From contig CAZUJF010000004.1 in NCBI GenBank assembly GCA_964619955.1, forward strand, positions 74,595-138,594: DNA of 64,000 bases, read 5' to 3'. This DNA comes from an uncultured Planctomycetales bacterium (GTDB lineage: Bacteria; Planctomycetota; MHYJ01; JACPRB01). Below are positions 1 through 64,000 of the stretch, piece by piece; positions within the stretch are counted from its first letter, which is position 1; the number at the start of each line of letters is the position of its first letter. A model generated the notes under the pieces. The model was not told where the DNA came from, made no database searches, and worked only from the letters and a program-made list of their open reading frames with translations. Both the position numbers and the translations under genes were made by a program.

Positions 1-324
1 TCCGGTGCACGAGCGCCAGGCGGCGCCCCAGCTCATGCGCGATCGAGTTCCGCACCTCGCCCGCCAGCAGCTGATCCTTCCACGTCGGCCCCTCGGCGTA
101 GCGCATCGTGTACGCGAAGCACTCCGGCTCCACCGACAGGATCTGCGGGACGCAGTCCGGGCCTGCGATGCGCCCCCAGGCGCGCAGGCTGTCGATCTCC
201 CGGAAAACCCGGCGCGGATCGCTCAGCCACTCCATCGCGACCTTCAGCTTCGGCAGGAACCGCTTGCGGACGTGCCCCTCGTCGGTGAGCACGACGTCGC
301 CGCTCACCCCGCCGGAGAGGACCT

Positions 325-1332
325 TCACCGGACCCTGCCCCGGGCGGCCACGCGCCACTTCCCCTCGACGCGCCCGCCGCGGCCGTACCAGATCTCGTCG
401 TGCATGTTCACGGTGGAGCAGACGTGGCTCGGGATCACCCAGACCTTCTCGCCGATCCTCGCGGGCCCCTGCGTCTCGACGTAGCCGTGCTCCTCGTTCA
501 TCTTGCGCATCGTCCAGGGCCGCCCCACGAAACGGCCGAAGGTCCCGGGGCCGCGCGTCGCGTCGCTGGAGAACGTCTTCGAGCCCCCGTCGATGAGGCA
601 CTGCCCCGGCACCGACGTGCTGACGACGGTGACGAGAACGCGCAGGGCGCACTCCGCCTCGCTGCAGCAGCCCGCCTCGAGACTCGAGACGTCGTAGAAC
701 GCATACGTGCCGGGCCGGATTTCGGTGGTCCGCGGGATGAGCGGGGTCTTCCCCGCGCCGGGCGTCGAGCCGCCGCTGACGATCGGACACTCGAAGCCCG
801 CCCGCTTCAGCGCGGAGATCGTCGCCTCGACCTTGTCGCAGGCCGCCTTGAATCCCGCGTCGTCCAGCCACGACGGCCAGTAGAAGATCCCCTGGAAATC
901 GCTCGCGGCCTTCGCGACGGCGACCGCCTCCTCCGGCGTCTGCGCGCCGCAACGGCCGACGCCGACGTCGATTTCCACCAGCGTCCGGATCCCGGGCAGC
1001 CCCTGCGCGGCCTGGACGGAGTCCACCGCCACGGTCACGCGCCGGGATTTGGCGAGTTCGCGGAGCCGCGGCAGCTTCTCGGGCATCAGGGGATACGCGA
1101 TGAGGACGTCGTGGCCGGGCAGGACTTCCGCCTCGCCCAGCTTCGCGACGGTGATGCCGATCGCGCCGGCCTGGAGCTGCATCTGCGCGATCTCGGGGAT
1201 CTTGTGCGTCTTCGTATGGGGTCGCAGGCCGACCTTCCAGTCGCGGCAGCGTTCCTGCATGCGGCGGAGGTTGCGCTCCAGCACGTCGAGATCGACGTAG
1301 AGGGCCGGCGTGTCGAGCTCCTGCGCATCCAT
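325..1332 (-). CDS. PLP-dependent D-serine dehydratase-like / D-threonine aldolase family enzyme (alanine racemase N-terminal fold, DSD1 family)
   Basis: HTKTHK motif (PLP lysine) near the N-terminus and DSD1-like length and C-terminal domain. Starts 3 nt after the ridA stop, so co-operonic with ridA. Confidence 0.6.
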   Translation of the reverse strand: MDAQELDTPALYVDLDVLERNLRRMQERCRDWKVGLRPHTKTHKIPEIAQMQLQAGAIGITVAKLGEAEVLPGHDVLIAYPLMPEKLPRLRELAKSRRVTVAVDSVQAAQGLPGIRTLVEIDVGVGRCGAQTPEEAVAVAKAASDFQGIFYWPSWLDDAGFKAACDKVEATISALKRAGFECPIVSGGSTPGAGKTPLIPRTTEIRPGTYAFYDVSSLEAGCCSEAECALRVLVTVVSTSVPGQCLIDGGSKTFSSDATRGPGTFGRFVGRPWTMRKMNEEHGYVETQGPARIGEKVWVIPSHVCSTVNMHDEIWYGRGGRVEGKWRVAARGRVR

Positions 1333-1335
1333 GGG

Positions 1336-1731
1336 CTACTTCTTCGCGACGCACTCGATCTCGACGGCGATCCCGCCCGGCAGCGCGCCGGCCTGGATCG
1401 TGGTGCGCGCGGGATACGGCGTCTTGAAGTAGCTCGCGTAGACCTCGTTCATCGCCTGGAAGTCGTTGATGTCGCGCAGATACACGTTGCACTTGAGGAC
1501 CTTTTCGAGCGACGAGCCCGCCGCCTCGAGGATGGCCTTCATGTTCTCGAAGGTGCGCCGCGTCTCCTGCTTCACGTCGCCCTTCTCCAGCTGCCCGGTG
1601 GCGGGGTTCGTGCAGCCCTGTCCCGCGAGGAAGATGAACTCCCCCTCGACGATGGCCTGCGAATAGGGCCCGATGGGCTTGGGCGCGCGGTCGGTCTGGA
1701 TCGGATTTCTCATAGGTCCCCGTTTTATCAA
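1336..1731 (-). CDS. ridA: RidA family reactive enamine/imine deaminase (YjgF/TdcF)
   Basis: Full-length similarity to RidA, including the C-terminal 'GALPGGIAVEIECVA'-type motif and 'PIGPYSQA' N-terminus. The true start may be the internal Met at 1713. Confidence 0.85.
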   Translation of the reverse strand: MIKRGPMRNPIQTDRAPKPIGPYSQAIVEGEFIFLAGQGCTNPATGQLEKGDVKQETRRTFENMKAILEAAGSSLEKVLKCNVYLRDINDFQAMNEVYASYFKTPYPARTTIQAGALPGGIAVEIECVAKK

Positions 1732-1770
1732 ACGGTGGCCCCCCTGTCACCTCAAGCATAGAATCGACCC

Positions 1771-3219
1771 ATGATCAGAAGCCTGTGCCCCCTCCTCCTG
1801 CTCGCCGGCTGCCAGGTCGCGGGACCCGGAGGCGGCGACTTCGACGTCGTCATCCTCGGCGGGCGCGTCATGGATCCGGAGACCGGGCTCGACGCCGTCC
1901 GCAACGTCGGCGTCCGCGAAGGACGGATCGCGTCGATCACCGGGGCTCCGATCCAGGGCCGCGCCGAGATCGACGCGCGCGGCAAGGTGGTCTCCCCCGG
2001 CTTCATCGACCTGCACGCGCACGGACAGGACGCCCGCAGCTACGACCTCAAGGCCCGCGACGGCGTGACCACCGCTCTCGAACTGGAAGTCGGCACCGCG
2101 GACGTCGACCCGTGGTACGCGGAACGCACCGGCAGATCCCGCATCCACTTCGGCGTCTCGATCGGGCATATCCCCGTGCGCATGGCCGTGTTCGGCGACC
2201 CTCCGGCCTTCCTGCCGGCCTCCACCTCGAAAGCGGCCACCCTGGAGGGCGACGAGACCACGATCGCGGAGATCCGGCGCCGCCTCCGGCACGGGCTGCG
2301 CCGGGGCGCCCTCGCCGTCGGCTTCGGCATCCAGTACACCGCCGCCGCCTCGCGCTGGGAGATCCTCGAGGCCTTCCGCGCCGCCGCCGAGTTCGGCGCC
2401 TCCTGCCACGTCCACATGCGCCACAACGGGATGAAGGAGCCCCACAACAGCACCATGGCGCTCGAGGAGGTCATCGCCGCCGCGGCCGTCACCGGCGCGC
2501 CCCTGCACGTGGTCCACCTGCATTCGACGTCCATCCGCGGCACCTCGCGGCACCTCGGCATGATCGCGGAGGCCCGTGCCCGCGGCATGGACATCAGCAC
2601 GGAGTGCTACCCCTACCAGGCGGGCATGACCGACCTCTCGAGCGGCGTCTTCGCGGGACCCTGGAAGGAGGAGCTCGAAATCGACTACAAGGACCTCCAA
2701 TGGGTGCTCACGGGAGAGCGCCTCAGCGCGGAGACTTTTGAGAAGTTCCGCAAGCAAGGCGGGCTCGTCGCCATCTACTCCATCCCGGAGAGCGCCGTCC
2801 TGGCGGCCCTCAAACACCCGCTCGTGCTCATCGGCTCCGACGGCCTCATGGACGCCGAGGGCCGGGGCCACCCGCGCAACTCCGGCACCTACGCGCGGAT
2901 CCTCGGCAAGTACGTGCGGGAGGACAAGGTCCTGCCGCTCATGGAGGCCCTGAGGAAGTGCACGCTCGGCCCCGCGCAGCGCCTCGAGCGCGCGGCGCCG
3001 ATGTTCAAGCGCAAGGGACGGGTGCAGGAGGGCTGCGACGCGGACCTCGCCGTCTTCGATCCGGAACGCGTCATCGACCGCGCGACGTACGACAAACCCA
3101 CCCTGCCCTCCGAGGGCATCAGCGACGTGCTCGTCGGCGGCGTCCCCGTGGTGCGCGGCGGCCGGCTCGTGGAGGGCTCGCTGCCCGGACGCGCGGCCCG
3201 CGGACCGATCGCGCCCTAG
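1771..3219 (+). CDS. N-acyl-D-amino-acid deacylase (D-aminoacylase), secreted lipoprotein, amidohydrolase superfamily
   Basis: Lipoprotein signal 'LLLLAGC', 'FIDLHAHG' metal-binding motif, about 480 aa, D-aminoacylase-like C-terminal beta-sandwich region. Confidence 0.7.
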   Translation: MIRSLCPLLLLAGCQVAGPGGGDFDVVILGGRVMDPETGLDAVRNVGVREGRIASITGAPIQGRAEIDARGKVVSPGFIDLHAHGQDARSYDLKARDGVTTALELEVGTADVDPWYAERTGRSRIHFGVSIGHIPVRMAVFGDPPAFLPASTSKAATLEGDETTIAEIRRRLRHGLRRGALAVGFGIQYTAAASRWEILEAFRAAAEFGASCHVHMRHNGMKEPHNSTMALEEVIAAAAVTGAPLHVVHLHSTSIRGTSRHLGMIAEARARGMDISTECYPYQAGMTDLSSGVFAGPWKEELEIDYKDLQWVLTGERLSAETFEKFRKQGGLVAIYSIPESAVLAALKHPLVLIGSDGLMDAEGRGHPRNSGTYARILGKYVREDKVLPLMEALRKCTLGPAQRLERAAPMFKRKGRVQEGCDADLAVFDPERVIDRATYDKPTLPSEGISDVLVGGVPVVRGGRLVEGSLPGRAARGPIAP

Positions 3220-4550
3220 AGAATCTCGAGCGGACGACCCTCGGACATCCAGGCCTGCATGCCGCCGCGGACGCTCTTCACCTTCTCGTAGCCCTGCGCC
3301 TTGAGCAGCAGCATCGCGTTGAGCGAGCGCTTGCCCACGCCGCAGATCGTGACCACGGTCATCGAACGATCCGGCGGAATGCCCTGCACGGGGCCCGAGG
3401 ACAGCGTCGCCAGGGGGAGGTTCTTCGCCTCGGCGATGTGGGCGCCGTCGTATTCGCCCGGCGTCCGCACGTCCAGGAGCAGCGCGCCCGCGCGCACCAG
3501 CTTCTCGGCCTCGTCTCCGTCGATGACGTCCGCCGACGCCTGCGCGAACATCTGCACGGCGTTGAGCACGTCCGCGTTCGGGTTCGGCGCGGGGGCCGCG
3601 GGCTCCGGCGGAAACAGTTCGGGCAGGTGCTTGCGGAAGGACGACGAATACTTGAAGGCGTTGTCCGGGAAGATCACGACGCAGACCGCGCCCGGCTCGT
3701 CGGGGACGAGCTTGAACGCGCCGGCGAGGGCCATGCCGGAACTCGGCCCGGCGATGATGCTCTCCTCCTGGTTGAGGCGTTTGCAGAGCCGGTAGGCCTC
3801 CTCGTTGTCGATCTCCGTCAGGCCGTCGTATTCCGCCGGCGAGAAGAAGTCCGCGAGCTTGAGCTGTTTCAGGCTGCGGACGCCGGGGATGTCATGTCCT
3901 TCCTTGGGATGCACCCCGAAGATCTTCACGGCCTTGTTCTGCGACTTCAGGAAGCGGCCGGAGCCGGTGATCGTGCCGCAGGTTCCCAGTCCGGCGACGA
4001 AGTGCGTCACCTTGCCCTGCGTCTGCTTCCAGATCTCCGGGCCCGTCGTGCGGAAATGCGCGTCGGGATTCGCCGGGTTCTTGTACTGGTTGAGCTGATG
4101 CCAGCCCGGCTGCTTGCCCATCTCGGTCGCCTTGGACATGGCCCCCTCCGGGGCGCCGGGCAGCGGGCAGAGTTCGTCGTTGAGTTCCACCAGGTTCGCG
4201 CCGAAGACGCGCAGGCTGGAGCGCTTTTCCGCGGGGATCTTCAGCGAGAGCGTCGCGGTGAACTTGTACTGCTTCGCGTTGGAGATCATCGCGAGGCCCA
4301 TCCCGGTGTTCCCCGAGGTGGGCTCCACCAGGTTGCTGATCTTCACGCCCCGCTCCTCCGCATCGCGGACGAGGTTGGCGGCGACACGGTCCTTCACCGC
4401 GCCGAAGGGGTTGTACCACTCCAGCTTGGCGTAGACCTTCGTGTGTTTGAAGGGGCTGACGCGGTTGAGCCGCACGATGGGCGTGGGGTTCTCCGCGCTG
4501 GACAGCATGTCCATCATGGAGTCGTAGACGCGCAGGGAGAAGTCGGTCAT
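3216..4550 (-). CDS. Cysteine synthase (CysK/CysM-like PLP enzyme) fused to a C-terminal rhodanese domain
   Basis: GAVKDR PLP-lysine motif, TSGNTG substrate loop, Gly-rich 'GLGTCGTITG', then a C-terminal rhodanese module with active-site Cys 'ICGVGKRS'. Confidence 0.7.
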   Translation of the reverse strand: MTDFSLRVYDSMMDMLSSAENPTPIVRLNRVSPFKHTKVYAKLEWYNPFGAVKDRVAANLVRDAEERGVKISNLVEPTSGNTGMGLAMISNAKQYKFTATLSLKIPAEKRSSLRVFGANLVELNDELCPLPGAPEGAMSKATEMGKQPGWHQLNQYKNPANPDAHFRTTGPEIWKQTQGKVTHFVAGLGTCGTITGSGRFLKSQNKAVKIFGVHPKEGHDIPGVRSLKQLKLADFFSPAEYDGLTEIDNEEAYRLCKRLNQEESIIAGPSSGMALAGAFKLVPDEPGAVCVVIFPDNAFKYSSSFRKHLPELFPPEPAAPAPNPNADVLNAVQMFAQASADVIDGDEAEKLVRAGALLLDVRTPGEYDGAHIAEAKNLPLATLSSGPVQGIPPDRSMTVVTICGVGKRSLNAMLLLKAQGYEKVKSVRGGMQAWMSEGRPLEIL

Positions 4551-4577
4551 GGATCGGTTCCTATCAGTTCGAGCGCA

Positions 4578-5954
4578 TTATCCCGGCGGGCCCGCAGGGG
4601 CGCAAGGGCGTGCGAGCCGCCGCCACAGCGCGTAGACCGGGAAGCCGGCCAGCGCGATGAGCAGTCCCCAGACGGGGGACCAGTTGCCGTTCCCGATCTC
4701 CCCGCGCACGATGTGGTAGAGCCCGTACGCCGTCCCGAGGATGAAGACGAGCGGCGTCCAGGGGTACAGCGGCGTGCGGAAGGGCCGCGGCGTGTCCGGC
4801 TGCCGCGACCGGAGCACGAGCACCGCGCCCACGGCAAACAGCAGCGCGAACCATTCCACGACGACGAAGTAGGTCGTGAGGTCGTCGAAGAGCCGCCCTG
4901 GATTCTTCGGATCGCGCAGCAGGAACACGAGCAGCATGGCCACGCCGCCCTGCACCAGCAGCGCCGCGACGGGCGTCGCCCAGCGGGGATGCACCCGGCC
5001 GAGGATGCCGAACGTGAGGCCGTCCTTCGCCAGCGCGTACGCCACGCGCGGCTTGGCCAGGATGTTGCCGTTGAGCGCCCCGAAGACGCTCGCCATGATG
5101 CAGGCGCCCAGCGCGCCCGCCGCCCACTCCCCGAAAAGCCCCGCCATGATCCGCTGCGGCACCTGCTTCGTCTGCTGCATCTCCGCAAGCGGCATGCGGT
5201 AGAAATACGCGATGTTCGTGAGGACGTAGAGCCCGACGATGGTCAGCATGCCCGCTACGATGATGCGGGTCATCTTCTGTTCCGCCGCCTTCACCTCGCC
5301 GGCGATCATGCTCACGGCCACCCAGCCGTCGTAGGCCCAGATCACCGACGCGACGGCGCCGCCGATCGCCGCCCCCTGCAGAGTCCCGCCTCCGAGATTC
5401 GAAAAGCTCCCCTGTCCCGAGAGAAACGACGCCAGGATGATCGCGGCCAGGGCGGCGACCTTGATGATCGTGAAGACGCTCTGGATGGCCGAGCCGAAGC
5501 GGGCCCCGAGCAGATTGAGCCCCGTGAGAAGGGCGATCGTGCCCGCCGCGACGCCGGGAACGAGCCAGCCCTCGGGGGGGATCCCCAGGACTCCGAAGAG
5601 CAGCGTCGCGAAGAAGGTCGCGAGGGCCCCCACGGTCGCCGGCGTGGACACGAGCAGGTAGAGCCAGCCGAACACGAAGGCGGCGGCATCCCCATAGGCC
5701 GCGCGCAGGTAGACGTAGATCCCGCCCGTATGCGGCAGCATCGCGCTGAGCTCCGCCAGCGCCAGCGCGCCGCAGATGCTGATGAGGCCGAAGGCGACCC
5801 AGAGGCCCAGGATGAAGGCCGGATGCGGCGCCGCGTTCGCGAGGGTGTACGGCTTGGCGAAGATGCCGCTGCCGATGGTGATCCCGACGATGAGCGCCGT
5901 GCCGCCCCAGAAGCCGATGACGCGCTTCAGGTCGGGGTCGGCCGGGGCGCTCAT
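4578..5954 (-). CDS. APC-family amino-acid permease
   Basis: About 12 predicted TM segments and APC-family N-terminal motif 'GTALIVGITIGSGIF'. Confidence 0.75.
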   Translation of the reverse strand: MSAPADPDLKRVIGFWGGTALIVGITIGSGIFAKPYTLANAAPHPAFILGLWVAFGLISICGALALAELSAMLPHTGGIYVYLRAAYGDAAAFVFGWLYLLVSTPATVGALATFFATLLFGVLGIPPEGWLVPGVAAGTIALLTGLNLLGARFGSAIQSVFTIIKVAALAAIILASFLSGQGSFSNLGGGTLQGAAIGGAVASVIWAYDGWVAVSMIAGEVKAAEQKMTRIIVAGMLTIVGLYVLTNIAYFYRMPLAEMQQTKQVPQRIMAGLFGEWAAGALGACIMASVFGALNGNILAKPRVAYALAKDGLTFGILGRVHPRWATPVAALLVQGGVAMLLVFLLRDPKNPGRLFDDLTTYFVVVEWFALLFAVGAVLVLRSRQPDTPRPFRTPLYPWTPLVFILGTAYGLYHIVRGEIGNGNWSPVWGLLIALAGFPVYALWRRLARPCAPAGPPG

Positions 5955-6013
5955 CCCGCGAAGATACTCCGGCCCGCCTGAAGCCGCAACGAAGTCTTGC
6001 GCGTAGTAGGGGC

Positions 6014-6826
6014 ATGAAGACGACGACCCTTCTGGGGCTCCTGCTCCTCTCGGCCTGCGGCACGACCGCCTCCCCGCGGACGGAGCCGGACACCCTCACC
6101 CTGCACGCCCGCCGGGGCACGGAGGAGACGACCGTCGCCTGGAAGGCCTCGCAGACCGCGCTGATCATCTGCGACATGTGGGACACGCACACCTGCGCGG
6201 GCGCGGCCCGCCGCGTGGCGGCGATGGCCCCGCGGCTCAACGCGTTCGTCGCCGAGGCGCGGCGGCGCGGCGTGCTCATCGTGCACGCCCCCAGCGACGT
6301 CACGAAGTTCTACGACGGCACGCCGGCCCGGGCGCTGGCGAAGAACGCCCCCGAAGCGGCCGCCGCCGCCGACTTCAAATGGCGCAAGCTCGACCCCGCC
6401 CGGGAAGGCGCGCTTCCCGTGGACGACAGCGACTGGTGCGACTGCACGCCGAAGTGCGAGATCAAGAAGATCGAGGAGTCCAAGAAGTGGCCCTGGACCC
6501 GGCAGATCGCCTCGATCGAGATCCTGCCCGGCGACGCGCTGAGCGACCAGGGCAAGGAGATCCACAACCTCTTCGTCCAGCGCGGCATCACGAACGTGCT
6601 GCTCACCGGCGTGCACACGAACATGTGCGTGCTCGGGCGCTCCTTCGGCATCCGGCAGCAGGTGATGCTCGGCCGCACGGTCGCGCTCGTGCGGGACCTG
6701 ACGGACTGCCTCTACGATCCGCGCAAGCCGCCGCACGTCTCCCACGACGAGGGCACCGCGCTGCTGGTCGGGCACATCGAGAAGTACTGGTGCCCCTCCG
6801 TCCCGAGCACGGACCTGCGGCCCTGA
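6014..6826 (+). CDS. Isochorismatase-family (cysteine hydrolase) lipoprotein
   Basis: Lipoprotein signal 'LLLSAC'. 'ALIICDMWD' catalytic Asp and 'THTNMCVLG' catalytic Cys motifs. Confidence 0.6.
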   Translation: MKTTTLLGLLLLSACGTTASPRTEPDTLTLHARRGTEETTVAWKASQTALIICDMWDTHTCAGAARRVAAMAPRLNAFVAEARRRGVLIVHAPSDVTKFYDGTPARALAKNAPEAAAAADFKWRKLDPAREGALPVDDSDWCDCTPKCEIKKIEESKKWPWTRQIASIEILPGDALSDQGKEIHNLFVQRGITNVLLTGVHTNMCVLGRSFGIRQQVMLGRTVALVRDLTDCLYDPRKPPHVSHDEGTALLVGHIEKYWCPSVPSTDLRP

Positions 6827-6871
6827 CTTTCCTTTTGGCGGCGCTTCGGCTATCTTCAGTTCACAGCCGAA

Positions 6872-7189
6872 GTGATCACCGAAGCCCTGCCCGTCGTCCA
6901 CCCTGAAAACCAGGTCCGCCTGGAGCCGAACTGGCATGTCATCCTGCTGGACGACCAGGATCACTCGTACGAATACGTGATCGAGATGCTGGGCAAGCTC
7001 TTCGGATACGCGCTGGACAAGGCGCTCGCGATGGCCCGCGAGGTGGACAAGTCCGGCCGCTGCATCGTCTACACCGGCTCCCTCGAGCACGCCGAGGTCA
7101 AGCGCGACCGGATCCACGGCTACGGCGCGGACTGGCGCATCCCCCGCTGCAAGGGATCGATGAGCGCGACGCTGGAGTGCGCCGAGTAA
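6872..7189 (+). CDS. clpS: ATP-dependent Clp protease adaptor ClpS
   Basis: 'WHVILLDDQDHSYEYVIEML' core matches the ClpS N-degron-binding domain. GTG start. Confidence 0.8.
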   Translation: MITEALPVVHPENQVRLEPNWHVILLDDQDHSYEYVIEMLGKLFGYALDKALAMAREVDKSGRCIVYTGSLEHAEVKRDRIHGYGADWRIPRCKGSMSATLECAE

Positions 7190-7554
7190 TGGACGACTTC
7201 GTCGTCGTGGCCCATCTCTCGCAGGTCCCGCCGGGAGGCCTGCTGCCCGTCCGCGTCGAGAAGGAGGACGTGGTCCTCTACAACATCGACGGGACCCTGC
7301 ACGCGACGCGGGACTTCTGCCCCCACGCGGGGTATCCCCTGTCGCAGAGCCGCCTGCGGGGGAAGTACGTGCGCTGCGCGCTGCACGACTGGGAATTCGA
7401 CGTCCCCTGCGGGACCTACACCGGCAACCCGCGGATCCACCTGAAGCGCTACCCGGTGAAGGTGGAGGGCGACGAGATCCTGCTGAGCCTGACCCCCCTG
7501 CCCCCGCCGGTGCCGCCCGCCCCGCCCCCCGCCCTCTCCCGCGACGACGCATAA
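7189..7554 (+). CDS. Rieske [2Fe-2S] domain protein (NirD-like small Rieske)
   Basis: CPH...CALH Rieske motif pair. The start overlaps the clpS stop as TAATG. Confidence 0.7.
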   Translation: MDDFVVVAHLSQVPPGGLLPVRVEKEDVVLYNIDGTLHATRDFCPHAGYPLSQSRLRGKYVRCALHDWEFDVPCGTYTGNPRIHLKRYPVKVEGDEILLSLTPLPPPVPPAPPPALSRDDA

Positions 7555-7570
7555 CCCACGCAACCAAAAG

Positions 7571-7631
7571 CAGACGGTCTGTTTTTGGCCAGAAAAAAAG
7601 CCGGGGGCCCCTTTCGGAACCCCCGGCGTTT
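7571..7631. terminator. Bidirectional intrinsic terminator pair between convergent genes
   Basis: CAGAC-ggt-GTCTG followed by TTTTT (plus strand). A7 + GCCGGGGG-loop-CCCCCGGC + GTTT reads as a stem plus U-run on the minus strand. Confidence 0.6.
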
Positions 7632-7647
7632 GAATGGCCTTGGAAGA

Positions 7648-8724
7648 CTACTTCACCTTGGTCATGCGGCCGAAGATCTTCAGCTTCTTGAACTGGTTGA
7701 GGATGTCCTCGGCCTTGGCCTTGGCCACGTTCTTGGCCAGCGGGATCACGAGGCGCGTCGTGAGCTCCTTCGCCTCTCCCGGCGTGCAGCCCTTGATCTT
7801 CGCGATCAACTCCGAAGCCTTGTCGCGCTTCGAGGTGTCCGTGATCTTCGACAAAAAGACGTTGTACAGCTCGCCCAGCGGCGCCGCGGCGGCCGGCGGG
7901 GCCTCCTCTTCCATCGGGGCCTCGGCCAGTTCGGGCTCCGCGACGGCCTCGGGCTCCATCGGCGCCGCCTGGGCCTCCTCGAGCCCCGAGGTGAATTCGC
8001 CGGGATTGAAGGCCTCTTCGGCCGGGGCCAGCGGCTCCGCCTCCGGCAGCAGGTCCGGCTCGCCGGACGCCGCGGCCGACACGGGGGCGGGTTCCGGGGC
8101 CGGGACCTCGTCCAGCGCCTCCGGCAGATCCAGCGACTCGCCCTCGCCCGGCATCGACGAGAGCCCTTCCACGCCCACCGCCTTGGGATTGGGGCGCGTG
8201 TCCTCCGCGTACGAAGGCGACGAGGTCATCGACGCCCGCACCGCCCGCGGCGCCTGGGCCTTCAGGACGGCCGTCCCGTTCCCTTCCGGGGCGGGGGGCG
8301 GTTCGACCAGCTTGAGCTTGCCCAGACGACGGAACAGGAAGCTTTCGTTGCAGTTGGGGCAAACGAAGGCGCTGTTGTCCCACTCGAACGCCAGGCCGGC
8401 GGTCGCGGGGGCCCCGCCCGCCGTGAACTGCGGGCGCACGGGCCAGTTCAGCTTCGGAAGCTTCTGCGCGACCCGGGCGGTCACGCGGAACTCGATGCCC
8501 GCCTTCGACAGGTCGGTCAGCAGCGGCGTGATCGCCTTCACTTCCTGCTTGGTCAGCTTCTGCGCGAAGATGATCGGCGCGCCCTTGCAGACCGCGCCCG
8601 CCACCGCATCCTCGAGGCCGAACGCCCGGGCGAACTGCTGCGAGGCCTCGGCGAGAGATGCGGACTCGACGGATGCGACGATCAGGGTGAACTCACCAGC
8701 GGCTTCGGGTGCCATAACGCTCAA
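7648..8724 (-). CDS. Hypothetical protein with two ribosomal L7/L12 C-terminal-like domains, a CxxC motif and a long acidic Pro/Ala/Glu-rich linker
   Basis: N-terminal 'EFTLIV...GLEDAVAGAV..APIIFAQKLTKQEVKAI..L...GIEFRV' and C-terminal 'ELIAKIKGCTPGEAKELTTRLVIPLAKNVAKAKAEDILNQFKKL' both follow the L12 CTD pattern (IK..G.GL.EAK.LV...P..L...V.K..AE.I...L...G). The middle is low-complexity PAPEP...EEEAPPAAAAP. Confidence 0.4.
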   Translation of the reverse strand: MSVMAPEAAGEFTLIVASVESASLAEASQQFARAFGLEDAVAGAVCKGAPIIFAQKLTKQEVKAITPLLTDLSKAGIEFRVTARVAQKLPKLNWPVRPQFTAGGAPATAGLAFEWDNSAFVCPNCNESFLFRRLGKLKLVEPPPAPEGNGTAVLKAQAPRAVRASMTSSPSYAEDTRPNPKAVGVEGLSSMPGEGESLDLPEALDEVPAPEPAPVSAAASGEPDLLPEAEPLAPAEEAFNPGEFTSGLEEAQAAPMEPEAVAEPELAEAPMEEEAPPAAAAPLGELYNVFLSKITDTSKRDKASELIAKIKGCTPGEAKELTTRLVIPLAKNVAKAKAEDILNQFKKLKIFGRMTKVK

Positions 8725-8797
8725 CCCTCCCAGAGGTGATGCAGCCCAGCCCCAGCTATGAAACGAAGGGCAAGTCTAGCACTCCGATTTTTTCAAG

Positions 8798-9748
8798 TCA
8801 ACTGCGCAGGAACTTTCGCTCCTGGTACCAGCGCAGCGTCTCCCTCAACCCCGCCTCCAGGGCGATGCGCGGGGACCAGCCGAGCACCCGCCCCGCCTTC
8901 GCCGGACTGCAGCACCAGTGGGACTGGGTCATCTCCAGCGCCTTGTCCCGCCCGAAGAGGAGCGGCCGGCCCAGGAGGCGCGCGGCCTCCTCGGCCAGCG
9001 CCCCCAGCCCGCGCAGCACGCGGTCGGGCACGGGAAGCGCCACGGACCCCCCCCCCAGCCCCTCCCCCGCCAGCCCCAGGATCTCCGAAATCGTCCGGGT
9101 CTCGGGATTGCTCAGGTAGAACACCTCGCCGGCCCCCGCGGGGGATTCCGCGGCGGCAAGCATGCCCTCCACCAGGTCCCGGACGTGGATGAGGCTGAGC
9201 CGCTTCGGCCCGCCGATGACGGGACGGACCCCGGCCGCCACCACTTTGAAGAGATCCAGCAGGCCCAGGTCGCGGGGGCCGTACACCACCGGCGGCCGGA
9301 TCACCGTGACGGGCAGACGGTCCCGAAGGCTCCAGACGGCCTGCTCCCCCTCCCATTTCGACTTCCCGTACATCGAGATCGGATCGCAGGGCGTGCTCTC
9401 GTCCGCCTCCGCCCGGGGACCCTGGACCGCGAGGCTGCTCACATGGACGAAGCGGGCGGCCGACGACGCCTCAAAGACCCGGCGCGCCAGGTCCCGGTTG
9501 CCCTCGAGGTAGCCCTCCCAGGCATCCGCCCGAAGGACGCCCGCCACATGGAACACCACGTCGCAGGGGGGAAGGCGGAACGGCCGCGTGAAGTCGAACT
9601 CCAGGAACTCCGCCGCCGAACCCTCGAGCCAGCGGCGGCGGCTGCTGGAGCGGAGCGCCGCCGACACGCGCCATCCCCTCTCCAGCAGGAGATCGACGAG
9701 ATGGGAGCCGACGAACCCGCTCGCTCCCGTGACGATCGCCTTCGGCAT
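8798..9748 (-). CDS. NAD-dependent epimerase/dehydratase (extended SDR)
   Basis: 'VTGASGFVGSHL' Rossmann motif and 'YGKSK' catalytic YxxxK. Confidence 0.8.
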   Translation of the reverse strand: MPKAIVTGASGFVGSHLVDLLLERGWRVSAALRSSSRRRWLEGSAAEFLEFDFTRPFRLPPCDVVFHVAGVLRADAWEGYLEGNRDLARRVFEASSAARFVHVSSLAVQGPRAEADESTPCDPISMYGKSKWEGEQAVWSLRDRLPVTVIRPPVVYGPRDLGLLDLFKVVAAGVRPVIGGPKRLSLIHVRDLVEGMLAAAESPAGAGEVFYLSNPETRTISEILGLAGEGLGGGSVALPVPDRVLRGLGALAEEAARLLGRPLLFGRDKALEMTQSHWCCSPAKAGRVLGWSPRIALEAGLRETLRWYQERKFLRS

Positions 9749-9874
9749 GCCGCCCAGTGTACGGACGTCCTCGCCGCGGCGTAAAGCCCCGAATCCCCTT
9801 GACGCGGCGCGGCGCTTGCCGGAGAGTGAGCCCCCGGACGTCCGGCGGTCGTATCACCCGGGAAAGGAGCCCTC

Positions 9875-10864
9875 TTGATCCAGATCCTGCTCGCGACCCT
9901 GCTGGCCGCCGGGGCCGAACCCGCGCCCCGGGGGATCGCCAAACTCAGCCTCGCCCTGGGCGCCGTCCAGGGCAAGGGCCCCGCCCAGGCGGACTGGGCG
10001 CCCCTCGCCGCGGGCGCGGATCTCGAGGCGGGAACCGCCCTGCGCACCGGCGCCGGCATCCGGGCCGCGCTGGATCTCGCGGACGGCGGCGAACTCCGCC
10101 TGGATGAGAACACCGAGCTGACCCTGGAACAGCCGCGGAAGATCTCGATCAAACACGGCCGGCTCTGGATCCGGATCACCCCGGGCGAGCCCTTCGCCGT
10201 CCGGAACGAATATGCCACCCTCACCTCGACGGAGTGCGTGGCCGACATGACCTTCACCCCCCGGGTCCCGAACACCGACCAGCAGGCGATGACCGTCGTC
10301 TACGTCTTCGAGGGCAAGAGCCTCGTCGCGTCGCGCAAATACACGCAGGACGTGACCACCGGCTACTGGTGCACGCTTCTGGGCGGACAGCTCAACACGC
10401 CCGATCCCATGGGCGACCCCTTCCTGCCCACGCTCTGGCTGCACCCCCTGCTCCGCGAGCGCGGCCCCGCCGCGGCCCGGGAAACGGACCGCCGCGTGCG
10501 CGGGCTGCTGAGCCGCCTGGCGCGGCAGGCGGACAAGGATCCCTACGAAGCCGCGCTCAAGTCGCTGGGCGAACCCTCCTTCGCGTTCCTGGGCTCGTAT
10601 CTCGCCTCGCCGTCGAACCCCTCGGACCTCGCCCGCCGCAACGCCGCGGCGCGGGTCATGGGCGAGGCCGCCACGCTCAAATCCGCCGCCCTGCTGCTGC
10701 CGCTGCTGGGCAACGAGACGCCCGACGTGCGGGTCGTGGCCGCCCGCGGCCTGGCCCGCCTCGGCGGCGGCGATCTCGGCAGGAACGACGCCTACTGGAA
10801 GGGCGAGGACCGGGCCGCCGGCATCAAAGCCTGGGAAGAGTGGATCGCGAAGAACGTCAAATAG
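9875..10864 (+). CDS. Secreted FecR-domain protein with C-terminal HEAT-like repeats
   Basis: Signal peptide, FecR-like beta region ('GADLEAGTALRTGAGIRAALDLADGGELRLDENTEL'), C-terminal 'PDVRVVAARGLARLG' HEAT-type repeats. Confidence 0.5.
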   Translation: MIQILLATLLAAGAEPAPRGIAKLSLALGAVQGKGPAQADWAPLAAGADLEAGTALRTGAGIRAALDLADGGELRLDENTELTLEQPRKISIKHGRLWIRITPGEPFAVRNEYATLTSTECVADMTFTPRVPNTDQQAMTVVYVFEGKSLVASRKYTQDVTTGYWCTLLGGQLNTPDPMGDPFLPTLWLHPLLRERGPAAARETDRRVRGLLSRLARQADKDPYEAALKSLGEPSFAFLGSYLASPSNPSDLARRNAAARVMGEAATLKSAALLLPLLGNETPDVRVVAARGLARLGGGDLGRNDAYWKGEDRAAGIKAWEEWIAKNVK

Positions 10865-10876
10865 AAGGACCCCTCC

Positions 10877-11761
10877 ATGCTCAGCACCGCCCTCCTGGCC
10901 CTCTGCGCCGTCCAGGACGTGCTCGTCACGACCGACTGGGCCTTCCAGAACCTCCGCAGCGAGAAGGTCCGCTTCGTCGAGGTCAGCGTCGACCCCGGCG
11001 TCTATGAAAAGGGCCACCTGCGCGGGGCCGTGGGATTCAAGTGGCACAGCGAGCTCTGCGATCCCGTGAGCCGGGACATCGTCCCCCAGGACCGCTTCGA
11101 AAAACTCTGCCGCGAGGCGGGCATCTCCGACGACACCACCGTGGTCCTCTACGGCGACCTGAACAACTGGTTCGCCTGCTGGGGCCACTGGATCTTCACG
11201 ATGTACGGCCACACGAACCTCAAGCTGATGGACGGGGGCCGCAAAAAGTGGGAGCTGGAGAAGCGCCCGATGGACACCGCCGTGCCTCAGCCTGCGCCGG
11301 GGAATTTCAAGGCGAAAACCCCCGACCTGAGGCTGCGCGCGCGGCTCGCGGACGTGCTCAAGGTCGTCCGCAAGGAGGAGCCCGGCGTCTTCGTCGACGT
11401 GCGCTCCCCCGACGAACACCACGGCAAGGTCTTCGCCCCGCCGGGGATCCAGGAGCTCTCGATCCGCGCGGGCTGCATCCCCGGCGCGCGCAGCATCCCC
11501 TGGAACCGCGCGGTGAACGAGGACGGCAGCTTCAAGCCCGTCGACGAGCTCCGCAAGCTCTACGCGGACGCGGGCATCGACGGCAAAGCCCCCGTGATCG
11601 CGTACTGCCGGATCGGCGAACGCTCCAGCCACAGCTGGTTCGTGCTGAAATTCCTGCTCGGCTACGACGCCCGCAACTACGACGGCTCGTGGACCGAGTA
11701 CGGGAACGCGGTCGGCGTCCCGGTCGAAAACAAGGCGGGCACCGTCTGGACGGGCAAATAG
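10877..11761 (+). CDS. Thiosulfate/3-mercaptopyruvate sulfurtransferase (two-domain rhodanese, SseA-like)
   Basis: Tandem rhodanese domains with active-site 'YCRIGERSS' in the second domain. Confidence 0.8.
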   Translation: MLSTALLALCAVQDVLVTTDWAFQNLRSEKVRFVEVSVDPGVYEKGHLRGAVGFKWHSELCDPVSRDIVPQDRFEKLCREAGISDDTTVVLYGDLNNWFACWGHWIFTMYGHTNLKLMDGGRKKWELEKRPMDTAVPQPAPGNFKAKTPDLRLRARLADVLKVVRKEEPGVFVDVRSPDEHHGKVFAPPGIQELSIRAGCIPGARSIPWNRAVNEDGSFKPVDELRKLYADAGIDGKAPVIAYCRIGERSSHSWFVLKFLLGYDARNYDGSWTEYGNAVGVPVENKAGTVWTGK

Positions 11762-11766
11762 GGCGG

Positions 11767-12936
11767 ATGATCCGGACGCTCGCCGCGACCCTCACCGCAG
11801 CGGCGCTGGCGGGGGCCGCGTTTTGGCTGCACGGCGCCCGCGGCTACGGCCGGGACTACTCGTTCATGCTGCTCATGGGCGCCGGCCTCGGCGTCTGCCT
11901 GCAGCGCTCGCAGCTCTGCTTCAACTCCGCGCTGCGGGACCTTTTCCAGAGGCGGGAGCGCAGGGCCTCGACCGGCTTCCTGGCCGCGCTCGCGGCGGGG
12001 AGCATCGGCTACACGATCGTCTATCTCGCTCAGCTGCCCGATCCCGCGCGGTATCTCCCGGACACGGCGCACGTCGGGCCGGCGAGCTGGGTCGGCTTCC
12101 TGGGCGGCTTCCTCTTCGGGTTCGGATTGATCCTGGGCGGCGGCTGCATCAGCGGGCATCTGTTCCGGCTCGGGGAGGGCTCGCTGACGCCGCTCGCGGG
12201 GCTGCTCGCGGTCGTCCCGGGCTGCTGGCTCGGGCTGCTGCTTTGGAACCCGCTCTACCTCTCCACCCTGTCCACCGCCCCGGTCGTCTGGCTGCCCCGC
12301 ACGTTCGGGTACGCGGGGTCCCTGACGCTGCAGCTGCTCGCGCTGGCGGGACTCGCCGTTCTGCTGCTGCGGAAGACGCGCGCCGCGCCCCCTCCCCCGC
12401 CGGAGCCCGACGGTCTGCCCGGCGCGCTGCGGACGCTGCTCGTGCGGCGCTGGCCGGCGTGGGTGGGCGGCACGGCGATCGGATTGCTGGGGACCTTCGC
12501 GTTCATGATCGTCGAGCCGCTCGGGGTGACGTCGCCGTTCGGACGCTGGGCGCGCCTGTCGGGAAGCGCGCTGGGCATGGTCCCGGAACGACTCGAGGGC
12601 CTGGACCGCATGGCCGGCTGCCGGGCCATCGTCAGCGGGAACCCGCTCACGCCGCCGCTGGTCCTGGTGCTCGCGCTCGTGGCGGGCAGTTTCCTCGCGG
12701 CGCTCCTCTCCGGGGAGTTCCGCCCGCGGCTCGGGACCTGGAAGGGCCGCCTGCGCGCGATCGCCGGAGGCTTCCTCATCGGCCTCGGCGCGTCGGTCTC
12801 GCTGGGCTGTACGATCGGCACGCTGCTTTCGGGAATCATGGCCCATTCGCTGCACGGATGGATCTTCGGGGCGGGGCTGCTGCTCGGCGCCTGGGCGGCG
12901 CTCCGGGGCCCCGCCGCCCCCTGTACAAGCCCCTGA
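11767..12936 (+). CDS. YeeE/YedE family sulfur-compound (thiosulfate) transporter
   Basis: Two repeats with 'GGGCISG'/'SLGCTIG' Cys-containing motifs typical of YeeE/YedE (TsuA). Polytopic membrane protein. ATG 6 nt after the rhodanese stop. Confidence 0.75.
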   Translation: MIRTLAATLTAAALAGAAFWLHGARGYGRDYSFMLLMGAGLGVCLQRSQLCFNSALRDLFQRRERRASTGFLAALAAGSIGYTIVYLAQLPDPARYLPDTAHVGPASWVGFLGGFLFGFGLILGGGCISGHLFRLGEGSLTPLAGLLAVVPGCWLGLLLWNPLYLSTLSTAPVVWLPRTFGYAGSLTLQLLALAGLAVLLLRKTRAAPPPPPEPDGLPGALRTLLVRRWPAWVGGTAIGLLGTFAFMIVEPLGVTSPFGRWARLSGSALGMVPERLEGLDRMAGCRAIVSGNPLTPPLVLVLALVAGSFLAALLSGEFRPRLGTWKGRLRAIAGGFLIGLGASVSLGCTIGTLLSGIMAHSLHGWIFGAGLLLGAWAALRGPAAPCTSP

Positions 12937-12957
12937 GCGGCGGTTACGCTCTGGCCC

Positions 12958-13653
12958 GTGATCACGCATCTCTTCTTCGACGCCGGCAACACGCTGGTCT
13001 ATCCGAACATGGACCTCGTCGCGGAAGTCGTCACCCGCCACGGCGCCCCGGTCGCCGCCGCCGCGCTGGAGGAGGCCGAACTCCACGCGCGGGCCGTGCT
13101 GGATCATCCGGACGTCATCCGGGACACGAACGACCACACGCGCTGGCTGCTGTATTTCGAGCGCATCCTCGGCCGCTGCGGCGTGACGGATGCCGGCATC
13201 CTCCACGCCTCGCTGGAGGAGCTCAAGGCGAGGCACCGGAAAAGCAACCTTTGGGAGCGCGTGCCGGCGGACGTGCCGGCGACGCTCGCCCGCCTGCAGG
13301 GGCGCTTCCGGCTCGCCGTCATCTCGAACGCGAACGGGACGGTGCGGGACAAGCTCGTGCGCGTGGGGCTGGCCGGCTACTTCGAAGTCATCCTGGACTC
13401 GCACGAGGAAGGGATCGAGAAGCCCGACCCGAGGATCTTCCAAAGCGCCATGGAGCGGACGGGGGCGCGGCCCGAGGAGTCCGTCTACATCGGCGACATG
13501 TACCACATCGACGTGACGGGGTCGCGGGCGGCGGGCATGACGGCGGTGCTGATCGACCCCGCGAACGCGCATCCGGACAAGGCGGTGCCGCGGATCCCGG
13601 ACCTGGGGGGCCTGCTCGCGTGGATTGACGCCCTCCCCGGGGCCTCCCTATAA
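12958..13653 (+). CDS. HAD-superfamily hydrolase (subfamily IA)
   Basis: 'FFDAGNTL' motif I, 'ISNANG' motif II region, 'GDMYHIDVTG' motif IV. Confidence 0.65.
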   Translation: MITHLFFDAGNTLVYPNMDLVAEVVTRHGAPVAAAALEEAELHARAVLDHPDVIRDTNDHTRWLLYFERILGRCGVTDAGILHASLEELKARHRKSNLWERVPADVPATLARLQGRFRLAVISNANGTVRDKLVRVGLAGYFEVILDSHEEGIEKPDPRIFQSAMERTGARPEESVYIGDMYHIDVTGSRAAGMTAVLIDPANAHPDKAVPRIPDLGGLLAWIDALPGASL

Positions 13654-13663
13654 TCGATTCAGC

Positions 13664-15520
13664 ATGTCCTACCTGCTCGTCCGTGAGATGGGCCAGGAGC
13701 GCCCCCACCCGATCTCGGAGCCCGAAATCCTGATCGGACGCTCCCGGCAGAACCACGTGAAGCTGCTCACGGAGCAGGCCTCGCGGCAGCACTGCCGGCT
13801 GCTGAAGACCGACAAGACCTACCGTCTCATCGACGGCAATTCGTCGAACGGGACCTACGTGAACGGGCTGCGGGTCCAGGAGAAGGATCTCGCCGAGGGC
13901 GACTCCATCACCATCGGCAACGCGGCGATGATCTACCACGCGGGGGATCCCCCCGCCCGGCCGATCTTCAAGCTGCCGGACCCCGCGCAGTTCCAGTTCC
14001 CGCTGGACGACCGCAACGTCCGCATCCTGCTGCGGACCGTGGTCAATGCGGCGTCGACGCAGTCCCTGGACGCCTTCCTGCGCTCGGCGGTGGACGACGT
14101 CGTCGAGATCGCCCAGGCGGAGCGCGGCGTGCTCTACACGCGGGAGACGGGGGAACTCAAGCCGCTGGTCGCGCGGGACAGCGCCCGGAAGGACCTGCCC
14201 GAGCTGATCGGCATCAGCCGCTCCATCCCCCAGCAGGTCTGGGAGCACCGCAAGCCGATCTTTCTGCTGGACACCGAGAACCAGAAGGAGGCGCTGCAGT
14301 CCCAGAGCGTCTCGCTCTACCACCTGCGCACGATCATGTGCGCGCCGCTGCGGGTGGGCGAGAAGCTGCTGGGGGTGCTCTACGTCGACAGCCATGCGAA
14401 GCTTCGGGAGTACACGCAGACGGACCTGCAGATCTTCGAGGCGGTGGCGAACTACCTGGCCCTGACGATGGAGAACGTCCGGGCCGCGCAGGACCAGAAG
14501 CTGCAGGTCGACGCGCGCCGGAGCCTGCTGGAGCGGGAGAACGTCCTGCTGCGCTCGGCGCTGGAGCAGCGGAGCCACCTCATCGGCGAATGCGCGGCGA
14601 TGAAGTCGATTTACGAGAACGTGCGGAAGGTGGCGCCGACGGACGCGACGGTGCTGGTGCTGGGCGAAAGCGGCACGGGCAAGGAGGCGATCGCGCACGT
14701 CATCCACGACATTTCGCCGAGGTCCGCGAAGCCGTTCGTCGTGATCGACTGCGCGGCGATCCCGGAGACGCTGCTGGAGAGCGAGCTGTTCGGATACGAG
14801 AAGGGCGCGTTCACGGGGGCGGTGGCGCAGAAGCCGGGCAAGCTGGAACTGGCCCAGGGCGGGACGGTGTTTCTCGACGAGATGGGCGAACTGTCCCTGA
14901 ACCTGCAGGTCAAGCTCCTGCGGGCGCTGGAGCAGCGAACGATCACCCGGGTGGGCGGAGTGGAGCCGATCAGCATCGACATCCGGCTGGTGGCCGCCAC
15001 GAACCGGAACCTGGAGGATCTGGTCAAGCAGGGGAAGTTCCGCCAGGACCTCTACTTCAGGTTGAAGGTGGTGTCGGTGCTGCTGCCGCCGCTGCGGGAC
15101 CGCGGGGAGGACATCCTGCTGCTGGCGGACTATTTCCTGGCGGAGTCGAACAAGCTGAACGACCGCATGGTGAGGGGCTTCAGCGAAGGCGCCCGCACGG
15201 CGATGAAGGGGCACCGCTGGGAGGGGAACATCCGGGAGTTGAAACACCGGATCGAGCAGGCGGTGATCCTCTCGAGCAACCAGTATCTGTCGACCGAGGA
15301 TCTGAATCTCGCCTCGGTGGTGAGCACCTTCCGCTCACTCGAGACGGCGCGGGACTTCTTTGAAAAGACCTATCTGCTGCAGGCGCTCGCGCGGAACAAC
15401 TACAACGTCACCCACACGGCCCGGGAACTGGACCTCTCCCGCCAGCACCTGCAGAACCTGATCAAGAAGCACGGGATCACCCGGGTCATCGAAGGGGACG
15501 ACGTCCCCGCCACGCTATAA
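13664..15520 (+). CDS. Sigma-54-dependent transcriptional activator (bEBP) with N-terminal FHA and GAF domains and C-terminal Fis-type HTH
   Basis: FHA ('GRSRQNHVKL...NGTYVNG'), GAF, AAA+ with Walker A 'GESGTGKE', 'GAFTGA' sigma-54 contact loop, C-terminal HTH. The ATG at 13664 begins 'MSYLLVRE'. Confidence 0.85.
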   Translation: MSYLLVREMGQERPHPISEPEILIGRSRQNHVKLLTEQASRQHCRLLKTDKTYRLIDGNSSNGTYVNGLRVQEKDLAEGDSITIGNAAMIYHAGDPPARPIFKLPDPAQFQFPLDDRNVRILLRTVVNAASTQSLDAFLRSAVDDVVEIAQAERGVLYTRETGELKPLVARDSARKDLPELIGISRSIPQQVWEHRKPIFLLDTENQKEALQSQSVSLYHLRTIMCAPLRVGEKLLGVLYVDSHAKLREYTQTDLQIFEAVANYLALTMENVRAAQDQKLQVDARRSLLERENVLLRSALEQRSHLIGECAAMKSIYENVRKVAPTDATVLVLGESGTGKEAIAHVIHDISPRSAKPFVVIDCAAIPETLLESELFGYEKGAFTGAVAQKPGKLELAQGGTVFLDEMGELSLNLQVKLLRALEQRTITRVGGVEPISIDIRLVAATNRNLEDLVKQGKFRQDLYFRLKVVSVLLPPLRDRGEDILLLADYFLAESNKLNDRMVRGFSEGARTAMKGHRWEGNIRELKHRIEQAVILSSNQYLSTEDLNLASVVSTFRSLETARDFFEKTYLLQALARNNYNVTHTARELDLSRQHLQNLIKKHGITRVIEGDDVPATL

Positions 15521-15674
15521 AGTGTCGTTTCAGCACTCCGGACTGCCAACTTTACTTGTCACTCTAACACTTTAGCCCCCAATCGTTTACAGAGCGAACA
15601 GAGATACGACAAGTGGGATTGGCATGAGCGGCTGGAGAGACCTCATTTCCAGCGTCCAAATGCCCTCTTTGGCA

Positions 15675-15690
15675 TGGCATGCCCCTTGCT
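15675..15690 (+). promoter_or_regulatory. Sigma-54-type -24/-12 element (TGGCAT-N5-TTGCT)
   Basis: GG and GC dinucleotides at canonical spacing. Lies in the AT-richer intergenic region about 60 nt upstream of an intrinsic terminator. Confidence 0.35.
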
Positions 15691-15746
15691 CATAAGCACC
15701 CCATAGAAGAACGATAAGCCGTAAAAAATTAGATCCCGCTCCAACT

Positions 15747-15777
15747 GCCCCGACCCGTAGTCGGGGCGCTTTATTTT
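15747..15777 (+). terminator. Rho-independent terminator
   Basis: GCCCCGAC-ccgta-GTCGGGGC stem followed by gcTTTATTTT. Confidence 0.7.
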
Positions 15778-15891
15778 AAAGCAGTTTTCCCACCCGCCCC
15801 CTCGTAGACCCTGGCCGCCGGATTCCGCGCCATCCCCTCCTTGTGAGACCTAAACAGACACATCACTGTCCGATACTCCTTTCGAAGCGAT

Positions 15892-15926
15892 GTTACGTGG
15901 CGTAACACGACGTTACGCCACGTAAC
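15892..15926. promoter_or_regulatory. Paired 15-bp inverted repeat operator/UAS candidate (GTTACGTGGCGTAAC-acgac-GTTACGCCACGTAAC)
   Basis: Perfect reverse-complement 15-mers separated by 5 bp. Each is a GTTACG-N3-CGTAAC palindrome. The pair lies 45-80 bp upstream of the sigma-54 element in front of recA. Confidence 0.5.
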
Positions 15927-15969
15927 ACGGAGCGGCGGCGGGCGCGCGCCGCTCCCGGGGACGCGTGTG

Positions 15970-15985
15970 TGGCACGCTCTTTGCG
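15970..15985 (+). promoter_or_regulatory. Consensus sigma-54 promoter (TGGCAC-N5-TTGCG) upstream of recA
   Basis: Exact match to TGGCAC-N5-TTGC, about 65 nt upstream of the recA ATG. Confidence 0.55.
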
Positions 15986-15992
15986 CAATTGC

Positions 15993-16021
15993 TTGACGCT
16001 CAATTTTGAGGAGAGTCTAAT
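15993..16021 (+). promoter_or_regulatory. Sigma-70-like promoter for recA (TTGACG-N17-TCTAAT)
   Basis: -35 TTGACG, 17-bp spacer, -10 TCTAAT. RBS AAGGAGAG follows at 16038. Confidence 0.4.
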
Positions 16022-16049
16022 GAACGCCTTACTCGAAAAGGAGAGAGGT

Positions 16050-17186
<1,137 letters not shown>

Positions 17187-17206
17187 CCCCGGAAAAGCGA
17201 TCCGAA

Positions 17207-17240
17207 GGGGGCGGGCCCGAAAGGACCCGCCCCCTTTTTT
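17207..17240 (+). terminator. Rho-independent terminator of recA
   Basis: GGGGGCGGG-cccgaaagga-CCCGCCCCC stem followed by TTTTTT. Confidence 0.85.
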
Positions 17241-17342
17241 CATCCCGGACGGGGGGTGCAGCCCCGATCTACAGCACACCCCAAAAGACGCAGCATTGAT
17301 TTACCCCGCCCTCCGACCCCGCCGCGGAGCGGGCAAGCGTAG

Positions 17343-17462
17343 TATCCCCGGTAACCGTTCCGGGTTGGTAGGGCGCAAGGCGAGAGGCGAAATGCGTGGG
17401 ACATGCACGCCTGCCGCCTCTCGCCTCACGCCTGTAACACCCCCCGAACGGTTACTATCCCC
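17343..17462 (+). ncRNA. Structured RNA element or leader upstream of the hydrolase-like gene (nested inverted repeats)
   Basis: Outer pair GTAACCGTTC (17351-17360) / GAACGGTTAC (17446-17455). Inner 11-bp perfect stem GGCGAGAGGCG / CGCCTCTCGCC (17379-17389 / 17415-17425) encloses a GCGTG-ggacatg-CACGC hairpin. TATCCCC occurs at both ends. Confidence 0.3.
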
Positions 17463-17491
17463 GAAGACCCCCTCTTACCAGGAGAAGACCC

Positions 17492-18652
17492 GTGAGATTG
17501 GCCCCCCTGCTGCTGCTGACCCTCGCCGCCCAGACGGAACCCGCCGAAACGATCCCCGTCTACGCCTGCATCAGCGTCCCTCCCCACGAAAGCACGCCGG
17601 CACGCTACCGGGAACTGGCCGAGGCCGGATTCACGACCAGCCTGACCGGCTTCGACAACCTGGGGCAGGCGCTCCAGGCGCTGGATGCCGCCCAGGGCAC
17701 GGGCGTGACGCTCTTCATCACCTGCCCCGAGCTGAAAAACTCCCCCGTCGAAACGGCCCGCACCCTCTCCAAACACCCGGCGCTCGCCGGATACCACCTG
17801 CAGGATGAACCCTCCGCAGCCGACTTCCCGGCCCTCGCCGCCTGGCAGGAGACCATCCAGGCGATCGATCCCAAGCACCCCTGCTACGTCAATCTGTTCC
17901 CGATTTACGCCAGCCCCAAACAACTCGGAACGAAGACGTACCAGGAGCATGTCGACCAGTTCGTCAAGATCGTCAGGCCCCCGCTGATCTCGTTCGACAA
18001 CTACCCCACCTCCACGGGGAAGCTGAATCCCGACCTCTACACGAACCTGGAGATCATCGCAACCGCCGCGCGGGGCGCATCCAAACCCTTTTGGGGCTTT
18101 TATCAGGTGATCCTCTGGGATGCGATGCCCCCGCGCACCCTCGCCCAGCTGCGGCTCGAGAGCTTCAGCAATCTCGCGTACGGCGCCCAAGGCCTCCAGG
18201 CCTTCACCTACTGGATGCCGGGCTTCCCGAAGCACCGTGACACCCCCATCGACGCCCAAGGCAAACGCACCCCCGTCTACGACCTGGTCAAACGCCTCAA
18301 CGGCGAAATCCGCGCCCTCTCGCGCGTCTTCAAGGACGCCCGGGTCCGGGACGTCGCCCACGCCGGGACGCCCCTCCCCCCCGGCACGCGCCCGTTCGTG
18401 GGCGTGCCCGGGCTGACCCGGCTGGACGTCGGCGCCGGCAGCGCCGTCGTCTCGCACCTGACGAAGGCCGGCCGGGACTACCTCGCCCTCGTCAACAAGG
18501 ACCTCCAGCACCCCCTGAAGCTGACGGCCGTCTTCGCCGACCCCCGGAAGATCCTGGAGATCCGGAGGGACGGCCGGGACCGACCTCCCGCCGGCGCCGA
18601 ATTCAGCATGGAGCCCGGGGACGTCCTGATCTTCCAGATCGCTTCGCCTTGA
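17492..18652 (+). CDS. Secreted TIM-barrel glycoside-hydrolase-like protein (function uncertain)
   Basis: Signal peptide 'MRLAPLLLLTLAA', GTG start preceded by RBS AGGAGA. The GH assignment rests only on fold-level resemblance. Confidence 0.35.
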   Translation: MRLAPLLLLTLAAQTEPAETIPVYACISVPPHESTPARYRELAEAGFTTSLTGFDNLGQALQALDAAQGTGVTLFITCPELKNSPVETARTLSKHPALAGYHLQDEPSAADFPALAAWQETIQAIDPKHPCYVNLFPIYASPKQLGTKTYQEHVDQFVKIVRPPLISFDNYPTSTGKLNPDLYTNLEIIATAARGASKPFWGFYQVILWDAMPPRTLAQLRLESFSNLAYGAQGLQAFTYWMPGFPKHRDTPIDAQGKRTPVYDLVKRLNGEIRALSRVFKDARVRDVAHAGTPLPPGTRPFVGVPGLTRLDVGAGSAVVSHLTKAGRDYLALVNKDLQHPLKLTAVFADPRKILEIRRDGRDRPPAGAEFSMEPGDVLIFQIASP

Positions 18653-18687
18653 CACCCCCGGGGGGCCTCCCGATAATCAGCCCCCCG

Positions 18688-21402
18688 ATGATCACGATCG
18701 ACGAGATCCGCGAGCGCTACCTCGACTTCTTCAAGAAGCGCGGCCATACCGCGTATCCGTCGGACTCCCTCGTGCCGTCCAACGACCCCTCCCTGCTCTT
18801 CACCGGCGCGGGCATGAACCAGTTCAAGGACATGTTCCTCGGCCGCGGCACGCTGCCCTTCAAGCGCGCCACCACCTCCCAGAAATGCCTCCGCACCGGC
18901 GACCTCGAGAGCGTGGGCCGCACGAGCCGCCACCACACCTTCTTCGAGATGCTCGGCAATTTCTCCTTCGGCGACTACTTCAAGCGCGAGGCCATCCACT
19001 GGGCCTGGGAGTTCGCCACCAAGGAGATGAAGATCCAGGGCGACCGGCTCACCATCTCCGTCTACAAGGACGACCCCGAGGCCTACACGATCTGGAACGA
19101 GGAGATCGGCATCCCCGCGGAGCGCCTCAAGCGCCTCGGCGAGGCCGACAACTTCTGGCCCGCCAGCGCCCCCAGCCAGGGCCCCAACGGCCCCTGCGGA
19201 CCCTGCAGCGAGATCTACTACGACTTCGGCGCGAAGTACGGCTGCGGCTCCCCGGACTGCTCCATCACCTGCGGCTGCAACCGCTACGTCGAGATCTGGA
19301 ACCTCGTCTTCACCCAGTTCGACCGGCAGGACGGCGGCGCGCTGCCCCCGCTCCCCCAGAAGAACATCGACACCGGCGCCGGCCTCGAACGCTGGGGCGC
19401 CGTCCTCCAGGGCGTCCATTCCAACTACGAAACCGACATCTTCCAGCACATCATCGGCGCCGCGTCGCAGATCGTCGGCGTGAAATACGAGCCCGGGACG
19501 GAGACCTCCTCCCGGCTGCGGCGCATCGCCGACCACGTGCGCGCCCTGACCTTCTGCATCGCCGACAACGCCCTCCCCGACAACACGGGGCGCGGCTACG
19601 TCGTCCGCCGCATCCTCCGCACCGCGCTGCGCGACGGCGTCCAGCTCGGCCACGACGAGCCCTTCCTGAACAAGCTCGTCCTCCCCGTCCTCGACGTGAT
19701 GAAGCGCGGCTACCCCGCCCTCGTCGAGCGCCGCGACTTCGTCGAGAAGGTCGTCAAGAGCGAGGAGGAGAAGTTCCTCCGCACCCTGGAAAAGGGCAAC
19801 GAACTGATCAACGAGGCCGTCCAGCGCCTGCGCAAGGAAGGCCGGGACACGCTGGCCGGAGAGGACGCCTTCCGCCTCTACGACACGTACGGCTTCCCCA
19901 TCGAGATGACCGAGCAGATCATCCGCGAACAGAAGCTCAAGGTCGACCGCGTGGGATTCGAGAGGCTGCTCGAAGCCGGCTCCAAGAAGAGCGCCATGTT
20001 CGCCGACGACATCTTCGGCAAGGGCGCGTTCGGACAGATCAAGGAGCAGAAGGCCCCCGTCACCACGTTCATCGGATACGGCATCCCGGTCGCCGATCTC
20101 GCGAAGCCCGTCGAGGCCTCGGTGCTGCGCATCATCAAGCTCGGCGACCGGAAGGAATACGACGCCTCCAAGAAGGACGCCAACGCCTTCACCCGCCTGC
20201 TCAATGCCGGCTCGCTGGTCGACAGCGCCGCGGCCGGCACCGACGTCGCGGTCCTGCTCGACCGCACCCCCTTCTACGGCGAGGGCGGCGGCCAGGCCGG
20301 GGATCGCGGGTCGCTGCTCGGCGACGGGCTCTCCGTCGGCATCGAGGACACCCGCAAGCCGGACGGCTACTACCTGCATCTGGGGCGGGTCGGCAAGGGC
20401 GTCTTGAGGGCCGGCGCGAAGGTCCACGCGGTGCTCGACAGCGTCCACCGGCTCGACATCATGCGCAACCACACGGGCACGCACGTCCTGCAGGCCGCCC
20501 TGCGCGCCGTGCTCGGCTCCCACGTCCAGCAGGCGGGCTCCGTGGTCGAGGCGGACCGCCTCCGCTTCGACTTCTCCCACTTCCAGGCCGTCACGCCGGA
20601 GGAGATCCGGAAGATCGAGGACTGGGTCAACCGGGTGGTCTTCGAGGATTCGGCCGTCCAGAAGGCCGAGATGTCCATCGACGAGGCCAAGGCGAAGGGC
20701 GCCATCGCGTTCTTCGGCGAAAAATACGGGGACCGGGTGCGCGTGGTCACGGTCGGCGGCGACGTCTCCATCGAGCTCTGCGGCGGCACGCACCTGGAGC
20801 ATGCGGGGACCATCGGCGGCTTCCGCATCACGGCGGAGAGCTCGATCGGGAGCGGCATCCGGCGCATCGAGGCGGTGACGGGCGCGAAGGCCGTCGAGCT
20901 CGGCCGGGCCAGCGAGGCGCTGCTCGGCGAACTGTCGCAGCTGCTCAAGGCCCCGCGCACGGACCTGGTGAAAAAGGTCCAGAAGGTCGTCGAGGAGCTG
21001 GGACGGCTCAAGTCCCGCGCCGGCAGCGCCGCCGCCCAGGGAAGCGGCGAGATCGCCCTGAAGGAATTGGGCGCCGAGAAGATCGCGGCCCAGCACCTCG
21101 CCGGCTCCACGGTGGACGAGCTGCGCCAGGTCATGGACGGGCTGATCCAGAAGAAGAAGGTCGCGGCGGCCATCCTCGCGGGGGGCTCCGAAAAACCCGT
21201 GTTCGTCATCGGCGTGCGCGAGGATCTCGTCAAATCCAAAGGCCTGAAGGCCGGCGACCTGGCGAAGGAGATCGGCAGGGCCTGCGGCGGGGGCGGCGGC
21301 GGGCGGGAGACCCAGGCGCAGGCCGGGGCCTCGGACGCCTCCAAGATCCCGCTGGGTTTCGAAACCTTTGAAAGTCTCGTCCGGCAGAAGCTCGGAAGCT
21401 GA
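18688..21402 (+). CDS. alaS: Alanine--tRNA ligase
   Basis: Class II aaRS motifs, 'HHTFFEMLGNFSFGDYFK', editing-domain HxxxH/CxxxH, C-terminal DHHA1-like region. About 905 aa from the Met at 18688. Confidence 0.95.
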   Translation: MITIDEIRERYLDFFKKRGHTAYPSDSLVPSNDPSLLFTGAGMNQFKDMFLGRGTLPFKRATTSQKCLRTGDLESVGRTSRHHTFFEMLGNFSFGDYFKREAIHWAWEFATKEMKIQGDRLTISVYKDDPEAYTIWNEEIGIPAERLKRLGEADNFWPASAPSQGPNGPCGPCSEIYYDFGAKYGCGSPDCSITCGCNRYVEIWNLVFTQFDRQDGGALPPLPQKNIDTGAGLERWGAVLQGVHSNYETDIFQHIIGAASQIVGVKYEPGTETSSRLRRIADHVRALTFCIADNALPDNTGRGYVVRRILRTALRDGVQLGHDEPFLNKLVLPVLDVMKRGYPALVERRDFVEKVVKSEEEKFLRTLEKGNELINEAVQRLRKEGRDTLAGEDAFRLYDTYGFPIEMTEQIIREQKLKVDRVGFERLLEAGSKKSAMFADDIFGKGAFGQIKEQKAPVTTFIGYGIPVADLAKPVEASVLRIIKLGDRKEYDASKKDANAFTRLLNAGSLVDSAAAGTDVAVLLDRTPFYGEGGGQAGDRGSLLGDGLSVGIEDTRKPDGYYLHLGRVGKGVLRAGAKVHAVLDSVHRLDIMRNHTGTHVLQAALRAVLGSHVQQAGSVVEADRLRFDFSHFQAVTPEEIRKIEDWVNRVVFEDSAVQKAEMSIDEAKAKGAIAFFGEKYGDRVRVVTVGGDVSIELCGGTHLEHAGTIGGFRITAESSIGSGIRRIEAVTGAKAVELGRASEALLGELSQLLKAPRTDLVKKVQKVVEELGRLKSRAGSAAAQGSGEIALKELGAEKIAAQHLAGSTVDELRQVMDGLIQKKKVAAAILAGGSEKPVFVIGVREDLVKSKGLKAGDLAKEIGRACGGGGGGRETQAQAGASDASKIPLGFETFESLVRQKLGS

Positions 21403-21499
21403 GCCAGGAGCCGGGTTTTTGCTTGAAAGTCCCCCCTGCATCCGCTAGGATTCCCCCTTCGAAAAGCGGGGGGGACGGAGTAACTCGGGAGCGATTGTT

Positions 21500-21682
21500 A
21501 TGCCTCTGCCAAAAAGAAAACTCGCGAAGTCATGGCGCGGATGTCGTCGGTCGCACGACCACGTCCATGTCGTGAACCTCTCGACCTGTCCCCGCTGCAA
21601 CCAGCCGAAGATGTCTCACCGGGTCTGCGGCACCTGCGGGTATTACAAGGGCGAGATGGTCGTCAACATGAAGAGCCTGTAG
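21500..21682 (+). CDS. rpmF: 50S ribosomal protein L32
   Basis: 'MPLPKRKLAKSWRGCRRSHDHV' L32 signature with a C4 zinc ribbon. Confidence 0.9.
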   Translation: MPLPKRKLAKSWRGCRRSHDHVHVVNLSTCPRCNQPKMSHRVCGTCGYYKGEMVVNMKSL

Positions 21683-21710
21683 TTCCGGCGCCCCTCTCGC
21701 ATCAGCACCG

Positions 21711-22742
21711 ATGCGTATCGCCATTGACGGCATGGGCGGGGATCACGCGCCCGACGAAATCTTGTCGGGCGCGGTGGAGGCCGCCAAAAAACATCCGGAG
21801 GCTACTCTGCTCCTGGTCGGGCAGAAGGAACGCCTGTCGAAACAGCCCCTCCCTCCGAACATCCAGATCATCCACGCCGCCCAGATCGTGGAGATGAAGG
21901 AGGAGCCGGTCAAGGCCCTCCGGACCAAGCCCGACTCCTCCCTGCGCGTCGCCATGACCCTGGTCAAGGAGGGCAAGGCGGACGCGGTCATCTCCGCGGG
22001 CAACACCGGCGCGATGGTCGCGGGCGCGATCTTCCCCCTCTTCGGGCTCGGCAATCTCGAGGGGGTCAAGCGACCCGGGATCGCGATCCCCATGCCCGTC
22101 GAAGGCGGCACCTGCGCCATGATCGACATGGGCGCGAACCCCAACGCCAAACCGATGCATCTGGTCCAGTACGCGGTGATGGGGTCCGAATACATCCGCT
22201 ACCTGCGCCCCGAGATCAAGGTCCCGCGCGTGGGCATCCTCAACATCGGCGAGGAGTCCCACAAGGGGACGGAGCTCCATCGCGAGACGTTCGCGCTCCT
22301 GGAGAAGGCGCACCTCAACTTCAAATTCGTCGGCAACATCGAGCCGCACCGGATCTACGGCGGGGAGGCGGACGTCGCGGTCTGCGACGGCTTCTCCGGA
22401 AACCTGGCCCTCAAGATGGCGGAGGGCGTGAAGGAGTTCATCGTCCGGGGCTTCTCCGACGGCGGCGGAGGCGTGGACCTCCAGGAGGCCGCCCGGCGCG
22501 CCACCGCGCGCCTGGACTATTCGGCCTACGGCGGAGCCCCCATCCTGGGCGTGCGCGGCATCGTCATCAAGTGCCACGGCCGATCGAAGGCGCTGAGCAT
22601 CACGAACGCGGTCACCTCGACCGCGGGTTTCATCAAAGGCCGCCTGAACGACCACATCGTGGAGGAACTGCGGAAACTCGCCAAGAGCGGGGAGTCGTGG
22701 TACTCCAAGTGGTTCAAGGGCGCTAAGGAAGACGAGACATGA
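21711..22742 (+). CDS. plsX: Phosphate acyltransferase PlsX
   Basis: 'MRIAIDGMGGDHAP' N-terminus and full-length PlsX similarity. Canonical rpmF-plsX-fabH synteny. Confidence 0.95.
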   Translation: MRIAIDGMGGDHAPDEILSGAVEAAKKHPEATLLLVGQKERLSKQPLPPNIQIIHAAQIVEMKEEPVKALRTKPDSSLRVAMTLVKEGKADAVISAGNTGAMVAGAIFPLFGLGNLEGVKRPGIAIPMPVEGGTCAMIDMGANPNAKPMHLVQYAVMGSEYIRYLRPEIKVPRVGILNIGEESHKGTELHRETFALLEKAHLNFKFVGNIEPHRIYGGEADVAVCDGFSGNLALKMAEGVKEFIVRGFSDGGGGVDLQEAARRATARLDYSAYGGAPILGVRGIVIKCHGRSKALSITNAVTSTAGFIKGRLNDHIVEELRKLAKSGESWYSKWFKGAKEDET

Positions 22743-23716
22743 GGGTCAAAATCCTCGGCACGGGCTCCTTCGTCCCGCCCCGCATCATCACGAACAAGGA
22801 CCTCGAGAAGGTCGTCGACACCAACGACGAATGGATCGTCGAACGCACGGGCATCCGGGAGCGGCACGCCGCCGACCCGGGCGTCCCCACCTCCGAGATC
22901 GCGGCGCAGGCGGGAAGGCGCGCCCTCGAAGCGGCGGGCGTCTCCCCCACCATGGTGGACACCATCATCGTGGCGACCAGCTCCCCCGACCGCATCGTGC
23001 CCCCGACGGCGGTCTACGTTCAGGAGAAGCTCGGCTGCTGGAACGCGGGCTGCTACGACCTCGTGGCGGCCTGCACCGGCTTCGCGTACGGGCTGTCCTC
23101 CGGCCGCGCCTACATCTCGAGCGGCCAGTCCAAGTGCTGCCTGGTGATCGGCGCCGAGGAGCTCACCAAGATCACCAACTACAAGGACCGCGGGACCTGC
23201 ATCCTCTTCGGCGACGCCGCCGGCGCGGTCGTGATGGGGCCCTCCGACGGGGAGAGCGACATCCTCTACAGCCGCATGGGCTGCGACGGGCGCCTCGCCG
23301 ACCTCATCATCACGCCGGCCTTCGGGACGGCCGTGCCGATGACGGCGGAATCCCTCGAGAAGGGCGAGCACTTCCTCCAGATGAAGGGGCGCGACGTCTA
23401 CAAATTCGCGGTGCCCAAGTTCGTCGAGATCATCCAGTCGGCCCTGCAGGCCGTCGACCTCAAGCTCTCCGAGGTGGACCACTTCATCCCGCACCAGATG
23501 AACGCGCGGATGATCGAGTCCGTCGCCGAACGCCTCAAGCTGCCGAGGGAGAGGATCGTCATCAACATCCAGCACTACGGCAACACCTCCGCGGCCTCCA
23601 TCCCGCTGGCCCTGGACGAGGCCGTCCGCTCCGGCCGCGTGAAACGCGGCGACGTCGTCGTCATGAGCGCCATGGGCGCGGGCATCACCTGGGGCACCGT
23701 GGTGCTCCGGTGGTGA
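22739..23716 (+). CDS. fabH: 3-oxoacyl-ACP synthase III
   Basis: Cys-His-Asn triad context ('CTGFAYGL', 'HQMNARM', 'GNTSAASIP'). Confidence 0.95.
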   Translation: MRVKILGTGSFVPPRIITNKDLEKVVDTNDEWIVERTGIRERHAADPGVPTSEIAAQAGRRALEAAGVSPTMVDTIIVATSSPDRIVPPTAVYVQEKLGCWNAGCYDLVAACTGFAYGLSSGRAYISSGQSKCCLVIGAEELTKITNYKDRGTCILFGDAAGAVVMGPSDGESDILYSRMGCDGRLADLIITPAFGTAVPMTAESLEKGEHFLQMKGRDVYKFAVPKFVEIIQSALQAVDLKLSEVDHFIPHQMNARMIESVAERLKLPRERIVINIQHYGNTSAASIPLALDEAVRSGRVKRGDVVVMSAMGAGITWGTVVLRW

Positions 23717-24600
23717 GCGTCGCCTACGTCTTCGCCGGGCAGGGCTCGCAATCCGTCGGCATGGGGAAGGACCTCGCCGCCGCCTTTCCGGCGGCCCGGG
23801 ACCTCTACGACCGCGCCTCGAAGATCCTCGGCTTCGACCTGGCCCGCGTCTGTTTCGAGGGGCCGGCGGAGGAGCTCAACCGCACCGACCGCTGCCAGCC
23901 CGCCCTCCTCGTCCACGGCATCGCCTGCCTGGAGGTCGCGAAGGCGAAGGGGCTGCCCCCCGCCGAGGCCGCCGCGGGGCTCTCGCTCGGCGAGTACACG
24001 GCCCACGTCTATGCGGGCTCGCTCACGTTCGAGGACGGCGTCCGGCTGCTCCAGAAGCGCGGCCAGTACATGCAGGAGGCCTGCGACCGCACGCCTTCGG
24101 GCATGATCTCGGTGCTGGGCCTGGACCGCGCCAGGGTCGAGGAGGCCCTCAAGGGCCAGGGCGACGTCGGTCTCGCGAACCTGAACTGCCCCGGCCAGAT
24201 CGTGATCAGCGGGGAGAACGGCGCGCTCGAGAAGGCGGCCGCCCGCTGCAAGGAGCTCGGCGCCAAGCGCACGCTGCCCCTGAAGGTCGCGGGCGCCTAC
24301 CATTCCGTGGTGATGCGCCCGGCGCAGGAGCAGATGCAGCGGGAGCTGGCGGCCGTCGCGATCTCCCGGCCGCGCATCCCCGTCGTCGCCAACGTCAACG
24401 CCCGGCCGATGAGCGACCCGGAGGAGATCCGGGCCGCGCTCGCGACCCAGATCTGCAGCCCGGTCCTCTGGGAGGACAGCATCCGCTCCCTCGGAGCGGC
24501 GAAATATTTCGAGTTCGGCCCGGGCAGGGTGCTCGCGGGCCTCATCCGCAAGACCGACGAAAAGGCCGAGGTCGTCTCGATCGAAGGCGCGGCCTCTTGA
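23713..24600 (+). CDS. fabD: Malonyl-CoA:ACP transacylase
   Basis: 'VFAGQGSQ' and 'GLSLGEYTA' active-site Ser motif. GTG start overlaps the fabH stop (GTGA). Confidence 0.9.
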   Translation: MSVAYVFAGQGSQSVGMGKDLAAAFPAARDLYDRASKILGFDLARVCFEGPAEELNRTDRCQPALLVHGIACLEVAKAKGLPPAEAAAGLSLGEYTAHVYAGSLTFEDGVRLLQKRGQYMQEACDRTPSGMISVLGLDRARVEEALKGQGDVGLANLNCPGQIVISGENGALEKAAARCKELGAKRTLPLKVAGAYHSVVMRPAQEQMQRELAAVAISRPRIPVVANVNARPMSDPEEIRAALATQICSPVLWEDSIRSLGAAKYFEFGPGRVLAGLIRKTDEKAEVVSIEGAAS

Positions 24601-24610
24601 AGGAGCCGGC

Positions 24611-25348
24611 ATGAACATCGACCTGAGCGGACGCAGCGCGCTCGTGACCGGCGCCAGCCGCGGCATCGGCCGCGAGATCGCCCTCGCCCTCGCCGCCGCG
24701 GGGGCGAAGGTCGCCTGCGTCGCCACGAACGAGGCGCTGCTCGCGGAACTCACGGCGCGGATCGGCGCCTCCGCGATCGCGCTGAAATGCGACGTCTCCA
24801 AGGCCGCCGAGGTGGAGGCCGCCGTCGAGAAGGCCGCCGCCGCCTTCGGAGGCCTGGACATCCTCGTCAACAACGCGGGCGTCACCCGGGACAACCTGCT
24901 CCTCCGCATCAAGGAGGAGGACTGGGACGCCGTGCTCGACACGAACCTCAAGGCCCCCTACCTGTTCATCAAGGCCGCGGGCCGCTTCCTCATGCGCTCC
25001 AAGGCCGGCCGCGTGATCAACATCGCGAGCGTCTCCGGCATCCTGGGGAACGCCGGGCAGGCGAACTACAGCGCGTCCAAGGGCGGCCTCGTCTCGCTCA
25101 CGAAGACCGCGGCCCGGGAGTTCGGCTCGCGGGGCGTGACGGTCAACGCCGTCGCCCCGGGTTTCATCAAGACGGACATGGCCGCCAAGGTCGACCCCAA
25201 GGTCATCGAGGGCGTGGTGGCGAGCCTGCCCCTCAAGCGTCTCGGCGAGGCCCGGGAGATCGCCGCCGCGGTCTCCTTCCTCGCCAGCGATCTCGCCGCC
25301 TACATCACGGGGCAGGTCCTCGTGGTGGACGGCGGCATGGCGATGTAG
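24611..25348 (+). CDS. fabG: 3-oxoacyl-ACP reductase
   Basis: '[13 protein letters not shown]' Rossmann motif, 'NYSASKGG' catalytic YxxxK. Confidence 0.95.
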
Positions 25349-25370
25349 GAGGGCCCCTCCGGGCCGCCGA

Positions 25371-26918
25371 ATGAACGACGACAAGCAGGCTCACCTGGAC
25401 CGCCTCCGCAAGAAGGCCCAGGAGGGGGGCGGCCCCGAAAAGATCGCCCGCCAGCACCAGGCGGGCAAGATGACCGCCCGCGAGCGCATCAGCCTCCTCG
25501 TCGACGAGGGCTCCTTCGACGAGATCGACGCCTTCGTCGAGCACAGCGCCACGCACTTCGGGATGGGCTCGAAGAAGTTCCCGGGCGACGGCGTGGTGAC
25601 CGGCTTCGGCCGCGTCGACGGCCGCCCCGTCGGCGTCTTCTCCCAGGATTTCACGGTGCTCGGCGGCTCCCTCGGGCTCGCCCACGCGCGCAAGATCTGC
25701 AAGATCCAGGACCAGTGCCTGAAACTCGGCATCCCCATCATCGGGCTCTGCGACTCGGGCGGCGCGCGCATCCAGGAGGGCGTCGAATCCCTCGGGGGCT
25801 ACGCGGACATCTTCCTGCGCAACACGATGGCCAGCGGCGTCATCCCCCAGATCTCCGTGATCCTGGGCCCCTGCGCGGGCGGCGCGGTGTACTCCCCCGC
25901 CATCACCGACTTCGTCTTCATGGTCCAGGGCGTGAGCTACATGTTCGTGACGGGCCCGAACGTCATCAAGGAGGTCACGCACGAGAAGGTGTCGTTCGAG
26001 GACCTCGGCGGCGCGGCGGTGCACAACGAGCGCAGCGGCGTGGCGCATTTCAATTCGAAGAGCGAGCCGGAATGCCTGCAGGCCGTCCGCCAGCTGCTCT
26101 CCTACGTCCCGCAGAACAACCTCGAGGAACCGCCCACCGTGCCCACGGGCGACGACCCCGTGCGGCGGGACCGGCGCCTCAACTCCATCGTCCCCGACAA
26201 CGCGATGAAGCCCTACGACATGCGCGAGGTGCTCGCGAGCGTCATGGACAACGGCACCTTCTTCGAGGTGCAGAAGGACTACGCCCGGAACATCCTCGTG
26301 GGCTTCGGCCGCCTGAACGGCCGCCCGGTCGGGATCGTCGCCAACCAGCCCGCCCACCTCGCCGGCTGCCTCGACATCGACAGCTCGCAGAAGGCCGCCC
26401 GCTTCATCCGCTTTTGCGACGCGTTCAACGTCCCGATCCTGACGTTCGAGGACGTGCCGGGCTTCCTGCCGGGCGTCACCCAGGAGCACGGCGGCATCAT
26501 CCGCAGCGGCGCCAAGCTGCTCTACGCCTACTGCGAGGCCACCGTCCCCAAGATCACGGTGATCACACGCAAGGCCTACGGCGGCGCCTACGACGTCATG
26601 AACTCGAAGCACATCCGCGGCGACATGAACTTCGCCTGGCCCACGGCGGAGATCGCCGTGATGGGGCCCGAGGGCGCCGTGAACATCGTCTTCAAGGACG
26701 AGATCGAGAAGTCCAGGGATCCGAAGAAGACCCGGGAGAAGCTCATCGCGGAATACCGGGCGAAGTTCGCGAACCCCTACATCGCCGCGCAGAAGGGCTA
26801 CGTGGACGACGTCATCGAGCCGGCCGACACCCGCCGCCGCCTCATCAAGGCGCTGGAGCTCCTGAAGACCAAGCGGGACCGGAATCCGCCGCGCAAACAC
26901 GGGAACATCCCCCTCTAG
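25371..26918 (+). CDS. Acyl-CoA carboxylase carboxyltransferase subunit (propionyl-CoA carboxylase beta / methylmalonyl-CoA carboxyltransferase 12S type)
   Basis: Full-length similarity to PccB/12S, with two crotonase-like halves, 'GGSLG' and '[12 protein letters not shown]' motifs. Confidence 0.85.
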
Positions 26919-26921
26919 ACC

Positions 26922-28403
26922 ATGTTCAAGAAAGTGCTCGTCGCGAACCGGGGCGAGATCGCGCTGCGCGTGATCCGGGCCTGCAAGGAGCTCGGCATCC
27001 GCACGGTCGCGGTCTACAGCGAGGCGGACCGCTGGGCCAACTACGTCTCCCAGGCGGACGAGTCGTACGCGCTGGGCCCCGCGCCCGCCAAGGAGAGCTA
27101 CCTGCGGATCGACAAGATCCTCGAGGTCGCCCGGCGCTCCGGCGCCCGGGCCGTGCACCCCGGCTACGGGTTCCTCTCCGAGAACGCCGAGTTCGCGCGG
27201 GCCTGCTCCAAGGCGGGCGTGAAGTTCATCGGGCCGAAGGCGGATTCCATCCGCGCCGTGGGCAACAAGATCGAGGCGCGCAAGGTCGCCCAGAAGCTGG
27301 GCGTCCCGGTCGTCCCCGGCATCTCGGGGCAGGTCGACGAGGCCCAGGCGCTGGCCTTCGGGAAGAAACACGGCTACCCCATCCTCCTCAAGGCGGCCGG
27401 GGGCGGCGGCGGCAAGGGCCTCCGCCTCGTCCGCGAGGCGAAGGAGACCGCGCGGGCCCTCCGCGAGGCGGCGAGCGAGGCGGGCAGCGCCTTCGGCGAC
27501 AGCACCGTCTTCGTCGAGCGCTACATCAGCCGCCCGCGCCACGTCGAAATCCAGGTCTTCGGGGACTCGAAGGGCCGCGTCGTCCACCTCGGGGAGCGCG
27601 AGTGCTCCATCCAGCGGCGCCATCAGAAGCTCGTCGAGGAGAGCCCCTCGGTCGCCGTCGACGCGAGGCTGCGCGAGCGCATGGGCGAGACGGCCAAGAA
27701 GATCGTGAAGTCCGTCGGCTACGAGAACGCGGGCACCTGCGAATTCCTGCTCGACGGAAACGGCAGATTCTACTTCCTCGAGGTGAACTCGCGCCTCCAG
27801 GTGGAGCATCCCGTCACCGAGCTCGTCACGGGCCTGGACCTCGTGCAGTGGCAGCTGCGCGTCGCCGCCGGCGAGGGTCTCCCGGCGAAACAGGACGAGA
27901 TCCGCTGGCGGGGGCACGCGATCCAGACCCGCGTCTGCGCGGAGGACCCGTTCATGAACTTCGCGCCGTCGACGGGCGAGGTCGCGGCGGTCCGCTTCCC
28001 CTACGGCCCCTTCACGCGGGTGGACAGCGACCTGGTCCGCCGCGCGCAGGTCACGGTCTACTACGATTCGCTGCTGGCCAAGCTGCTGTCCTGGCACGAG
28101 ACCCGCGAGGGCGCGGTGGACCGCATGATCCGGGCCCTGCGGGAGTTCAAGATCGTCGGCGTGCAGACCACGATCCCCTTCCACCTCCAGCTCTTCCAGA
28201 ACCGGAGCTTCCGCGCGGGCCGGATTCACACGCACTTCATCGACCAGGAGTTCGACTTCAAGGACGTGAAGGAGGCGCACCGGGAGGAGGCCTCGCTGAT
28301 CGCCGCCGCCCTGGAATTCATGAGGCGCGAGCAGATGACGCCGAAATACGCCAGCCCGCGGCCGCTGCCGCCCTGGCGCACGGCCTTCCGGGAGGACCGA
28401 TAG
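26922..28403 (+). CDS. accC: Biotin carboxylase (ATP-grasp)
   Basis: 'KVLVANRGEIALRVIRA', ATP-grasp motifs, about 490 aa biotin-carboxylase-only architecture. Confidence 0.9.
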   Translation: MFKKVLVANRGEIALRVIRACKELGIRTVAVYSEADRWANYVSQADESYALGPAPAKESYLRIDKILEVARRSGARAVHPGYGFLSENAEFARACSKAGVKFIGPKADSIRAVGNKIEARKVAQKLGVPVVPGISGQVDEAQALAFGKKHGYPILLKAAGGGGGKGLRLVREAKETARALREAASEAGSAFGDSTVFVERYISRPRHVEIQVFGDSKGRVVHLGERECSIQRRHQKLVEESPSVAVDARLRERMGETAKKIVKSVGYENAGTCEFLLDGNGRFYFLEVNSRLQVEHPVTELVTGLDLVQWQLRVAAGEGLPAKQDEIRWRGHAIQTRVCAEDPFMNFAPSTGEVAAVRFPYGPFTRVDSDLVRRAQVTVYYDSLLAKLLSWHETREGAVDRMIRALREFKIVGVQTTIPFHLQLFQNRSFRAGRIHTHFIDQEFDFKDVKEAHREEASLIAAALEFMRREQMTPKYASPRPLPPWRTAFREDR

Positions 28404-28406
28404 GCC

Positions 28407-28910
28407 ATGAAATTCTTCACCCACTCCGGCGGCAGCGACTTCGAGATGGACATCCAGCCGGACCGGGACCGCCTCGTGGTCCGGATCGGCGGACGCGAGG
28501 TCGTCATCGTTTTCGACGACGTCAGCGGGAGCATCCGCACGGCGTTCGTGGGGGATCGCCGCCTGGACTTCGGCTGGCGCCGCCACGACGGCACCTACAC
28601 GCTGCAGATCGAGGGCATCGAATACGAGATCGTCGTCCGCGACCCGAAAATGGAACTGCTCTCGCGCATGGTGGCCCGTCCCGGGGAGGCGGAGGGGGCG
28701 GCCGAGGTGCGGGCGCCCATCCCCGGACTCATCAGCAAGGTGCTGCTCAAGACGGGGGAGCCGGTCCGGCAGGGCCAGCCCGTGCTCTGCCTCGACGCCA
28801 TGAAGCTCGAGAACGAGATCGCCGCCCCCCGGGACGGCGTCCTGAAATCCATCGCCGTCCAGCCGGGGCAGCCCGTGGAAAAAGGCCAGTCCCTTTTCGT
28901 CGTGGGGTGA
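28407..28910 (+). CDS. Biotin carboxyl carrier protein (biotinyl domain)
   Basis: C-terminal biotinyl/lipoyl domain with 'LCLDAMKLENEIAAP' (biotinyl-Lys in an AMK context). Confidence 0.75.
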   Translation: MKFFTHSGGSDFEMDIQPDRDRLVVRIGGREVVIVFDDVSGSIRTAFVGDRRLDFGWRRHDGTYTLQIEGIEYEIVVRDPKMELLSRMVARPGEAEGAAEVRAPIPGLISKVLLKTGEPVRQGQPVLCLDAMKLENEIAAPRDGVLKSIAVQPGQPVEKGQSLFVVG

Positions 28911-28913
28911 GTC

Positions 28914-29165
28914 ATGCCCGTGAACTGTCCTGACTGTTCCCGGCCCCTGGCCGCCGGCGCCCGGAAGTGCGTCTATTGCGGGCACGGCACCCAGGTCCGC
29001 GCGAAGCCCACGCTCAACATCCCCAAGGGCCCTGCGCCGAAGCCCCGTCGCGGAAGCCTTCCCTGGGGCCGCATCCTCCTCGTCCTGCTGCTGGCGGGGG
29101 CGGCCGCGGCGGCGCTGCTGCATCCGGAACTCAACGCGAAACTGAAGTCGCTGCTGCCCCGCTGA
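28914..29165 (+). CDS. Small zinc-ribbon membrane protein (hypothetical)
   Basis: CPDC...CVYC ribbon followed by one TM helix '[16 protein letters not shown]'. Tightly packed in the carboxylase/mutase cluster. Confidence 0.4.
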
Positions 29166-29206
29166 GCGGCTTCCCCGATCCGCCCCGCTGCCGTATAATC
29201 CCCGCG

Positions 29207-30706
29207 ATGGCAGCCTCCCTCCCCGGCGAATTCCCCTACACCCGCGGCATCCATCCCCGCATGTACGCCGACCGGCTCTGGACGATGCGCCAGTACGCCG
29301 GCTTCGGCTCCGCGGAGGAGACCAACCGCCGCTACCGCTGGCTGCTGGAGCGGGGCCAGACCGGGCTCTCCGTCGCCTTCGACCTCCCCACCCAGATGGG
29401 CTACGACCCGGACCATGCGCTCGCGAAGGGCGAGGTGGGCAAGGCGGGCGTGTCGATCGCCGCGCTCTCCGACCATGAGGCCCTCTTCAAGGACATCCCC
29501 CTCGACGAGGCCTCCGTGTCCATGACCATCAACGCCACCGCGATCGTGCTCCTGGCGATGCACGTCGCCGCGGCGGAGCGCCGCGGGATCGACCCCGCGA
29601 AGCTCGGCGGCACCGTCCAGAACGACATCCTCAAGGAGTTCGTCGCGCGCGGCTGCTTCATCTTCCCGCCGGAACCGTCGATGAAGATCGCCGTCGACGT
29701 GATCGAGCACGCCTGCCGCCATCTCCCCCGCTGGAATTTCATCAGCGTCTCCGGCTACCACATCCGGGAGGCGGGGGCGACGGCGGCGCAGGAGCTCGGC
29801 TTCACGCTCGCCAACGGCATCGCCTACCTGGAGGCGGCCCGGGCCCGCGGGCTCGATCCGGACGCGGTGGGCCGGCGCCTCAGCTTCTTCTTCGCCGCCC
29901 ACAACGACTTCATCGAGGAGATCGCCAAGTTCCGCGCGGCGCGCCGCCTCTGGGCGGGCTTCATGCGCGACCGCTTCGGGGCGAAGGATCCGCGGGCCCG
30001 GATGCTGCGCTTCCACACCCAGACCGCCGGGTCCACGCTCACCGCCCAGCAGCCCCGGAACAACGTGGTGCGCGTCACCCTGCAGGCCATGGCGGCCCTC
30101 CTGGGCGGCACGCAGTCCCTCCACACGAACGCCCTGGACGAAGCCCTCGGGCTGCCCACGGAGGAATCGGCCCGCACCGCCCTCCGGACCCAGCAGATCC
30201 TCGCGGAGGAGACCGGGATCGCCTCCATCGCCGACCCCTTCGGCGGCGCCCTGGAGATCGAGCGGGAGACCGACCGCCTCGAGAGCGAGGCCCGGGACCT
30301 GATCGGCAGGATCGACGGGCTCGGCGGCGCCGTGCAGGCGCTGGACTTCGAGCGCCGCGAAATCGAACAGAGCGCCCTCGCCCAGCAGCGCGCGCTGGAG
30401 GAGGGACGGAAGGTCGTCGTCGGCGTGAACCAGTACCGCGACGAGGCGGAAAGCGCCCCCGTCAGGACGCTCAAAGTCGACGAGACCCTCCAGCAGGAGC
30501 GGAGGGAACGCCTGGCCTCCGCCCGCGCCTCCCGCGACGACGCGGCGGCGGGCCGCGCCCGGTCGGAGCTCCGGCGCGCCGCGGAATCCGGCATCAACCT
30601 CTTTCCCCCCGTGCTCGAGGCCGTGAAAGCCGGCCTGACGCTCGGCGAGATCTGCGCCGTGCTGGCGGAGCGGTACGGCCGCCACGATCCGGGGGCCAGC
30701 TCGTGA
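29207..30706 (+). CDS. Methylmalonyl-CoA mutase, catalytic (substrate-binding) subunit without a B12-binding domain
   Basis: '[26 protein letters not shown]', '[15 protein letters not shown]' and '[13 protein letters not shown]' MCM N-domain hallmarks. About 500 aa, with no C-terminal DxHxxG cobalamin domain. Confidence 0.85.
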
Positions 30707-31206
30707 GGATCACCGCGTGGCCGCCGGTTTCAGGAACGCTCGTGGGCGCCCTCGGCTACGCCCTGCTCCTCCTGGCCAGACCCGACGTCCCCCCGGCCGA
30801 GGATCCCTGGCTTGAAGCCTTCGAAGCCGAGGGCCTCCGGGCCGAATTCAGGAGCGTCTCCCAGGAACCCGCCCAGCAGCTGCTCCTGCGCGACGCGCGC
30901 GAAGCCTTCGCGACCCCCGCCCTGGCCTCCTGCCCGATCCGGCATTACCAGGTGAACAACGGCGCGGTCCAGATCGTCACCCTGCCCGCCGCGGACAGCC
31001 TGCCCGAACTGCCCCGGGGCCGGCACCGGGACTTCCGCCTCAAGGAGAAGGGCCAGGCCGTGCATCTCTGCCGCTCCGGACGCCTGCTGCTGATCAGCCC
31101 CCTCCAGGAGCGGTTCATCCCCTTCATCGGACCCATGAAACGCAGCGCGGAGGACGTCGACCGCCTCTTCGGGGCGTTCGAGGCCGCGGCGGAGCGCCGC
31201 CCGTGA
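30703..31206 (+). CDS. Hypothetical protein, translationally coupled between the mutase and the epimerase
   Basis: The GTG start overlaps the mutase stop (GTGA) and its stop overlaps the epimerase GTG (GTGA). No recognisable motif and no B12-binding signature. Confidence 0.4.
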   Translation: MRITAWPPVSGTLVGALGYALLLLARPDVPPAEDPWLEAFEAEGLRAEFRSVSQEPAQQLLLRDAREAFATPALASCPIRHYQVNNGAVQIVTLPAADSLPELPRGRHRDFRLKEKGQAVHLCRSGRLLLISPLQERFIPFIGPMKRSAEDVDRLFGAFEAAAERRP

Positions 31207-31613
31207 AGATCCGGAAGATCGAACACATCGGCCTCGCCTGCCGCTCGACGGAGGACGCGGAGAGGTTCTATTCCGGCCTGCTCGGCCTCCCGGTCGTCGC
31301 GCGGGAGACGCTGGAGGATCAGAAGCTCAAGGTCGTCAAGGTCTCCGCCGGCGAAACGGTGCTGGAACTGCTCCAGCCGCTCGACGGGGAGGCGGTCATC
31401 ACGAAATTCCTCGCGACCCGGGGCGAGGGCGTCCACCATGTCTGCTTCGAGGTGGAGGACGTCGTCGAGGCGACCGCGGAGCTGCGATCGAAGGGCTGCA
31501 CCCCCCTCTGGGACGAGCCCCGCCCGGGGGCGGGCGGACGCCGGGTGAATTTCCTCAGGCCCAGGGACGCCCACGGAGTCCTGATCGAGCTCAACCAGCC
31601 CCCGGCACCCTGA
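31203..31613 (+). CDS. Methylmalonyl-CoA epimerase (VOC/glyoxalase fold)
   Basis: 'IEHIGLA' N-terminus, 'GEGVHHVCFEVEDV' metal-binding motif, about 135 aa. Confidence 0.8.
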   Translation: MKIRKIEHIGLACRSTEDAERFYSGLLGLPVVARETLEDQKLKVVKVSAGETVLELLQPLDGEAVITKFLATRGEGVHHVCFEVEDVVEATAELRSKGCTPLWDEPRPGAGGRRVNFLRPRDAHGVLIELNQPPAP

Positions 31614-31634
31614 GAATCGGGCAAGAAACAGGGC

Positions 31635-31663
31635 TTGAAAAGACGATAAGGGTCTCGTACAAT
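31635..31663 (+). promoter_or_regulatory. Sigma-70 promoter of acpP (TTGAAA-N17-TACAAT)
   Basis: Near-consensus -35/-10 with a 17-bp spacer about 50 nt upstream of acpP, whose RBS is GGAGGA. Confidence 0.55.
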
Positions 31664-31713
31664 GCGCGCCCATTCGGGAGCCCCCGATGGGTTCCCCCAT
31701 TGACGGAGGATCT

Positions 31714-31948
31714 ATGGCATCCCCGGCGGAAATCGAAACCAAGGTCATCGAGATCGTCTCCAAGCAGCTCGGCGTGGCGAAGGAGAAGATCACCCGCACC
31801 TCCTCGTTCGTGAACGACCTGGGCGCGGACTCGCTCGACACCGTGGAACTCGTGATGGAAATCGAGGACGCCTTCGACCTCTCCATTCCGGACGAATCGG
31901 CCGAGAAGATCCAGACCGTCGGAGACGCGATCTCCTTCATCGAGAAGA

Positions 31949-31968
<20 letters not shown>
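31714..31968 (+). CDS. acpP: Acyl carrier protein
   Basis: '[16 protein letters not shown]' with the phosphopantetheine-attachment Ser. RBS GGAGGA. Confidence 0.95.
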
Positions 31969-33199
<1,231 letters not shown>

Positions 33200-33275
33200 G
33201 CCGCCCCGCCCTCCCGGTGATATACTTCCCGCAGCCGGCGTCCGCCCGGAGAGAGCGGGGCCCGGCGACGCGAAT

Positions 33276-34535
33276 ATGAGCCGGGTCCTCAACGATCTGC
33301 CCAGGCGCTTTCACGAGGCGCTGCACGCCGCCCTGGGGCCCGACCGCTACGCCCTCTGGGTGGAGCAGACGCGGCTCGTCTGCCTCGACGAGGAATGCTT
33401 CAGCTTCCAGGTCGCCAGCAGCGCCGCCCGGGACAAGCTGGAGCGCCTGCTGGCCGGGCCGGTGACGGAGGTCGCCCGGCAGGTCACCAACCGGAACATC
33501 CGGCTGCGGCTGGACGTCGAACCCGCCGCGTTTCCCCCGCCCGCGCCGGGCCCCGCCCTGCGGACGGCGCCGCACGCCTTCTCGAATTTCGTCCCCGGAC
33601 CCGGCAACCGCATGGCGCTGACGGCCGCCCGGACCTTCGCTCTGGGCGGCCCCCCGGCCCCCCGGCTCCTGCTGCTCTGCGCCCGCAGCGGGCTGGGCCG
33701 CAGCCACCTGCTCGGCGCCATCCACCACGCCCTGGGAGGCCCGAGGAGTCCCGGCGCGCTCCTCTTCAGCGGCGAGCAATTCCGCCGCTACGCGGAGGAG
33801 TCCGAGCGCCGCGGACGCCTGGACGCCTTCCTGCACAAATGCCGCGGCGCCTCGGTCTTCCTGCTCGACGACCTCCATCTGCTCGCCCGGCGCGAGACGG
33901 CCGGACTCGCGCTCGCCGAGGTGCTGGGCGCGATCCGGGACCGGGGCGCCCGCGCCGCCCTCGGCAGCGACCGGCATCCCCGCGCGATCGAGGGGCTCCC
34001 CCGCCTGCTCCGGGCGCGGCTCCGCGCCGACGTCGAGGCCTCGATCGACCGCCCGGACGCGGCCACGAGCGAAGGCGTGCTCCGCCGGGCGGCCCCGCCG
34101 GGAACGCCCCCCGCCGTGCTCGCCGCGATCGCGCGGGACGTGGGCTCCAGCCACGCCGACCAGCTGGACTGCCTCTCCCGGATCCTCGCCCGGCCCCCGG
34201 TGACGGAGGCCTCCGCGCGGGCGGGGATCGCGGACTTCCTCTCGGAATGGAGTTTCGGCCTCAGCTACGCGGACATCGTCCGCGCCGCCGCCGACCTCTT
34301 CGGCGTGCGCGCGACGGAGATCTACTCCCTGGACCGCTCGCGGGAGGCGGCGGAGGCCCGCCAGGCGTGTTTCTACCTCGCGCGGAAACTGCTGGGCCGG
34401 CCCTTCGCGCAGATCGGCGGGCATTTCGGCGGACGGGACCACTCCACGGTCCACGAGGCCTGCCGGAAGCTGGCCCGGGCCCGGGGGGAGCGCAAGGAGC
34501 GCCTGCGGCAGCTGGAGGCGCGCCTGCGCCCCTGA
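33276..34535 (+). CDS. DnaA-family protein with degenerate Walker A (divergent DnaA paralog)
   Basis: 'FSNFVPGPGNRMA' (DnaA box III region) and 'GRDHSTVHEA' (DnaA domain IV signature). The Walker A reads 'ARSGLGRSHLL' instead of G..GLGKTHLL, and the Walker B is 'VFLLDDLHLL'. Confidence 0.6.
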   Translation: MSRVLNDLPRRFHEALHAALGPDRYALWVEQTRLVCLDEECFSFQVASSAARDKLERLLAGPVTEVARQVTNRNIRLRLDVEPAAFPPPAPGPALRTAPHAFSNFVPGPGNRMALTAARTFALGGPPAPRLLLLCARSGLGRSHLLGAIHHALGGPRSPGALLFSGEQFRRYAEESERRGRLDAFLHKCRGASVFLLDDLHLLARRETAGLALAEVLGAIRDRGARAALGSDRHPRAIEGLPRLLRARLRADVEASIDRPDAATSEGVLRRAAPPGTPPAVLAAIARDVGSSHADQLDCLSRILARPPVTEASARAGIADFLSEWSFGLSYADIVRAAADLFGVRATEIYSLDRSREAAEARQACFYLARKLLGRPFAQIGGHFGGRDHSTVHEACRKLARARGERKERLRQLEARLRP

Positions 34536-34545
34536 ACCCCCGCGC

Positions 34546-35316
34546 CTATTTCTGGCCCACCCGCCACTTGTTCTCGAAAACCCAGCGGTAGTAGTCGCGC
34601 CGCTTGAGCTTCGACGCCGCCGCCTCGTCCAGGACGACGGTGGCGCGCGGGTGCAGTTGCAGCACGCTCGCGGGGACCTCCGCGGTGACGGGGCCCTCGA
34701 CCATCTCCCGGATCACGGACGCCTTGCCCTCCCCCGAGGCGAGCAGGAGCAGGTGCCGGGCCTCCATGATCGTGCCCACGCCGAGCGTGACGGCGAAGCG
34801 GGGGATCTCCGCGCCGGGAGTGGACATCTTCCGGTACTCCTCGATCGTGTCCGGTTCCAGCGTCTTCGGCCGCGTGCGCGATCCCAGCGAGGAGCCGGGT
34901 TCGTTGAAGCCGACGTGGCCGTTCCTGCCGATGCCGAGGATCTGCAGGTCGATGCCCCCCAGGGAGCGGATCCGCTCCTCCGTCTGCGCCGACAGCGCCT
35001 CGACGTCCGGGGCGTCGCCGCAGAGCAGGTGCACGTTCGCCGGGTCATGCCTCACATGCCGGAGCAGGTGATGGTGCAGGAAGCCGTTGAAGCTGTCCGG
35101 ATTCGACGGCGCCAGACCGATGAACTCGTCGAGATTGAAGAAGCGGACCTTCGCGAACGCCTCGGGGCGGCGCCGCAGGCGCTCGTAGAGCCCCACCGGG
35201 GTCTTCCCGGTCGCGAGCCCCAGGACCAGGGCGGGCTTGCGGTCCAGCTCCCCGGACACGATCAGCGCCGCGCGGTCGGCCAGGGCCGCCGCGTCGCGCT
35301 CAATGATGATTTCCAT
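34546..35316 (-). CDS. nagB: Glucosamine-6-phosphate deaminase
   Basis: 'LVLGLATGKTP' and 'NLDEF' motifs, about 256 aa. Confidence 0.85.
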   Translation of the reverse strand: MEIIIERDAAALADRAALIVSGELDRKPALVLGLATGKTPVGLYERLRRRPEAFAKVRFFNLDEFIGLAPSNPDSFNGFLHHHLLRHVRHDPANVHLLCGDAPDVEALSAQTEERIRSLGGIDLQILGIGRNGHVGFNEPGSSLGSRTRPKTLEPDTIEEYRKMSTPGAEIPRFAVTLGVGTIMEARHLLLLASGEGKASVIREMVEGPVTAEVPASVLQLHPRATVVLDEAAASKLKRRDYYRWVFENKWRVGQK

Positions 35317-36466
35317 GCAAGAGCTCGCCTCCCACGTACGCCATCTTCACTTCGAGACCCCGGCCGTACAGGACCACGTCGGCCCAGGCCCCCGGCTCCA
35401 GGCTCCCGACCTTCGACTCCATCCCCAGCAGCCGGGCGGGCGCCCGCGTCGCCATCGCCAGCGCGTCCTGCGGCGGCAGGCCCGTGTCCTCGGCGAGCCT
35501 CCGCACCCCCTCGAGCAGCGGCGTCGCGCTGCCCGCGAGCCGGCCGTTCGACTTCACGGTCACCCGACCGTTCTTGATCACGTAGTCCTCCCCGTCCGTG
35601 CGGAGCTCCCCGTCGGGCATCCCCATCGCGGCGACCGCGTCGCTGACAAGCACGATCTGCCCCGCCGGCTTCACCCGCAGCAGCAGCGCCGCGCAGCCCA
35701 CGCTGACATGGTCCCGGTCGTAGATGAGCCCGCAGGAGAGCCGGTCGATGACCAGCGCGGCGTTGAGGATGCTCTCCTCCCGGTGGTGCAGCGGCGACAT
35801 CGCGTTGAAGACGTGCGTGACGTGACGCAGGCCGCCCTCCAGGACGGCGCGGCTGATCTCCGCGGCGCTCGCCTCGGAGTGCCCGGCGCTCATGACGACG
35901 CCCCGCCGCACGCCGGCCTTGATGACGTCCAGGGCCCCGTCCAGTTCGGGCGCGAGCGTCATCTTCCGCAGCAGGCCCTTCGAGGCGCGGTGGTACTCGA
36001 GGAACTCCTTCACGGAGGGGCGGCGCAGATTCTTCAGCTGATGGGCCCCGTTGCGCTTCGGCGAGAGGAAGGGGCCTTCGAGATGGATGCCGAGGATGCG
36101 CGCCCCGCCCTTGAGCTTCGACGCGGCCACGATGCTCGCGATGCCGCGGAGCATGTCCCGCTTCGGCATCGAGAAGATCGTCGGAAGATAGGACGTCACG
36201 CCGACGGACAGCAGCCTGCGGCCGACCTCGAGGACCTGCTCCGGGCTCGTCTCGCTGAAGGAATGTCCGAAGCCGCCGTTGATCTGCGTGTCGATGAGGC
36301 CCGGGGCGGCGAGCAGGCCCCTGCCGGAGACGATCCGCGCGCCGCGTGCGGGGATGCGCGGCGCGACCCGGCGGATCCGCCCCCGCTCTATGAGGATGTC
36401 GCCCCGGTCGAGGACCTTGCCGCCGCTGATGACGGCGCAGCCGCTGATCAGGAGGGGTCCGGGCAT
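35300..36466 (-). CDS. nagA: N-acetylglucosamine-6-phosphate deacetylase
   Basis: Amidohydrolase fold with 'GLIDTQINGGFG' and 'HLEGPF' motifs. Overlaps nagB. Confidence 0.85.
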   Translation of the reverse strand: MPGPLLISGCAVISGGKVLDRGDILIERGRIRRVAPRIPARGARIVSGRGLLAAPGLIDTQINGGFGHSFSETSPEQVLEVGRRLLSVGVTSYLPTIFSMPKRDMLRGIASIVAASKLKGGARILGIHLEGPFLSPKRNGAHQLKNLRRPSVKEFLEYHRASKGLLRKMTLAPELDGALDVIKAGVRRGVVMSAGHSEASAAEISRAVLEGGLRHVTHVFNAMSPLHHREESILNAALVIDRLSCGLIYDRDHVSVGCAALLLRVKPAGQIVLVSDAVAAMGMPDGELRTDGEDYVIKNGRVTVKSNGRLAGSATPLLEGVRRLAEDTGLPPQDALAMATRAPARLLGMESKVGSLEPGAWADVVLYGRGLEVKMAYVGGELLHGNHH

Positions 36467-36514
36467 GGGTCGGAGGGTAACGCCCCTCCCCGGCCGCTGT
36501 CAATGGGCGGAGGG

Positions 36515-37381
36515 TCAAACCGCGAGCCGGGACGTCCCCGCGCGGAAATACCAGGGCAGCAGCCGCTTGAGGTGGGCCTCGGCGCCGAAGATCGCGCGCG
36601 CCTCCTCGCGTGCCTCCCGCCCCATGCGGTCCGCCTCGCCCGCCTCATTCCAGAGATAACGGACGTGGGAGACCAGGCTGGCGACGTCGCCGGGGGCGGA
36701 CAGGAACCCCGAGACGCCCTCCAGGACCAGTTCCTCCGCCAGGCCGATCCAGGGCGTGACCACGGCGCGCCCGGCCGCCGTTCCCTCCGCGATCCCGCGC
36801 GGCCACAACTCCCCGGCCGAGGAGAGGGACAGCACCAGGCGCGACTCGACCGCCTCCCCCGTCTCCCGCATCGGGATCTCGGGGAGGGCGCGGCGGACCG
36901 CATCGAACCAGCCCCGGGCCTCGCGATCCCCCTCCGCCACGAACACGCGCACGAAGCCGCCTTCCGAAGGCGCGGGGGTGTCGGCCGGCGCGATCTGCAG
37001 CGTGTAGGGCAGGCAGGCGCAGCGGCCCTCGGTCCGGGGGCCGGCCCCGTGCAGCCGTCCCAGCGCCGCCGGCGTGGGGGCGATGACCCAGTCGCTGCGG
37101 GAGCTGCGGTCCAGCGTCGAGTGGACCACCGGCACGCCCTGCCCGCCGAAGGCCTCGGCGAGCGCGGGGTCCGTTCCGATGACGTGGACGACGTCGGGCT
37201 CATGGGCGGCGAGCACTTTTTGCGCGAGCGCCGCGGCCGCGCCCCGGCGGTACCAGGGCGCGCTCCAGGTGCGCATCGGATGCACCATCACGGAGTATCC
37301 GGCCGCATGGAACGCGGACGCCAGGGCGCGCGGGCCGCCGGCGGGATGAACGCCCGGGGCGTCGACGATGAGTATCTTCAC
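36515..37381 (-). CDS. Glycosyltransferase family 1 (GT-B, GT4-like)
   Basis: C-terminal 'EG.SGFLS.PGD' GT1 signature. GTG start with RBS AGGAGAGGGG. Confidence 0.6.
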   Translation of the reverse strand: MKILIVDAPGVHPAGGPRALASAFHAAGYSVMVHPMRTWSAPWYRRGAAAALAQKVLAAHEPDVVHVIGTDPALAEAFGGQGVPVVHSTLDRSSRSDWVIAPTPAALGRLHGAGPRTEGRCACLPYTLQIAPADTPAPSEGGFVRVFVAEGDREARGWFDAVRRALPEIPMRETGEAVESRLVLSLSSAGELWPRGIAEGTAAGRAVVTPWIGLAEELVLEGVSGFLSAPGDVASLVSHVRYLWNEAGEADRMGREAREEARAIFGAEAHLKRLLPWYFRAGTSRLAV

Positions 37382-37409
37382 GATGGATCCCCTCTCCTTG
37401 CGCGATGAT

Positions 37410-37769
37410 TCAGGCGGACTGGGCCTGGGCGGGCGGGGCGCCCTCCCCGGGGGCGCCGGACAGCTCATGCCGGAGCGCGGACTGGATCTCGAAAAGCTCC
37501 CGGCGGAGTTTCTGCACGAGATCCACCTCGCGGGCGCGGCCCGCGTCCGTGAGGAAGTAGCGGTAGCTGCGGTTGGTGTCGCCGCTGACGTCCAGCAGTC
37601 CGCGGCCGACGAGGTCGTCGACGTAGGCGTTGATCATCGTCGCGCTGACGCCCGCCGCGCGGGCGAGCCCGCGCTGGCTGACGACGGACGAGCGGTTGAT
37701 CTCGCGGAGCACGGCGAGTTCGCGATAGTCCTTGCCGGGACGGAACATCTCGAAATGGATGCCGATCAT
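37410..37769 (-). CDS. Winged-helix transcriptional regulator (MarR/TrmB-like)
   Basis: Helix-turn-helix 'SQRGLARAAGVSATMINAYVDDLVGRGLL'. About 119 aa. Confidence 0.5.
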   Translation of the reverse strand: MIGIHFEMFRPGKDYRELAVLREINRSSVVSQRGLARAAGVSATMINAYVDDLVGRGLLDVSGDTNRSYRYFLTDAGRAREVDLVQKLRRELFEIQSALRHELSGAPGEGAPPAQAQSA

Positions 37770-37816
37770 CTTTCTTCCCCCCCTGAGTCGCCCGACGGCC
37801 CCGGCCGTCCATTAGG

Positions 37817-38344
37817 TTATCGAACGCGCGGAGGGGCGGTCTTTAGGGAAATGCGGCGGGCGGCGAGAATTAGATCACAAACTTCACGAACGGCCGCGTG
37901 GCCGCCGGGCCGGCGCGTGACCCAGTCGACGGCCCGCCGCACCTCGGGGACGGCGTCCGCGGGGGCGAAGGAGAGCCCCGCGGCGCCGAGCGGGCCCAGA
38001 TCGTTGAGATCGTCCCCCATGTACGCGCCGTCGCCGGCGTCGAGCTTGTGGCGCGCGAGCAGATCCCGGAACACGGCGGTCTTGTCCTCCACCCCGAGGT
38101 GGACCTCGCCGATTCGGAGCTTCTCCGCGCGGCGGATGACGATCTTCGAGTTCTCGCCGCTGATGAGGGCGAGCAGGAGCCCGGCCTCGCGGAGGCGGCG
38201 GAGTCCGAGCCCGTCCTTCACGTCGAAGCGCTTGAGGCCCTCCCCTTCCAAGCCGTAGTACATCCCGCCGTCGGTGAGCACGCCGTCGACGTCGAGCACG
38301 AGGGCGCGGAGGGCGCGGAGCCGGCGGGCGGAGGGCGCGCTCAT
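37817..38344 (-). CDS. HAD-IIIA phosphatase of the KdsC / sugar-acid 8(9)-phosphate phosphatase family
   Basis: 'LVLDVDGVLTDG' motif I and 'GDDLNDL' motif IV. The ATG overlaps the upstream stop (ATGA). Confidence 0.7.
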   Translation of the reverse strand: MSAPSARRLRALRALVLDVDGVLTDGGMYYGLEGEGLKRFDVKDGLGLRRLREAGLLLALISGENSKIVIRRAEKLRIGEVHLGVEDKTAVFRDLLARHKLDAGDGAYMGDDLNDLGPLGAAGLSFAPADAVPEVRRAVDWVTRRPGGHAAVREVCDLILAARRISLKTAPPRVR

Positions 38345-38973
38345 GACGCGGCGCCGGACATCAGCGCGATGTGCCGGCCGAGCGCGTCGAGGACGGCGCG
38401 CCACTGGGGCAGCTTGGGCTTGAGCTCCTCGTCGACGATCTCCGTGACGCGCGCCACGTCCTTGTACTCCAGGGCGGCGGAGAAGCGGAGGAGGACGTCC
38501 TGGAGTTCCCGGATGCGCATGTCGATGGTGGCGCCGCCGGCGTCGAGATTGCGGTAATCGGCGGACACCAGGCCCCCGACGTCCCGGACGGCGCGCAGCA
38601 GGATGTCCCAGGCGAAGAAGAGGGCCTCCGATTTGTCGAGGGAGCGGCCGTACTCCCCGCCGGTGACGGCCGCGATCACGTCGGCGTGGCCGCGATCCAT
38701 GTTCTTGAGGTGCCCGACCAGCCCGGCCAGGGTGCCGCTGGACATCTCGTAGGGATCGGCGGTGCGGACTTCGAGGAGGCTGAATTTCCCGGGGGCCTCG
38801 TCGGCATAGAGCCCCTGCCGTTCGGCGTTGAGGGCCTGGCCGTCGAGGGTGAATCCGATGATGACGCGGCGCCGGGAGGCGACGGTGCGCCTGAGCGACT
38901 CGAGGACGGCGCGCAGGCTGGTGCCCTCGTCGGGCACGCCCAGTCCCGTCTTGCCGTCGATGACGACTTCCAT
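38341..38973 (-). CDS. Hypothetical protein, paralog A of the maf-flanking pair
   Basis: Start 'MEVVIDGK', end '...ELKPKLPQWRAVLDALGRHIAL'. Collinear homology with the 40873..41484 product. Confidence 0.6.
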   Translation of the reverse strand: MEVVIDGKTGLGVPDEGTSLRAVLESLRRTVASRRRVIIGFTLDGQALNAERQGLYADEAPGKFSLLEVRTADPYEMSSGTLAGLVGHLKNMDRGHADVIAAVTGGEYGRSLDKSEALFFAWDILLRAVRDVGGLVSADYRNLDAGGATIDMRIRELQDVLLRFSAALEYKDVARVTEIVDEELKPKLPQWRAVLDALGRHIALMSGAAS

Positions 38974-38983
38974 CTCGACCTCG

Positions 38984-39012
38984 ACTATAGGGGCGCGCTC
39001 AGCGGGCGTCAA
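38984..39012 (-). promoter_or_regulatory. Consensus-like sigma-70 promoter (TTGACG-N17-TATAGT) immediately upstream of paralog A
   Basis: Minus strand reads TTGACGcccgctgagcgcgccccTATAGTcgaggtcgagATG. The -10 lies 10 nt before the ATG, so the leader is very short or absent. Confidence 0.5.
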
Positions 39013-40876
39013 CGTCCGATGCGGGATACTTCCCGAGCACCCGTTCGCGCAAGGGGACGAATTCCGAAAGGAAGAATTCGATGGCCGGCTTGAAGCCCCC
39101 GAACAGGGTCTCGTACTGCTGGATGGTCTTGCGGATACGGTCCGGATCAGCCTGTTTCAGGTCGTCGATCTCGCGGTCCAGGGTCCGTATGTCGAGGATC
39201 ATGGCCGAGACCTGCCGCTCGAGGATTTTCATGATTTCAGGGTCCCCGATGACCTTCTCCTGAAGCGACCTGAGCTTTCGGAAGTGCGACGGCATCTGTT
39301 CCCGGTCCAGCCGGTTGGAAGGATCCCGGCGGGCGACCTGTGCCGTCGTGCGGATGCCCTCCTCCGTCGCCTCCAGCATGTTCCTCAGGGCGGCAAGCAG
39401 GGCGGCCGTCCTACGGGCGAACGCCGGAAGGTCGACCTGCGGAGGGAGATCCGTCTGCGCGCGGATCAGATCGTCGAGCGGGAGTACCTTCGGGGCATAC
39501 CGATCGAGCGCCAGCGGAAGCGGCAGGTTTTCCGCCCCGCGGATCAACGCGCCGATCTCGCTCGTCTGGACGACCTTCGAAGGCGTCTTCGCGATCGCCG
39601 CCTCGAAGTGGACGATATAAGACGAGAAATTGGTGACCGTCCGGACGGGCTTCCCTTGCACGCCCGGCACCATCAACCATTTCTGAGTTTCCTGCCGGAG
39701 TTCCTTCCGGACGGAGTCCTGTACTCCTTCGGCGTGGGTGTGTTCCGACGGATAGCAGAGATCCACCCCGGTGAGGAGAATCGGGCCGGCTCCCGTCAGG
39801 CGGCTGAAGAAGAACGCGCTGTGGGCGACGCTGGTGCCTTTGTCCATGAACCCGAAATCACCCAGGAAGCTCCGGGACCACTCCTGAAGACCATGGGCCG
39901 TTTCGAACGTCGTCCGGCGCCCCTGAAAGGCGGACACGGTGCCGTGGTAGGCGTCCGGATCGTACAGCAGCACCGTGCGCTGCGGGATCAGGAAGCCCTG
40001 GAAGAACGTGGACGTGGCCTCCTTCATGTCCAGCGTGGCCACAAAGTGAGGATGAATGCCTTCCCGGACCAGAAGTCTCAGCGCCACGTCGGAGGCCACC
40101 AGGATTGCCCTATCCTGAGCGGCACGGAGATGCGGGATCGCCGCCGTCAGGGACGGTCCCGCACCGATCACGATGGCGGGGATCCCCTTGAACCGATCCC
40201 GGAAGCGGGAGGCAGGGCAGGAGACGGTCATGGCCTCGATGTTCCGGATGGCGTTCCGGTCCATGTCCTCGCTCTTCAGCAGGATCGTGGCCAGTTCCAC
40301 TTTCTGCCTCCGGACCGCGACGTCGACCTCGCCGGAAATCGCCTGGTAGAACTCCGGGAAGAACCTCAGGCAGGGGGGGTAGGACAGCAGATTGATCCGC
40401 AAGGCGCCCGAGCGCAGCAGGAATGACCGCAAAAAGGCCTGCGCGGCGACGGCTTCGCGACCCACCAGGAAAGCGATGTTGGCCCGAGCGAAGAGGGGCC
40501 CCAGATCCACGGATTCCAGGGCCGCGCGAAACAACCCTTCGTGGGCCTCGACGCACGCGATCCATCGCCGGGGCTCGGCTCGCCGGACCAGTTCGAGAGC
40601 GAGGTAGCCCAGCCCGATGCCGTTGAGCAGGTACGTGTCGTAGCCGGCGAGCGTGCGAGCGTCGAGAAACTGCGCGGCCTCCTGGATCGGATCGTATTCG
40701 GAATGAAGCCGGATCTCCTCGCCGTCATGGGCCAGCGCCTTCAGGGTGGGCGGACCCGAACGCGAGGCGGAGATCCGCAGGGAGGGGTCGGGCCATCGGA
40801 CGGCCCGCATTCGTTCGGCGAGGGGGGCATCCACCCGGGCCAGGCCTTCGAGGTTCCGATCGAAAAGCGTGCTCAT
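38999..40876 (-). CDS. Motility-accessory-factor (Maf)-like protein with MptE/DUF115 domain, putative flagellin sialic-acid-like glycosyltransferase
   Basis: 'IVIGAGPSL', 'LVASDVAL', 'HPHFVATLD' MptE-like core. About 625 aa from the Met at 40876 (ATGA overlap with the upstream gene). Sits next to the flagellin/pse genes. Confidence 0.65.
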   Translation of the reverse strand: MSTLFDRNLEGLARVDAPLAERMRAVRWPDPSLRISASRSGPPTLKALAHDGEEIRLHSEYDPIQEAAQFLDARTLAGYDTYLLNGIGLGYLALELVRRAEPRRWIACVEAHEGLFRAALESVDLGPLFARANIAFLVGREAVAAQAFLRSFLLRSGALRINLLSYPPCLRFFPEFYQAISGEVDVAVRRQKVELATILLKSEDMDRNAIRNIEAMTVSCPASRFRDRFKGIPAIVIGAGPSLTAAIPHLRAAQDRAILVASDVALRLLVREGIHPHFVATLDMKEATSTFFQGFLIPQRTVLLYDPDAYHGTVSAFQGRRTTFETAHGLQEWSRSFLGDFGFMDKGTSVAHSAFFFSRLTGAGPILLTGVDLCYPSEHTHAEGVQDSVRKELRQETQKWLMVPGVQGKPVRTVTNFSSYIVHFEAAIAKTPSKVVQTSEIGALIRGAENLPLPLALDRYAPKVLPLDDLIRAQTDLPPQVDLPAFARRTAALLAALRNMLEATEEGIRTTAQVARRDPSNRLDREQMPSHFRKLRSLQEKVIGDPEIMKILERQVSAMILDIRTLDREIDDLKQADPDRIRKTIQQYETLFGGFKPAIEFFLSEFVPLRERVLGKYPASDVDAR

Positions 40877-41484
40877 GCCCGGGTTTCGCCGAGGCGTCCG
40901 AGAGCCGCCAGAATCTGGCCCCACTCCGCAAGCTGCGGCTTCAATTCGTATTGCGCGAGGTCGCCCAGCTGAACGACATCGTTCTTCCGGAAAGCGTCCC
41001 GGAACCGCGTCAAGGACTCGACCACCTTGAGGATGAGCTCTTCCGCGGTACCGGCCGCACACGGAAGGGTCTTGAAATCCACCTGGAGGAGGCGACCGAG
41101 TTCCTGCATCGCCCCGGTCAGGAGCGCCCAGCCCCTGAAGCAGGCGTCGAAAGCCTTCAGGGCTCCGTCGTATTTCCCGGCGACCGTGAGGCTTCCCGCT
41201 TCATCATGACTTCGGCCGAGGCTCTCCAGATGGCGCTTGAGGTCGGCGATCATGCGGAGCGCGAAGGCTTTCGGCGTCGCGGTCAGGACGGCAAGCGCTC
41301 CAGGTGGAACGGAATCCCCGCCCCGTTCGGGAAGCAGTTCCACGGCCTTCCCTTCGACGCTCACGGAAACCAGCACCCGCTGCCGGGCTCCGCACCAGCC
41401 CCGCAGCTGCGCGAACAGATCCGAAATCGAGGGGTTCGAGGAGAGGCGAACCTCCTCCGGATTCCCGTCGATGGCGATGATCAT
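40873..41484 (-). CDS. Hypothetical protein, paralog B of the maf-flanking pair
   Basis: Start 'MIIAIDGN', end '...ELKPQLAEWGQILAALGRLGE'. Homologous to the 38341..38973 product. Confidence 0.6.
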   Translation of the reverse strand: MIIAIDGNPEEVRLSSNPSISDLFAQLRGWCGARQRVLVSVSVEGKAVELLPERGGDSVPPGALAVLTATPKAFALRMIADLKRHLESLGRSHDEAGSLTVAGKYDGALKAFDACFRGWALLTGAMQELGRLLQVDFKTLPCAAGTAEELILKVVESLTRFRDAFRKNDVVQLGDLAQYELKPQLAEWGQILAALGRLGETRA

Positions 41485-41492
41485 GGGCTTCG

Positions 41493-41521
41493 ACTATAGG
41501 CCCCTTCCCGAGGGGCGTCAA
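41493..41521 (-). promoter_or_regulatory. Consensus-like sigma-70 promoter (TTGACG-N17-TATAGT) immediately upstream of paralog B
   Basis: Minus strand reads TTGACGcccctcgggaaggggccTATAGTcgaagcccATG. The spacer contains the GCCCCT/AGGGGC hairpin that follows fliS. Confidence 0.5.
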
Positions 41522-41530
41522 TCCTCTCCC

Positions 41531-41986
41531 CTACCCCTCCAGGGCAAGGGGGGCCTCCCCGGCGGACACGGTCTGCACGGCCTCCTTGAGGGCGCGGAGC
41601 ATCGGAAAGCGCTCCTGCCGGTTCAGATCCATGGCTGCCGACCATGTATCCCGCAGATGAACGAGCACCTTCGACGCCTCTTCGGCAAGCTGCGGCTTGC
41701 GGTCGAGGTTGGCGCGGACCAGCCGGTTGTACACGAAGTCATAGAGGTCGGCGAGGGCCCGGTAGACCTCTCCGGGCATATCCTCCGGCTTGTGATAAGA
41801 CACCAACTCGAGGACGATCTTTTGAGCCCGGATCAGAAGGGCGCTGCAGGGCCCGAAGTCGTCGTCGCCGAATTTCGTCTTCGCCTGCTCGCAAAACCGT
41901 ATGGCCCCGTCGAAGAGCATGATGAACAGTTCCTCCGGGGTGGCGGTCCGAACCTTCGACTCCAGGTACTGGCGTGCGGGATTCAT
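41531..41986 (-). CDS. fliS: Flagellar export chaperone FliS
   Basis: 'YLESKVRTATPEELFIMLFDGAIRF' FliS signature. Confidence 0.9.
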   Translation of the reverse strand: MNPARQYLESKVRTATPEELFIMLFDGAIRFCEQAKTKFGDDDFGPCSALLIRAQKIVLELVSYHKPEDMPGEVYRALADLYDFVYNRLVRANLDRKPQLAEEASKVLVHLRDTWSAAMDLNRQERFPMLRALKEAVQTVSAGEAPLALEG

Positions 41987-42000
41987 GATGTCGTCCTCGA

Positions 42001-45000
42001 TTAGGTTCCCAAGATGCCCGACAGAAGCCCCTGAACGCGCTGCTGCGCGCTCTGCGATTGGGCGATGAGCCCCTCCAGGCGCGCAAAACGGAGGACCAGG
42101 TGGTCCGTCTGCCTTGCGAGACGCGCCTCGATCCGTTCCACCGACTCCTCCAAACGCTCAATCCCCTTCTGCAAGGTCTCCGAACGACGGGTGATCAACC
42201 CTTCGTCGCTCCGCGTGATGAAATCAAGCCGTTCATCCAGTCGCGCCGCGACGCCCGGATCGCCCCGGAGCAGCAGGAGATCCCCCCGGAGCACGTTCTC
42301 TCCTGCGGCGAGCGTCTTGGCGATCTTGAGTTCCGACGCCGCAGTGGAGCTGTTGAGATTCGTCACGCTCAGGGGATTCGTCTCGACCGGCGACGTATCC
42401 AAGAGCTCGACGGAGAAACCGTCGACGCCGATCCGCGCTTCGATCTTGCCGGAGTTCCCGGGGGCGCTGTTGATCGCGGACAACAAGGACCCCACCGTGC
42501 TGATGCCGGACAGGTCGATATCGAAAGCGGTCCCGTCCCGGGCCTTGATCCGGAAGTCGGCCCCGGGGACCTGGGAAACACCCCGTCCGTTGTTCAGATC
42601 GGCCAGGGGAGTGTCCACGCCGAGCTGGCGCTGCTTCAGGAAGAGCTGCTTGACGCCGTCGAAATCCGACGTCAGTTTCTCGTTGAATACCGAGGAATTG
42701 AAGTTCAGGGCGCCCTCCGCCGTCAGCGTCAGCCCGACCTCCGACATGGCATCGAGCTGGGAGACCGAGATCTCCCTGACGGGGTCGCTGATCAGTCCGC
42801 TCAGGTCCTGGGTGATCCTCCGGAGCACGCTCTCGCCGAACAGGATGCCCTTCTGGAAGGTCTCCGTGTTGAACGCGGTGAATTGCTTGATCTTGAGAAC
42901 GCTCTGGTTGAAGCTCTCCACGAAACGGCCCACCTGGTCCGTCACCGCCTGGGTGTCGCGGGACACGGTCACCGTCACGGGAGCGCCGCTCACCCCCCGC
43001 GCTTCCAGGACCAGGCCCGGTACCACGGTGTTGAAGACGTTGTCGGTGGAGGAGATCAGGGCGGGCTCGGTCGCCCCTTCCCCGGAACCGTACAGGAGCA
43101 GGGCGTCCTGGGCGGCCGCGCTCGCGGCGAACGTCAGTCCGGTGATGTCGGTGTCCACGAATACCCGGTTGGCCTTGCCCGTCTTGGAACTCGTGAGGCT
43201 CAGCCGATAGGGTGTCAATGGCGAACCATCGTTGATGATCGTGGCGCTTACGCCCACCTGGGCCCGGTTGAGCTGGTCCGCGATCTCCTGGAGCGTCGAA
43301 TTCGGATCGATCGCGACGGATTTCTCGAAACTGCCGTCGATTCGCCCCGGCGTGGCGCTTTTCGCCGTGCCCAGCAGATTCAGATCCCGTGCGGTCCGCC
43401 CGCCGTCGACCTCCTCCACTTTCAGGAGGCCGCCCCCGGCGCTGGCGTCGCTGAGCAGGATCCCGTCGCCGCCGTCGTTGATGCGGGCCAGAAACGAGGA
43501 GTTGCCGGCCGCCGCAGCCCCGGCGTTGATTTCCTGAACCACCCGGCCGAGGGTGTTGTCCCCCGTCTGGCTGAGATCCACGGTAAAGGCCCGGCCGACG
43601 GTGTCGGTGACCTTGAGTTTTCCCTTGGCGACCCCGAGGCCGCCGTTCAACTTCGTCAGCAGCGTGTTTTCCCCGAGAAAGCGGGGGTCGAGGTCCGACC
43701 CCTGAATGCGGTCGGAGGCCACGCTGGCGGCGATCCCGAGATCCGTCGCCGGGGCTCCCGACACGATCAGGTTCGACACCGAGACGCCGGTGGAGTCGTC
43801 CACCTTCAGACCGTTCCCCTGGGCGTTCAACGAGGCCTGCAGGCCGAGTCCCGCGGAGGCCGCCCCCCGGTTCAGGGTCCGGACGATGTCCGCGAGCGAC
43901 TCGTTCAAGGCGTGCACCGCATTCCCCGCGGTCGCCGTGCCCGACAGGTCCCGGTCGAAACCGACGGTCGCCCCGCTGATCTCCGTCACGGTGCGATACT
44001 CCGCTCCCGAGGAGGTCTGCACCCGGATCCGGTTCCCCACCGCAAACCCGTCCGCGGAACTCAAGGTCAGATGCTTGGCATCCACGACCGCCACGAGCGA
44101 GGCCTCCACCCGGGAGGACACATTGACGCTCGTCGATGCCCCCGAACGATCCGTCAGGCCGACGCTTCCCTCGGCGACCCCCTTGAGATCCGCCGCGACA
44201 CTCGATCCTCCGTTGATCAAGCCTCTCTGGAGGCTGTTGAGAGTCGGGAGCAGCGAGCGGCCCACCAGACGGCTCCCACTCAGCGCATCGGCGACGCCCG
44301 TCGACGCGTTCTCCGCGGCCACCTGCACGAACGACCCGCCGGAGCCGCCGCCCAGTCCGAGATCGGCGGCGGCAAAACTGTCCGTCGCGCTGCCGACGCT
44401 CAGGGCCTGCACACCCGCCGTATCGGAGAGTACCAGAGCATTCCCGGCAGTGGACAGGGAGGCGCTCAGGCTGGACCCAGCCGAAAGGGCTCGCGCATTG
44501 ATCAGGTCGACGACCCCCTGGAGGGTCGTCACCGTGGAGGCGAGGTCCACGGAAACCGCCGTGCCGTCCGTGTCGGTGATCGTGAAATCAACGGCCACGT
44601 CGCTGTTCCGGCGGACGCCCTGCCCCCCGTTCAGCGAGTCCAGGGTGTTCGAGGCTTTCAAGGTCAGGATGTCCGATCCGAAGACGAACTGGCTCGACCC
44701 CAGCACCACCCCGCTGCCGGCGATGCCCAGGGAACTGGCCGTCCGGTCCGCGCCGGCGTTTTCGATGCGGAACGTCCCGGCACCCCCCGCCAGATCCTCG
44801 ACGACGAGCCGGTTTCCCTGCACGGAGGCGCGGACGGACACCGAGGGCGCGGCGTTCAGGGCCTCCACGATCTCGGCGACATCGGTGACCCCTCGAAGGT
44901 CGACGGTCCCGCTCCGGCCCGCGGAATCCGTGATCTTGAGCGCTCCCCGGTCGAAGCCGGTCTGTCCGTTGAGGTACGCCACGTCGGTGGCCGGATCCAG

Positions 45001-45414
45001 TCCGGTGCCGCCGATCTGCACCCGCACGGTGCCGGCGGCGGTCGCCACGTTGCTCGCGTTCGCGTCGACGAAACCGTTGGAGAGCAACTGGGACGCCTGG
45101 GCCAGCCGCTTGGGCGTGAAACTGTAGCTGCCCGGCACGGCCACGGAGGATCCGGTGGCTCCGAGAACCGCCTCGTTGCTGGAGGCGGCCTTCGTGGACG
45201 CATAGATCCGCGGGCTTGAGAGGAGGCTCGTCGTGCTCTTCAAGGAAAGGAGCTGGACGTTGAGTTCCAGCAACGCCGTCTTGCGGGCGGTCTCCACCTC
45301 GATCTTGGCCTTGTACTGGTCGGCCGGCCGGCGCTGGACGGCGAGCATCTTCTCGATGATCGACGCGAAGTCGATCCCCGAGATCAGGCCATCCACGCGA
45401 ATCGGTCCGACCAT
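42001..45414 (-). CDS. fliD: Flagellar filament cap protein FliD (unusually large, 1137 aa)
   Basis: N-terminal 'GLISGIDFASIIEKMLAVQRRP...' and C-terminal coiled-coil FliD domains. Very long Ser/Thr/Gly-rich central region. Confidence 0.85.
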   Translation of the reverse strand: MVGPIRVDGLISGIDFASIIEKMLAVQRRPADQYKAKIEVETARKTALLELNVQLLSLKSTTSLLSSPRIYASTKAASSNEAVLGATGSSVAVPGSYSFTPKRLAQASQLLSNGFVDANASNVATAAGTVRVQIGGTGLDPATDVAYLNGQTGFDRGALKITDSAGRSGTVDLRGVTDVAEIVEALNAAPSVSVRASVQGNRLVVEDLAGGAGTFRIENAGADRTASSLGIAGSGVVLGSSQFVFGSDILTLKASNTLDSLNGGQGVRRNSDVAVDFTITDTDGTAVSVDLASTVTTLQGVVDLINARALSAGSSLSASLSTAGNALVLSDTAGVQALSVGSATDSFAAADLGLGGGSGGSFVQVAAENASTGVADALSGSRLVGRSLLPTLNSLQRGLINGGSSVAADLKGVAEGSVGLTDRSGASTSVNVSSRVEASLVAVVDAKHLTLSSADGFAVGNRIRVQTSSGAEYRTVTEISGATVGFDRDLSGTATAGNAVHALNESLADIVRTLNRGAASAGLGLQASLNAQGNGLKVDDSTGVSVSNLIVSGAPATDLGIAASVASDRIQGSDLDPRFLGENTLLTKLNGGLGVAKGKLKVTDTVGRAFTVDLSQTGDNTLGRVVQEINAGAAAAGNSSFLARINDGGDGILLSDASAGGGLLKVEEVDGGRTARDLNLLGTAKSATPGRIDGSFEKSVAIDPNSTLQEIADQLNRAQVGVSATIINDGSPLTPYRLSLTSSKTGKANRVFVDTDITGLTFAASAAAQDALLLYGSGEGATEPALISSTDNVFNTVVPGLVLEARGVSGAPVTVTVSRDTQAVTDQVGRFVESFNQSVLKIKQFTAFNTETFQKGILFGESVLRRITQDLSGLISDPVREISVSQLDAMSEVGLTLTAEGALNFNSSVFNEKLTSDFDGVKQLFLKQRQLGVDTPLADLNNGRGVSQVPGADFRIKARDGTAFDIDLSGISTVGSLLSAINSAPGNSGKIEARIGVDGFSVELLDTSPVETNPLSVTNLNSSTAASELKIAKTLAAGENVLRGDLLLLRGDPGVAARLDERLDFITRSDEGLITRRSETLQKGIERLEESVERIEARLARQTDHLVLRFARLEGLIAQSQSAQQRVQGLLSGILGT

Positions 45415-45430
45415 GCCGCTTCCCCCGAAC

Positions 45431-45841
45431 TCAGACTTCCTGATCCAGAATGACCCCCATCACATCGTGAAGCTTCCGGTGCAGTTCCAGCACTTCCTTG
45501 GCCGGCACCATCTTGACGACGTCGTTGGTCCGGCGGTCGATCACCTTCGCGTAGAACTCCTCGGTGCCCTCATAGACGTCGAACGCCAGGCGGTGTCCCA
45601 ATTCCTTGGCCACCCGGTTGAGCCGCTCGACCATCTTCTCGAGCCCCTCCTTGTCGCCTTCCTCGGGCTTCTCCGCCTCTTCTGCGGCCTCGACCGGCTT
45701 GACGGGGTCCTTGAGGACCCGGACATCCGCCTCTTCGGGAGGCGGGACGTCGGAAGGGAGAGGACGCTCACGCACTGGAGCCTTGTAGGGAGACAGCGAA
45801 AGCGGCTCCGGTCCGGGAGCAGATGAAAGATTCCCGATCAT
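45431..45841 (-). CDS. flaG: FlaG family protein
   Basis: C-terminal 'AFDVYEGTEEFYAKVIDRRTNDVVKMVPAKEVLEL' FlaG motif. Confidence 0.8.
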   Translation of the reverse strand: MIGNLSSAPGPEPLSLSPYKAPVRERPLPSDVPPPEEADVRVLKDPVKPVEAAEEAEKPEEGDKEGLEKMVERLNRVAKELGHRLAFDVYEGTEEFYAKVIDRRTNDVVKMVPAKEVLELHRKLHDVMGVILDQEV

Positions 45842-45906
45842 GACCCTACCCCACCCAACACACTCTTATCGGTCCGAACCATCTTCCCTCTGAAGACCCC
45901 CCGAAG

Positions 45907-45936
45907 GGGCCGCCCCGCATCCATGCAGGGCGGCCC
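45907..45936 (-). terminator. Strong hairpin downstream of the flagellin gene (attenuator/terminator-like) with UGGA apical loop
   Basis: Minus strand: GGGCCGCCC-uGCA-UGGA-UGCg-GGGCGGCCC. No long U-tract follows, so partial read-through into flaG-fliD-fliS is plausible. Confidence 0.45.
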
Positions 45937-45954
45937 CCGGGGTGGATTGCCGGA

Positions 45955-47655
45955 TTAGCCGAGCAGCTGGAGGACGGCCTGCGGGATCGCCCGCGAGGAC
46001 GCCAACGCCGCGATGCCCGACTGGAAGAGAATCTGGTTCCGCGCGAAACTGGCGGTCTCTTCCGCGAAGTCGAGGTCACGCAGGCTCGACAGCGAGGCCT
46101 GCAGGTTTTCGCTCACGACATCGATCGACTCGATGTTCGGCTCGAGGTTGAAGGCCGAAACGGCCCCCAGGAAGCCGCGCATCTGGGAGACCTGGTCGCC
46201 GGCCGCCTGAATGATCTTCAGGGCGTTCGCGGCGTTCTGGGTCAGGTCGTTGCCCTGACCCGTGCGAAGGGTGTTCAGGAAGCCGCCCATGTTCACCGCG
46301 CCCGAGGCGCCGCCGCTCGTGAACAGGCTGCCGCTGGTGGAGTCCGCATTGGCGAACTCGGCGTCCTTCAACGCTTCCGAGAGGACGTCGCGGAGGCTCT
46401 CGAAGCCGAGAGACGCGGTGCCGACGCTCCTGATGCCGAGCGAGAGCCGGTCCGTGACCGACGCCTGCTCCCGGAGCTGGAAGTCCAGACCGGTCCGGCC
46501 GACCTTGATCTGGATGCCGCTGCTGTAGGACGACACGGCCGAGGCCACCTCGTCGACGGCGGTGAGGCCGAAGGGGTGGTAGAGATCCGCGTTCACGTCG
46601 AAGGTGAAGCTCGCATTGGCCGTGTTGATGTTGAAATGCAAGCCCTTGCCGGTATACACGGAACCGTCGAACTTCATCTGGCCGTCGAGGCCCCGGTCGG
46701 AAACGAGCGAGCTGGAGGCCACGTGCTGGTAGAAGTCGGTGATGGATTGCGCCGAGAAGCCGGCCACACCGCCGCTGTAGACCAGCTTGCTCACATCAGT
46801 GACCGTCAGGCCGTTGTTCACCGCCTGGGCCGAGATGAACTGATCATTGCCGAAACCTTCGGATTGGAGCCTGACGTCCGCACCGTCCTGCGTTGCGAAG
46901 ACGCCCGTCCGGTCCGCCACGCCGTTGACCGCTTTGGCGATGCCCGAAGCCGTCTCCCCGGAAGCCAGGACGATGTCGGCCGTGCCCAGGGCGCCCGTGA
47001 TGCGGATCGTGGACGTCTGACCGCTGCCGATCGCGTTGGAGGCGACGGCACCGGCGAGGAGGAGTTCGGCCCGCTGCGCCGAACGCTCGAACTGGAGGGT
47101 CAGCGTGCGCTCCGTGTCGGCACCCGCGAAGTTCATGCTGCGGATGTTCACGTTGCGGAAAGCCTGATAGGTGGCGCCGTTGTTGTCCTCGGCCAGCGAA
47201 CCGCTGGTGCCGGTGACCTTGTAGCCGGCGCTGCCGTTCAGGAGCGCCCGGCCGGCGAAGCGCGTGGTGTTGGCGATGCGGTCGATCGCGTCCAGGGCCT
47301 GGTCGACCGAATCCTGCTCGGCCGCCACCTGCTCGGGACTGTTGGAGCCGCTGCTCATCGCGAACTGCAGCGAGTCCTGGATCGACGTGAGGAGGTCGCC
47401 GACCTTGGCCAGGGCGTTGTCCGCCGTGGACACGAGGTTCAGCGCGCTCTGGGAGTTCTCGGAGTTCTGCTTCAGGGCCGAGATCTGCTGGCGCAGCTGT
47501 TCGCTGATGACCAAGCCGGAGGGGTCGTCCGCGCCGCGGTTGATGCGCAGGCCGGACGAGAGACGCTCCAGGGTCTTGGATTGGGCGCGATCGGTCATCT
47601 GCAGGTTACGAATCGAGTTGACCGCCGCCGTGTTGGTGTTGATACGCAGAGCCAT
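45955..47655 (-). CDS. fliC: Flagellin
   Basis: Conserved N-terminus 'MALRINTNTAAVNSIRNL...LSSGLRINRGADDPSG' and C-terminus 'ASFARNQILFQSGIAALA'. 566 aa with a large variable centre. Confidence 0.95.
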   Translation of the reverse strand: MALRINTNTAAVNSIRNLQMTDRAQSKTLERLSSGLRINRGADDPSGLVISEQLRQQISALKQNSENSQSALNLVSTADNALAKVGDLLTSIQDSLQFAMSSGSNSPEQVAAEQDSVDQALDAIDRIANTTRFAGRALLNGSAGYKVTGTSGSLAEDNNGATYQAFRNVNIRSMNFAGADTERTLTLQFERSAQRAELLLAGAVASNAIGSGQTSTIRITGALGTADIVLASGETASGIAKAVNGVADRTGVFATQDGADVRLQSEGFGNDQFISAQAVNNGLTVTDVSKLVYSGGVAGFSAQSITDFYQHVASSSLVSDRGLDGQMKFDGSVYTGKGLHFNINTANASFTFDVNADLYHPFGLTAVDEVASAVSSYSSGIQIKVGRTGLDFQLREQASVTDRLSLGIRSVGTASLGFESLRDVLSEALKDAEFANADSTSGSLFTSGGASGAVNMGGFLNTLRTGQGNDLTQNAANALKIIQAAGDQVSQMRGFLGAVSAFNLEPNIESIDVVSENLQASLSSLRDLDFAEETASFARNQILFQSGIAALASSRAIPQAVLQLLG

Positions 47656-47666
47656 TGTTCAATCCT

Positions 47667-47697
47667 CCATGACTTCGGTCCTCGGCCATCCATGGCC
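47667..47697 (-). promoter_or_regulatory. CsrA-type binding sites in the flagellin 5' UTR (hairpin GGCCA-UGGA-UGGCC plus GGA over the SD)
   Basis: The mRNA reads ...gcGGCCAUGGAUGGCCgaggaccgaagucAUGGAGGAuugaacaAUG. One GGA sits in a hairpin loop and one overlaps the SD. csrA and fliW are encoded 1 kb upstream. Confidence 0.5.
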
Positions 47698-48021
47698 GCG
47701 ACCCTAATTACCTCCGGCCGTCCCGTACGGCGGTTCGACCGGCGTCGTTGGCTTGATTCCGCGCTATTTCAAGCGCGCGATCAACCCGTCATGCCACCTC
47801 CCAGCCGTCCACAGGCCCCACCCCGGCGGCTCTCGGAGGCCGCCCACTCCAGACCCGCCCACGCAGGCCCCAGAATTCATGGGGTGAGGGATAGCAAGAC
47901 CGGGGCCATGGCTGTTCCCCAGCTGAACAGAGTCGGGAGGAGCGCTTCCGACAGGAATGTGCCGACAATTTTGTAAGCCGGGGGACGAGCTTGTCGTGGG
48001 TTCCTTTTTGCAGGAACCGCC

Positions 48022-48552
48022 CTAACGTCCCAGGGCGTGCCCCAGCGCCGAAGGATCGGCTCCGGAAGCTTGAAGATTTTCGAACCCCACATCCCGCGAG
48101 CGAGGGACCGCCGCCCCGTAGGACAGAAGCACGTTCACCACCATCAGGGCGCGCAGCAGCTCGGCAAGAACCGATTGCAGGATCTTGAGCGCCCCCTCGT
48201 GCGAGCCGAAGAGATCGTTCCCGCCGCCCGAATACAACGTCGCCAGCGGACTGCCGGTCATGCGGCCCCCCGGCAGCTTGCCCGCCTTCGCCAGCGCGCC
48301 CAGCGCCGCCACCGGCGTCCCCAGCTTCCGCAGGGTCCACGCGCTGCGCCGCAGTTCATCCAGCGCCTCGTCGATGAAGACCTGGCGCGGCGCGCGCGCC
48401 TCAGGACCCTCCGGGGTGACGTAGGACGATTGGATCGACAGCACCTGGTCGCGGGCTCCCATGAGCAGCTGCCGGGTCTCGATCAGACCCTCCCGCGAGA
48501 CCGTCGTGACGAGAGGAATGCGACGCGTGACGGGCCGAGGCTTCCGCAACAC
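48022..48552 (-). CDS. Hypothetical protein between csrA and the flagellin gene
   Basis: ORF of 176 aa with no recognisable motifs. A GGTTCC-tttttgca-GGAACC hairpin follows its stop. Confidence 0.4.
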   Translation of the reverse strand: MLRKPRPVTRRIPLVTTVSREGLIETRQLLMGARDQVLSIQSSYVTPEGPEARAPRQVFIDEALDELRRSAWTLRKLGTPVAALGALAKAGKLPGGRMTGSPLATLYSGGGNDLFGSHEGALKILQSVLAELLRALMVVNVLLSYGAAVPRSRDVGFENLQASGADPSALGHALGR

Positions 48553-48553
48553 G

Positions 48554-48811
48554 TCAGGCCCCCGGACCCTTCTCGCGCCGCTTCTTCTCGTCCACCAGCT
48601 TCTGGAGGGCCTCCAGCGACAGCGGCCCCGCGCGGGCCGCCTCGCGGTTCGCCTCCTGGATCGCCTGATAGACCTCTTTCCGATGCACGCTCACGGACGC
48701 CGGCGCCTGGATGCCGATGCGGACCTTCCCGCCCTTGATGTCGATGATCGTGATCTCGATCTGATCCCCGATCACGATCGTTTCGTTGACCGCCCGCGTC
48801 AGCACCAGCAT
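48554..48811 (-). CDS. csrA: Carbon storage regulator CsrA
   Basis: '[48 protein letters not shown]' near-canonical CsrA. Confidence 0.95.
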
Positions 48812-49239
48812 CAGGCACCCACCATCAGCTTGTGACGCGTCGTCAGGCCCGGCTCCGCCAGCACCACCTGGCGCCCCAGCCGCTCCTTGATGTTGAGCAC
48901 GATCGGCCCCTGCAGGTTGGCCGTGATCTCCCTGGGATCGCCGGGCACCGTCAGGATCACGACCACGCGCCCTTCGGCGGCGTCCGCCAGCCGGATCGAC
49001 GCGACGTCGTCGGAGCGCACGGACACCTTGTAGTCGCTGAAGAATTCCACCGGATCGACCACGACGAACGCCACCCCGGGATCCTCGGCCGCCTGCAGCC
49101 AGAGAAAGGGGCCGCCCTTGGGATTCGGGATCAGCGCGAACTTCCTCAGCGCCGGAAATCCCAGCAGGCCCTCCGGGAAGCTGAGGATCTCGTCGTCCGC
49201 GACGTCGATCGCCCCGAAACGAGTGGTCGGAATCTTCAT
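48811..49239 (-). CDS. fliW: Flagellar assembly factor FliW
   Basis: FliW-like N-terminus '[21 protein letters not shown]' and length. Immediately upstream of csrA, with a stop/start overlap. Confidence 0.85.
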
Positions 49240-49240
49240 G

Positions 49241-51187
49241 TCAGATGTAATTCAACAGGCTCGTGTCCAGGATCCGCGCGGCGGTCGCCAGCGCCGCCTC
49301 CAGCACCGTCTGCTGGATCTGGAAGCGCGTGGCGGCCTCCGCCAGGTCGATCTCCCGGGTGGAGGATCTCAACAGCTCCAGCTCGGTCGTTTCCAGCTCG
49401 GTCCGGTCCCGCGTGAAGTCGAGTTGGAGACTGCGCACCCCGATCGTGGCGCGCCCGGTCGCCAGCTTTTCCCCGGCGATGTCCAGCAGGCGGCCCGCGG
49501 AACCGATGATGCCCGGGTCATTCGCGAGCAGACCCTCCCGCAGCCGGAGCAGGGCGCTGAAAATCCCCTCGCTCTGCTCCCCCGCCCAGGTCAGCGTCGT
49601 TCCCGTGATCGTCGCCAGGGGGGCGCTTCCCTCGATGCCCAGTTGAGTGGCACTCTGGGAAGCCCCCACGTTGCCGATGACCAGCGGGCCCGGGCCCCCC
49701 GAGGAATCCGTGATGACGAGCTGATCCAGCCCGTTCACGACGGCCGTGAGATCCGGATCCTGCTCGATCCGGTCCAGCAGGGCCCGGACCGAATCCAGAT
49801 CATCGACGTCGATCAGGATCTCCGTCCCGTCCGTCTTGGTGATCTTCACATCGTCGCCGTCGACCGACTCCACGCCCAGGCCGCCGTTCAGGTCTTGAAG
49901 GCGGGAGCGCTCCAGGTTGGAGAGCAGGCCGAGTTCGGACGCCGTCGATCCCCCGTTCTCCGTCACCCGGAGCCGGCCGCCGGAGAGCCGGGACCGCAGT
50001 TCCAGCTGCGTCCCGTCGGCGCTGATCGCCATGTCGACGTAGACGCCCGCCTGCTCCACCGCGTTGATCAGGCCCTCGATCGTCATGCCCGGCGCGCCGA
50101 ACACCGCCGCGCCGATCGTCGCGGTGAGGGTCTGCCCCGGATCCTGGTTCGTGATCACGATTCCGGAAGGCGAAACACCGCCGCCCGCGAAGAGATCGTC
50201 CAGCTGGGTCTGCATCGTGAGCCGCGGGAACAAATCCGTCCCCGCCAGCGGCGAGGCGGCGGAGCCCGCGATCCCCAGATCCTGAGCGGTCCGCCCGTTC
50301 GGAAGATCCGCCACCGTGACGACCCCGGCGCCCGTCAGTTCCAGGGAGTTCCCCGTCACGCCGTCGATCGCCGCCGTCACCCCGATGCCCGCGCCGTTGA
50401 TCCGGTCGACCACGTCGCCGATCGTCCGCGCGCCGTTGAGGTCGAGCGTCGCCGTGAGCGCGCCCAGCGAGACCTGGATCTCCCCCAGCGACACCCCGAG
50501 GCCGCCGTGCAGATCCCCCAGCGAGGTCTGCAGGGAGATCCCCGGATCCAGATCGATGGGAAGCAGCGTCGCGGGATCCCTGCCGATGAGTTCATCCGAG
50601 AAGGCGCCGAAGACCGAGCCGGGGATGTTGGAGGAGGTCTTCACGCCGTCCGCGATTTCAACGCCGAGCTCCTGCAGGTCCCCGAGAAACACGACGCCGC
50701 CGTCCTTGAGGGCGAAGGCGTCCTGGTTCGTCCGGCTCCCCGAGAAGAGCGTGCGGCCTTCGAAACGCTTGTTGGCCTGGGCGACGGCGTCCTGCAGCAT
50801 CAGCGTGATTTCGGACGCCGCCTCCGAACGCGACTGCGCGTTCGCGATGCCGCCGACCTGATCGAGCAGGATCGTGCGCGCACGCTCGACGATGCCGATG
50901 CTCCCCTCCAGCGCCCCGTCCGAGACGGCCAGGCGGCCGTTGGTGGATTCGATGTTCCTGAGGAACTGGGCGTCGCGACGGAGCCCGCGCGTGTAGTTCT
51001 GGACCCGGTTGGATCCCGTGGGGTCGTCGGAGGGCCGGTTGATCCGGTAGCCGGAGGACAGCTGCTCCTGGATCTGGAAGAGGCTCCGCTGGCTCCGGTT
51101 GAGGTTCGAGAGGACGACGTTGCGCGACAACATCGAGGAGACGCGCGAGAAGCCGCCGCCCGACAGCCCCGATCCGAAATTCACCAT
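49241..51187 (-). CDS. flgL: Flagellar hook-associated protein 3 FlgL (large, 648 aa)
   Basis: Flagellin-like N-terminus 'NRSQRSLFQIQEQLSSGYRINRPSDDP' and conserved C-terminus. Expanded central region. Confidence 0.8.
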   Translation of the reverse strand: MVNFGSGLSGGGFSRVSSMLSRNVVLSNLNRSQRSLFQIQEQLSSGYRINRPSDDPTGSNRVQNYTRGLRRDAQFLRNIESTNGRLAVSDGALEGSIGIVERARTILLDQVGGIANAQSRSEAASEITLMLQDAVAQANKRFEGRTLFSGSRTNQDAFALKDGGVVFLGDLQELGVEIADGVKTSSNIPGSVFGAFSDELIGRDPATLLPIDLDPGISLQTSLGDLHGGLGVSLGEIQVSLGALTATLDLNGARTIGDVVDRINGAGIGVTAAIDGVTGNSLELTGAGVVTVADLPNGRTAQDLGIAGSAASPLAGTDLFPRLTMQTQLDDLFAGGGVSPSGIVITNQDPGQTLTATIGAAVFGAPGMTIEGLINAVEQAGVYVDMAISADGTQLELRSRLSGGRLRVTENGGSTASELGLLSNLERSRLQDLNGGLGVESVDGDDVKITKTDGTEILIDVDDLDSVRALLDRIEQDPDLTAVVNGLDQLVITDSSGGPGPLVIGNVGASQSATQLGIEGSAPLATITGTTLTWAGEQSEGIFSALLRLREGLLANDPGIIGSAGRLLDIAGEKLATGRATIGVRSLQLDFTRDRTELETTELELLRSSTREIDLAEAATRFQIQQTVLEAALATAARILDTSLLNYI

Positions 51188-51248
51188 GGCCCCACCCTAA
51201 GGACTCCTTCCGACTACATCGTCCATCCCGACTGAAACCTGAAGGCGC

Positions 51249-53159
51249 TCAAATCCCGTTGATCAGCGTGTTGAGCAGCTCGTCGATGACCCCGATGAAG
51301 CGCGCCGAGGCCTGGAAGGACCTCTGGTACTGGATCATCGAGACGGCCTCCTCGTCGATGTTCACCCCGGAGATCCGCTCGCGCTGGTTCTCCAGCTGCT
51401 GGGCGACGAGGGACTGGTTCTCGAGGCGGTCCTGCGATTCGCGCGACTCGACCCCCATCCCGCCCACCATCCCCTGGTAGAACTCCTCCAGGGTCCGCCC
51501 GTCCACGGAGGCGACGTCGCGGAGCGCGGCGAATGCGAGCGCCCCGGCGTTATCCCCGGGGTTGTTCGACAGCGCCCCGCTCAGGTACTCGGGATGCTCC
51601 CGGAGCAGCGCGTTCACCGCGATCCCGCCCGCCTCGTCGCCCGTGAAAAGGGCGTTCAGACCCGAGGCGGCGAGGAAGCCGCTCGTGTCGTTGGCGAAGC
51701 TGAACCGCAGATCCCCGGAGGCCGTCCGGATCCGGATCCGGTTGTCGCTCGTGAGGAAGGCGTCGAGATTCGGCACCGCATCCAGGTCGGCCACGATGTC
51801 GCTCCACGTGGTGTCGGCGCCCAGGCGGTCGAGGTCCACGTCGATCGTGTACGTGTCCTGGACCCCGGTGGTCTCGTTGGTCATCACGACCTGGAAACTC
51901 CCGTTCTCCACCGGGAAGGGCAGTTCGGTGATCTGGTACCTGGTGTCCAGCGCCAGGGGCTCGGCGAGCGGCTTGTCGAAAAAGAGCGTCCCGGTCGAGG
52001 AATCGAAGGCGATGATGCGGCGCGTCTCCAGGGCGTTCTTCCCGTCCAGGAAGCGCACCGTGCGGCCCGTGGGATCGCCCGGCAGCGTGATCAGGGCGCC
52101 GTCCATCAGCGTGTCCTTCGTGGACAGCGCCGTGACGCTCCCGGCAATCGCGACCGGAACCCCCGGATCCCCCATGGAACGCAGGCTCGTCAGATCGAGG
52201 AAGCGCTCCAGGCCCTGTCCCGTGGACTGGACCCGGTTGAACTCGTAGGCGGTCGCGTTGGCGAGCAGGTCCAGATCGTGGCCCGCGCCCGCCAGGATCT
52301 CATCCCGGCTTTCGAGCAGCCCCTGCAGGCGGCCGCCGCCGATGTCGAGGGTGGCGCTGATGCCGGCGAACACGGGATCGGCCAGCACGATGCCGTCCTC
52401 GCCCGTCTCTTCGAGGCCGATGTCGTAGGATTCCTCCCCGAAGACGAGGAAGGTCGTCCCCACGAGGACGTTGAGCTGTCCCGTGGCGGTCTCCACGCCG
52501 CTGACTTTTATGAGATCGCTCAGTTCGCGCATCAGGAGGTCGCGGCGGTCGCGCAGATCGTTCGCCGTCTCGAACCCGAGGCCGTCCTTCTCCGCCGCCG
52601 TCACCTGCACGTTCAGCGACGCGATCTCGGAGGCCTTTGAATTGATGTCGGAGACGGCGATGCGCACGTCGTCGTTGAGCTGGGTGCGGGACTCCTTGAT
52701 GCGCCGGTCGAGATAATTCAGGGTTCCGGCGAGAGTCTGGGCGTTGCCGAGCACCTGGGCCCGCGTCGAGGCGTCCTCGGGGTTGTTGGCGAAATCGTGG
52801 AGGGATTCGAAGAAGTCGTCGAACGACGCCCCGAGGCTGCTGTCGGAGAGCGCCCCCATCAGCCCCTCCAGGGCCGAGAGGGCGTCGCTGCGCACGCCGA
52901 GCGTCGCGAGATTCGAGGCGGCGTCCCGGAGCCGTCCTTCCAGCGACTTGTCGATGATGCGGCGGACCGCCGCCACGCTGGTCCCGCGCCCGATCTGGTG
53001 CCGGCCGTAGGTCTGGGGGCGGGCGGCCGTCAGTTCCGCGCGCTGCCGGGTGAAGCCCGGCGTGTTCGCGTTGGCGATGTTGTGGCCCGTCGTCTGGAGG
53101 GCCGTCATCATCGACTGCAGGCCCGTGAGGGCGGTGTTGACGGAGCTGAACAGCGTCAT
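51249..53159 (-). CDS. flgK: Flagellar hook-associated protein 1 FlgK
   Basis: 'NTALTGLQSMMTALQTTGHNIANANTPGFTRQ' rod/hook N-domain and FlgK C-terminus 'SGVNIDEEAVSMIQYQRSFQASARFI'. Confidence 0.9.
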   Translation of the reverse strand: MTLFSSVNTALTGLQSMMTALQTTGHNIANANTPGFTRQRAELTAARPQTYGRHQIGRGTSVAAVRRIIDKSLEGRLRDAASNLATLGVRSDALSALEGLMGALSDSSLGASFDDFFESLHDFANNPEDASTRAQVLGNAQTLAGTLNYLDRRIKESRTQLNDDVRIAVSDINSKASEIASLNVQVTAAEKDGLGFETANDLRDRRDLLMRELSDLIKVSGVETATGQLNVLVGTTFLVFGEESYDIGLEETGEDGIVLADPVFAGISATLDIGGGRLQGLLESRDEILAGAGHDLDLLANATAYEFNRVQSTGQGLERFLDLTSLRSMGDPGVPVAIAGSVTALSTKDTLMDGALITLPGDPTGRTVRFLDGKNALETRRIIAFDSSTGTLFFDKPLAEPLALDTRYQITELPFPVENGSFQVVMTNETTGVQDTYTIDVDLDRLGADTTWSDIVADLDAVPNLDAFLTSDNRIRIRTASGDLRFSFANDTSGFLAASGLNALFTGDEAGGIAVNALLREHPEYLSGALSNNPGDNAGALAFAALRDVASVDGRTLEEFYQGMVGGMGVESRESQDRLENQSLVAQQLENQRERISGVNIDEEAVSMIQYQRSFQASARFIGVIDELLNTLINGI

Positions 53160-53169
53160 GCCAGGTCCC

Positions 53170-53667
53170 TCAGACGGTCTCGTCGATCATGAGTTTCGGG
53201 GCATCGGAACGGTTCTCGATGCCGCGGCGCGAATAGACCACGTCGTCCTTCACGCCGCCGAGGATCCGGAAGAAGCGTTTCACGTAGTCGAGCGACTGCT
53301 CCGTCAGGGAACGGTTGGCGCGGTTCACCCGCGCCACCTCGCCCAGCGTCTTCCGCAGGTCGTCGGCTTGGGCCGCCAGCGCGGCCTTCCAGGGCTCCCC
53401 CGCCCGCTCGGCGATGCGGGTGACCGAGGCCTCGGCCTCGGGGACCCCGAGCAGGCGGGCCGTTTCCGCCGTCCGGCGCAGGCGGCGTTCCGCCGCGTGG
53501 CCGATGGCGCCCAGGAGCGCCTGTTCGCGGGAATTGGCCTGCTCCACCGCGGGCACGTCGAGCCGCACGAGGGCCTCCCGCTTGCGCAGGCCGACCGCGA
53601 GCAGTTCGGCTTCCAGGCGGATTTCGTCCGCCAGCGCCAGCTCGAGACCCTTGATGACTTCGATCAT
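53170..53667 (-). CDS. flgN: FlgN-family export chaperone
   Basis: About 165 aa, helical, upstream of flgK. Overlaps the previous gene as ATGA. Confidence 0.55.
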   Translation of the reverse strand: MIEVIKGLELALADEIRLEAELLAVGLRKREALVRLDVPAVEQANSREQALLGAIGHAAERRLRRTAETARLLGVPEAEASVTRIAERAGEPWKAALAAQADDLRKTLGEVARVNRANRSLTEQSLDYVKRFFRILGGVKDDVVYSRRGIENRSDAPKLMIDETV

Positions 53668-53987
53668 GCGCCCCCGCGGAGGTCGATCCGCGTCCCCTTG
53701 CCCGCTTCCCCGGCTTCCCGCACGCTGGCGGCATAACGCCCGACGATCATATCGGCGATTCCCAGCCCCTTTCGGGAGGCCCCTTTCGAGAGGGTCTGAT
53801 CCAGCATGTCCCGGAAGATCTCCTCGCCCCGTCCGCCATGAAACAGCTTGCTCTCGCTCACCGTCGAGCGCATGGACTTGAAGAGCATCTCCATGAAGAC
53901 CGACTCGAAGCCCTGCGCGACCTCGCGGAGCTGGGCCGTCTTGTCGGCGGCTTTCGGATTCGGGACGGAGACCGCGTCGATCCGCAT
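53664..53987 (-). CDS. flgJ: FlgJ rod-binding domain protein (no muramidase domain)
   Basis: 'AQGFESVFMEMLFKSMR...LFHGGRGEEIFRDMLDQTLSKGASRKGLGIADMI' rod-binding motif. Only 107 aa. Its ATG overlaps the flgI TGA by one base (TGATG). Confidence 0.75.
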   Translation of the reverse strand: MRIDAVSVPNPKAADKTAQLREVAQGFESVFMEMLFKSMRSTVSESKLFHGGRGEEIFRDMLDQTLSKGASRKGLGIADMIVGRYAASVREAGEAGKGTRIDLRGGA

Positions 53988-55054
53988 CAATTCGACCTCA
54001 CCTCGGCCTTGATCAGCCCGGCGCCGTTGAGCGCCTTCACCACGTCCACGAGCTGCTGCTCGCTGAGGGCGGGGCCGTTCTTCTCCATGAACTCGGAAAG
54101 GCGCTGGCCGTCCCGCGCATGGAAGACGCTCGGACGCGCCCCCTGGGCGGCGGAGGGCAGCGCCACGCTTCCCTCCCGGAGACGGACCTCGCCGGTCCAG
54201 GACACCGTCTTGGTCGCGTCGTTGATCACCACGGAGGCCGTCTCGACCGAATAGAAGGAGACGGGCTTGTTGAGGATCACCTCGAGCCAACGCACCGGCT
54301 CGCGCTCGTAATCGACGGGCGGCGCGACGCCCGCGACCGCCCGGTATTCGGCGGACGAGGGGACGCGCACCTCGATCAGGCCGCCGTCCACCGACGTGGC
54401 CACGTCCTTCCGTCCCCCCGCGCCGACGAGCGCGGTCGCGTTGATCTGCAGCGTCAGCTGGCTGGCGGCCGTGAGGTCCGGCTTCTTCAGGAGCAGCCGG
54501 AAGTGTTTCCCCTCGCCCGCGCGCTCCTGGACGAACGTGTGCAGCAGTTCCTTCTCGACGATCGCCCCGCCGGGGACGTTCGCGGTGGTGTTGTTCCCGC
54601 GCTTCGTATCCCCCTGGACGACCAGCTTTCCGGAGGCCAGCGCATAGATGTTCGGATCCTGCCGGCCCAGGGGTCCGCGCAGATCCGTGATCTGGAGTTC
54701 GCCGCCGAAAAGCGACTTGGTGTCCCCGAGCACGGACACGGAGACGTCGAAACGGGTCCCTTTCTTCTGGAAGGGCAGCAGTTCCGCCGCCACCATCACC
54801 AGCGCCGCGTTGCGGGCGTTGATCTCCGCGGCGGCCACGTCGGGGGGGAGCAGGTTCTGGAGCATCGAACGAAGCACGCGGGCCGACTCCCCCCGCGGGC
54901 TGTCGCCGTTCCCGCCGAGACCGGTGACGATGCCGTATCCGCGGATCTTGTTGGCGCGGGCGCCGTCCACTTCGGCGAAGTCCTTGACGTACTGGGCACG
55001 GGCGGCCGGGGCGGCCGCCAGCAGGATCCCCAGCGTCATCAGCAGCTGTTTCAT
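53987..55054 (-). CDS. flgI: Flagellar P-ring protein FlgI
   Basis: Signal peptide plus 'KIRGYGIVTGLGGNGD' and full-length FlgI similarity. Confidence 0.9.
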   Translation of the reverse strand: MKQLLMTLGILLAAAPAARAQYVKDFAEVDGARANKIRGYGIVTGLGGNGDSPRGESARVLRSMLQNLLPPDVAAAEINARNAALVMVAAELLPFQKKGTRFDVSVSVLGDTKSLFGGELQITDLRGPLGRQDPNIYALASGKLVVQGDTKRGNNTTANVPGGAIVEKELLHTFVQERAGEGKHFRLLLKKPDLTAASQLTLQINATALVGAGGRKDVATSVDGGLIEVRVPSSAEYRAVAGVAPPVDYEREPVRWLEVILNKPVSFYSVETASVVINDATKTVSWTGEVRLREGSVALPSAAQGARPSVFHARDGQRLSEFMEKNGPALSEQQLVDVVKALNGAGLIKAEVRSN

Positions 55055-55166
55055 CGTTCACTCTCCGGGTCTCCCCTCCGGCCGGCTTAATAAACCCGGG
55101 ACGGGCGGGCTGCTGAAGGCCCGCCCGCCCCAGGGCTCCGGAGAGGGGTTCTGTAAACTTCGCTTT

Positions 55167-55811
55167 TTAGAACGGCCAGAGTTTGCCGAGCAGCCAGCCG
55201 AGGATGCCGGGTTTGGAGACGTCGCTCACCGCGCCCGAGCCCTCGTACGTGATGTTCAGGTTCACCAGGGATTCCGAACGGACCCTGCCGGCGGCGACCG
55301 TCTCCGGGTTCACCTCGCCGGTCAGGCGGATCAGTTCGTCGTCGTCGTTGATCTTCCGGCGCTTCGTGGCCTGGATCATGAGCACGCCGTTGGGCCGGAT
55401 GTCGACGACCTCGGCCGTGATCGCGAACGTCAGGTCGAACTGGCGGGACGTGCGCCCCTGGTTGTCATGCCGGAAGCGCGCATCGAGGCCGATCTTCGGA
55501 TCGACGGGGTTGGCGGCCGCGCCCAGGGTCGGCAGGCCCGTCCCGTCGGAATCGAACTTGATCCAGTCCGAAAGGGAGGCCTCCCAGCGCGAGCGCCGGT
55601 CCGTCTTCAACTCGGCGGAACTCAGGGCGCGGGTGCGTTCCTGGACCAGGATCTGCACGTGATCGTGCTTCTTGAAGGGAAGTCTTTTCGGAGGATCGTA
55701 CGGCGACCCGCCCGAAACCGTCCCCGTCCCTTCGCCCGCGAGCAGGGACTGCGCCCGGACTTCGCGGGACAGCGCCGCGGCAAGCGCCAGCGTCATCAGC
55801 AGCGTCTTCAT
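55167..55811 (-). CDS. flgH: Flagellar L-ring protein FlgH
   Basis: Signal peptide, 'GSPYDPPKRLPFKKHDHVQILV' and 'ITAEVVDIRPNGVLMIQ' FlgH motifs. Confidence 0.85.
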   Translation of the reverse strand: MKTLLMTLALAAALSREVRAQSLLAGEGTGTVSGGSPYDPPKRLPFKKHDHVQILVQERTRALSSAELKTDRRSRWEASLSDWIKFDSDGTGLPTLGAAANPVDPKIGLDARFRHDNQGRTSRQFDLTFAITAEVVDIRPNGVLMIQATKRRKINDDDELIRLTGEVNPETVAAGRVRSESLVNLNITYEGSGAVSDVSKPGILGWLLGKLWPF

Positions 55812-56726
55812 CTAACGGCCCTCCCCCGCGACTTCGACACGCCCCGCATCCACGACCTTCACCCGGAGCCGTCGTTTGGACGTGAGGAATTCGGCATCGA
55901 TGTCCTGTCCGGGAACCCCGTCGGCCAGGGCCCGCACATCCAGTTCGAAGCTGCTGGAGACGGCGCGGATGACGTCGCCCTTGCGGACGACCGGCTTGAG
56001 ACGCACGTCGCTGCCGGTCAGCGGGGCTCCCTTCCGGATGCGGACGGCCGCGGCCGCCCCCGTCAGGGACGATCCGGCGGCGTACCCTTCCTCCCCGGAA
56101 CATTCCACGCGGCGGATCTCGAGGTCCGCGCGCTCGATCACCTTGCCCGGAAGGATGTCCCGGGCGGCAAAGGCCACGTCCCGCATCCGGGAGACCCGCG
56201 CTTCGGCCAGCACTTCCACGCGGGCCTTGGCCGCGTCGACGAAGCTCACGCCGTAGCCGGCGCCGCGGGCCGCGACCCCCGCCGGCTCGAAGCCGGCCGC
56301 CACGGATTCCGGGCTCATCGTGACGACCCGGACGGAGATTTCGGAGGGCGTCAGCGACGGATCCCGCTCCAGCAGGTGGCGCTTGATCTCGAAGGCGACC
56401 GCAAGGCGGAAGGGGTCCGCCTCGACGCCGGGGCCCCGCAGCACTTCCACCCGCGCACCTTGGATGTCGAACGCGGCAGGGTCCAGTCCGCGCCGTTCCA
56501 GCTCGCGGCGGATCTCGGCGACCGTGACGATCCGCACCGAACCCTCCTCCGGGGAGCGGCCCAGCCAGACCTCTCCGGCGCGTTCCCGGGCGGCGGGACC
56601 GCTGCGGTCGGCGTCCAGCAGGTCCGAAAGGCGGACCCAGCGGCCGGCCACGCGCGCCTGCTCGCGCAGGACGAGCGGGTCGCCGGCTGCGAGCAGCCCC
56701 AGGACGAGCAGCGCCGCCGTCATCAT
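55812..56726 (-). CDS. flgA: Flagellar P-ring assembly chaperone FlgA (SAF domain)
   Basis: Signal peptide, C-terminal SAF-like 'VRIRKGAPLTGSDVRLKPVVRKGDVI'. Sits between flgG and flgH. Confidence 0.7.
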   Translation of the reverse strand: MMTAALLVLGLLAAGDPLVLREQARVAGRWVRLSDLLDADRSGPAARERAGEVWLGRSPEEGSVRIVTVAEIRRELERRGLDPAAFDIQGARVEVLRGPGVEADPFRLAVAFEIKRHLLERDPSLTPSEISVRVVTMSPESVAAGFEPAGVAARGAGYGVSFVDAAKARVEVLAEARVSRMRDVAFAARDILPGKVIERADLEIRRVECSGEEGYAAGSSLTGAAAAVRIRKGAPLTGSDVRLKPVVRKGDVIRAVSSSFELDVRALADGVPGQDIDAEFLTSKRRLRVKVVDAGRVEVAGEGR

Positions 56727-57523
56727 TACCTCCGGATGTTGTTGACGTTCTGGAGGATCTGGTCCGCGGTCTCGATGGACTTGGAATTGATCTCGAAGGC
56801 GCGCTGGGCCTGGATGAGGTCCACGAGCTCCTTGATGACGTCGACGTTCGACTGCTCGAGGAAGCCCTGGCGGATGATGCCGAAGCCCTGGCCCTGGCCG
56901 GGCTGTCCGTCGATGCGGTCGCCGGCGGCGGGCGTCTGGCGGTAGAGATTGTCGCCGAGCGCCTCGAGGCCCGAGGCGTTGATGAAGCGCGTCAGTTCGA
57001 GCTGACCCACGGCCTGGAGGGTTTCCGGCGTCGCGGGATCAAAACCCTGAACCAGTCCCGTCGCATCGATGAAGATCCGGGTGATGTTCTGGGAGATCGT
57101 CACCGGCGGATCGAGCAGCAGGCCCTGGGCCGTCACCAGGTTTCCCTGGGAATCGAGGTTGAGGTTGCCGCCGCGCGTGTACGCGGTCGTCTGGTCCGGC
57201 AGGAGGACGCGGAAGAAGCCCTCGCCCTCGATCGCGAAGTCGAGGTCGCGGTTCGTGTTCTGGAGCGTCCCCTGCTCGAAGATCTTCTCGGTGGACACGA
57301 GGCGCACGCCCGAGCCGAAGTATTCGCCTGTGGGATTCTGGTTCCGGCCGGCCTCGCCGAAGCCCGCGCGATGCACCTGCTGGTAGAAGAGATCCGCGAA
57401 GTTCGCGCGCGTCTTCTTGTAGGCGGTCGTGTTCACGTTCGCCAGGTTGTTCGCGATGGTGTCGATCTGCTCCATCATCGCGCGGCCGCCCGTGGCGGCG
57501 ATCGAAAGGGCCCGGAGCGCCAT
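56726..57523 (-). CDS. flgG: Flagellar distal rod protein FlgG
   Basis: 'IANNLANVNTTAYKK' N-motif and 'GFLEQSNVDVIKELVDLIQAQRAFEINSKSIETADQIL' C-motif. Confidence 0.9.
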   Translation of the reverse strand: MALRALSIAATGGRAMMEQIDTIANNLANVNTTAYKKTRANFADLFYQQVHRAGFGEAGRNQNPTGEYFGSGVRLVSTEKIFEQGTLQNTNRDLDFAIEGEGFFRVLLPDQTTAYTRGGNLNLDSQGNLVTAQGLLLDPPVTISQNITRIFIDATGLVQGFDPATPETLQAVGQLELTRFINASGLEALGDNLYRQTPAAGDRIDGQPGQGQGFGIIRQGFLEQSNVDVIKELVDLIQAQRAFEINSKSIETADQILQNVNNIRR

Positions 57524-57538
57524 GATCCGCCTCCTCGA

Positions 57539-58312
57539 CTACTTGGGCCGGCCGAAATCGTTCACCGTCCGCTCCAGCGCCGCGTCCTGGTAGCGGACCA
57601 TCTGCAGATTCGACTCGAGCGACCGCAGCGCCTTGATCATCTCGACCATCTCGAGGATCGGGTTGACCGAGGACTTCTCCAGGGCGCCCTGCTCCACGCG
57701 GATCTCCGCGGGCGTCGTCGCGGTTCCGCCGCGGTTCTCGAAGACGTTGTCCCCGCGCTTCACCAGCCGCGAGAGATCGTCGAAATCCACCACCCCCAGC
57801 CGTCCGATTTCCACATCCCCCTGGAAGACCGCCCCTTCGGGCGTCACGCGGATCTCCTCGCCGGACGCGGGATCCACCGCCAGCCCTCGTCCGTCCCCGG
57901 AGACCGCCTGATAGCGCCCGTCGGCCGTCAGCAGACGCCCGCCCGCGTCCATGACGAAGTTTCCCGCGCGCGTGTAGACCACGGCGCCGCTCTTGAGGTC
58001 CTGGACGGGAAAGAAGCCCGGCGTGCTGAGCGCCAGGTCCAGAGGACGGCGGGTCACTTCCAGACCCCCGCTTTTCCCGTCGAAGGACACGCGGTCGATG
58101 AACGGCGCCCCGCCATGCCGGTCCACCGCCGCGTTGTAGAACTTCACGTCGTGCCGGTCCTCCAGGGCCTCGACCAGCCGCTCCCGGAAACTGACCGAAT
58201 CGCGACGGAAGCCCGGCGTGTTCGCATTCGCCAGGTTGTTCGCGATCTGGTCCACCCGGACCGACTGGCCGAGGGCCCCCAGGCCCGACAGGTAGACGCC
58301 GTAAGAGGACAT
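57539..58312 (-). CDS. flgF: Flagellar proximal rod protein FlgF
   Basis: 'IANNLANANTPGFRRD' and 'GALEKSSVNPILEMVEMIKALRSLESN' rod-family motifs. Confidence 0.85.
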   Translation of the reverse strand: MSSYGVYLSGLGALGQSVRVDQIANNLANANTPGFRRDSVSFRERLVEALEDRHDVKFYNAAVDRHGGAPFIDRVSFDGKSGGLEVTRRPLDLALSTPGFFPVQDLKSGAVVYTRAGNFVMDAGGRLLTADGRYQAVSGDGRGLAVDPASGEEIRVTPEGAVFQGDVEIGRLGVVDFDDLSRLVKRGDNVFENRGGTATTPAEIRVEQGALEKSSVNPILEMVEMIKALRSLESNLQMVRYQDAALERTVNDFGRPK

Positions 58313-58452
58313 CTAGAACACCATCCTCTTCAGCATCGCCACCAGCTTCACCCACCCCGGGCGGCGATCCGTGATCGCCGCCGCCGCTGTCCGTGCCACC
58401 CCCACCAGCTGTCCGATTTCCACCCGCAAAGCTTCGCTCAGTTCCATTCTGG

Positions 58453-58467
58453 GGGAGCTAAAGCAAG
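58453..58467 (-). promoter_or_regulatory. Consensus sigma-54 promoter (TGGCAC-N5-TTGC) for the flgF-to-flgL operon
   Basis: The plus strand reads GCAAGAGCCGTGCCA, the exact reverse complement of TGGCACGGCTCTTGC. It lies about 140 nt upstream of the flgF ATG. Confidence 0.65.
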
Positions 58468-58607
58468 AGCCGTGCCAATGCCTTTCCCCTAGGGAGAATC
58501 AATCGGGAGGCGTGAAGCGGAAGGAAGTTCCTTCCTGGCGACGGTCGATTCCTTCCGCCTGCGCGGATGCGGGTGGGACACCGTCCGTTAAGCGAACGAA
58601 CGCCGCG

Positions 58608-59363
58608 CTACGCGTCCTTCTGGGCGATCTCGCGGTTCATCGCCGCAATCTCGGGATGGGCGCGCACGTGCGCCAGGATCTCGCGATAGGGTCTCAGGTT
58701 CCGTCCCAGATCCAGTTCGCGGTAGAGCCGGCGGACCATCTCCAGATCGGCGGCCGTGTCGACCGTCCATCGGAGATCCGAATTGTCCCGGGCATCCGCC
58801 ACGGAATGCAGCGAGAAGAGGTCCGGACGCTCGCGGTGCATGAACCAAGTGACATGCTCGCGCGCCTTCTGCGAACGGCCCCGCCTCCCCATCCGCTCGA
58901 GGGCGTCCCGGAAAAACGCCTCGGTGTCCAGGCCGCGCGGGTAGCTGCGTTGCTGCACGTTGGAGGCGTAGTCCGCCTCCCCCTCCCGGTCGAGCAGCTC
59001 CCTCACGACCCGGTCCGACTCCCCGGGGTCGATCAAAGGACAGTCCGCCGTCACGCGGACGACGAGGTCCGCGTTCGAGGCCCGCGCCGCCCCGAGAAAA
59101 CGGGACAGCACGTCCTGCTCGTCCCCGCGGAAGACGGGAATCCGCTCGGAACGGCAGAGTTCCTCGACGGGGTCGTCCGTGGCGAGCGCCGTGGTCGCGA
59201 CCCTGATCTCGTCCGCCTCCCGCATCGCCCGGAGCCGGTTCAACTGCTGCGACAGCATCGGACGACCCTCCAGGTCCGCCAGCACCTTGCCCGGAAGACG
59301 GGTCGAGGTCATGCGGGCCTGGACGACGACGACGCGCTTCACGAGGTGCGTTCGAAGAGCCAC
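58608..59363 (-). CDS. pseF: CMP-pseudaminic acid synthetase-like cytidylyltransferase
   Basis: 'VVVVQARMTSTRLPGKVL' cytidylyltransferase N-motif, about 230-250 aa. The start may be the internal Met at 59312. Confidence 0.7.
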   Translation of the reverse strand: MALRTHLVKRVVVVQARMTSTRLPGKVLADLEGRPMLSQQLNRLRAMREADEIRVATTALATDDPVEELCRSERIPVFRGDEQDVLSRFLGAARASNADLVVRVTADCPLIDPGESDRVVRELLDREGEADYASNVQQRSYPRGLDTEAFFRDALERMGRRGRSQKAREHVTWFMHRERPDLFSLHSVADARDNSDLRWTVDTAADLEMVRRLYRELDLGRNLRPYREILAHVRAHPEIAAMNREIAQKDA

Positions 59364-59974
59364 CAGGTGACGTCGTCCCAGCTTCCCACGCCCTTCGCGA
59401 GGAAGCCCTTCTGCACGAGGCGCAGTTCAGGGAAGCAGCGCAGGTAGATCCCCCCGAAGTCGGTCTTGTAGAGCGCTCCGGCCTGTCCGCGATAGGGGAC
59501 CTCGGTCAGCTTCTCCGCGTAGTATTCGCCGCAGAGGACGAAGCGCTTCGAGCAGCGGACGATCTCGCTCATGACGAGGGGAAGGGTCTCGGGAGGCTGG
59601 TGGATGAGCACGCCCGTCGTGAACGTCAGATCGAAGAAGCGGTCGCGGAACGGAAGCTCGCGACCCCGGGCCCACACGGCGTTGACGCCCGGATAGGCGC
59701 CCCGCACCTTCGCGAGGGCGCTCTCGTTGACGTCGATCCCGTACACTTCGCGCGCGGGGAGGATTTTCGAAAGCCAGCGCAGGTTGCCGCCGAGATTGCA
59801 GCCCACCTCGAGCACGCTCGAGAACTTGTGGGCGGCCTGCAGTTCACGCCAGAAGGGGTCCCGTCCCTCGCCGGCCGCGGCGTTGCGCTCGGTGTAGGCG
59901 TCGCCGAACGTGCCCTGCCAGAGCGATTCGAGCCGCCGGGCATCGCCCTCCGTGGATCCGCTGGACTGAGTCAC
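59339..59974 (-). CDS. Class I SAM-dependent methyltransferase
   Basis: Motif I 'VLEVGCNLGGNL' and motif II 'VYGIDVN'. Embedded in the pse cluster. Confidence 0.7.
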   Translation of the reverse strand: MTQSSGSTEGDARRLESLWQGTFGDAYTERNAAAGEGRDPFWRELQAAHKFSSVLEVGCNLGGNLRWLSKILPAREVYGIDVNESALAKVRGAYPGVNAVWARGRELPFRDRFFDLTFTTGVLIHQPPETLPLVMSEIVRCSKRFVLCGEYYAEKLTEVPYRGQAGALYKTDFGGIYLRCFPELRLVQKGFLAKGVGSWDDVTWWLFERTS

Positions 59975-60021
59975 GATTCCTCCCTTGAGTCCCGAACCTT
60001 AACACGAGCCGGAAAGCGCCG

Positions 60022-60489
60022 TCAAGGCGCCGGCCAGGCGCAGAGGATGCTGTCCGTCCCGGCCCGGCGCACTCCGCGCACGCGGCGGAAGCCCGCCCGT
60101 TCGAAGGCCGCCAGCGACGCGGCGTTGTCCTTCTTGATGTAGGCCAGAACCCGCTTCAGGCGCAGCTCCCGGGCCGCACGGCGGCACCCGGCGCGGATCA
60201 GGGGCGTCGCCAGCCCCCTCCCCCGGTGCTCGCGGGCCACGCTGATCCCGACATGGGCGACCCCCGGACGGACTTTCTCAAACCGGATCTGTCCCGCAGG
60301 GCCGGGGGCCAGCGCGACATAAAGCCGGACGCGCCGCGGCATCCCCAGGCGTGCGGCGAACCAGTCCCGGTGTTCCGGCCAGGAAATCCGGGCGCTGCGG
60401 TAGGACTGGGCCCGCGTCACGGGGTCGTTCGCCCAGGCGAAATAGCGGCGGGCGTCCCCGGGTTCCGCAGGACGAAGGGCGGGCTTCAC
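60022..60489 (-). CDS. pseH: GNAT N-acetyltransferase, PseH-like (UDP-4-amino-4,6-dideoxy-AltNAc N-acetyltransferase)
   Basis: GNAT core 'VAREHRGRGLATPLI', about 155 aa. Position between pseI and pseF. Confidence 0.6.
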   Translation of the reverse strand: MKPALRPAEPGDARRYFAWANDPVTRAQSYRSARISWPEHRDWFAARLGMPRRVRLYVALAPGPAGQIRFEKVRPGVAHVGISVAREHRGRGLATPLIRAGCRRAARELRLKRVLAYIKKDNAASLAAFERAGFRRVRGVRRAGTDSILCAWPAP

Positions 60490-61538
60490 CGGCCGAGCGC
60501 GGATCCCGTCACCGGGAACCCCCTCCGGACGGCGCGCCTGACCGGACGCCCGAGGATGCGTTCATACTCGGAGGGCGGAAGACCGGACGGCATCTTGCCG
60601 TTGCGCAGGCAGGCGGTGTTCTCACGGCTGAGCCGTTCCCCCGGCTTCAGGTCCCGGATCGCGAAGACGCTGCGGCGGGCGAAATGGCGCAGTTCCTCCT
60701 CCACCGGATGGACCCGCTTCACCCCGTCCCCGCGGGCCGACTCGACCGCGCGGATGCCCTTCACCAGGGCGGCCAGTTCATCCGGTTCCACCGCATAACG
60801 GTGATCGGGTCCGGGAAGGCGGTTGTCGAGCGTGAAATGCTTTTCGATCAGATCGGCCCCCAACGCCGCCGCCGTCATCGGGGCGGCGATCGGGTCGCGG
60901 GAGTGGTCGGAGAGGCCCGCCGGGCAGCGGAAGGCCGCCCTCAGCGTTTCCAGCACGCGGACATTGATGGACTCCAGGGGCGCGGGGTAGGAGGCGGTGC
61001 ACTGCATGAGGCAGAGCCCCTTCACCCGGGCGCGGCGGAGCACCGCGACCGATTCCGCGATCTCCCCGGGCAGCGAAGCCCCCGTGGACAGCAGCACGGG
61101 CTTTCCGAACGCCGCCACGTGGCGGAGCAGCGGATGATGCGTCATCTCGTACGAGGCGATCTTGAAAACGTCGACCCAGGGATTCAGGCGGTCGGCCGAC
61201 TCCTCGTCGAAGGGCGTGGAGATGAAGAAGATCCCCCGCCGCCGGCAGCGTTCCGCCAGCTTCGGGATCCACGCATAAGGCATCTCCATGTCGCGGATGA
61301 CCTCGACGATGGACTTCTTCAACTTGAGGTAGGCCGAGGTCCCGGCGCGTTCACTGTAGATCCGGTCCGCGCGGAATGTCTGGAACTTGACGGCGTCCGC
61401 CCCGGCGCGGGCGGCGACGTCGATGAGCTTCATCGCGACGGATAGTTTCCCGTCGTGGTTGCTTCCCGCCTCGGCGATGATGAAGCAGGGCGCGCCCCCG
61501 CCGATCCGGATCTTCCCCGCCTTGACCGCCTCGACCAT
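60486..61538 (-). CDS. pseI: Pseudaminic acid synthase (NeuB family)
   Basis: 'CFIIAEAGSNHDG' NeuB motif, TIM barrel plus C-terminal SAF domain. About 350 aa from the Met at 61538. Confidence 0.8.
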   Translation of the reverse strand: MVEAVKAGKIRIGGGAPCFIIAEAGSNHDGKLSVAMKLIDVAARAGADAVKFQTFRADRIYSERAGTSAYLKLKKSIVEVIRDMEMPYAWIPKLAERCRRRGIFFISTPFDEESADRLNPWVDVFKIASYEMTHHPLLRHVAAFGKPVLLSTGASLPGEIAESVAVLRRARVKGLCLMQCTASYPAPLESINVRVLETLRAAFRCPAGLSDHSRDPIAAPMTAAALGADLIEKHFTLDNRLPGPDHRYAVEPDELAALVKGIRAVESARGDGVKRVHPVEEELRHFARRSVFAIRDLKPGERLSRENTACLRNGKMPSGLPPSEYERILGRPVRRAVRRGFPVTGSALGR

Positions 61539-62527
61539 CACGTCACCCCCATGGCCCTGAGCACGCGTTCCACACCCCTGCCGTCCACCCGGCGCCGGAG
61601 GGCCAGGGACATCCTCCGCCTGGCGCCGGGATCCCCGATGATATCGAACAGGGACGCCTTCACGACAGCCTCGCGAAACGTCGTTGCCCGGCCCAGATCG
61701 CGGGCCAGCCCGGCCTCCCGGAGCGCCCGCCGCAGCGGCTCCTGGTTGGCCGCCACGCCCAGCACCGCCATCGGCACGCCGAGACGCGCCAGTTCCCAGC
61801 AGATCGAGCTTGCGGAGACAACGGCCAGATCGCAACGCTCCATGTGCCGCCGCATTTTCGACGCGGAAACCGAGCGCAGCAGCCGGACCCCGGCGGGAAA
61901 GTTCCCCGTCCTCGAGGAGGGACCTGCGACGCAGGTCACGTCCAGGCCGTCGAGCAGGCGGCAGATCCGCGGAGCCATCCCCAGGGGGTCGGCGCCTCCG
62001 AAACTCACCAGCACCCGGCGCGCCCGGAGCGGGAACTCACGGCGCCGCGGGGCGGGCGTGACGAAGTCCCGACGCAGCAGCGCGAACCTGGGGCCGCCCA
62101 GGAGCCTGGATCCGGGCGAAAGCCGGCATCGTGCGCGCACGACGCCGAGGTTCTGGTTGAGGACGAGCTCCGCTGCGAAGCTGCCCCGGCCCGAGTCCTC
62201 CAGCCAGAGCAGGCGCGCGCCCGACTTGCGGAGCGCCCGCTGCTCCCGGAATCCCCAGCCGTAACGATCCACCACGATCCAATCACCGGTCTGAAAATCC
62301 TTGGGGAGATCGACCCGGGGCCCCTGAACGATCTCGCGGTCCGGGACCCGAAGCTCGAAACGCTTCCCGAGCGACGCGCGGGCGGCGGCATCGCTGTCGC
62401 GGAGCAGCCAGAGGATCCGGACTCCGCGGCGGGCCAGTTCGTCCGCCAATGCCCCGCATCGCACCACATGGCCCCAGCCGATGAGGGGGCCGGCATCGGC
62501 CCGGATGAACACGGTCGGGCGCCGCAC
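61538..62527 (-). CDS. pseG: UDP-2,4-diacetamido-2,4,6-trideoxy-beta-L-altropyranose hydrolase
   Basis: 'VFIRADAGPLIGWGHVVRC' PseG N-terminal motif, GT-B fold. GTG start. Confidence 0.8.
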   Translation of the reverse strand: MRRPTVFIRADAGPLIGWGHVVRCGALADELARRGVRILWLLRDSDAAARASLGKRFELRVPDREIVQGPRVDLPKDFQTGDWIVVDRYGWGFREQRALRKSGARLLWLEDSGRGSFAAELVLNQNLGVVRARCRLSPGSRLLGGPRFALLRRDFVTPAPRRREFPLRARRVLVSFGGADPLGMAPRICRLLDGLDVTCVAGPSSRTGNFPAGVRLLRSVSASKMRRHMERCDLAVVSASSICWELARLGVPMAVLGVAANQEPLRRALREAGLARDLGRATTFREAVVKASLFDIIGDPGARRRMSLALRRRVDGRGVERVLRAMGVT

Positions 62528-62530
62528 CGT

Positions 62531-63679
62531 TCAGCGGCCCCTACGCAGCGCCGTCGCGAGGGATTTCGCGACCCGCGTCACGTCGGCCTCCCGCATCCCC
62601 GGAAACACCGGAAGCGAGATCTCCCCGGCGTAATAGGCCTCCGCCTTGGGGCAGAGTCCGGGCTTCGTCTTCAGCCGCTCCCGGTAATACGGCTGCAGAT
62701 GCACGGGGTAGTAGTGCACCTGGACGCCGATGCCGTCCCCGCGCAGCGACTCGAAGACCGCCCGGCGGCGGGCGGCAGGGACGCGCACCGGATACAGATG
62801 ATAGACGTGGCGTGCGCCCGTGCGCTCGACGGGAGGGAGGACTTCCACCAGGCCCGACAGCGCCGGGGCATAGGACCGCGCGATCTTCCGGCGCGCGTTG
62901 ATGAAGGCCTCGGCCTTCGCCAGCTGGCTCGAACCGAGCGCGCACTGAAAGTCCGTCAGGCGGTAGTTGTAGCCGAGTTCCTGCTGCTCGTAGTACCAGG
63001 GCCCCTCATCCCGGGTCAGCTTCCTCGGATCGCGCGTGATCCCGTGGGAGCGGAAGGTCTTCAGACGGAGGGCGAGGGCCGGGTCGTCCGTGACGACCAT
63101 CCCGCCCTCCCCGGTCGTGATGTGTTTCACGGGATGGAAGCTGAAGATCGTCAGGTCGGCCATCTGCCCGACCTTGCGGCCCTTCCAGCGGCCGCCCAGC
63201 GAATGCGCCGCATCCTCGATGACGACGAGCTTCCTCCGGCGCGCGATGCGCCGGATCGCGTCCATGGCGCAGGGATGCCCGCCGAAATCGACCGGAAGCA
63301 CCGCCCGGGTGCGCGGGGTGACGGCCGCCGCGAACGCCGCGGGGTCCAGCAGCGCGGTGTCCGGATCCACGTCCGCGAACACCGGCCGCGCGCCCGTGTA
63401 GAGCACCGCGTTGGCCGTGGCCACGAAGGTGAGGGGCGGGACGACCGCCTCGTCCCCGGGTCCGAGCCCTGCGGCGTAGCAAGCGGCGTGCAGCGCGGCG
63501 GTTCCGTTCGCCGCCGCCACGGCGAAGCGCGCCCCGCAGTAGCGGGCGAAGCGCGTTTCGAAGTCTTCCACCGAGGGCCCGGTGGTGATCCAGTCGGATT
63601 TCAGCACGCGCGAAACGGCGCGGATGTCGTCCGCGCCGATCCGCTGCCGGGAATAGGGCAGGAACCCCTTTGCGCTCAT
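62531..63679 (-). CDS. pseC: UDP-4-amino-4,6-dideoxy-N-acetyl-beta-L-altrosamine transaminase (DegT/DnrJ family)
   Basis: 'FLPYSRQ' start and PLP-Lys in 'SFHPVKHITTGEGG'. About 383 aa from the Met at 63679 (ATGA overlap with pseB). Confidence 0.85.
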   Translation of the reverse strand: MSAKGFLPYSRQRIGADDIRAVSRVLKSDWITTGPSVEDFETRFARYCGARFAVAAANGTAALHAACYAAGLGPGDEAVVPPLTFVATANAVLYTGARPVFADVDPDTALLDPAAFAAAVTPRTRAVLPVDFGGHPCAMDAIRRIARRRKLVVIEDAAHSLGGRWKGRKVGQMADLTIFSFHPVKHITTGEGGMVVTDDPALALRLKTFRSHGITRDPRKLTRDEGPWYYEQQELGYNYRLTDFQCALGSSQLAKAEAFINARRKIARSYAPALSGLVEVLPPVERTGARHVYHLYPVRVPAARRRAVFESLRGDGIGVQVHYYPVHLQPYYRERLKTKPGLCPKAEAYYAGEISLPVFPGMREADVTRVAKSLATALRRGR

Positions 63680-64000
63680 GGCTCTCCGAGGATGCGCCGC
63701 AGTTCCTGGGGTCCGATCTTCCACGGATTGCTGTCGCTCGTGTAGCGGAAGCGGTCGGGGCAGGGTTTGCCGCCCTCCCACTTCTTGGAATCCCACCACG
63801 GGAAATCCGGCTGGATGATGTAGAAGTCGTCCATCTCCAGCGTCCGGCGGGCGTCGTCCTCCGGCACCATGGCCTCGTGCAGCTTCTCGCCGGGCCGGAT
63901 GCCGACGACTTTCTGTTTGCAGCCGGGTGCCACCGCCTCGGCGAGGTCCGGAATCGTGATGGTCGGCAGCTTCGGCACGAAGATCTCGCCGCCCTTCATC
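63676..64000 (-). CDS. pseB: UDP-GlcNAc 4,6-dehydratase (inverting), partial: 3' end of the gene only, N-terminus beyond the window
   Basis: C-terminal 'VVGIRPGEKLHEAMV' and 'YTSDSNPW' PseB/FlaA1/CapD-type motifs. The ORF is truncated by the window edge. Confidence 0.7.
   Translation of the reverse strand, partial: MKGGEIFVPKLPTITIPDLAEAVAPGCKQKVVGIRPGEKLHEAMVPEDDARRTLEMDDFYIIQPDFPWWDSKKWEGGKPCPDRFRYTSDSNPWKIGPQELRRILGEP

Follow-up and report, generated by a model that had tools for sequence, protein, structure and literature searches.

How is recA transcribed in the uncultured Planctomycetota lineage from which this DNA derives? The gene is the textbook example of sigma-70 transcription under LexA control. 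In the stretch analysed here (64 kb, called the window throughout) it is preceded by what looks like an enhancer-dependent sigma-54 promoter. An earlier note had described a sigma-54 element, a pair of 15-mers, sigma-70-like hexamers, recA itself and an FHA-GAF activator gene, and all of these were found again at their reported positions. The recA gene and the elements ahead of it are:

15850..15877, + strand: block CTAA-N15-TCCGATACT with a -10-like GATACT; internal spacing fixed in 11 of 12 loci; ends 14 nt before the first palindrome
15892..15906, no strand: distal palindrome GTTACG-tgg-CGTAAC, GTTACGtggCGTAAC; centre at about -96 from the inferred sigma-54 start
15912..15926, no strand: proximal palindrome GTTACG-cca-CGTAAC, GTTACGccaCGTAAC; centre at about -76; equivalent site in 8 loci
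15929..15955, no strand: GC-rich inverted repeat GGAGCGGCG...CGCCGCTCC in the enhancer-to-promoter spacer; sequence not kept in relatives
15970..15984, + strand: predicted recA sigma-54 -24/-12 element TGGCACgctctTTGC; TGGCA(C/T)G-N4-TTGC in 8 loci; inferred start near 15996
15993..16021, + strand: sigma-70-like TTGACG-N17-TCTAAT; conserved in 10 of 12 loci, with identity 0.83; missed by the consensus scan
16020..17186, + strand: recA in the ATG1 reading; 388 aa, the form annotated at NCBI (P0121); Pfam RecA E=1.8e-133

Relatives of this locus are few. When genome contigs were searched with RecA, a single close RecA turned up among 185,579 species genomes, in a Planctomycetota MAG (L001). A metagenome search with the FHA-GAF N-terminal alignment as query was swamped by generic FHA matches and left 6-7 usable loci. 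In total, 12 orthologous recA loci were compared computationally (the window, L001, L081, L086 and L161-L168), and approximately 210 kb of related DNA was scanned for motifs. The order of genes across the loci is HAD hydrolase, sigma-54 activator (bEBP), a candidate sRNA, 0-3 variable genes, recA and, later, alaS. The variable genes encode a HEAT-repeat protein, S8, M10 or M43 peptidases, and others.

As a criterion for a sigma-54 promoter, a GG and a GC exactly 10 nt apart were required within YTGGCACGrNNNTTGCW, pointing to the gene. Such an element, TGGCACGctctTTGC, is present at 15970-15984; its GG and GC are 10 nt apart, it faces recA and it lies 35 nt ahead of ATG1, the first of two possible start codons. 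The earlier description of an exact consensus with the right spacing was thus correct. The exact sequence TGGCAC-N5-TTGC was found twice in the window, against 0.08 occurrences expected. The other copy (58463-58477, minus strand) is located ahead of flgF-flgG-flgH-flgI, and the organism therefore appears to use this consensus at a classical sigma-54 target. A gene for rpoN was not seen in the 64-kb window, which represents a fraction of the genome; this flagellar match, the conserved sRNA promoter described below and an activator with a GAFTGA motif point indirectly to sigma-54 in the organism.

Comparison of the orthologous loci shows which parts of the element are constrained. Intact TGGCA[CT]G-N4-TTGC is kept in 8 of the 12 recA loci. 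In the 7 of these 8 that can be aligned, identity is 0.95 in the -24 block and 1.00 in the -12 block, but falls to 0.48 across the intervening N5 and to 0.40 across the GC-rich spacer upstream. Blocks that stay conserved while the N5 and the spacer drift are the pattern that a sigma-54 promoter would leave. Counting against an enhancer are the closeness of the palindromes to the element and the GC-rich spacer between the two, which contains no recognisable IHF site. Two further loci, L086 and L168, retain a GG-N10-GC element and lack the GTTACG palindromes, so that palindromes and element do not always go together.

The same comparison bears on the possibility that the -24/-12 match does not function as a promoter, in which case sigma-70-type or other promoters alone would transcribe recA and the conserved sequence would have another role. 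To our knowledge, recA is sigma-70-dependent in every bacterium studied. L081 and L166 manage without the recA sigma-54 element (L166 lacks every one of the elements), and both TTGACG-N17-TCTAAT and the block at 15850-15877 are conserved more widely than it is. However, this explanation has to account for an extended consensus, TGGCA(C/T)G-N4-TTGC, that is retained in 8 loci while its N5 and both flanks drift, that co-occurs with a correctly placed dyad enhancer, and whose exact form is so rarely expected by chance in a window of this size. A non-functional match is therefore very improbable.

The second component of the region is the pair of 15-mers at 15892-15926. They are perfectly reverse-complementary to each other, as had been claimed, with arms of 16 nt. 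Each 15-mer is also palindromic on its own, in a 6-3-6 layout whose central triplet is free. The complementarity between the two depends on the central triplets TGG and CCA, a peculiarity of this genome. Across the loci the central N3 varies freely (TGG, CCA, CAG, AAA, AAT, ATT). The exact palindrome pattern was found twice in the window with 0.00 expected, and 77 recA loci from other lineages, other Planctomycetota orders included, lack it. A role as an RNA hairpin or attenuator was considered and rejected: the 16-bp helix exists in this genome alone, and what is conserved is the DNA motif. Rfam returned nothing at the gathering threshold and one meaningless sub-threshold miRNA match on the palindromes.

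GTTACG-N3-CGTAAC (0-1 mismatch) and an intact sigma-54 element are found together in the window, L161, L163, L162, L001, L164, L167 and L165. Every one of the 8 palindrome-bearing loci has an intact -24/-12 element; the loci are mutually related, and few independent events stand behind this 8/8 co-occurrence. Measured from the inferred start, the palindromes are centred at -74 to -84 and -94 to -103, and they keep a constrained distance of about 50 or about 59 bp to the -24/-12 element. Full second sites are 20 bp off, and sites and half-sites are spaced in roughly 10- or 20-bp steps. Extra half-sites are offset from the core site by roughly a helical turn: L162 and L164 have theirs 10 bp upstream, L001 and L167 8 bp downstream. 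This is the arrangement of bEBP enhancers: dyad sites, usually at least two, about 70-150 bp upstream and on one helical face.

Two loci are particularly informative about whether the palindromes and the promoter belong together. In L081, a near relative of L163, the palindromes (14/40 identical) and the -12 GC (now TCAC) were lost together, whereas the flanking conserved blocks were retained (26/32 and 30/36 identical). In L165 an insertion of about 460 nt parts the palindromes and the -24/-12 element from TTGACG, and the distance between palindromes and promoter is unchanged. The presence, conservation, spacing and co-retention of the recA control elements can be read directly from the compared loci. 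They support the interpretation of the palindromes and the -24/-12 element as one jointly retained enhancer-promoter unit before recA. The suggestion that the palindromes are enhancer-type sites for this element thus gained support from orthologs through co-retention, spacing and joint loss. Separately, a tRNA-like stretch was noticed in the L165 insertion; it was unconfirmed by ARAGORN.

The most widely conserved upstream feature of recA is neither of these elements. It is the block CTAA-N15-(G/T)(G/C)CGATACT, which is present also in loci without palindromes or sigma-54 element. The block has the appearance of a promoter read by an alternative sigma factor, with a putative likeness to the sigma-28 form TAAA-N15-GCCGATAA. 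As a check of the sigma-28 reading, the window was scanned for a similar copy of the block, flagellar region included, and none was found. In 7 of 8 loci the block ends 12-15 nt ahead of the first GTTACG half-site, which places the palindromes at about +7 to +40 of the start that the block would specify.

This position matters for the alternative in which the palindromes are the operator of a repressor, either LexA with a new motif or another dimeric protein, that blocks transcription from the upstream block, the sigma-54 element being independent. The palindromes are dyad-symmetric and tandem, recA is a classical LexA target, and the Verrucomicrobia LexA motif TGTTC-N4-GAACA can be likened to the TGTTAC-N5-GTAACA of the recA palindromes. 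LexA motifs are highly diverse, with 17 reported, but the recA palindrome differs in spacing or sequence from the quoted motifs TTAC-N3-GTAA, GGTT-N10-AACC, GTTC-N7-GTTC, CTAA-N5-TTAG and GGA-N5-TCC (PMC8565304). A LexA operator would overlap the promoter that it represses or come straight after it. The palindromes end 67 bp or more ahead of the TTGACG hexamer; the operator reading would pair them with the upstream block, itself a putative promoter. The joint loss in L081 of the palindromes and the -12 GC, with the upstream block and the downstream element kept, would be left unexplained, as would the constrained distance to the -24/-12 element. The earlier note had proposed scanning for lexA and for further copies of the motif. 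This was carried out on approximately 210 kb of related DNA and on the window plus 15 related loci: the palindrome had no copy except before recA, and tblastn with E. coli LexA found no homologue, both weak arguments because a fraction of each genome was covered. A LexA-type operator, which that note had offered as an alternative, is consequently disfavoured by position and by the co-loss with the -12 element, and survives as an unlikely minority option by way of the upstream block.

If the palindromes are enhancer sites, as we prefer to read them, which activator would bind there? The candidate closest at hand is the FHA-GAF protein encoded upstream. Its gene is followed by a second set of sigma-54 elements:

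13664..15520, + strand: sigma-54 activator (bEBP) gene; Pfam FHA, GAF, Sigma54_activat, AAA_lid_14 and HTH_8 (a Fis-type HTH); GAFTGA motif in the AAA+ part
15545..15560, no strand: distal sRNA enhancer palindrome GCCAACtttaCTTGTC; G.CAA[GC]-N4-[GC]TTG.C motif
15608..15623, no strand: proximal sRNA enhancer palindrome GACAAGtgggATTGGC; equivalent second sites in L161, L081, L163 and L164
15675..15689, + strand: predicted sRNA sigma-54 -24/-12 element TGGCATgccccTTGC; TGGCA[CT]-N5-TTGC in 9 loci
15701..15777, + strand: candidate sigma-54-dependent sRNA of about 77 nt; 5' part variable, core UAGAUCCCGCUCCAACUGCCCC invariant, intrinsic terminator

The bEBP gene and the upstream HAD hydrolase gene form a tight gene string. 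The bEBP ortholog family comprises about 95 proteins, down to approximately 47% identity, and all named members are from Planctomycetota; the window protein is 100% identical to P0001. The domains assigned to it in the earlier note were confirmed. However, the gene is not immediately adjacent to recA as stated there: a sigma-54 promoter, the sRNA and its terminator (15675-15777) intervene.

The unit of enhancer, promoter, sRNA and terminator directly follows the bEBP gene in 11 loci. Its enhancer motif, G.CAA[GC]-N4-[GC]TTG.C (GCCAAC-N4-GTTGGC type), has 11 matches in 210 kb, all of them at sRNA promoters, versus 0.58 expected. The terminator consists of a stem at 15746-15768 and a U-run, and in an alignment of the 11 sRNA copies (alignment A3) the stem shows compensatory G:C to U:A changes. 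The candidate sRNA matches no Rfam family. L086 has the same enhancer, promoter and terminator around a small ORF instead, which is Lys/His-rich and includes a signal peptide. Pairing of the sRNA with the recA leader was considered and dropped: duplex folding was run on about 49 crude gene starts, and recA did not rank with the best.

Does the neighbouring bEBP itself bind GTTACG-N3-CGTAAC and drive recA? It is the sole bEBP encoded in the 64-kb window, its GAFTGA motif is intact and it carries an HTH_8 domain. In 11 of 12 loci its gene precedes recA in the same orientation, with the sRNA alone between the two genes in the window, L081, L161 and L163. There is also a precedent in PexR, a GAF-domain bEBP whose gene can adjoin a stress gene under its control (PMC12754779). 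Against this stands the different palindrome that starts about 25 nt past the bEBP stop codon and serves the sRNA promoter wherever the sRNA exists. The recA and sRNA enhancer motifs differ in half-site and in spacing, each is specific to its own promoter, and no GTTACG site is found near the bEBP gene string. Moreover, 1-3 unrelated genes lie between the bEBP gene and recA in L001, L086, L162, L164, L165, L167 and L168, and in L081 the bEBP gene and the sRNA persist where the recA module was lost. Direct control of recA by this protein is accordingly doubtful. More probably, judging from motif and gene order, it controls the adjacent sigma-54-dependent sRNA through the different palindrome, and not recA. 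The pairing of recA with the neighbouring FHA-GAF activator that the earlier note implied thus found no support, given the activator's own sRNA target with a different motif, the intervening genes and its persistence in L081.

Downstream of the -24/-12 element lies TTGACG-N17-TCTAAT. This sigma-70-like element is present where it had been reported, but it does not overlap the -24/-12 element, from which it is separated by 8 nt; it overlaps the predicted sigma-54 start instead. Sigma-70 promoters almost always have an A at the second position of the -10 hexamer. TCTAAT has a C at this key position, and for this reason was not called by a simple sigma-70 scan. The distance between the TTGACG element and the sigma-54 element varies among the loci (21, 23, 29, 33 and 482 nt), and TTGACG-N17-TCTAAT is therefore an independent element. 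The fixed 17 nt that follow TTGACG argue for a -35/-10 pair, so that a promoter is probable, although not certain. With a second conserved promoter-like element after the sigma-54 unit, the dual or multiple control of recA suggested previously is plausible.

The element also overlaps the translation start. Its spacer holds a Shine-Dalgarno sequence, GAGGAGAG (16008-16015), for ATG1 at 16020, and its last bases form ATG1. A second start codon, ATG2, is located at 16050 behind the invariant AAGGAGAGAGG (16038-16048) and would give a product of 378 aa. Ahead of ATG2, the nucleotides of AAGGAGAGAG do not vary among the loci, a rare AGA codon among them. In ten loci the distance between ATG1 and ATG2 is 30, 30, 33, 36, 30, 39, 45, 39, 30 and 33 nt, a multiple of 3 throughout, with no stop codon in the interval. 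The simplest reading is that recA has two start codons, ATG1 being used on longer transcripts, from the sigma-54 promoter or from further upstream, and ATG2 on transcripts from TTGACG/TCTAAT.

Taken as a whole, recA is probably read from a composite control region, centred on a genuine sigma-54 promoter that has enhancer palindromes to itself. From the arrangement of the elements we infer sigma-54 dependence, the start sites, binding by an activator, the use of both start codons and an inducing signal. A bEBP dimer would bind each (T)GTTACG-N3-CGTAAC(A) site, with one to two sites about 75-100 bp upstream on one helix face, and neighbouring palindromes would nucleate the active oligomer. The oligomer would then loop across the GC-rich spacer of about 45 bp to the sigma-54 closed complex at 15970-15984. 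ATP-driven opening would yield an inducible recA mRNA from near 15996 that carries the first Shine-Dalgarno sequence and ATG1. TTGACG-N17-TCTAAT, as a constitutive-type promoter, would produce a shorter mRNA that starts past ATG1 and is translated from ATG2 by way of the second Shine-Dalgarno sequence. Since the -35 region of the TTGACG element would lie under the sigma-54 closed complex, the two promoters probably compete. If the upstream block is also a promoter, a protein bound to the palindromes at about +7 to +40 may repress it; because the block lies 12-15 nt before the palindromes, such a protein could act as a roadblock there, which would give it the two-way role demonstrated by experiment for PexR at ahpC in Myxococcus xanthus (PMC12754779).

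A more elaborate version of this scheme has recA switched between holoenzymes. The basal promoter would give a short RecA (from ATG2), sigma-54 would give a RecA with an N-terminal extension of 10-15 residues (from ATG1), and the switch would be thrown by the neighbouring FHA-GAF activator reading phospho-threonine signals of Ser/Thr kinases. This version is decidedly improbable. If true, it would amount to a LexA-independent, kinase-driven DNA-damage or stress response, loosely like eukaryotic FHA checkpoint signalling.

No report of enhancer-dependent sigma-54 transcription of recA was found in the literature searched. Both the sigma-54 and enhancer mechanism and the stacked-promoter architecture are already known; recA as their target appears to be new. 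Should the composite control region work as proposed, a Planctomycetota lineage would gate recombination and repair through an ATP-dependent, signal-gated activator, which would act instead of, or besides, a cleavable repressor. The PexR principle, a stress gene with stacked sigma-A and sigma-54 promoters and one set of dyad repeats, would thereby be extended. The locus further supplies two distinct enhancer motifs, a new candidate sigma-54-dependent sRNA, and two in-frame RecA start codons that may be tied to different promoters.

Several known systems resemble parts of this region. At ahpC/katB of Myxococcus xanthus, the GAF-domain bEBP PexR, bound to tandem dyad repeats, activates a sigma-54 promoter and represses a sigma-A promoter, and PexR homologues have been reported outside Myxococcota, Planctomycetota included (PMC12754779). 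As proposed for the recA locus, a stress or housekeeping gene has stacked sigma-A-type and sigma-54 promoters, upstream dyad repeats and an adjoining bEBP gene. The targets differ, peroxide-defence genes for PexR and recA here. The PexR repeat is CACCG-N6-CGGTG and the recA repeat GTTACG-N3-CGTAAC; the latter is not of the PexR type, and the likeness is one of architecture only. The recA sigma-70-like element is downstream of the sigma-54 promoter, whereas in the PexR system the sigma-A promoter lies under the repeats. Finally, the neighbouring bEBP is only doubtfully linked to recA, and compared with PexR it has an additional FHA domain.

The glnAp1/glnAp2 region of enteric bacteria has tandem sigma-70 and sigma-54 promoters with NtrC palindromes some 100-140 bp ahead of the sigma-54 one. 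The NtrC half-sites, TGCACC-N5-GGTGCA, are arranged similarly to the TGTTAC-N5-GTAACA of recA. The order of the promoters and the target are different, the NtrC sites overlap the sigma-70 promoter and bring about its repression, and the signal at glnA is nitrogen status, received through the NtrC receiver domain. In mycobacteria, recA has dual promoters and damage-response control. Like LexA/SOS-controlled or mycobacterial recA, the gene described here appears regulated, with a palindrome ahead of it and multiple promoters. Unlike in LexA/SOS systems, the palindromes are far upstream of the sigma-70-like element and co-vary with the sigma-54 promoter.

The bEBP-sRNA pair has its closest counterpart in the LuxO-Qrr type of system, in which a bEBP gene lies beside a sigma-54-dependent sRNA. 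In both, a short RNA predicted or known to depend on sigma-54 follows directly and has both an intrinsic terminator and enhancer sites to itself. The two share no sequence or Rfam relationship, and where LuxO has a receiver domain, the planctomycete activator has FHA and GAF inputs.

The sequence directly 3' of the bEBP gene, which encodes an FHA-GAF sigma-54 activator and lies upstream of recA, contains a candidate for a new sRNA, ~77 nt long and sigma-54-dependent. This unit and the other features of the window and of a related Planctomycetota recA locus (L086) are as follows.

15545-15777: candidate sigma-54-dependent sRNA unit, directly 3' of the bEBP gene
15850-15877: CTAA-N15-TCCGATACT block with a -10-like GATACT, 14 nt upstream of the recA enhancer palindromes
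15929-15955: GC-rich inverted repeat GGAGCGGCG...CGCCGCTCC, between the recA enhancer and the -24 element
16008-16052: two in-frame recA starts, each with its own Shine-Dalgarno sequence
17492-18652: ORF of 386 aa, directly 3' of recA
58463-58535, minus strand: perfect sigma-54 promoter TGGCACggctcTTGC with an upstream palindrome
L086, 8645-9156: ORF framed by an enhancer motif, a sigma-54 promoter and a terminator module, just upstream of recA

The sRNA unit carries a pair of GCCAAC-N4-GTTGGC-type palindromes as its enhancer, together with the sigma-54 promoter TGGCATgccccTTGC, an invariant core of 22 nt (UAGAUCCCGCUCCAACUGCCCC) and a terminator in which compensatory changes were seen. It is kept in 11 loci, and the putative RNA has no match in Rfam. 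In L086 an enhancer motif of the same kind (GCCAACcatcCTTGTC), the sigma-54 promoter TGGCACgtcacTTGC and the same terminator module enclose an ORF of approximately 113 aa; the N-terminus of its product resembles a signal peptide, and the tail is rich in Lys and His, with KKKHHKKK repeats. Elsewhere in the window, the promoter TGGCACggctcTTGC is followed by flgF-flgG-flgH-flgI, and the 17-bp palindrome GGAAGGAACTTCCTTCC, centred about 50 bp upstream of it, is probably a flagellar activator site.

In relatives, the spacer between the recA enhancer and promoter is occupied by different GC-rich inverted repeats, their sequence not being conserved. In L165 an insertion of about 460 nt (4507-4973) separates the palindrome/sigma-54 module from the sigma-70-like TTGACG-TCTAAT element. 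Part of the inserted sequence (GGTTCGAGTCTCC...CCA) looks like the 3' end of a tRNA, but ARAGORN called no tRNA. In L161 the gap from the sRNA terminator to the recA control region is taken up by long arrays (~4700-4815) in which short units, CCCCTTC and CCTGGTC, are repeated in tandem.

Downstream of recA, the 386-aa ORF has no Pfam match. In related loci its place is taken by other ORFs, which lack annotation and in some cases lie on the opposite strand; nothing resembling recX was noticed.

The two recA start codons, ATG 16020 and ATG 16050, are preceded by GAGGAGAG and AAGGAGAGAGG, respectively. The distance between the paired ATGs ranges from 30 to 45 nt and is a multiple of 3 in all ten of ten loci, which suggests two RecA N-termini tied to different promoters. 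The CTAA-N15-TCCGATACT block was found in 11 of the 12 loci, including those without any sigma-54 module; it could be a third recA promoter, read by an alternative sigma factor (sigma-28- or ECF-like).

Follow-up and report, generated by a model that had tools for sequence, protein, structure and literature searches.

Two DUF8042 paralogs beside a Maf-type flagellin glycosyltransferase gene: a candidate Maf partner and a possible adaptor for a neighbouring sugar operon

The 64-kb stretch of Planctomycetales DNA analysed here (hereafter, the window) contains an island for flagellin glycosylation that includes Pse-type genes. In it, two genes for small proteins, paralog B and paralog A, lie on either side of a maf gene, all of them on the minus strand together with the neighbours listed in Table 1. 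Besides its MptE-like match, the maf product weakly matches Maf_flag10_N and, again weakly, the NCBIfam PseD domain (E 1.6e-16). The gene for A begins 22 nt past the maf stop codon and is followed by genes for a KdsC-type phosphatase, a MarR-type regulator and a glycosyltransferase. Since relatives of the latter measure 283-287 aa, its real start probably lies ∼80 nt downstream of position 37468.

Table 1. Genes and sequence features around paralogs A and B (window coordinates).
Feature	Position	Strand	Description
Paralog B	40873..41484	minus	203 aa; DUF8042; Maf-linked orthologous group; candidate Maf partner or adaptor
maf	38999..40876	minus	625 aa; Maf-type flagellin nonulosonic-acid glycosyltransferase; Pfam MptE-like, E 5.7e-32
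Paralog A	38341..38973	minus	210 aa; DUF8042; KdsC-linked orthologous group
KdsC-subfamily HAD phosphatase (Kdo-8-P / KDN-9-P phosphatase type)	37817..38344	minus	TIGR01670, 154 bits (cut-off 107)
MarR-type winged-helix regulator, A operon	37410..37769	minus	Pfam HTH_24/MarR; NCBIfam MarR_EPS below cut-off; conserved synteny
GT1/GT4-type glycosyltransferase, A operon	36515..37468	minus	Pfam Glycos_transf_1; conserved synteny
fliS	41531..41986	minus	Pfam FliS, E 8e-28; upstream of B; closes flagellin-flaG-fliD-fliS block
B promoter	41493..41521	minus	sigma-70-type TTGACG-N17-TATAGT, 8 nt before ATG
A promoter	38984..39012	minus	sigma-70-type TTGACG-N17-TATAGT, 10 nt before ATG
B stop / maf start ATGA overlap	40873..40876	minus	read from sequence; putative translational coupling
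A stop / KdsC-type phosphatase start ATGA overlap	38341..38344	minus	read from sequence; putative translational coupling

The original prediction had described A and B as collinear homologues bracketing maf, and both the gene order and a BLASTP comparison bear this out (29% identity over 202 aligned positions, E 8e-26, collinear end to end), with the N-termini (MEVVIDG and MIIAIDG) and the C-termini (ELKPKLPQWRAVLDAL and ELKPQLAEWGQILAAL) falling inside the alignment. B-type and A-type profiles separate two orthologous groups, and the two proteins are ancient duplicates. The earlier statement that no family could be named for them no longer holds, as both can be assigned to the large, uncharacterised Pfam family DUF8042/TP0873_N: a protein 100% identical to B (P0109) carries PF26154 at E <= 1e-5 in precomputed Pfam annotation, relatives of A at 82-83% identity carry PF26154 (DUF8042) as well as PF27299 (TP0873_N), and PF26154 is also present in the A-type copies of two further lineages (L062 and the P0125 locus). 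A deep profile search returned 2055 family representatives at 50% identity, the best 150 of which are nearly all 197-225 aa long and align end to end; A and B match the family in length (∼205 aa) and in two-domain architecture. In a literature search, we found no paper mentioning DUF8042 or TP0873 and no published function.

According to the AlphaFold2 model (pLDDT 93), an N-terminal ubiquitin-like beta-grasp domain (residues 1-72 in A numbering) is followed by a helical bundle (74-206) of ∼130 aa and four to five helices. The former has a beta-beta-alpha-beta-(beta)-alpha-beta topology and structural matches to ubiquitin, UBX or MoaD domains, while the matches of the latter are all generic, with designed bundles scoring highest; structure comparison of the model returned no specific solved relative. 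As modelled, both would be typical protein-binding modules. Across the A/B family, we found no conserved catalytic constellation and no Cys, His or acid cluster suggesting catalysis; most invariant residues are either hydrophobic or structural. This speaks against A and B being small enzymes in nonulosonic-acid biosynthesis or modification. Nor does a carrier role fit well, e.g. that of a ThiS/MoaD-like protein serving KdsC and the Pse-type genes, since the beta-grasp domain is internal rather than C-terminal and so leaves no free Gly-Gly tail. Besides, to our knowledge the known Pse, Leg and Kdn pathways require no A/B-like protein, and we regard an enzyme or carrier function as very unlikely.

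B is tied to Maf by gene order. B-type genes are always found immediately ahead of maf, in nine divergent lineages (the window, L004, L009, L032, L053, L008, L061, L062 and the P0125 locus), and this adjacency persists at identities to B as low as 24-38% and over a GC range of 44 to 71%. The 4-nt ATGA overlap between B and maf is shared by L004, L009, L062 and the P0125 locus, and the full B-Maf-A-KdsC layout recurs in five lineages (the window, L004, L032, L062 and the P0125 locus). In addition, two tandem 750-aa Mafs of the Firmicute Paenibacillus cellulosilyticus carry a DUF8042 helical domain at positions 8-128, followed by the Maf_flag10_N and MptE-like domains (hmmsearch 42.3 bits; hhalign probability 96%, E 3.9e-9, 118 columns). 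This fusion was seen in one genome, as two tandem paralogs of which the second is a weak match (15 bits), and the fused domain is detected by the B-type profile and not by the A-type profile. The window Maf is ∼125 aa shorter than its Paenibacillus counterparts and shows neither a TPR match nor an N-terminal DUF8042-like domain when searched with Pfam and the family profile.

Alternatively, the adjacency could be historical, DUF8042 being a general-purpose protein whose linkage to Maf and KdsC reflects a frozen gene order without direct partnership. Indeed, the family is very large, its distant members (L057-L059) are stand-alone genes with ordinary Shine-Dalgarno leaders that sit beside unrelated genes in non-flagellar contexts, and DUF8042 as a whole is not specific for Maf. 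However, a gene order that holds across the above range of identity and GC content, complete with stop-start overlaps, together with an independent domain fusion to Maf, makes mere historical linkage improbable. We think equally little of A and B as FliS/FliT/FlgN-type export or flagellin chaperones that hold flagellin before or after its glycosylation. The chaperone pair suggested earlier finds no echo in the profile comparison (hhalign probability of 1% for the DUF8042 family profile against a FliS alignment), A and B have no Pfam match to FliS, FliT or FlgN and carry an extra beta-grasp domain relative to these proteins, and a bona fide fliS is already present at the locus, from which A orthologs usually lie apart. 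Moreover, the fusion partner is Maf rather than flagellin, and the partners by coupling are likewise enzymes.

The situation differs for A. A-type genes are always found directly upstream of a KdsC-type phosphatase-MarR-GT1 operon (∼40 loci), and they are far commoner than B-Maf pairs. Because most of these loci show no adjoining maf, A may not act on Maf at all; its conserved partner is the KdsC-type phosphatase-MarR-GT1 operon instead. The proposed co-occurrence of the family with maf is seen for the B type, in the nine lineages named above, while the A type travels with this operon.

Both genes are preceded by promoter-like elements placed almost on the start codon. The exact sequence TTGACG-N17-TATAGT occurs twice in the window, once at A and once at B (a shuffled-sequence control gave 0.52 matches even with two mismatches allowed), and an independent sigma-70 scan of positions 34000..48000 picked up these two sites only. 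Each agrees with the consensus at 10/12 positions, and the A promoter overlaps the 3′ end of maf, whose stop codon (38999..39001) sits inside the spacer. The two sites had been taken for the same module; hexamers and 17-nt spacing are indeed exact at both, but the spacer sequences differ. The distance of 8-10 nt between the -10 element and the ATG stands, with 8 nt for B and 10 nt for A. Among orthologs, 41 of 44 distinct upstream regions retain TTGnnn-N16-18-TAnnnT placed 6-10 nt before the start (modal distance, 8-9 nt), over a GC range of 44 to 71%; the layout precedes B-type genes in L004, L009, L032, L053, L008, L061 and L062 and is likewise conserved in front of A-type genes. The two hexamers of a lineage-diverse subset hold 1.8 and 1.5 bits per position as compared with ∼0.4 in the spacer and flanks, six hexamer positions being fixed by the search pattern. 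Given the retention of the layout in 41 of 44 regions, the near-consensus sigma-70 promoters of the original prediction look real and under selection. Their description as a promoter cloned along with the gene, on the other hand, has to be given up: the layout is ancestral to the whole Maf/KdsC-linked clade and is also present at unrelated genes of the window, so that it is a retained feature rather than a recent copy. Together with the Maf/KdsC linkage and the Maf fusion, this putative leaderless promoter layout sets the sub-clade apart from DUF8042 at large.

Most orthologs have no Shine-Dalgarno sequence, and the B mRNA is expected to be leaderless or nearly so. The ATG of A is preceded, at 5 nt, by a GAGG; A may thus also be translated from a read-through transcript and need not be leaderless. 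Actinobacteria and Deinococcus commonly have leaderless mRNAs in which only a few nucleotides separate the -10 element from the start codon, and the TAnnnT at 6-10 nt before the ATG or GTG in the present clade resembles this arrangement. Here, however, a full consensus -35 element and a 17-nt spacer are conserved as well, with one gene family and across very different GC contents, in a layout read from the sequence. Constitutive sigma-70 promoters would suit regulators, and A and B do head their respective operons; one could accordingly picture them as anti-sigma proteins, anti-activators or connector-like proteins built on a helical bundle, which would adjust the expression or activity of flagellar and glycosylation genes. 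Yet the structural matches of the bundle are generic, no DNA-binding or sigma-binding motif was found in A or B, and fusion to the Maf enzyme as well as ATGA coupling to enzymes typify subunits rather than transcription regulators, which renders such a role unlikely.

Bipartite flagellin glycosyltransferases are exemplified by Maf-1 with its C-terminal TPR domain and FlmG with its N-terminal TPR domain. Like these, the Paenibacillus Mafs hold the helical domain and the transferase in one polypeptide, whereas their extra module is not a TPR domain, is located at the N-terminus of the Maf core and corresponds to a separate protein in the window. Why many Maf enzymes fail to glycosylate flagellin unaided was explained recently, for Maf-2 only, by Unay, Kint and Viollier (bioRxiv 10.1101/2023.12.03.569772): in the tripartite GlfM-Maf-2 flagellin glycosyltransferase system of Shewanella oneidensis, the TPR-less Maf-2 requires the cis-encoded helical-bundle protein GlfM (SO_3260) to bind flagellin. 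GlfM is an 89-aa four-helix bundle with conserved residues F24, R25, D77 and E80, is usually encoded downstream of maf-2, has an experimentally demonstrated function and is proposed to interconvert between separate and fused forms (bioRxiv 10.1101/2023.12.03.569772). The gene for B resembles that for GlfM in encoding a small soluble helical-bundle protein and in adjoining, within a locus for flagella and nonulosonic acids, the gene of a TPR-less Maf; in addition, the C-terminal helices hold a conserved acidic residue (D172/D178/E183 here, D77/E80 in GlfM), and the fused form proposed there is seen here in Paenibacillus. The two nevertheless differ in several respects. A and B comprise 203-210 aa and combine an extra beta-grasp domain with a ∼130-aa five-helix bundle, whereas GlfM consists of its four-helix bundle only, and B is encoded upstream of maf and overlaps its start. 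While the role of GlfM is experimental, B is known here from genes, and the likeness is one of context and predicted fold, with GlfM taken by its description. The Maf adaptor role is, as it appears, so far known for GlfM only, a different protein.

Because the window Maf is short, has no TPR match and has no GlfM-sized ORF nearby, it can be expected to need a partner, and the upstream copy B most likely serves this enzyme as a detachable subunit or adaptor. In our preferred reading, to which we assign a probability of roughly 55%, B partners Maf in the manner of GlfM, and its paralog A is an adaptor for the sugar operon next to it. Specifically, B would assist the TPR-less Maf, whose gene follows immediately, without being catalytic itself, and its helical bundle would dock on the N-terminal side of Maf, where the Paenibacillus enzyme has that domain covalently attached. 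There, it would help Maf to engage or select the flagellin acceptor, as GlfM does for the Maf-2 of Shewanella. The sigma-70-type promoter would place the 5′ end of the transcript at or a few nucleotides from the start codon of B, and maf translation would be coupled to termination on B via the ATGA overlap, so that both proteins might be made in matched amounts. A heads a separate, similarly built unit, with its own promoter, a putative leaderless start and ATGA coupling to the KdsC-type sugar-phosphate phosphatase, followed by MarR and GT1, and would probably act as an adaptor or regulatory subunit for an enzyme of this operon, or else as a second specificity factor for Maf. In a more far-reaching and clearly speculative version, which we hold to be doubtful, the DUF8042 proteins of this clade would be detachable glycosyltransferase adaptors of a second class with a structure of its own, whose bundle plugs into Maf while recognition of the acceptor, or of another enzyme, falls to the ubiquitin-like domain. 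The two ancient paralogs would then divide the work, B targeting Maf to flagellin and A coupling the KdsC/GT1 sugar-supply operon to it, with the deeply conserved leaderless start and termination-reinitiation fixing the adaptor-to-enzyme stoichiometry independently of the flagellar sigma cascade.

If the preferred reading is true, a large uncharacterised Pfam family would acquire a testable function, and the rule that a TPR-less Maf needs a cis-encoded helical-bundle partner would reach another phylum and another protein architecture. Planctomycetota and Paenibacillus would provide a natural split/fused pair for working out how a sialyltransferase-like enzyme is equipped with acceptor specificity, and reconstitution of flagellin sialylation or glyco-engineering with these Mafs would be expected to need co-expression of the DUF8042 partner. 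Besides, a promoter on the start codon combined with ATGA coupling could serve as a clean case for leaderless translation studies outside Actinobacteria. The same promoter layout was also observed at two further genes of the window, at 13625 on the plus strand and at 36503 on the minus strand.

The proteins encoded on either side of the maf gene, A and B, align from end to end (29% identity, E 8e-26), which bears out their original description as collinear paralogs. The accompanying statement that no nameable family matches them did not hold, as both fall in a large DUF8042/TP0873_N family that is already catalogued, yet uncharacterised. A word-indexed search with A returned 108 homologs, mostly hypothetical proteins of Planctomycetota, many of them with precomputed matches to PF26154 (DUF8042) and PF27299 (TP0873_N); with B, it returned B itself and a single relative of 67% identity. 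When searched without a word index, a 24-sequence family profile collected 2055 cluster representatives at E ≤ 1e-3, of which 893 also pass E ≤ 1e-10, and almost all of the best 150 of the 2055 are 197-225 aa long. A further search with a broad family alignment mostly recovered the A family again, a genome scan with one alignment (A1) gave three loci only, and tblastn of A on plasmid records gave no match. Neither protein matched anything in an NCBIfam scan or in a scan of a Pfam copy without PF26154 and PF27299, and we found no paper mentioning DUF8042 or TP0873. Profiles built separately for the A and B types tell two orthologous groups apart. Besides, we considered a metagenomic member (P0162, 345 aa; source label TPR protein) as a TPR fusion and rejected this, since its sequence consists of one beta-grasp domain followed by two helical domains.

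In the window, both genes belong to a minus-strand run that reads flagellin, flaG, fliD, fliS, B, maf, A, KdsC-type phosphatase, MarR, GT1, NagA and NagB (see table), with fliW, flgL, flgK, flgI, flgH and flgG/F farther upstream on the same strand. The pseudaminic-acid-type genes include a KdsB/PseF-like cytidylyltransferase gene, a Pse-associated methylase (TIGR03587, 175 bits vs an NCBIfam cut-off of 112) and a PseG-like gene that scores below the NCBIfam cut-off; the annotated parts of the window showed no NeuB/PseI-type synthase. Together with the flagellar genes, these define the setting as a flagellar locus carrying a nonulosonic-acid glycosylation island. ATGA overlaps join the B stop to the maf start and the A stop to the KdsC start, so that each paralog leads a coupled pair of cistrons. 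The annotations of close protein relatives assign them to Planctomycetota metagenome-assembled genomes. FliD is unusually long, and relatives keep this length (1137-1220 aa). The fliS-B-maf stretch (38999..41986) has the lower GC content (63-66%, GC3 0.77-0.84) compared with A and the KdsC gene (37800..38973; 70-72%, GC3 0.86-0.93), a contrast that might stem from differences in history or expression level between the halves.

Features of the flagellar locus and promoters placed on start codons
Feature	Coordinates	Strand	Remarks
Flagellin	45955..47655	-	head of flagellin-flaG-fliD-fliS run
fliD, 1137 aa	42001..45414	-	between flaG and fliS
fliS	41531..41986	-	adjoins B on upstream side
B, 203 aa	40873..41484	-	directly upstream of maf
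Maf, 625 aa	38999..40876	-	Pfam MptE-like, E 5.7e-32
A, 210 aa	38341..38973	-	between maf and KdsC-type phosphatase gene
KdsC-type HAD phosphatase	37817..38344	-	directly downstream of A
Pseudaminic-acid-type genes	58608..62530	-	far end of flagellar cluster, past flgG/F
DnaA-like gene (Bac_DnaA + Bac_DnaA_C)	32970..34535	+	convergent to NagB
Promoter of FHA-GAF-AAA+-HTH sigma-54 activator (gene 13664..15520)	13625..13666	+	TTGACG-N17-TATAAT-N10-ATG
NagA promoter	36466..36503	-	TTGACA-N17-TACCCT-N7-ATG

The genomic context in relatives was compared by tblastn of the window proteins on 56 fetched loci and from called-gene tables. The original prediction had tied the pair to maf, and for the B type this co-occurrence was borne out: a B-type gene lies directly upstream of Maf in the window and in eight further loci (L004, L008, L009, L032, L053, L061, L062 and the locus of protein P0125), with 24-67% identity to B and a GC content of 44-71%. 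The A type, found in ∼40 loci, is directly followed by the KdsC-type phosphatase and then by MarR and GT1, often continuing into NagA and NagB; in most of these loci, the available sequence shows no Maf adjoining the operon. Five loci (the window, L004, L032, L062 and the P0125 locus) have the full B-Maf-A-KdsC layout, indicating that the duplication is old and that both copies were retained. In the AT-rich locus L008, a single copy heads the series DUF8042-Maf-KdsC-methyltransferase-NeuB. Three more distantly related members (L057, L058 and L059, with L059 belonging to a Phycisphaerae genome) stand alone among unrelated genes; the link to Maf and KdsC is a property of a sub-clade, not of all DUF8042 proteins. 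That these neighbourhoods reflect a frozen gene order devoid of any partnership appears improbable to us. The DnaA-like neighbour of NagB is retained in L001 and L004.

A fused form of the family was found when the window Maf was searched against plasmid records, where it matched a 2.7-Mb replicon of Paenibacillus cellulosilyticus that encodes Mafs of 755 and 750 aa in tandem. Over their first ∼130 residues, they align with positions 79-199 of the family profile, its helical-bundle half (hmmsearch 42.3 bits in one copy and 15.0 bits in the other; hhalign probability 96%, E 3.9e-9, 118 columns), the alignment pairing GDVIKYEWIPLL of the Paenibacillus Maf with aDlleyElaPll of the family, and the Pfam domains Maf_flag10_N and MptE-like come after this extension. 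The window Maf is ∼125 aa shorter and is not matched by the family profile. The B-type profile finds the fused domain, whereas the A-type profile misses it, and the fusion order, bundle then Maf, is the gene order of B and maf. The fused Mafs are immediately preceded by a 108-aa ORF (L060 2863..3189) that weakly resembles FliT (E 0.15) and might encode a GlfM- or FliT-type factor.

GlfM is the closest known system. In Shewanella, Maf-1 binds flagellin via its own TPR domain, while the TPR-less Maf-2 requires GlfM, which binds Maf-2 and permits a ternary complex with flagellin; glfM usually lies downstream of maf-2, GlfM orthologs are functional in Gram-positive systems as well, and the authors discuss interconversion of split and fused forms (Unay, Kint and Viollier, bioRxiv 10.1101/2023.12.03.569772). 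A later preprint annotated maf2-glfM in Vibrio. In line with this logic, B is a helical-bundle protein, encoded in cis and coupled to a TPR-less Maf, with a fused form elsewhere; it differs in its size, its extra beta-grasp domain and the gene order. By analogy, we propose that B may work like GlfM, but do not file it as a member of the GlfM family. In our preferred reading, to which we assign a probability of roughly 0.55, B would be a partner or adaptor of Maf, the two being made in matched amounts from a leaderless, translationally coupled transcript, and A, the sister paralog of B, would do the equivalent job for the KdsC-MarR-GT1 operon or be an additional specificity factor of Maf. This explanation is weakest for A, which has KdsC rather than Maf as its conserved neighbour. 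While cis-encoded Maf accessories are already known, B would represent a variant type from a catalogued but uncharacterised family.

The AlphaFold2 model built with the family alignment (pLDDT 93, pTM 0.80) comprises a beta-beta-alpha-beta-alpha-beta unit (residues 1-72) and five helices in bundle packing (residues 74-206). The last two helices carry the family hallmark, D-x-V-x-L-x-D-x-L-x-Y-E-L-x-P-x(4)-W. A PDB profile search returned designed bundles and a weak ThiS match, nothing else, and conserved positions are for the most part structural; that A and B are biosynthetic enzymes or carrier proteins strikes us as very improbable. The original interpretation, a flagellin-modification accessory or chaperone pair, is supported in part only, although the paralogs and promoters flanking Maf were confirmed: hhalign of the family profile against a FliS alignment gave 1% probability, which speaks against FliS homology and makes FliS-like chaperones a rather improbable alternative to a Maf partner.

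The two genes had been described as driven by a near-consensus sigma-70 promoter cloned along with them. The 64 kb window indeed has exactly two copies of TTGACG-N17-TATAGT, one before A and one before B (shuffles: 0.52 matches even at two mismatches), and a sigma-70 scan of 34000..48000 found these sites only. Of 44 distinct orthologous genes compared upstream of the start codon, 41 have TTGnnn-N16-18-TAnnnT ending 6-10 nt before it, for which we roughly estimate a chance of <1e-3 in a random GC-rich upstream region. TTGACG serves as the -35 in 34 of these regions, and 36 have a spacer of 17 nt; 19 regions have 8 nt between the -10 and the start codon, 13 have 9 nt and 6 have 10 nt. The layout is also kept in L061, L062 and the AT-rich L008 (TTGCCA-N17-TATACT-N8-GTG) and L053 (TTGACA-N17-TAATAT-N8-ATG). 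Across 13 lineage-diverse regions, the hexamers reach 1.8 and 1.5 bits per position vs ∼0.4 in spacer and flanks; as the search pattern itself dictates six hexamer positions, it is the unconstrained ACG of the -35 that provides fair evidence. Such conservation argues for real-looking, selected promoters that are ancestral to the clade and not a recent copy. In most orthologs, the 8-9 nt ahead of the start codon contain no Shine-Dalgarno sequence; the window A has GAGG in front of its start, and the distant stand-alone members are preceded by ordinary Shine-Dalgarno leaders. From these sequence features, we infer that A and B would be transcribed leaderless. Two unrelated window genes share the layout, 7-10 nt before the ATG (see table), and leaderless starts may be common in the source organism. 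That A and B act as regulators seems unlikely to us.

Wherever compared, the maf stop codon lies inside the A promoter, at varying positions: in the spacer in the window (38999..39001), as the TGA of TTGACG in L004 (12353..12355) and as the TAG of TATAGT in L062 (9511..9513). The maf 3' end and the A promoter are hence co-constrained. The DUF8042 gene is preceded by a divergent Tricorn_N/PD40-repeat gene in L001 (9930-10000) and in the majority of A-type loci (L010-L056), and the region between the two genes contains a conserved TTATCGGCAA, whose reverse complement, GCCGATAA, resembles a sigma-28 -10 element. We rejected such an element for the window, where GCCGATAA does not occur; in relatives, it is tied to the divergent gene, which is missing here. 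In these relatives, the sigma-70 spacer contains a conserved CCTGAAGG that could serve as the -35 element of a sigma-28 promoter, in which case the sigma-28 and sigma-70 promoters would stand back-to-back.

Follow-up and report, generated by a model that had tools for sequence, protein, structure and literature searches.

Sequence comparison of a flagellar locus pointed to a partner-switch module in which the flagellin mRNA would carry CsrA-type sites at both ends: a two-site operator in its 5' leader, and a 3'-end hairpin that would double as a third CsrA docking site. This reading is held with slightly better than even confidence. Judged by its sequence features, the 5' part is the already known FliW-CsrA-flagellin design, now extended to a poorly studied, probably planctomycete clade. 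The new part is the hairpin at the 3' end, the conservation of which suggests that the flagellin mRNA also has a CsrA-type GGA site in its tail. Positions refer to the window, the whole 64,000-nt stretch of DNA that was analysed, and are collected in Table 1.

Gene content and comparison set

The original prediction had placed a FliW-CsrA-flagellin module in this region, in the order flgN-flgK-flgL-fliW-csrA-x-flagellin-flaG-fliD-fliS. Pfam searches bore out this order, with every gene on the minus strand, subject to two corrections that concerned flgN and gene x. The identity of the module was supported by the Pfam families, by the adjacency of fliW and csrA, the stop and start codons of which overlap at 48811, and by matches of the csrA product to CsrA entries in the PDB (E around 1e-17). 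At 85 aa the protein is longer than the E. coli CsrA chain (61 aa). Its best solved relative, aligned over residues 2-73, was 5DMB_D, which we take to be the Geobacillus CsrA-FliW complex. On the basis of this length and alignment, the protein is predicted to have an extended C-terminus of the kind that FliW contacts.

Gene x was assigned to a frame that differs from that of the mechanically derived ORF 47789-48340, and the intergenic region before flagellin is therefore 366 nt long. Orthologues of x (98-182 aa) were present in five lineages (L026, L032, L034, L037 and L038), and a Pfam search with x gave no match.

Table 1. Positions of genes and regulatory features within the window.
Feature	Position	Strand	Basis or remarks
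flgN	53170..53667	-	Pfam FlgN, E = 4.5e-21; corrected coordinates
flgK, hook-associated protein 1	51249..53159	-	Pfam FlgK_D1, E = 2e-49
flgL, hook-associated protein 3, flagellin-like	49241..51187	-	Pfam Flagellin_N and Flagellin_C; same position in syntenic loci
fliW	48811..49239	-	Pfam FliW, E = 4e-37
csrA, 85 aa, C-terminal extension (predicted)	48554..48811	-	Pfam CsrA, E = 1e-25
Gene x, function unassigned, 146-176 aa	48022..48552 (alternatively 48022-48462)	-	Codon-position GC profile; called gene in L025
Hairpin GGUUCCU-GCAAAA-AGGAACC after x, likely operon end	47999..48018	-	Sequence; equivalent in L026 and L037
Degenerate copy of conserved palindrome CCGACA-N5-TGTCGG	47962..47976	-	Alignment
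Putative sigma-54-type promoter motif TGGC-N7-TTGC (GG-N10-GC), TGGCCCCGGTCTTGC	47894..47908	-	Motif match
Leader mini-ORF, GGGAGG-N5-AUG ACG GGU UGA	47781..47802	-	Seen in 11/11 lineages
Leader hairpin, invariant loop UUGAAAUA	47759..47778	-	10/11 lineages; stem changes preserve pairing
Variable leader hairpin	47714..47742	-	Fold; position conserved, sequence not
BS1, 5' CsrA-type hairpin, apex CC-AUGGAU-GG; core GGCCA-UGGA-UGGCC within longer stem GGUC-G-CGGCCAUGGAUGGCCG-AG-GACC	47677..47703 (core 47684-47697)	-	Sequence, fold, alignment
BS2 over Shine-Dalgarno sequence	AUGGAGGA at 47670..47663; CAUGGAGGA at 47663..47671	-	23 nt from BS1 GGA, 7 nt before AUG
Flagellin, 566 aa	45955..47655	-	Pfam Flagellin_N and Flagellin_C; homologues found; ATG at 47655, TAA at 45957-45955
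3' hairpin, apex GCA-UGGA-UGC, no U tract; core GGGGCCGCCCUGCA-UGGA-UGCGGGGCGGCCCC	45897..45942 with outer stem (core 45906-45937)	-	Fold, 11-lineage alignment
Putative sigma-28-type promoter for flaG-fliD-fliS, CTTCAG-N18-CGATAAG	45865..45895	-	Sole such match in window
Conserved GGGUGGGG block before flaG start	45849..45856	-	Alignment
flaG	45431..45841	-	Pfam FlaG, E = 1e-18
fliD, 1137 aa, unusually long	42001..45414	-	Pfam FliD_N and FliD_C
fliS	41531..41986	-	Pfam FliS, E = 8e-28

Comparisons were made across 11 lineages, consisting of this genome and 10 other syntenic lineages that were obtained by protein search and contig look-ups as relatives with 48-76% identity. Scans of genomes and JGI metagenome contigs yielded only relatives of approximately 37-47% identity over the full flagellin protein; the probable placement in Planctomycetota is based on named homologues in this range. 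Two other assemblies with exactly the same flagellin were 100% identical to the window and were thus uninformative on strain-level variation.

The flagellin leader

The leader had been predicted to be a classic two-site CsrA target, with one GGA in a hairpin loop (BS1) and a second over the Shine-Dalgarno sequence (BS2). Fold and alignment both backed this assignment. In the 11-lineage alignment 98% of the cells in the BS1 stem were paired, three of the six pairs showed compensatory changes and the GGA, presented in the loop as A-N-GGA-N, was invariant, as was the Shine-Dalgarno block AUCAYGGAGGAU. The spacing between the BS1 and BS2 GGA motifs was 22-25 nt in the 11 lineages, which falls inside the 10-63 nt range over which a CsrA dimer bridges two sites (PMC7652899). 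Among flagellin loci of more distant Planctomycetota, about 20 in number, most had a looser form of the two-site leader and some did not.

Promoters recognised by sigma-54 have the consensus TGGC-N7-TTGC (GG-N10-GC). The putative promoter of this type implies a flagellin leader of approximately 230 nt. The motif occurred six times in the window, compared to 1.5 expected, and exactly one match was found upstream of flagellin in each of L026, L029, L032-L034 and L036-L038; L028 has CGGC in place of TGGC. A sigma-28-type promoter for flagellin itself was not found in the 366-nt upstream region, where the sigma-54-type motif was present instead. The conserved palindrome CCGACA-N5-TGTCGG is a candidate site for an enhancer-binding protein. 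Within the leader, the mini-ORF retained its Shine-Dalgarno sequence, start and stop in all 11 lineages, with variation in its two codons and a UAA stop in L029.

A conserved GGA hairpin downstream of flagellin

The original prediction had set a hairpin on each side of flagellin, and both were found where it placed them, on the minus strand and each with a CAUGGAUG apex. That the two apexes are identical held for this genome and for L038 (CAAGGAUG at both ends); elsewhere it did not, and the only common pattern was CA-NGGA-NG. The 3' hairpin has a 14-bp G+C stem and begins 17 nt past the TAA here and 13-21 nt past the flagellin stop across the lineages, after a stretch that could not be aligned. 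The 81-nt 3' region folds at -50.6 kcal/mol (z = -3.4), a stability that was reached by none of 200 shuffles, and the hairpin is the longest in the window with GGA in its loop.

The 31-nt core of the hairpin averaged 93% identity over the 11 lineages. Its loop GGA was invariant in all of them, while both flanking bases varied among U, C and A, and this pattern lent real support to the prediction that the apex is a CsrA-type site. The apex reads GCA-NGGA-NGC in 10 of the 11; the exception, L028, has CCCGGACC, with C and not A two bases before the GGA. The loop is an ANGGAN hexaloop in seven lineages, an NGGA tetraloop closed by A-U in three (this genome, L034 and L038) and an 8-nt loop in L028. 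In the stem, 9 of the 14 pairs never varied and there was little covariation. All of the non-Watson-Crick pairs were G·U on the sense strand, with U·G in 9 of the 11 lineages at one pair, indicating that the element acts as sense RNA. The alignment demonstrated that purifying selection acts on both the GGA and the stem, and conservation in the 10 other lineages settled the reality of both the 5' and 3' elements.

The 3' apex shares its geometry with RUACARGGAUGU, the consensus from SELEX, in which a C-G pair closes a hexaloop (PMC7652899), and it fits the CsrA sites identified by CLIP, which include AUGGA in apical loops (PMC5207318). Two other features are atypical. High-affinity SELEX hairpins mostly have no more than four contiguous pairs, and stems of high stability may be unfavourable for CsrA (PMC7652899), whereas the stem here comprises 14 bp plus an outer stem. 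In addition, 3' UTRs are depleted of CsrA peaks in CLIP data (PMC5207318), and the hairpin lies after the flagellin stop and upstream of the flaG promoter motif, rather than within a 5' UTR or close to a start codon. Near-invariance throughout the stem exceeds the need of either a CsrA site or a plain 3' hairpin, and there may be another or an additional ligand.

The 3' hairpin occurs once per locus, which ruled out a repeated REP-like element. One other GGCCGCCC...GGGCGGCC palindrome was present (33623-33651), inside a coding region. Rfam searches of 40-56 kb found nothing at E <= 1, and in the window plus five loci no hit reached the gathering score. In the distant relative L003, GCAUGGAUGC serves as the apex of the 5' BS1. 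A purine-rich stretch with GGA follows the 3' hairpin in 10 of the 11 lineages; it lies inside the putative promoter spacer and its position is not conserved.

The boundary between flagellin and flaG

Sigma-28 (FliA) promoters consist of a TAAA-like -35 element, a spacer and a GCCGATAA-like -10 element. In all 11 lineages a sigma-28-type motif, YTYMAG-N17/18-CGATAR, separates the hairpin from flaG, and the motif was conserved in L039 as well. The proposal that the hairpin is also the flaG 5' region is for this reason probably wrong: it would mark the 3' end of the flagellin mRNA and would not be part of a normal flaG leader. No U tract follows the hairpin in any of the 11 lineages, the tails being UUCGGGG, UGAGGGG or ACCGGGG, and a terminator scan of the window did not list it. 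Canonical hairpin-plus-U terminators do exist elsewhere in the window (7627-7600 and 55134-55095). The missing U tract weakens the case for a CsrA-tuned intrinsic terminator.

Three further candidate features were rejected. A 14-codon uORF at 45882-45838, located after GAGGGAAG and overlapping flaG at ATGA, was kept only in the closest relative, L026; the ATGA overlap was missing in L031, L032, L034 and L038. An ORF starting from an AUG in the 3' loop was ruled out because most lineages have ACGGA or AAGGA there, and hence no AUG. By inspection, long-range pairing between an arm of the 3' hairpin and a G-rich segment before BS1 would involve at most about five pairs and would require the -50 kcal/mol hairpin to melt.

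Proposed mechanism

In the favoured model, flagellin would be transcribed from the sigma-54-type promoter with a leader that ends in the two-site CsrA operator. A single CsrA dimer bridging BS1 and BS2 would block ribosome entry, and FliW, once released from flagellin, would take CsrA away. The U-tract-less G+C hairpin would define or stabilise the 3' end of the flagellin mRNA and insulate flagellin from the separately promoted flaG-fliD-fliS operon, while its tip would present the third CsrA-type site. We infer that CsrA would bind the 3' hairpin, with the following effect: CsrA could be held at both ends of each flagellin transcript, so that the regulator is tethered or titrated on its main target.

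CsrA is known mainly as a regulator that acts at 5' UTRs. In FliW-type systems, flagellin, FliW and CsrA act at near-equimolar ratios, and CsrA has the flagellin mRNA as its main ligand. If the model is correct, a strongly selected 3' CsrA-type site on that mRNA would alter the circuit's stoichiometry and would indicate that CsrA takes part in transcript-end biology, in the storage of mRNA or in titration. The element concerned is small, has clear boundaries and is kept in 11 lineages, and the regulatory layout around it is unusual: flagellin has a sigma-54-type promoter and a mini-ORF in its leader, and the flaG operon is of the sigma-28 type.

A more far-reaching version of the model, which we regard as improbable, holds that CsrA sites at both mRNA ends are of high affinity. 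Bivalent dimers could then loop the mRNA or join many transcripts by cross-links into a store that is silent in translation, or the nuclease-resistant 3' hairpin could outlive the mRNA as a 3'-end-derived CsrA sponge. If true, this would give a FliW-type system without CsrB-like sRNAs a layer of CsrA control that is based on RNA.

Alternative explanations

It is unlikely, though the possibility deserves real weight, that the 3' hairpin is purely a transcript-end element, whether it terminates transcription without a U tract, blocks exonucleases or insulates the sigma-54-type flagellin unit from the sigma-28-type flaG unit, with its GGA kept for a reason other than CsrA (recognition by a different RNA-binding protein or by an RNase, or a tertiary contact, for example). 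Such a role would agree with the position of an extremely stable hairpin right after the stop codon, with a whole stem that is frozen and not the apex alone, with the ordinary hairpins, lacking a GGA apex, that more distant relatives carry at the same place, and with a 14-bp stem atypical of CsrA sites (PMC7652899). It accords poorly with a loop in which exactly the GGA is fixed and its neighbours vary, which is the signature of CsrA sites. Moreover, BS1 of the same gene uses the same apex type, csrA is encoded near flagellin in 8 of the 11 loci, and we know of no other reader of GGA loops in flagellar loci.

The original prediction had also suggested that CsrA at the 3' apex could tune termination versus read-through into flaG-fliD-fliS, and a related possibility is that it represses flaG on read-through RNA. 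Absence of a U tract suggests that termination is leaky or depends on a factor, CsrA can shift the equilibrium between terminator and antiterminator in Legionella and is able to promote termination by Rho at pgaA of E. coli (PMC5338858), and the flaG leader of C. jejuni is a CsrA target (PMC4894983). These precedents notwithstanding, flaG here has its own conserved promoter motif downstream of the hairpin, the GGA at its ribosome-binding site is not conserved, and the apex lies approximately 70-80 nt or more from the flaG Shine-Dalgarno sequence, outside the bridging range (PMC7652899). Neither was any alternative antiterminator pairing conserved, and CsrA prefers a pre-formed loop, so that binding would follow folding of the hairpin. 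Regulation of read-through is considered quite doubtful.

Strict conservation of the stem sequence, with little covariation, and the position of the repeat just upstream of the -35 element would also be expected of a DNA operator, in which a dimeric transcription factor binds GGGGCCGCCC-N11-GGGCGGCCCC, with its centre some 60 bp upstream of where flaG transcription would start, and regulates the sigma-28-type promoter. This was judged very unlikely, since the invariant GGA at the centre of the palindrome is strand-asymmetric, a conserved T/G position breaks the DNA symmetry yet forms a U·G pair in the sense RNA, and 14-bp half-sites are implausibly long.

Coincidence of the matching apexes, for which it can be said that the bare 8-mer CATGGATG was not significant alone (three copies in the window versus 1.54 expected) and that 5% of shuffles yielded at least two apex-plus-stem matches, is given practically no credence, being already refuted by a loop GGA kept in 11 lineages over which synonymous sites are near saturation (four-fold sites in the gene adjoining the 3' hairpin 48% identical, versus 40% by chance). 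The third 8-mer copy (1326-1333) is a gene start without a hairpin. The apex-plus-stem search used the consensus CA[ACU]GGA[UC]G, drawn from the 5' UTRs of distant relatives, and required at least four further base pairs; it returned two sites only in 128 kb (both strands), compared to 0.38 expected. GGA occurred in 7 of the 59 strong hairpin loops of the window, and a loop GGA is therefore not rare in itself.

Comparison with known systems

As with hag of B. subtilis, fliW and csrA lie beside flagellin, the leader has two GGA sites with the downstream one over the Shine-Dalgarno sequence, and CsrA is predicted to have the C-terminal extension that FliW uses. The locus differs from hag in its probably planctomycete lineage, in its sigma-54-type promoter where hag has a SigD promoter, in the length and extra conserved elements of its leader, in the additional gene x between csrA and flagellin, and in its conserved 3'-end GGA hairpin. 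To our knowledge, no such 3'-end hairpin has been reported for hag. The hag paradigm, with CsrA sites BS1 and BS2 and a Hag-FliW-CsrA partner switch (Yakhnin 2007; Mukherjee 2011), is taken here as summarised in PMC7652899.

The leader also resembles SL1/SL2 of C. jejuni flaA, which has a pair of ANGGA loops, of which the second lies over the ribosome-binding site, together with a fold supported by compensatory changes (PMC4894983). In C. jejuni, CsrA has the flagellin mRNA as its dominant ligand, and this mRNA buffers the regulator with respect to further flagellar genes, flaG among them (PMC4894983), a precedent for the titration proposed above. There, however, titration is ascribed to the 45-nt 5' UTR, and CsrA binds the flaG mRNA within that gene's own 5' UTR (PMC4894983), whereas here an extra site lies 3' of the flagellin ORF and the flaG leader has no conserved GGA.

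The hairpin in the E. coli glgC leader tethers a CsrA dimer with high affinity (Mercante 2009, as summarised in PMC7652899). A similar arrangement is proposed here, in which a GGA-loop hairpin would hold CsrA so that its second RNA-binding face reaches another site, but the glgC hairpin is only a few nucleotides from the Shine-Dalgarno sequence, and 1.7 kb of sequence separates the 3' hairpin here from that of flagellin. An A(N)GGA motif with an intergenic hairpin that possibly ends transcription is shared with the gap operon and thi leader of L. pneumophila (PMC5338858) and with E. coli pgaA; these require alternative folds or Rho, whereas here one hairpin with GGA in its loop dominates and no alternative fold is conserved. 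Finally, the 3' hairpin is like a Rho-independent terminator in being G+C-rich and directly past a stop codon, and unlike one in its U-less tail and in a sequence conservation far above what pairing needs.

Gene order and syntenic relatives

Pfam matches bore out the identities of flgK, flgL, fliW, csrA, flagellin, flaG, fliD and fliS in the window, as well as those of flgN, flgI and flgH further upstream. The predicted placement of csrA and fliW upstream of flagellin within a flagellar gene order agreed with these matches, once the frame of gene x, which lies between csrA and flagellin, and the flgN coordinates were corrected. The frame adopted for gene x was that indicated by the codon-position GC profile and by a gene call in a public contig of identical sequence; an ORF at 47789-48340 was ruled out as gene x on the same two grounds. 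This correction lengthens the intergenic region before flagellin from about 130 nt to 366 nt. Gene x had no Pfam match; orthologues of 98-182 aa were present at the same position in L026, L032, L034, L037 and L038 and missing in L028 and L029. The window-encoded CsrA (85 aa) aligned best to 5DMB_D, through residue 73, an alignment spanning the C-terminal extension of FliW-type CsrAs, the role of which has been described (PMC7652899).

Scans of genome and metagenome contigs yielded only flagellins that were approximately 37-47% identical over their full length, the labelled ones all from Planctomycetota. Closer flagellins (76% down to 48% identity) were obtained by a protein search, and contig look-ups then provided ten further syntenic loci (L026, L028, L029, L031-L034 and L036-L038), most with the order flgL-fliW-csrA-(x)-flagellin-flaG-fliD-fliS; with the window these represent 11 lineages. 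Two assemblies with an identical flagellin protein had DNA 100% identical to the window and were hence uninformative. Contigs of more distant relatives carried two flagellin genes each (L039, 1-836 and 3001-4569; P0015 and P0045; P0025 and P0040), and the subclade with the 3' hairpin described below had a single flagellin at this locus.

Features of the flagellin locus in window coordinates
Feature	Coordinates	Strand	Description
flgN	53170-53667	minus	corrected coordinates
Gene x	48022-48552 or 48022-48462	minus	between csrA and flagellin
Palindrome CCGACA-N5-TGTCGG	47962-47976	minus	conserved; the window copy (TTACAAAATTGTCGG) is degenerate; lies ~45 nt upstream of the sigma-54-type motif
Sigma-54-type motif TGGC-N7-TTGC	47908-47894	minus	conserved upstream of flagellin throughout the clade
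Leader mini-ORF	47781-47802	minus	own GGAGG, 4-6 nt, start, two codons, stop
Leader hairpin	47759-47778	minus	invariant 8-nt loop UUGAAAUA; directly after mini-ORF stop
BS1 hairpin	47697..47684 (core); 47703..47677 (extended)	minus	GGCCA-UGGA-UGGCC; extended GGUC-G-CGGCCAUGGAUGGCCG-AG-GACC
BS2	47670..47663	minus	AUGGAGGA; 7 nt before flagellin AUG
Flagellin ORF	47655..45955	minus	TAA stop 45957-45955
3' hairpin	45937..45906 (core); 45942..45897 (with outer stem)	minus	GGGGCCGCCCUGCA-UGGA-UGCGGGGCGGCCCC; outer stem CCCCG...CGGGG; after flagellin TAA

The probable two-site operator before flagellin

Hairpins with a UGGA apex had been predicted on both sides of flagellin. Both were found at the predicted places on the minus strand, and RNA folding placed UGGA in the loop of each. 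The accompanying claim of a two-site CsrA architecture before flagellin, with one GGA in a hairpin loop (BS1) and another at the Shine-Dalgarno (SD) sequence (BS2), was also supported: both sites were kept in 11/11 lineages. The final 50 nt of the leader shared one plan throughout: a 6-bp BS1 hairpin (GCGRCC/GGYCGC) presenting A-[A/U]-GGA-[C/U/A], then an invariant AUCA[U/C]GGAGGAU block, with the start codon 3-8 nt further on. In the 11-lineage alignment 98% of BS1 stem cells were paired, with compensatory changes at three of the six pairs; the covariation score was matched in only 2/500 shuffles, and slid controls dropped to 22-60% pairing. The BS1 GGA lay 22-25 nt from the first SD GGA (22 nt in 8/11 lineages), a spacing that a CsrA dimer can bridge (10-63 nt; PMC7652899).

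The same architecture has been demonstrated by experiment in the leaders of B. subtilis hag and C. jejuni flaA (PMC7652899, PMC4894983). Among the more distant Planctomycetota, most loci, but not every one, had looser versions, and apart from its lineage the 5' part is ordinary for FliW-type systems. On the strength of this anatomy and precedent, CsrA very probably acts at BS1 and BS2 to repress flagellin translation, with FliW lifting the repression.

A conserved hairpin after the flagellin stop codon

The 3' hairpin was present in 11/11 lineages, in one copy per locus, 13-21 nt past the flagellin stop. In the window the 81-nt 3' region folded at -50.6 kcal/mol (z = -3.4), and 0/200 shuffles folded as well. 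The consensus was GGGGCCGC[C/U]C-[U/C/G]GC-[A/C]-NGGAN-[G/C]C-[G/C]-GGGCGGCCC, in which the loop GGA was invariant and both the preceding and the following base were U, C or A. In seven lineages a C-G pair closed the hexaloop A-N-GGA-N, the geometry of the majority of SELEX-selected CsrA ligands (PMC7652899); in the window, L034 and L038 an A-U pair closed an NGGA tetraloop, and the loop of L028 was 8 nt long. The CLIP motif in Salmonella is AUGGA in an apical loop (PMC5207318).

Mean pairwise identity across the 31-nt core was 93%, compared with 48% at four-fold degenerate third positions of the adjoining flagellin gene (40% expected from composition), and the stretch from stop codon to hairpin could not be aligned; this contrast indicates strong purifying selection on the 3' hairpin. 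Of the 14 stem pairs, nine were constant and one had changed in a compensatory way; pairing was kept in 94% of cells. Below the loop-closing position every non-Watson-Crick pair was a G·U on the sense strand, including a U·G pair kept in 9/11 lineages, for which the opposite strand would have a mismatched C·A. This is evidence for an RNA element of the sense strand and against a DNA operator. No Rfam family was matched by the hairpin. At the same position, L039 (Planctomycetes bacterium RBG_16_59_8) and other more distant relatives had unrelated hairpins lacking a GGA apex, which makes the 3' site an innovation of this subclade. In the literature searched, this conserved and sharply defined variant had no earlier description.

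The 8-mer CATGGATG was unremarkable, with three copies in the window against 1.54 expected, the third being a gene start without a hairpin. An apex consensus, CA[ACU]GGA[UC]G, was drawn from the 5' UTRs of flagellin genes in distant Planctomycetota, not from the window; most of those 5' UTRs show it at a hairpin tip. Scanning the window for this consensus with at least four further base pairs gave exactly two matches, both sense-strand and flanking flagellin, against 0.38 expected per whole window; two or more matches occurred in 5% of shuffles. GGA is not rare per se in strong hairpin loops of the window (7/59). The 3' hairpin was the longest of the window hairpins with GGA in the loop; the others lay opposite coding sequence, in antisense, or on the strand that is not transcribed.

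A second GGCCGCCC...GGGCGGCC palindrome, with none expected by chance, lay inside a coding region at 33623-33651 (plus). The segment AAUCCA (45943-45950, minus), immediately 5' of the 3' hairpin, is complementary to the window loop UGGAU, and in L026 AAUCCG is complementary to the loop CGGA; this single change, which looks compensatory, was confined to these two closest lineages and was not seen in the others.

A probable flaG promoter and possible roles of the 3' hairpin

Between the hairpin and flaG, variable sequence was broken by YTYMAG, 17-18 nt, CGATA[A/G] and then GGGUGGGG, 8-10 nt before the flaG AUG. The sigma-28 (FliA) consensus is TAAA-N15-GCCGATAA. YTYMAG-N17/18-CGATAR fits this consensus, occurs once in the window and is also found in L039. 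Because of this conserved motif, flaG-fliD-fliS most likely have their own promoter downstream of the hairpin. The hairpin would thus be the flagellin 3' end, entering flaG transcripts only by read-through, and is probably not the normal flaG 5' region that had been claimed. A GGA near the flaG start was found in some lineages only and was absent in others, including the window.

No U tract followed the hairpin in any of the 11 lineages; the tails (UUCGGGG, UGAGGGG, ACCGGGG or UCCGGGG) pair with the upstream CCCCG and so lengthen the stem. A consensus terminator scan of the window did not list the hairpin, and canonical hairpin-plus-U terminators are used elsewhere in the genome (e.g. 7627-7600 and 55134-55095). 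Any termination here would be non-canonical or depend on a factor, and the hairpin could equally well stabilise the 3' end or act as a barrier to processing.

The 3' hairpin may well form a stable end of the flagellin mRNA that also displays a third CsrA-type site. The most plausible effect of binding there, a tentative step that is less likely than not, would be that CsrA is tethered to, or titrated on, its dominant target, the flagellin mRNA, by analogy with the glgC tether hairpin (PMC7652899) and with C. jejuni flaA mRNA as a CsrA buffer (PMC4894983). Four points speak against CsrA binding: the stem is 14 bp long, whereas SELEX ligands have short stems (PMC7652899); CsrA peaks are depleted from 3' UTRs (PMC5207318); the entire stem is constant, which hints at some further constraint; and the feature is absent from distant relatives. 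The original model, in which CsrA at the hairpin controls read-through into flaG, is possible but weakened by the independent flaG promoter, the lack of a conserved alternative fold and the distance of the apex from the flaG ribosome-binding site (~70-80 nt or more, past bridging range). The original observation was confirmed and its interpretation partly supported.

Further elements of the leader and locus

The 366-nt region before flagellin contained further conserved blocks; the implied leader, approximately 230 nt, therefore has a more elaborate make-up than a two-site operator by itself. TGGC-N7-TTGC occurred six times in the window (1.5 expected; others include 58463-58477 (minus), 15675-15689 (plus) and 15970-15984 (plus)) and exactly once upstream of flagellin in eight relatives. 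Flagellin thus appears to be sigma-54-dependent, with a sigma-28-type promoter for flaG-fliD-fliS. The CCGACA-N5-TGTCGG palindrome, also upstream in L026, L032, L033, L037 and L038, may be an enhancer-binding-protein site.

The mini-ORF lay 99-137 nt before the flagellin AUG in 11/11 lineages, with AUG as start in nine and CUG and UUG in one each, UGA as stop in ten and UAA in one, and two freely varying internal codons. The UUGAAAUA-loop hairpin followed this stop by 3-6 nt and could thus be opened by a ribosome on the mini-ORF. The hairpin was present in 10/11 lineages (absent from L029), had no Rfam match, and its stems changed yet kept pairing (GCGCGC/GCGCG vs CUCCGC/GCGGGG). Another conserved structured element, AGAUCCCCCGGGAGACCCCGA..GUUCCGAAAGGGC..UCGGGGUUGCUCCCGG, without an Rfam match and absent from the window, was found in the csrA/x-flagellin interval of L026 (~3305-3360), L028, L029 and L037.

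Between flgH and flgI, within the flagellar gene run, a 16-bp hairpin followed by UUUAUUAA (55095-55134, minus) was terminator-like. FliD was unusually long at 1137 aa (42001-45414, minus), compared with 1134-1220 aa in most relatives and 582 aa in L038. Downstream of fliS was a gene for a 687-aa protein (38999-41062, minus) with an MptE-like domain, a domain of motility accessory factor (Maf) proteins, which would suggest flagellin glycosylation. In L036, DegT and DUF2920 genes adjoined flagellin.
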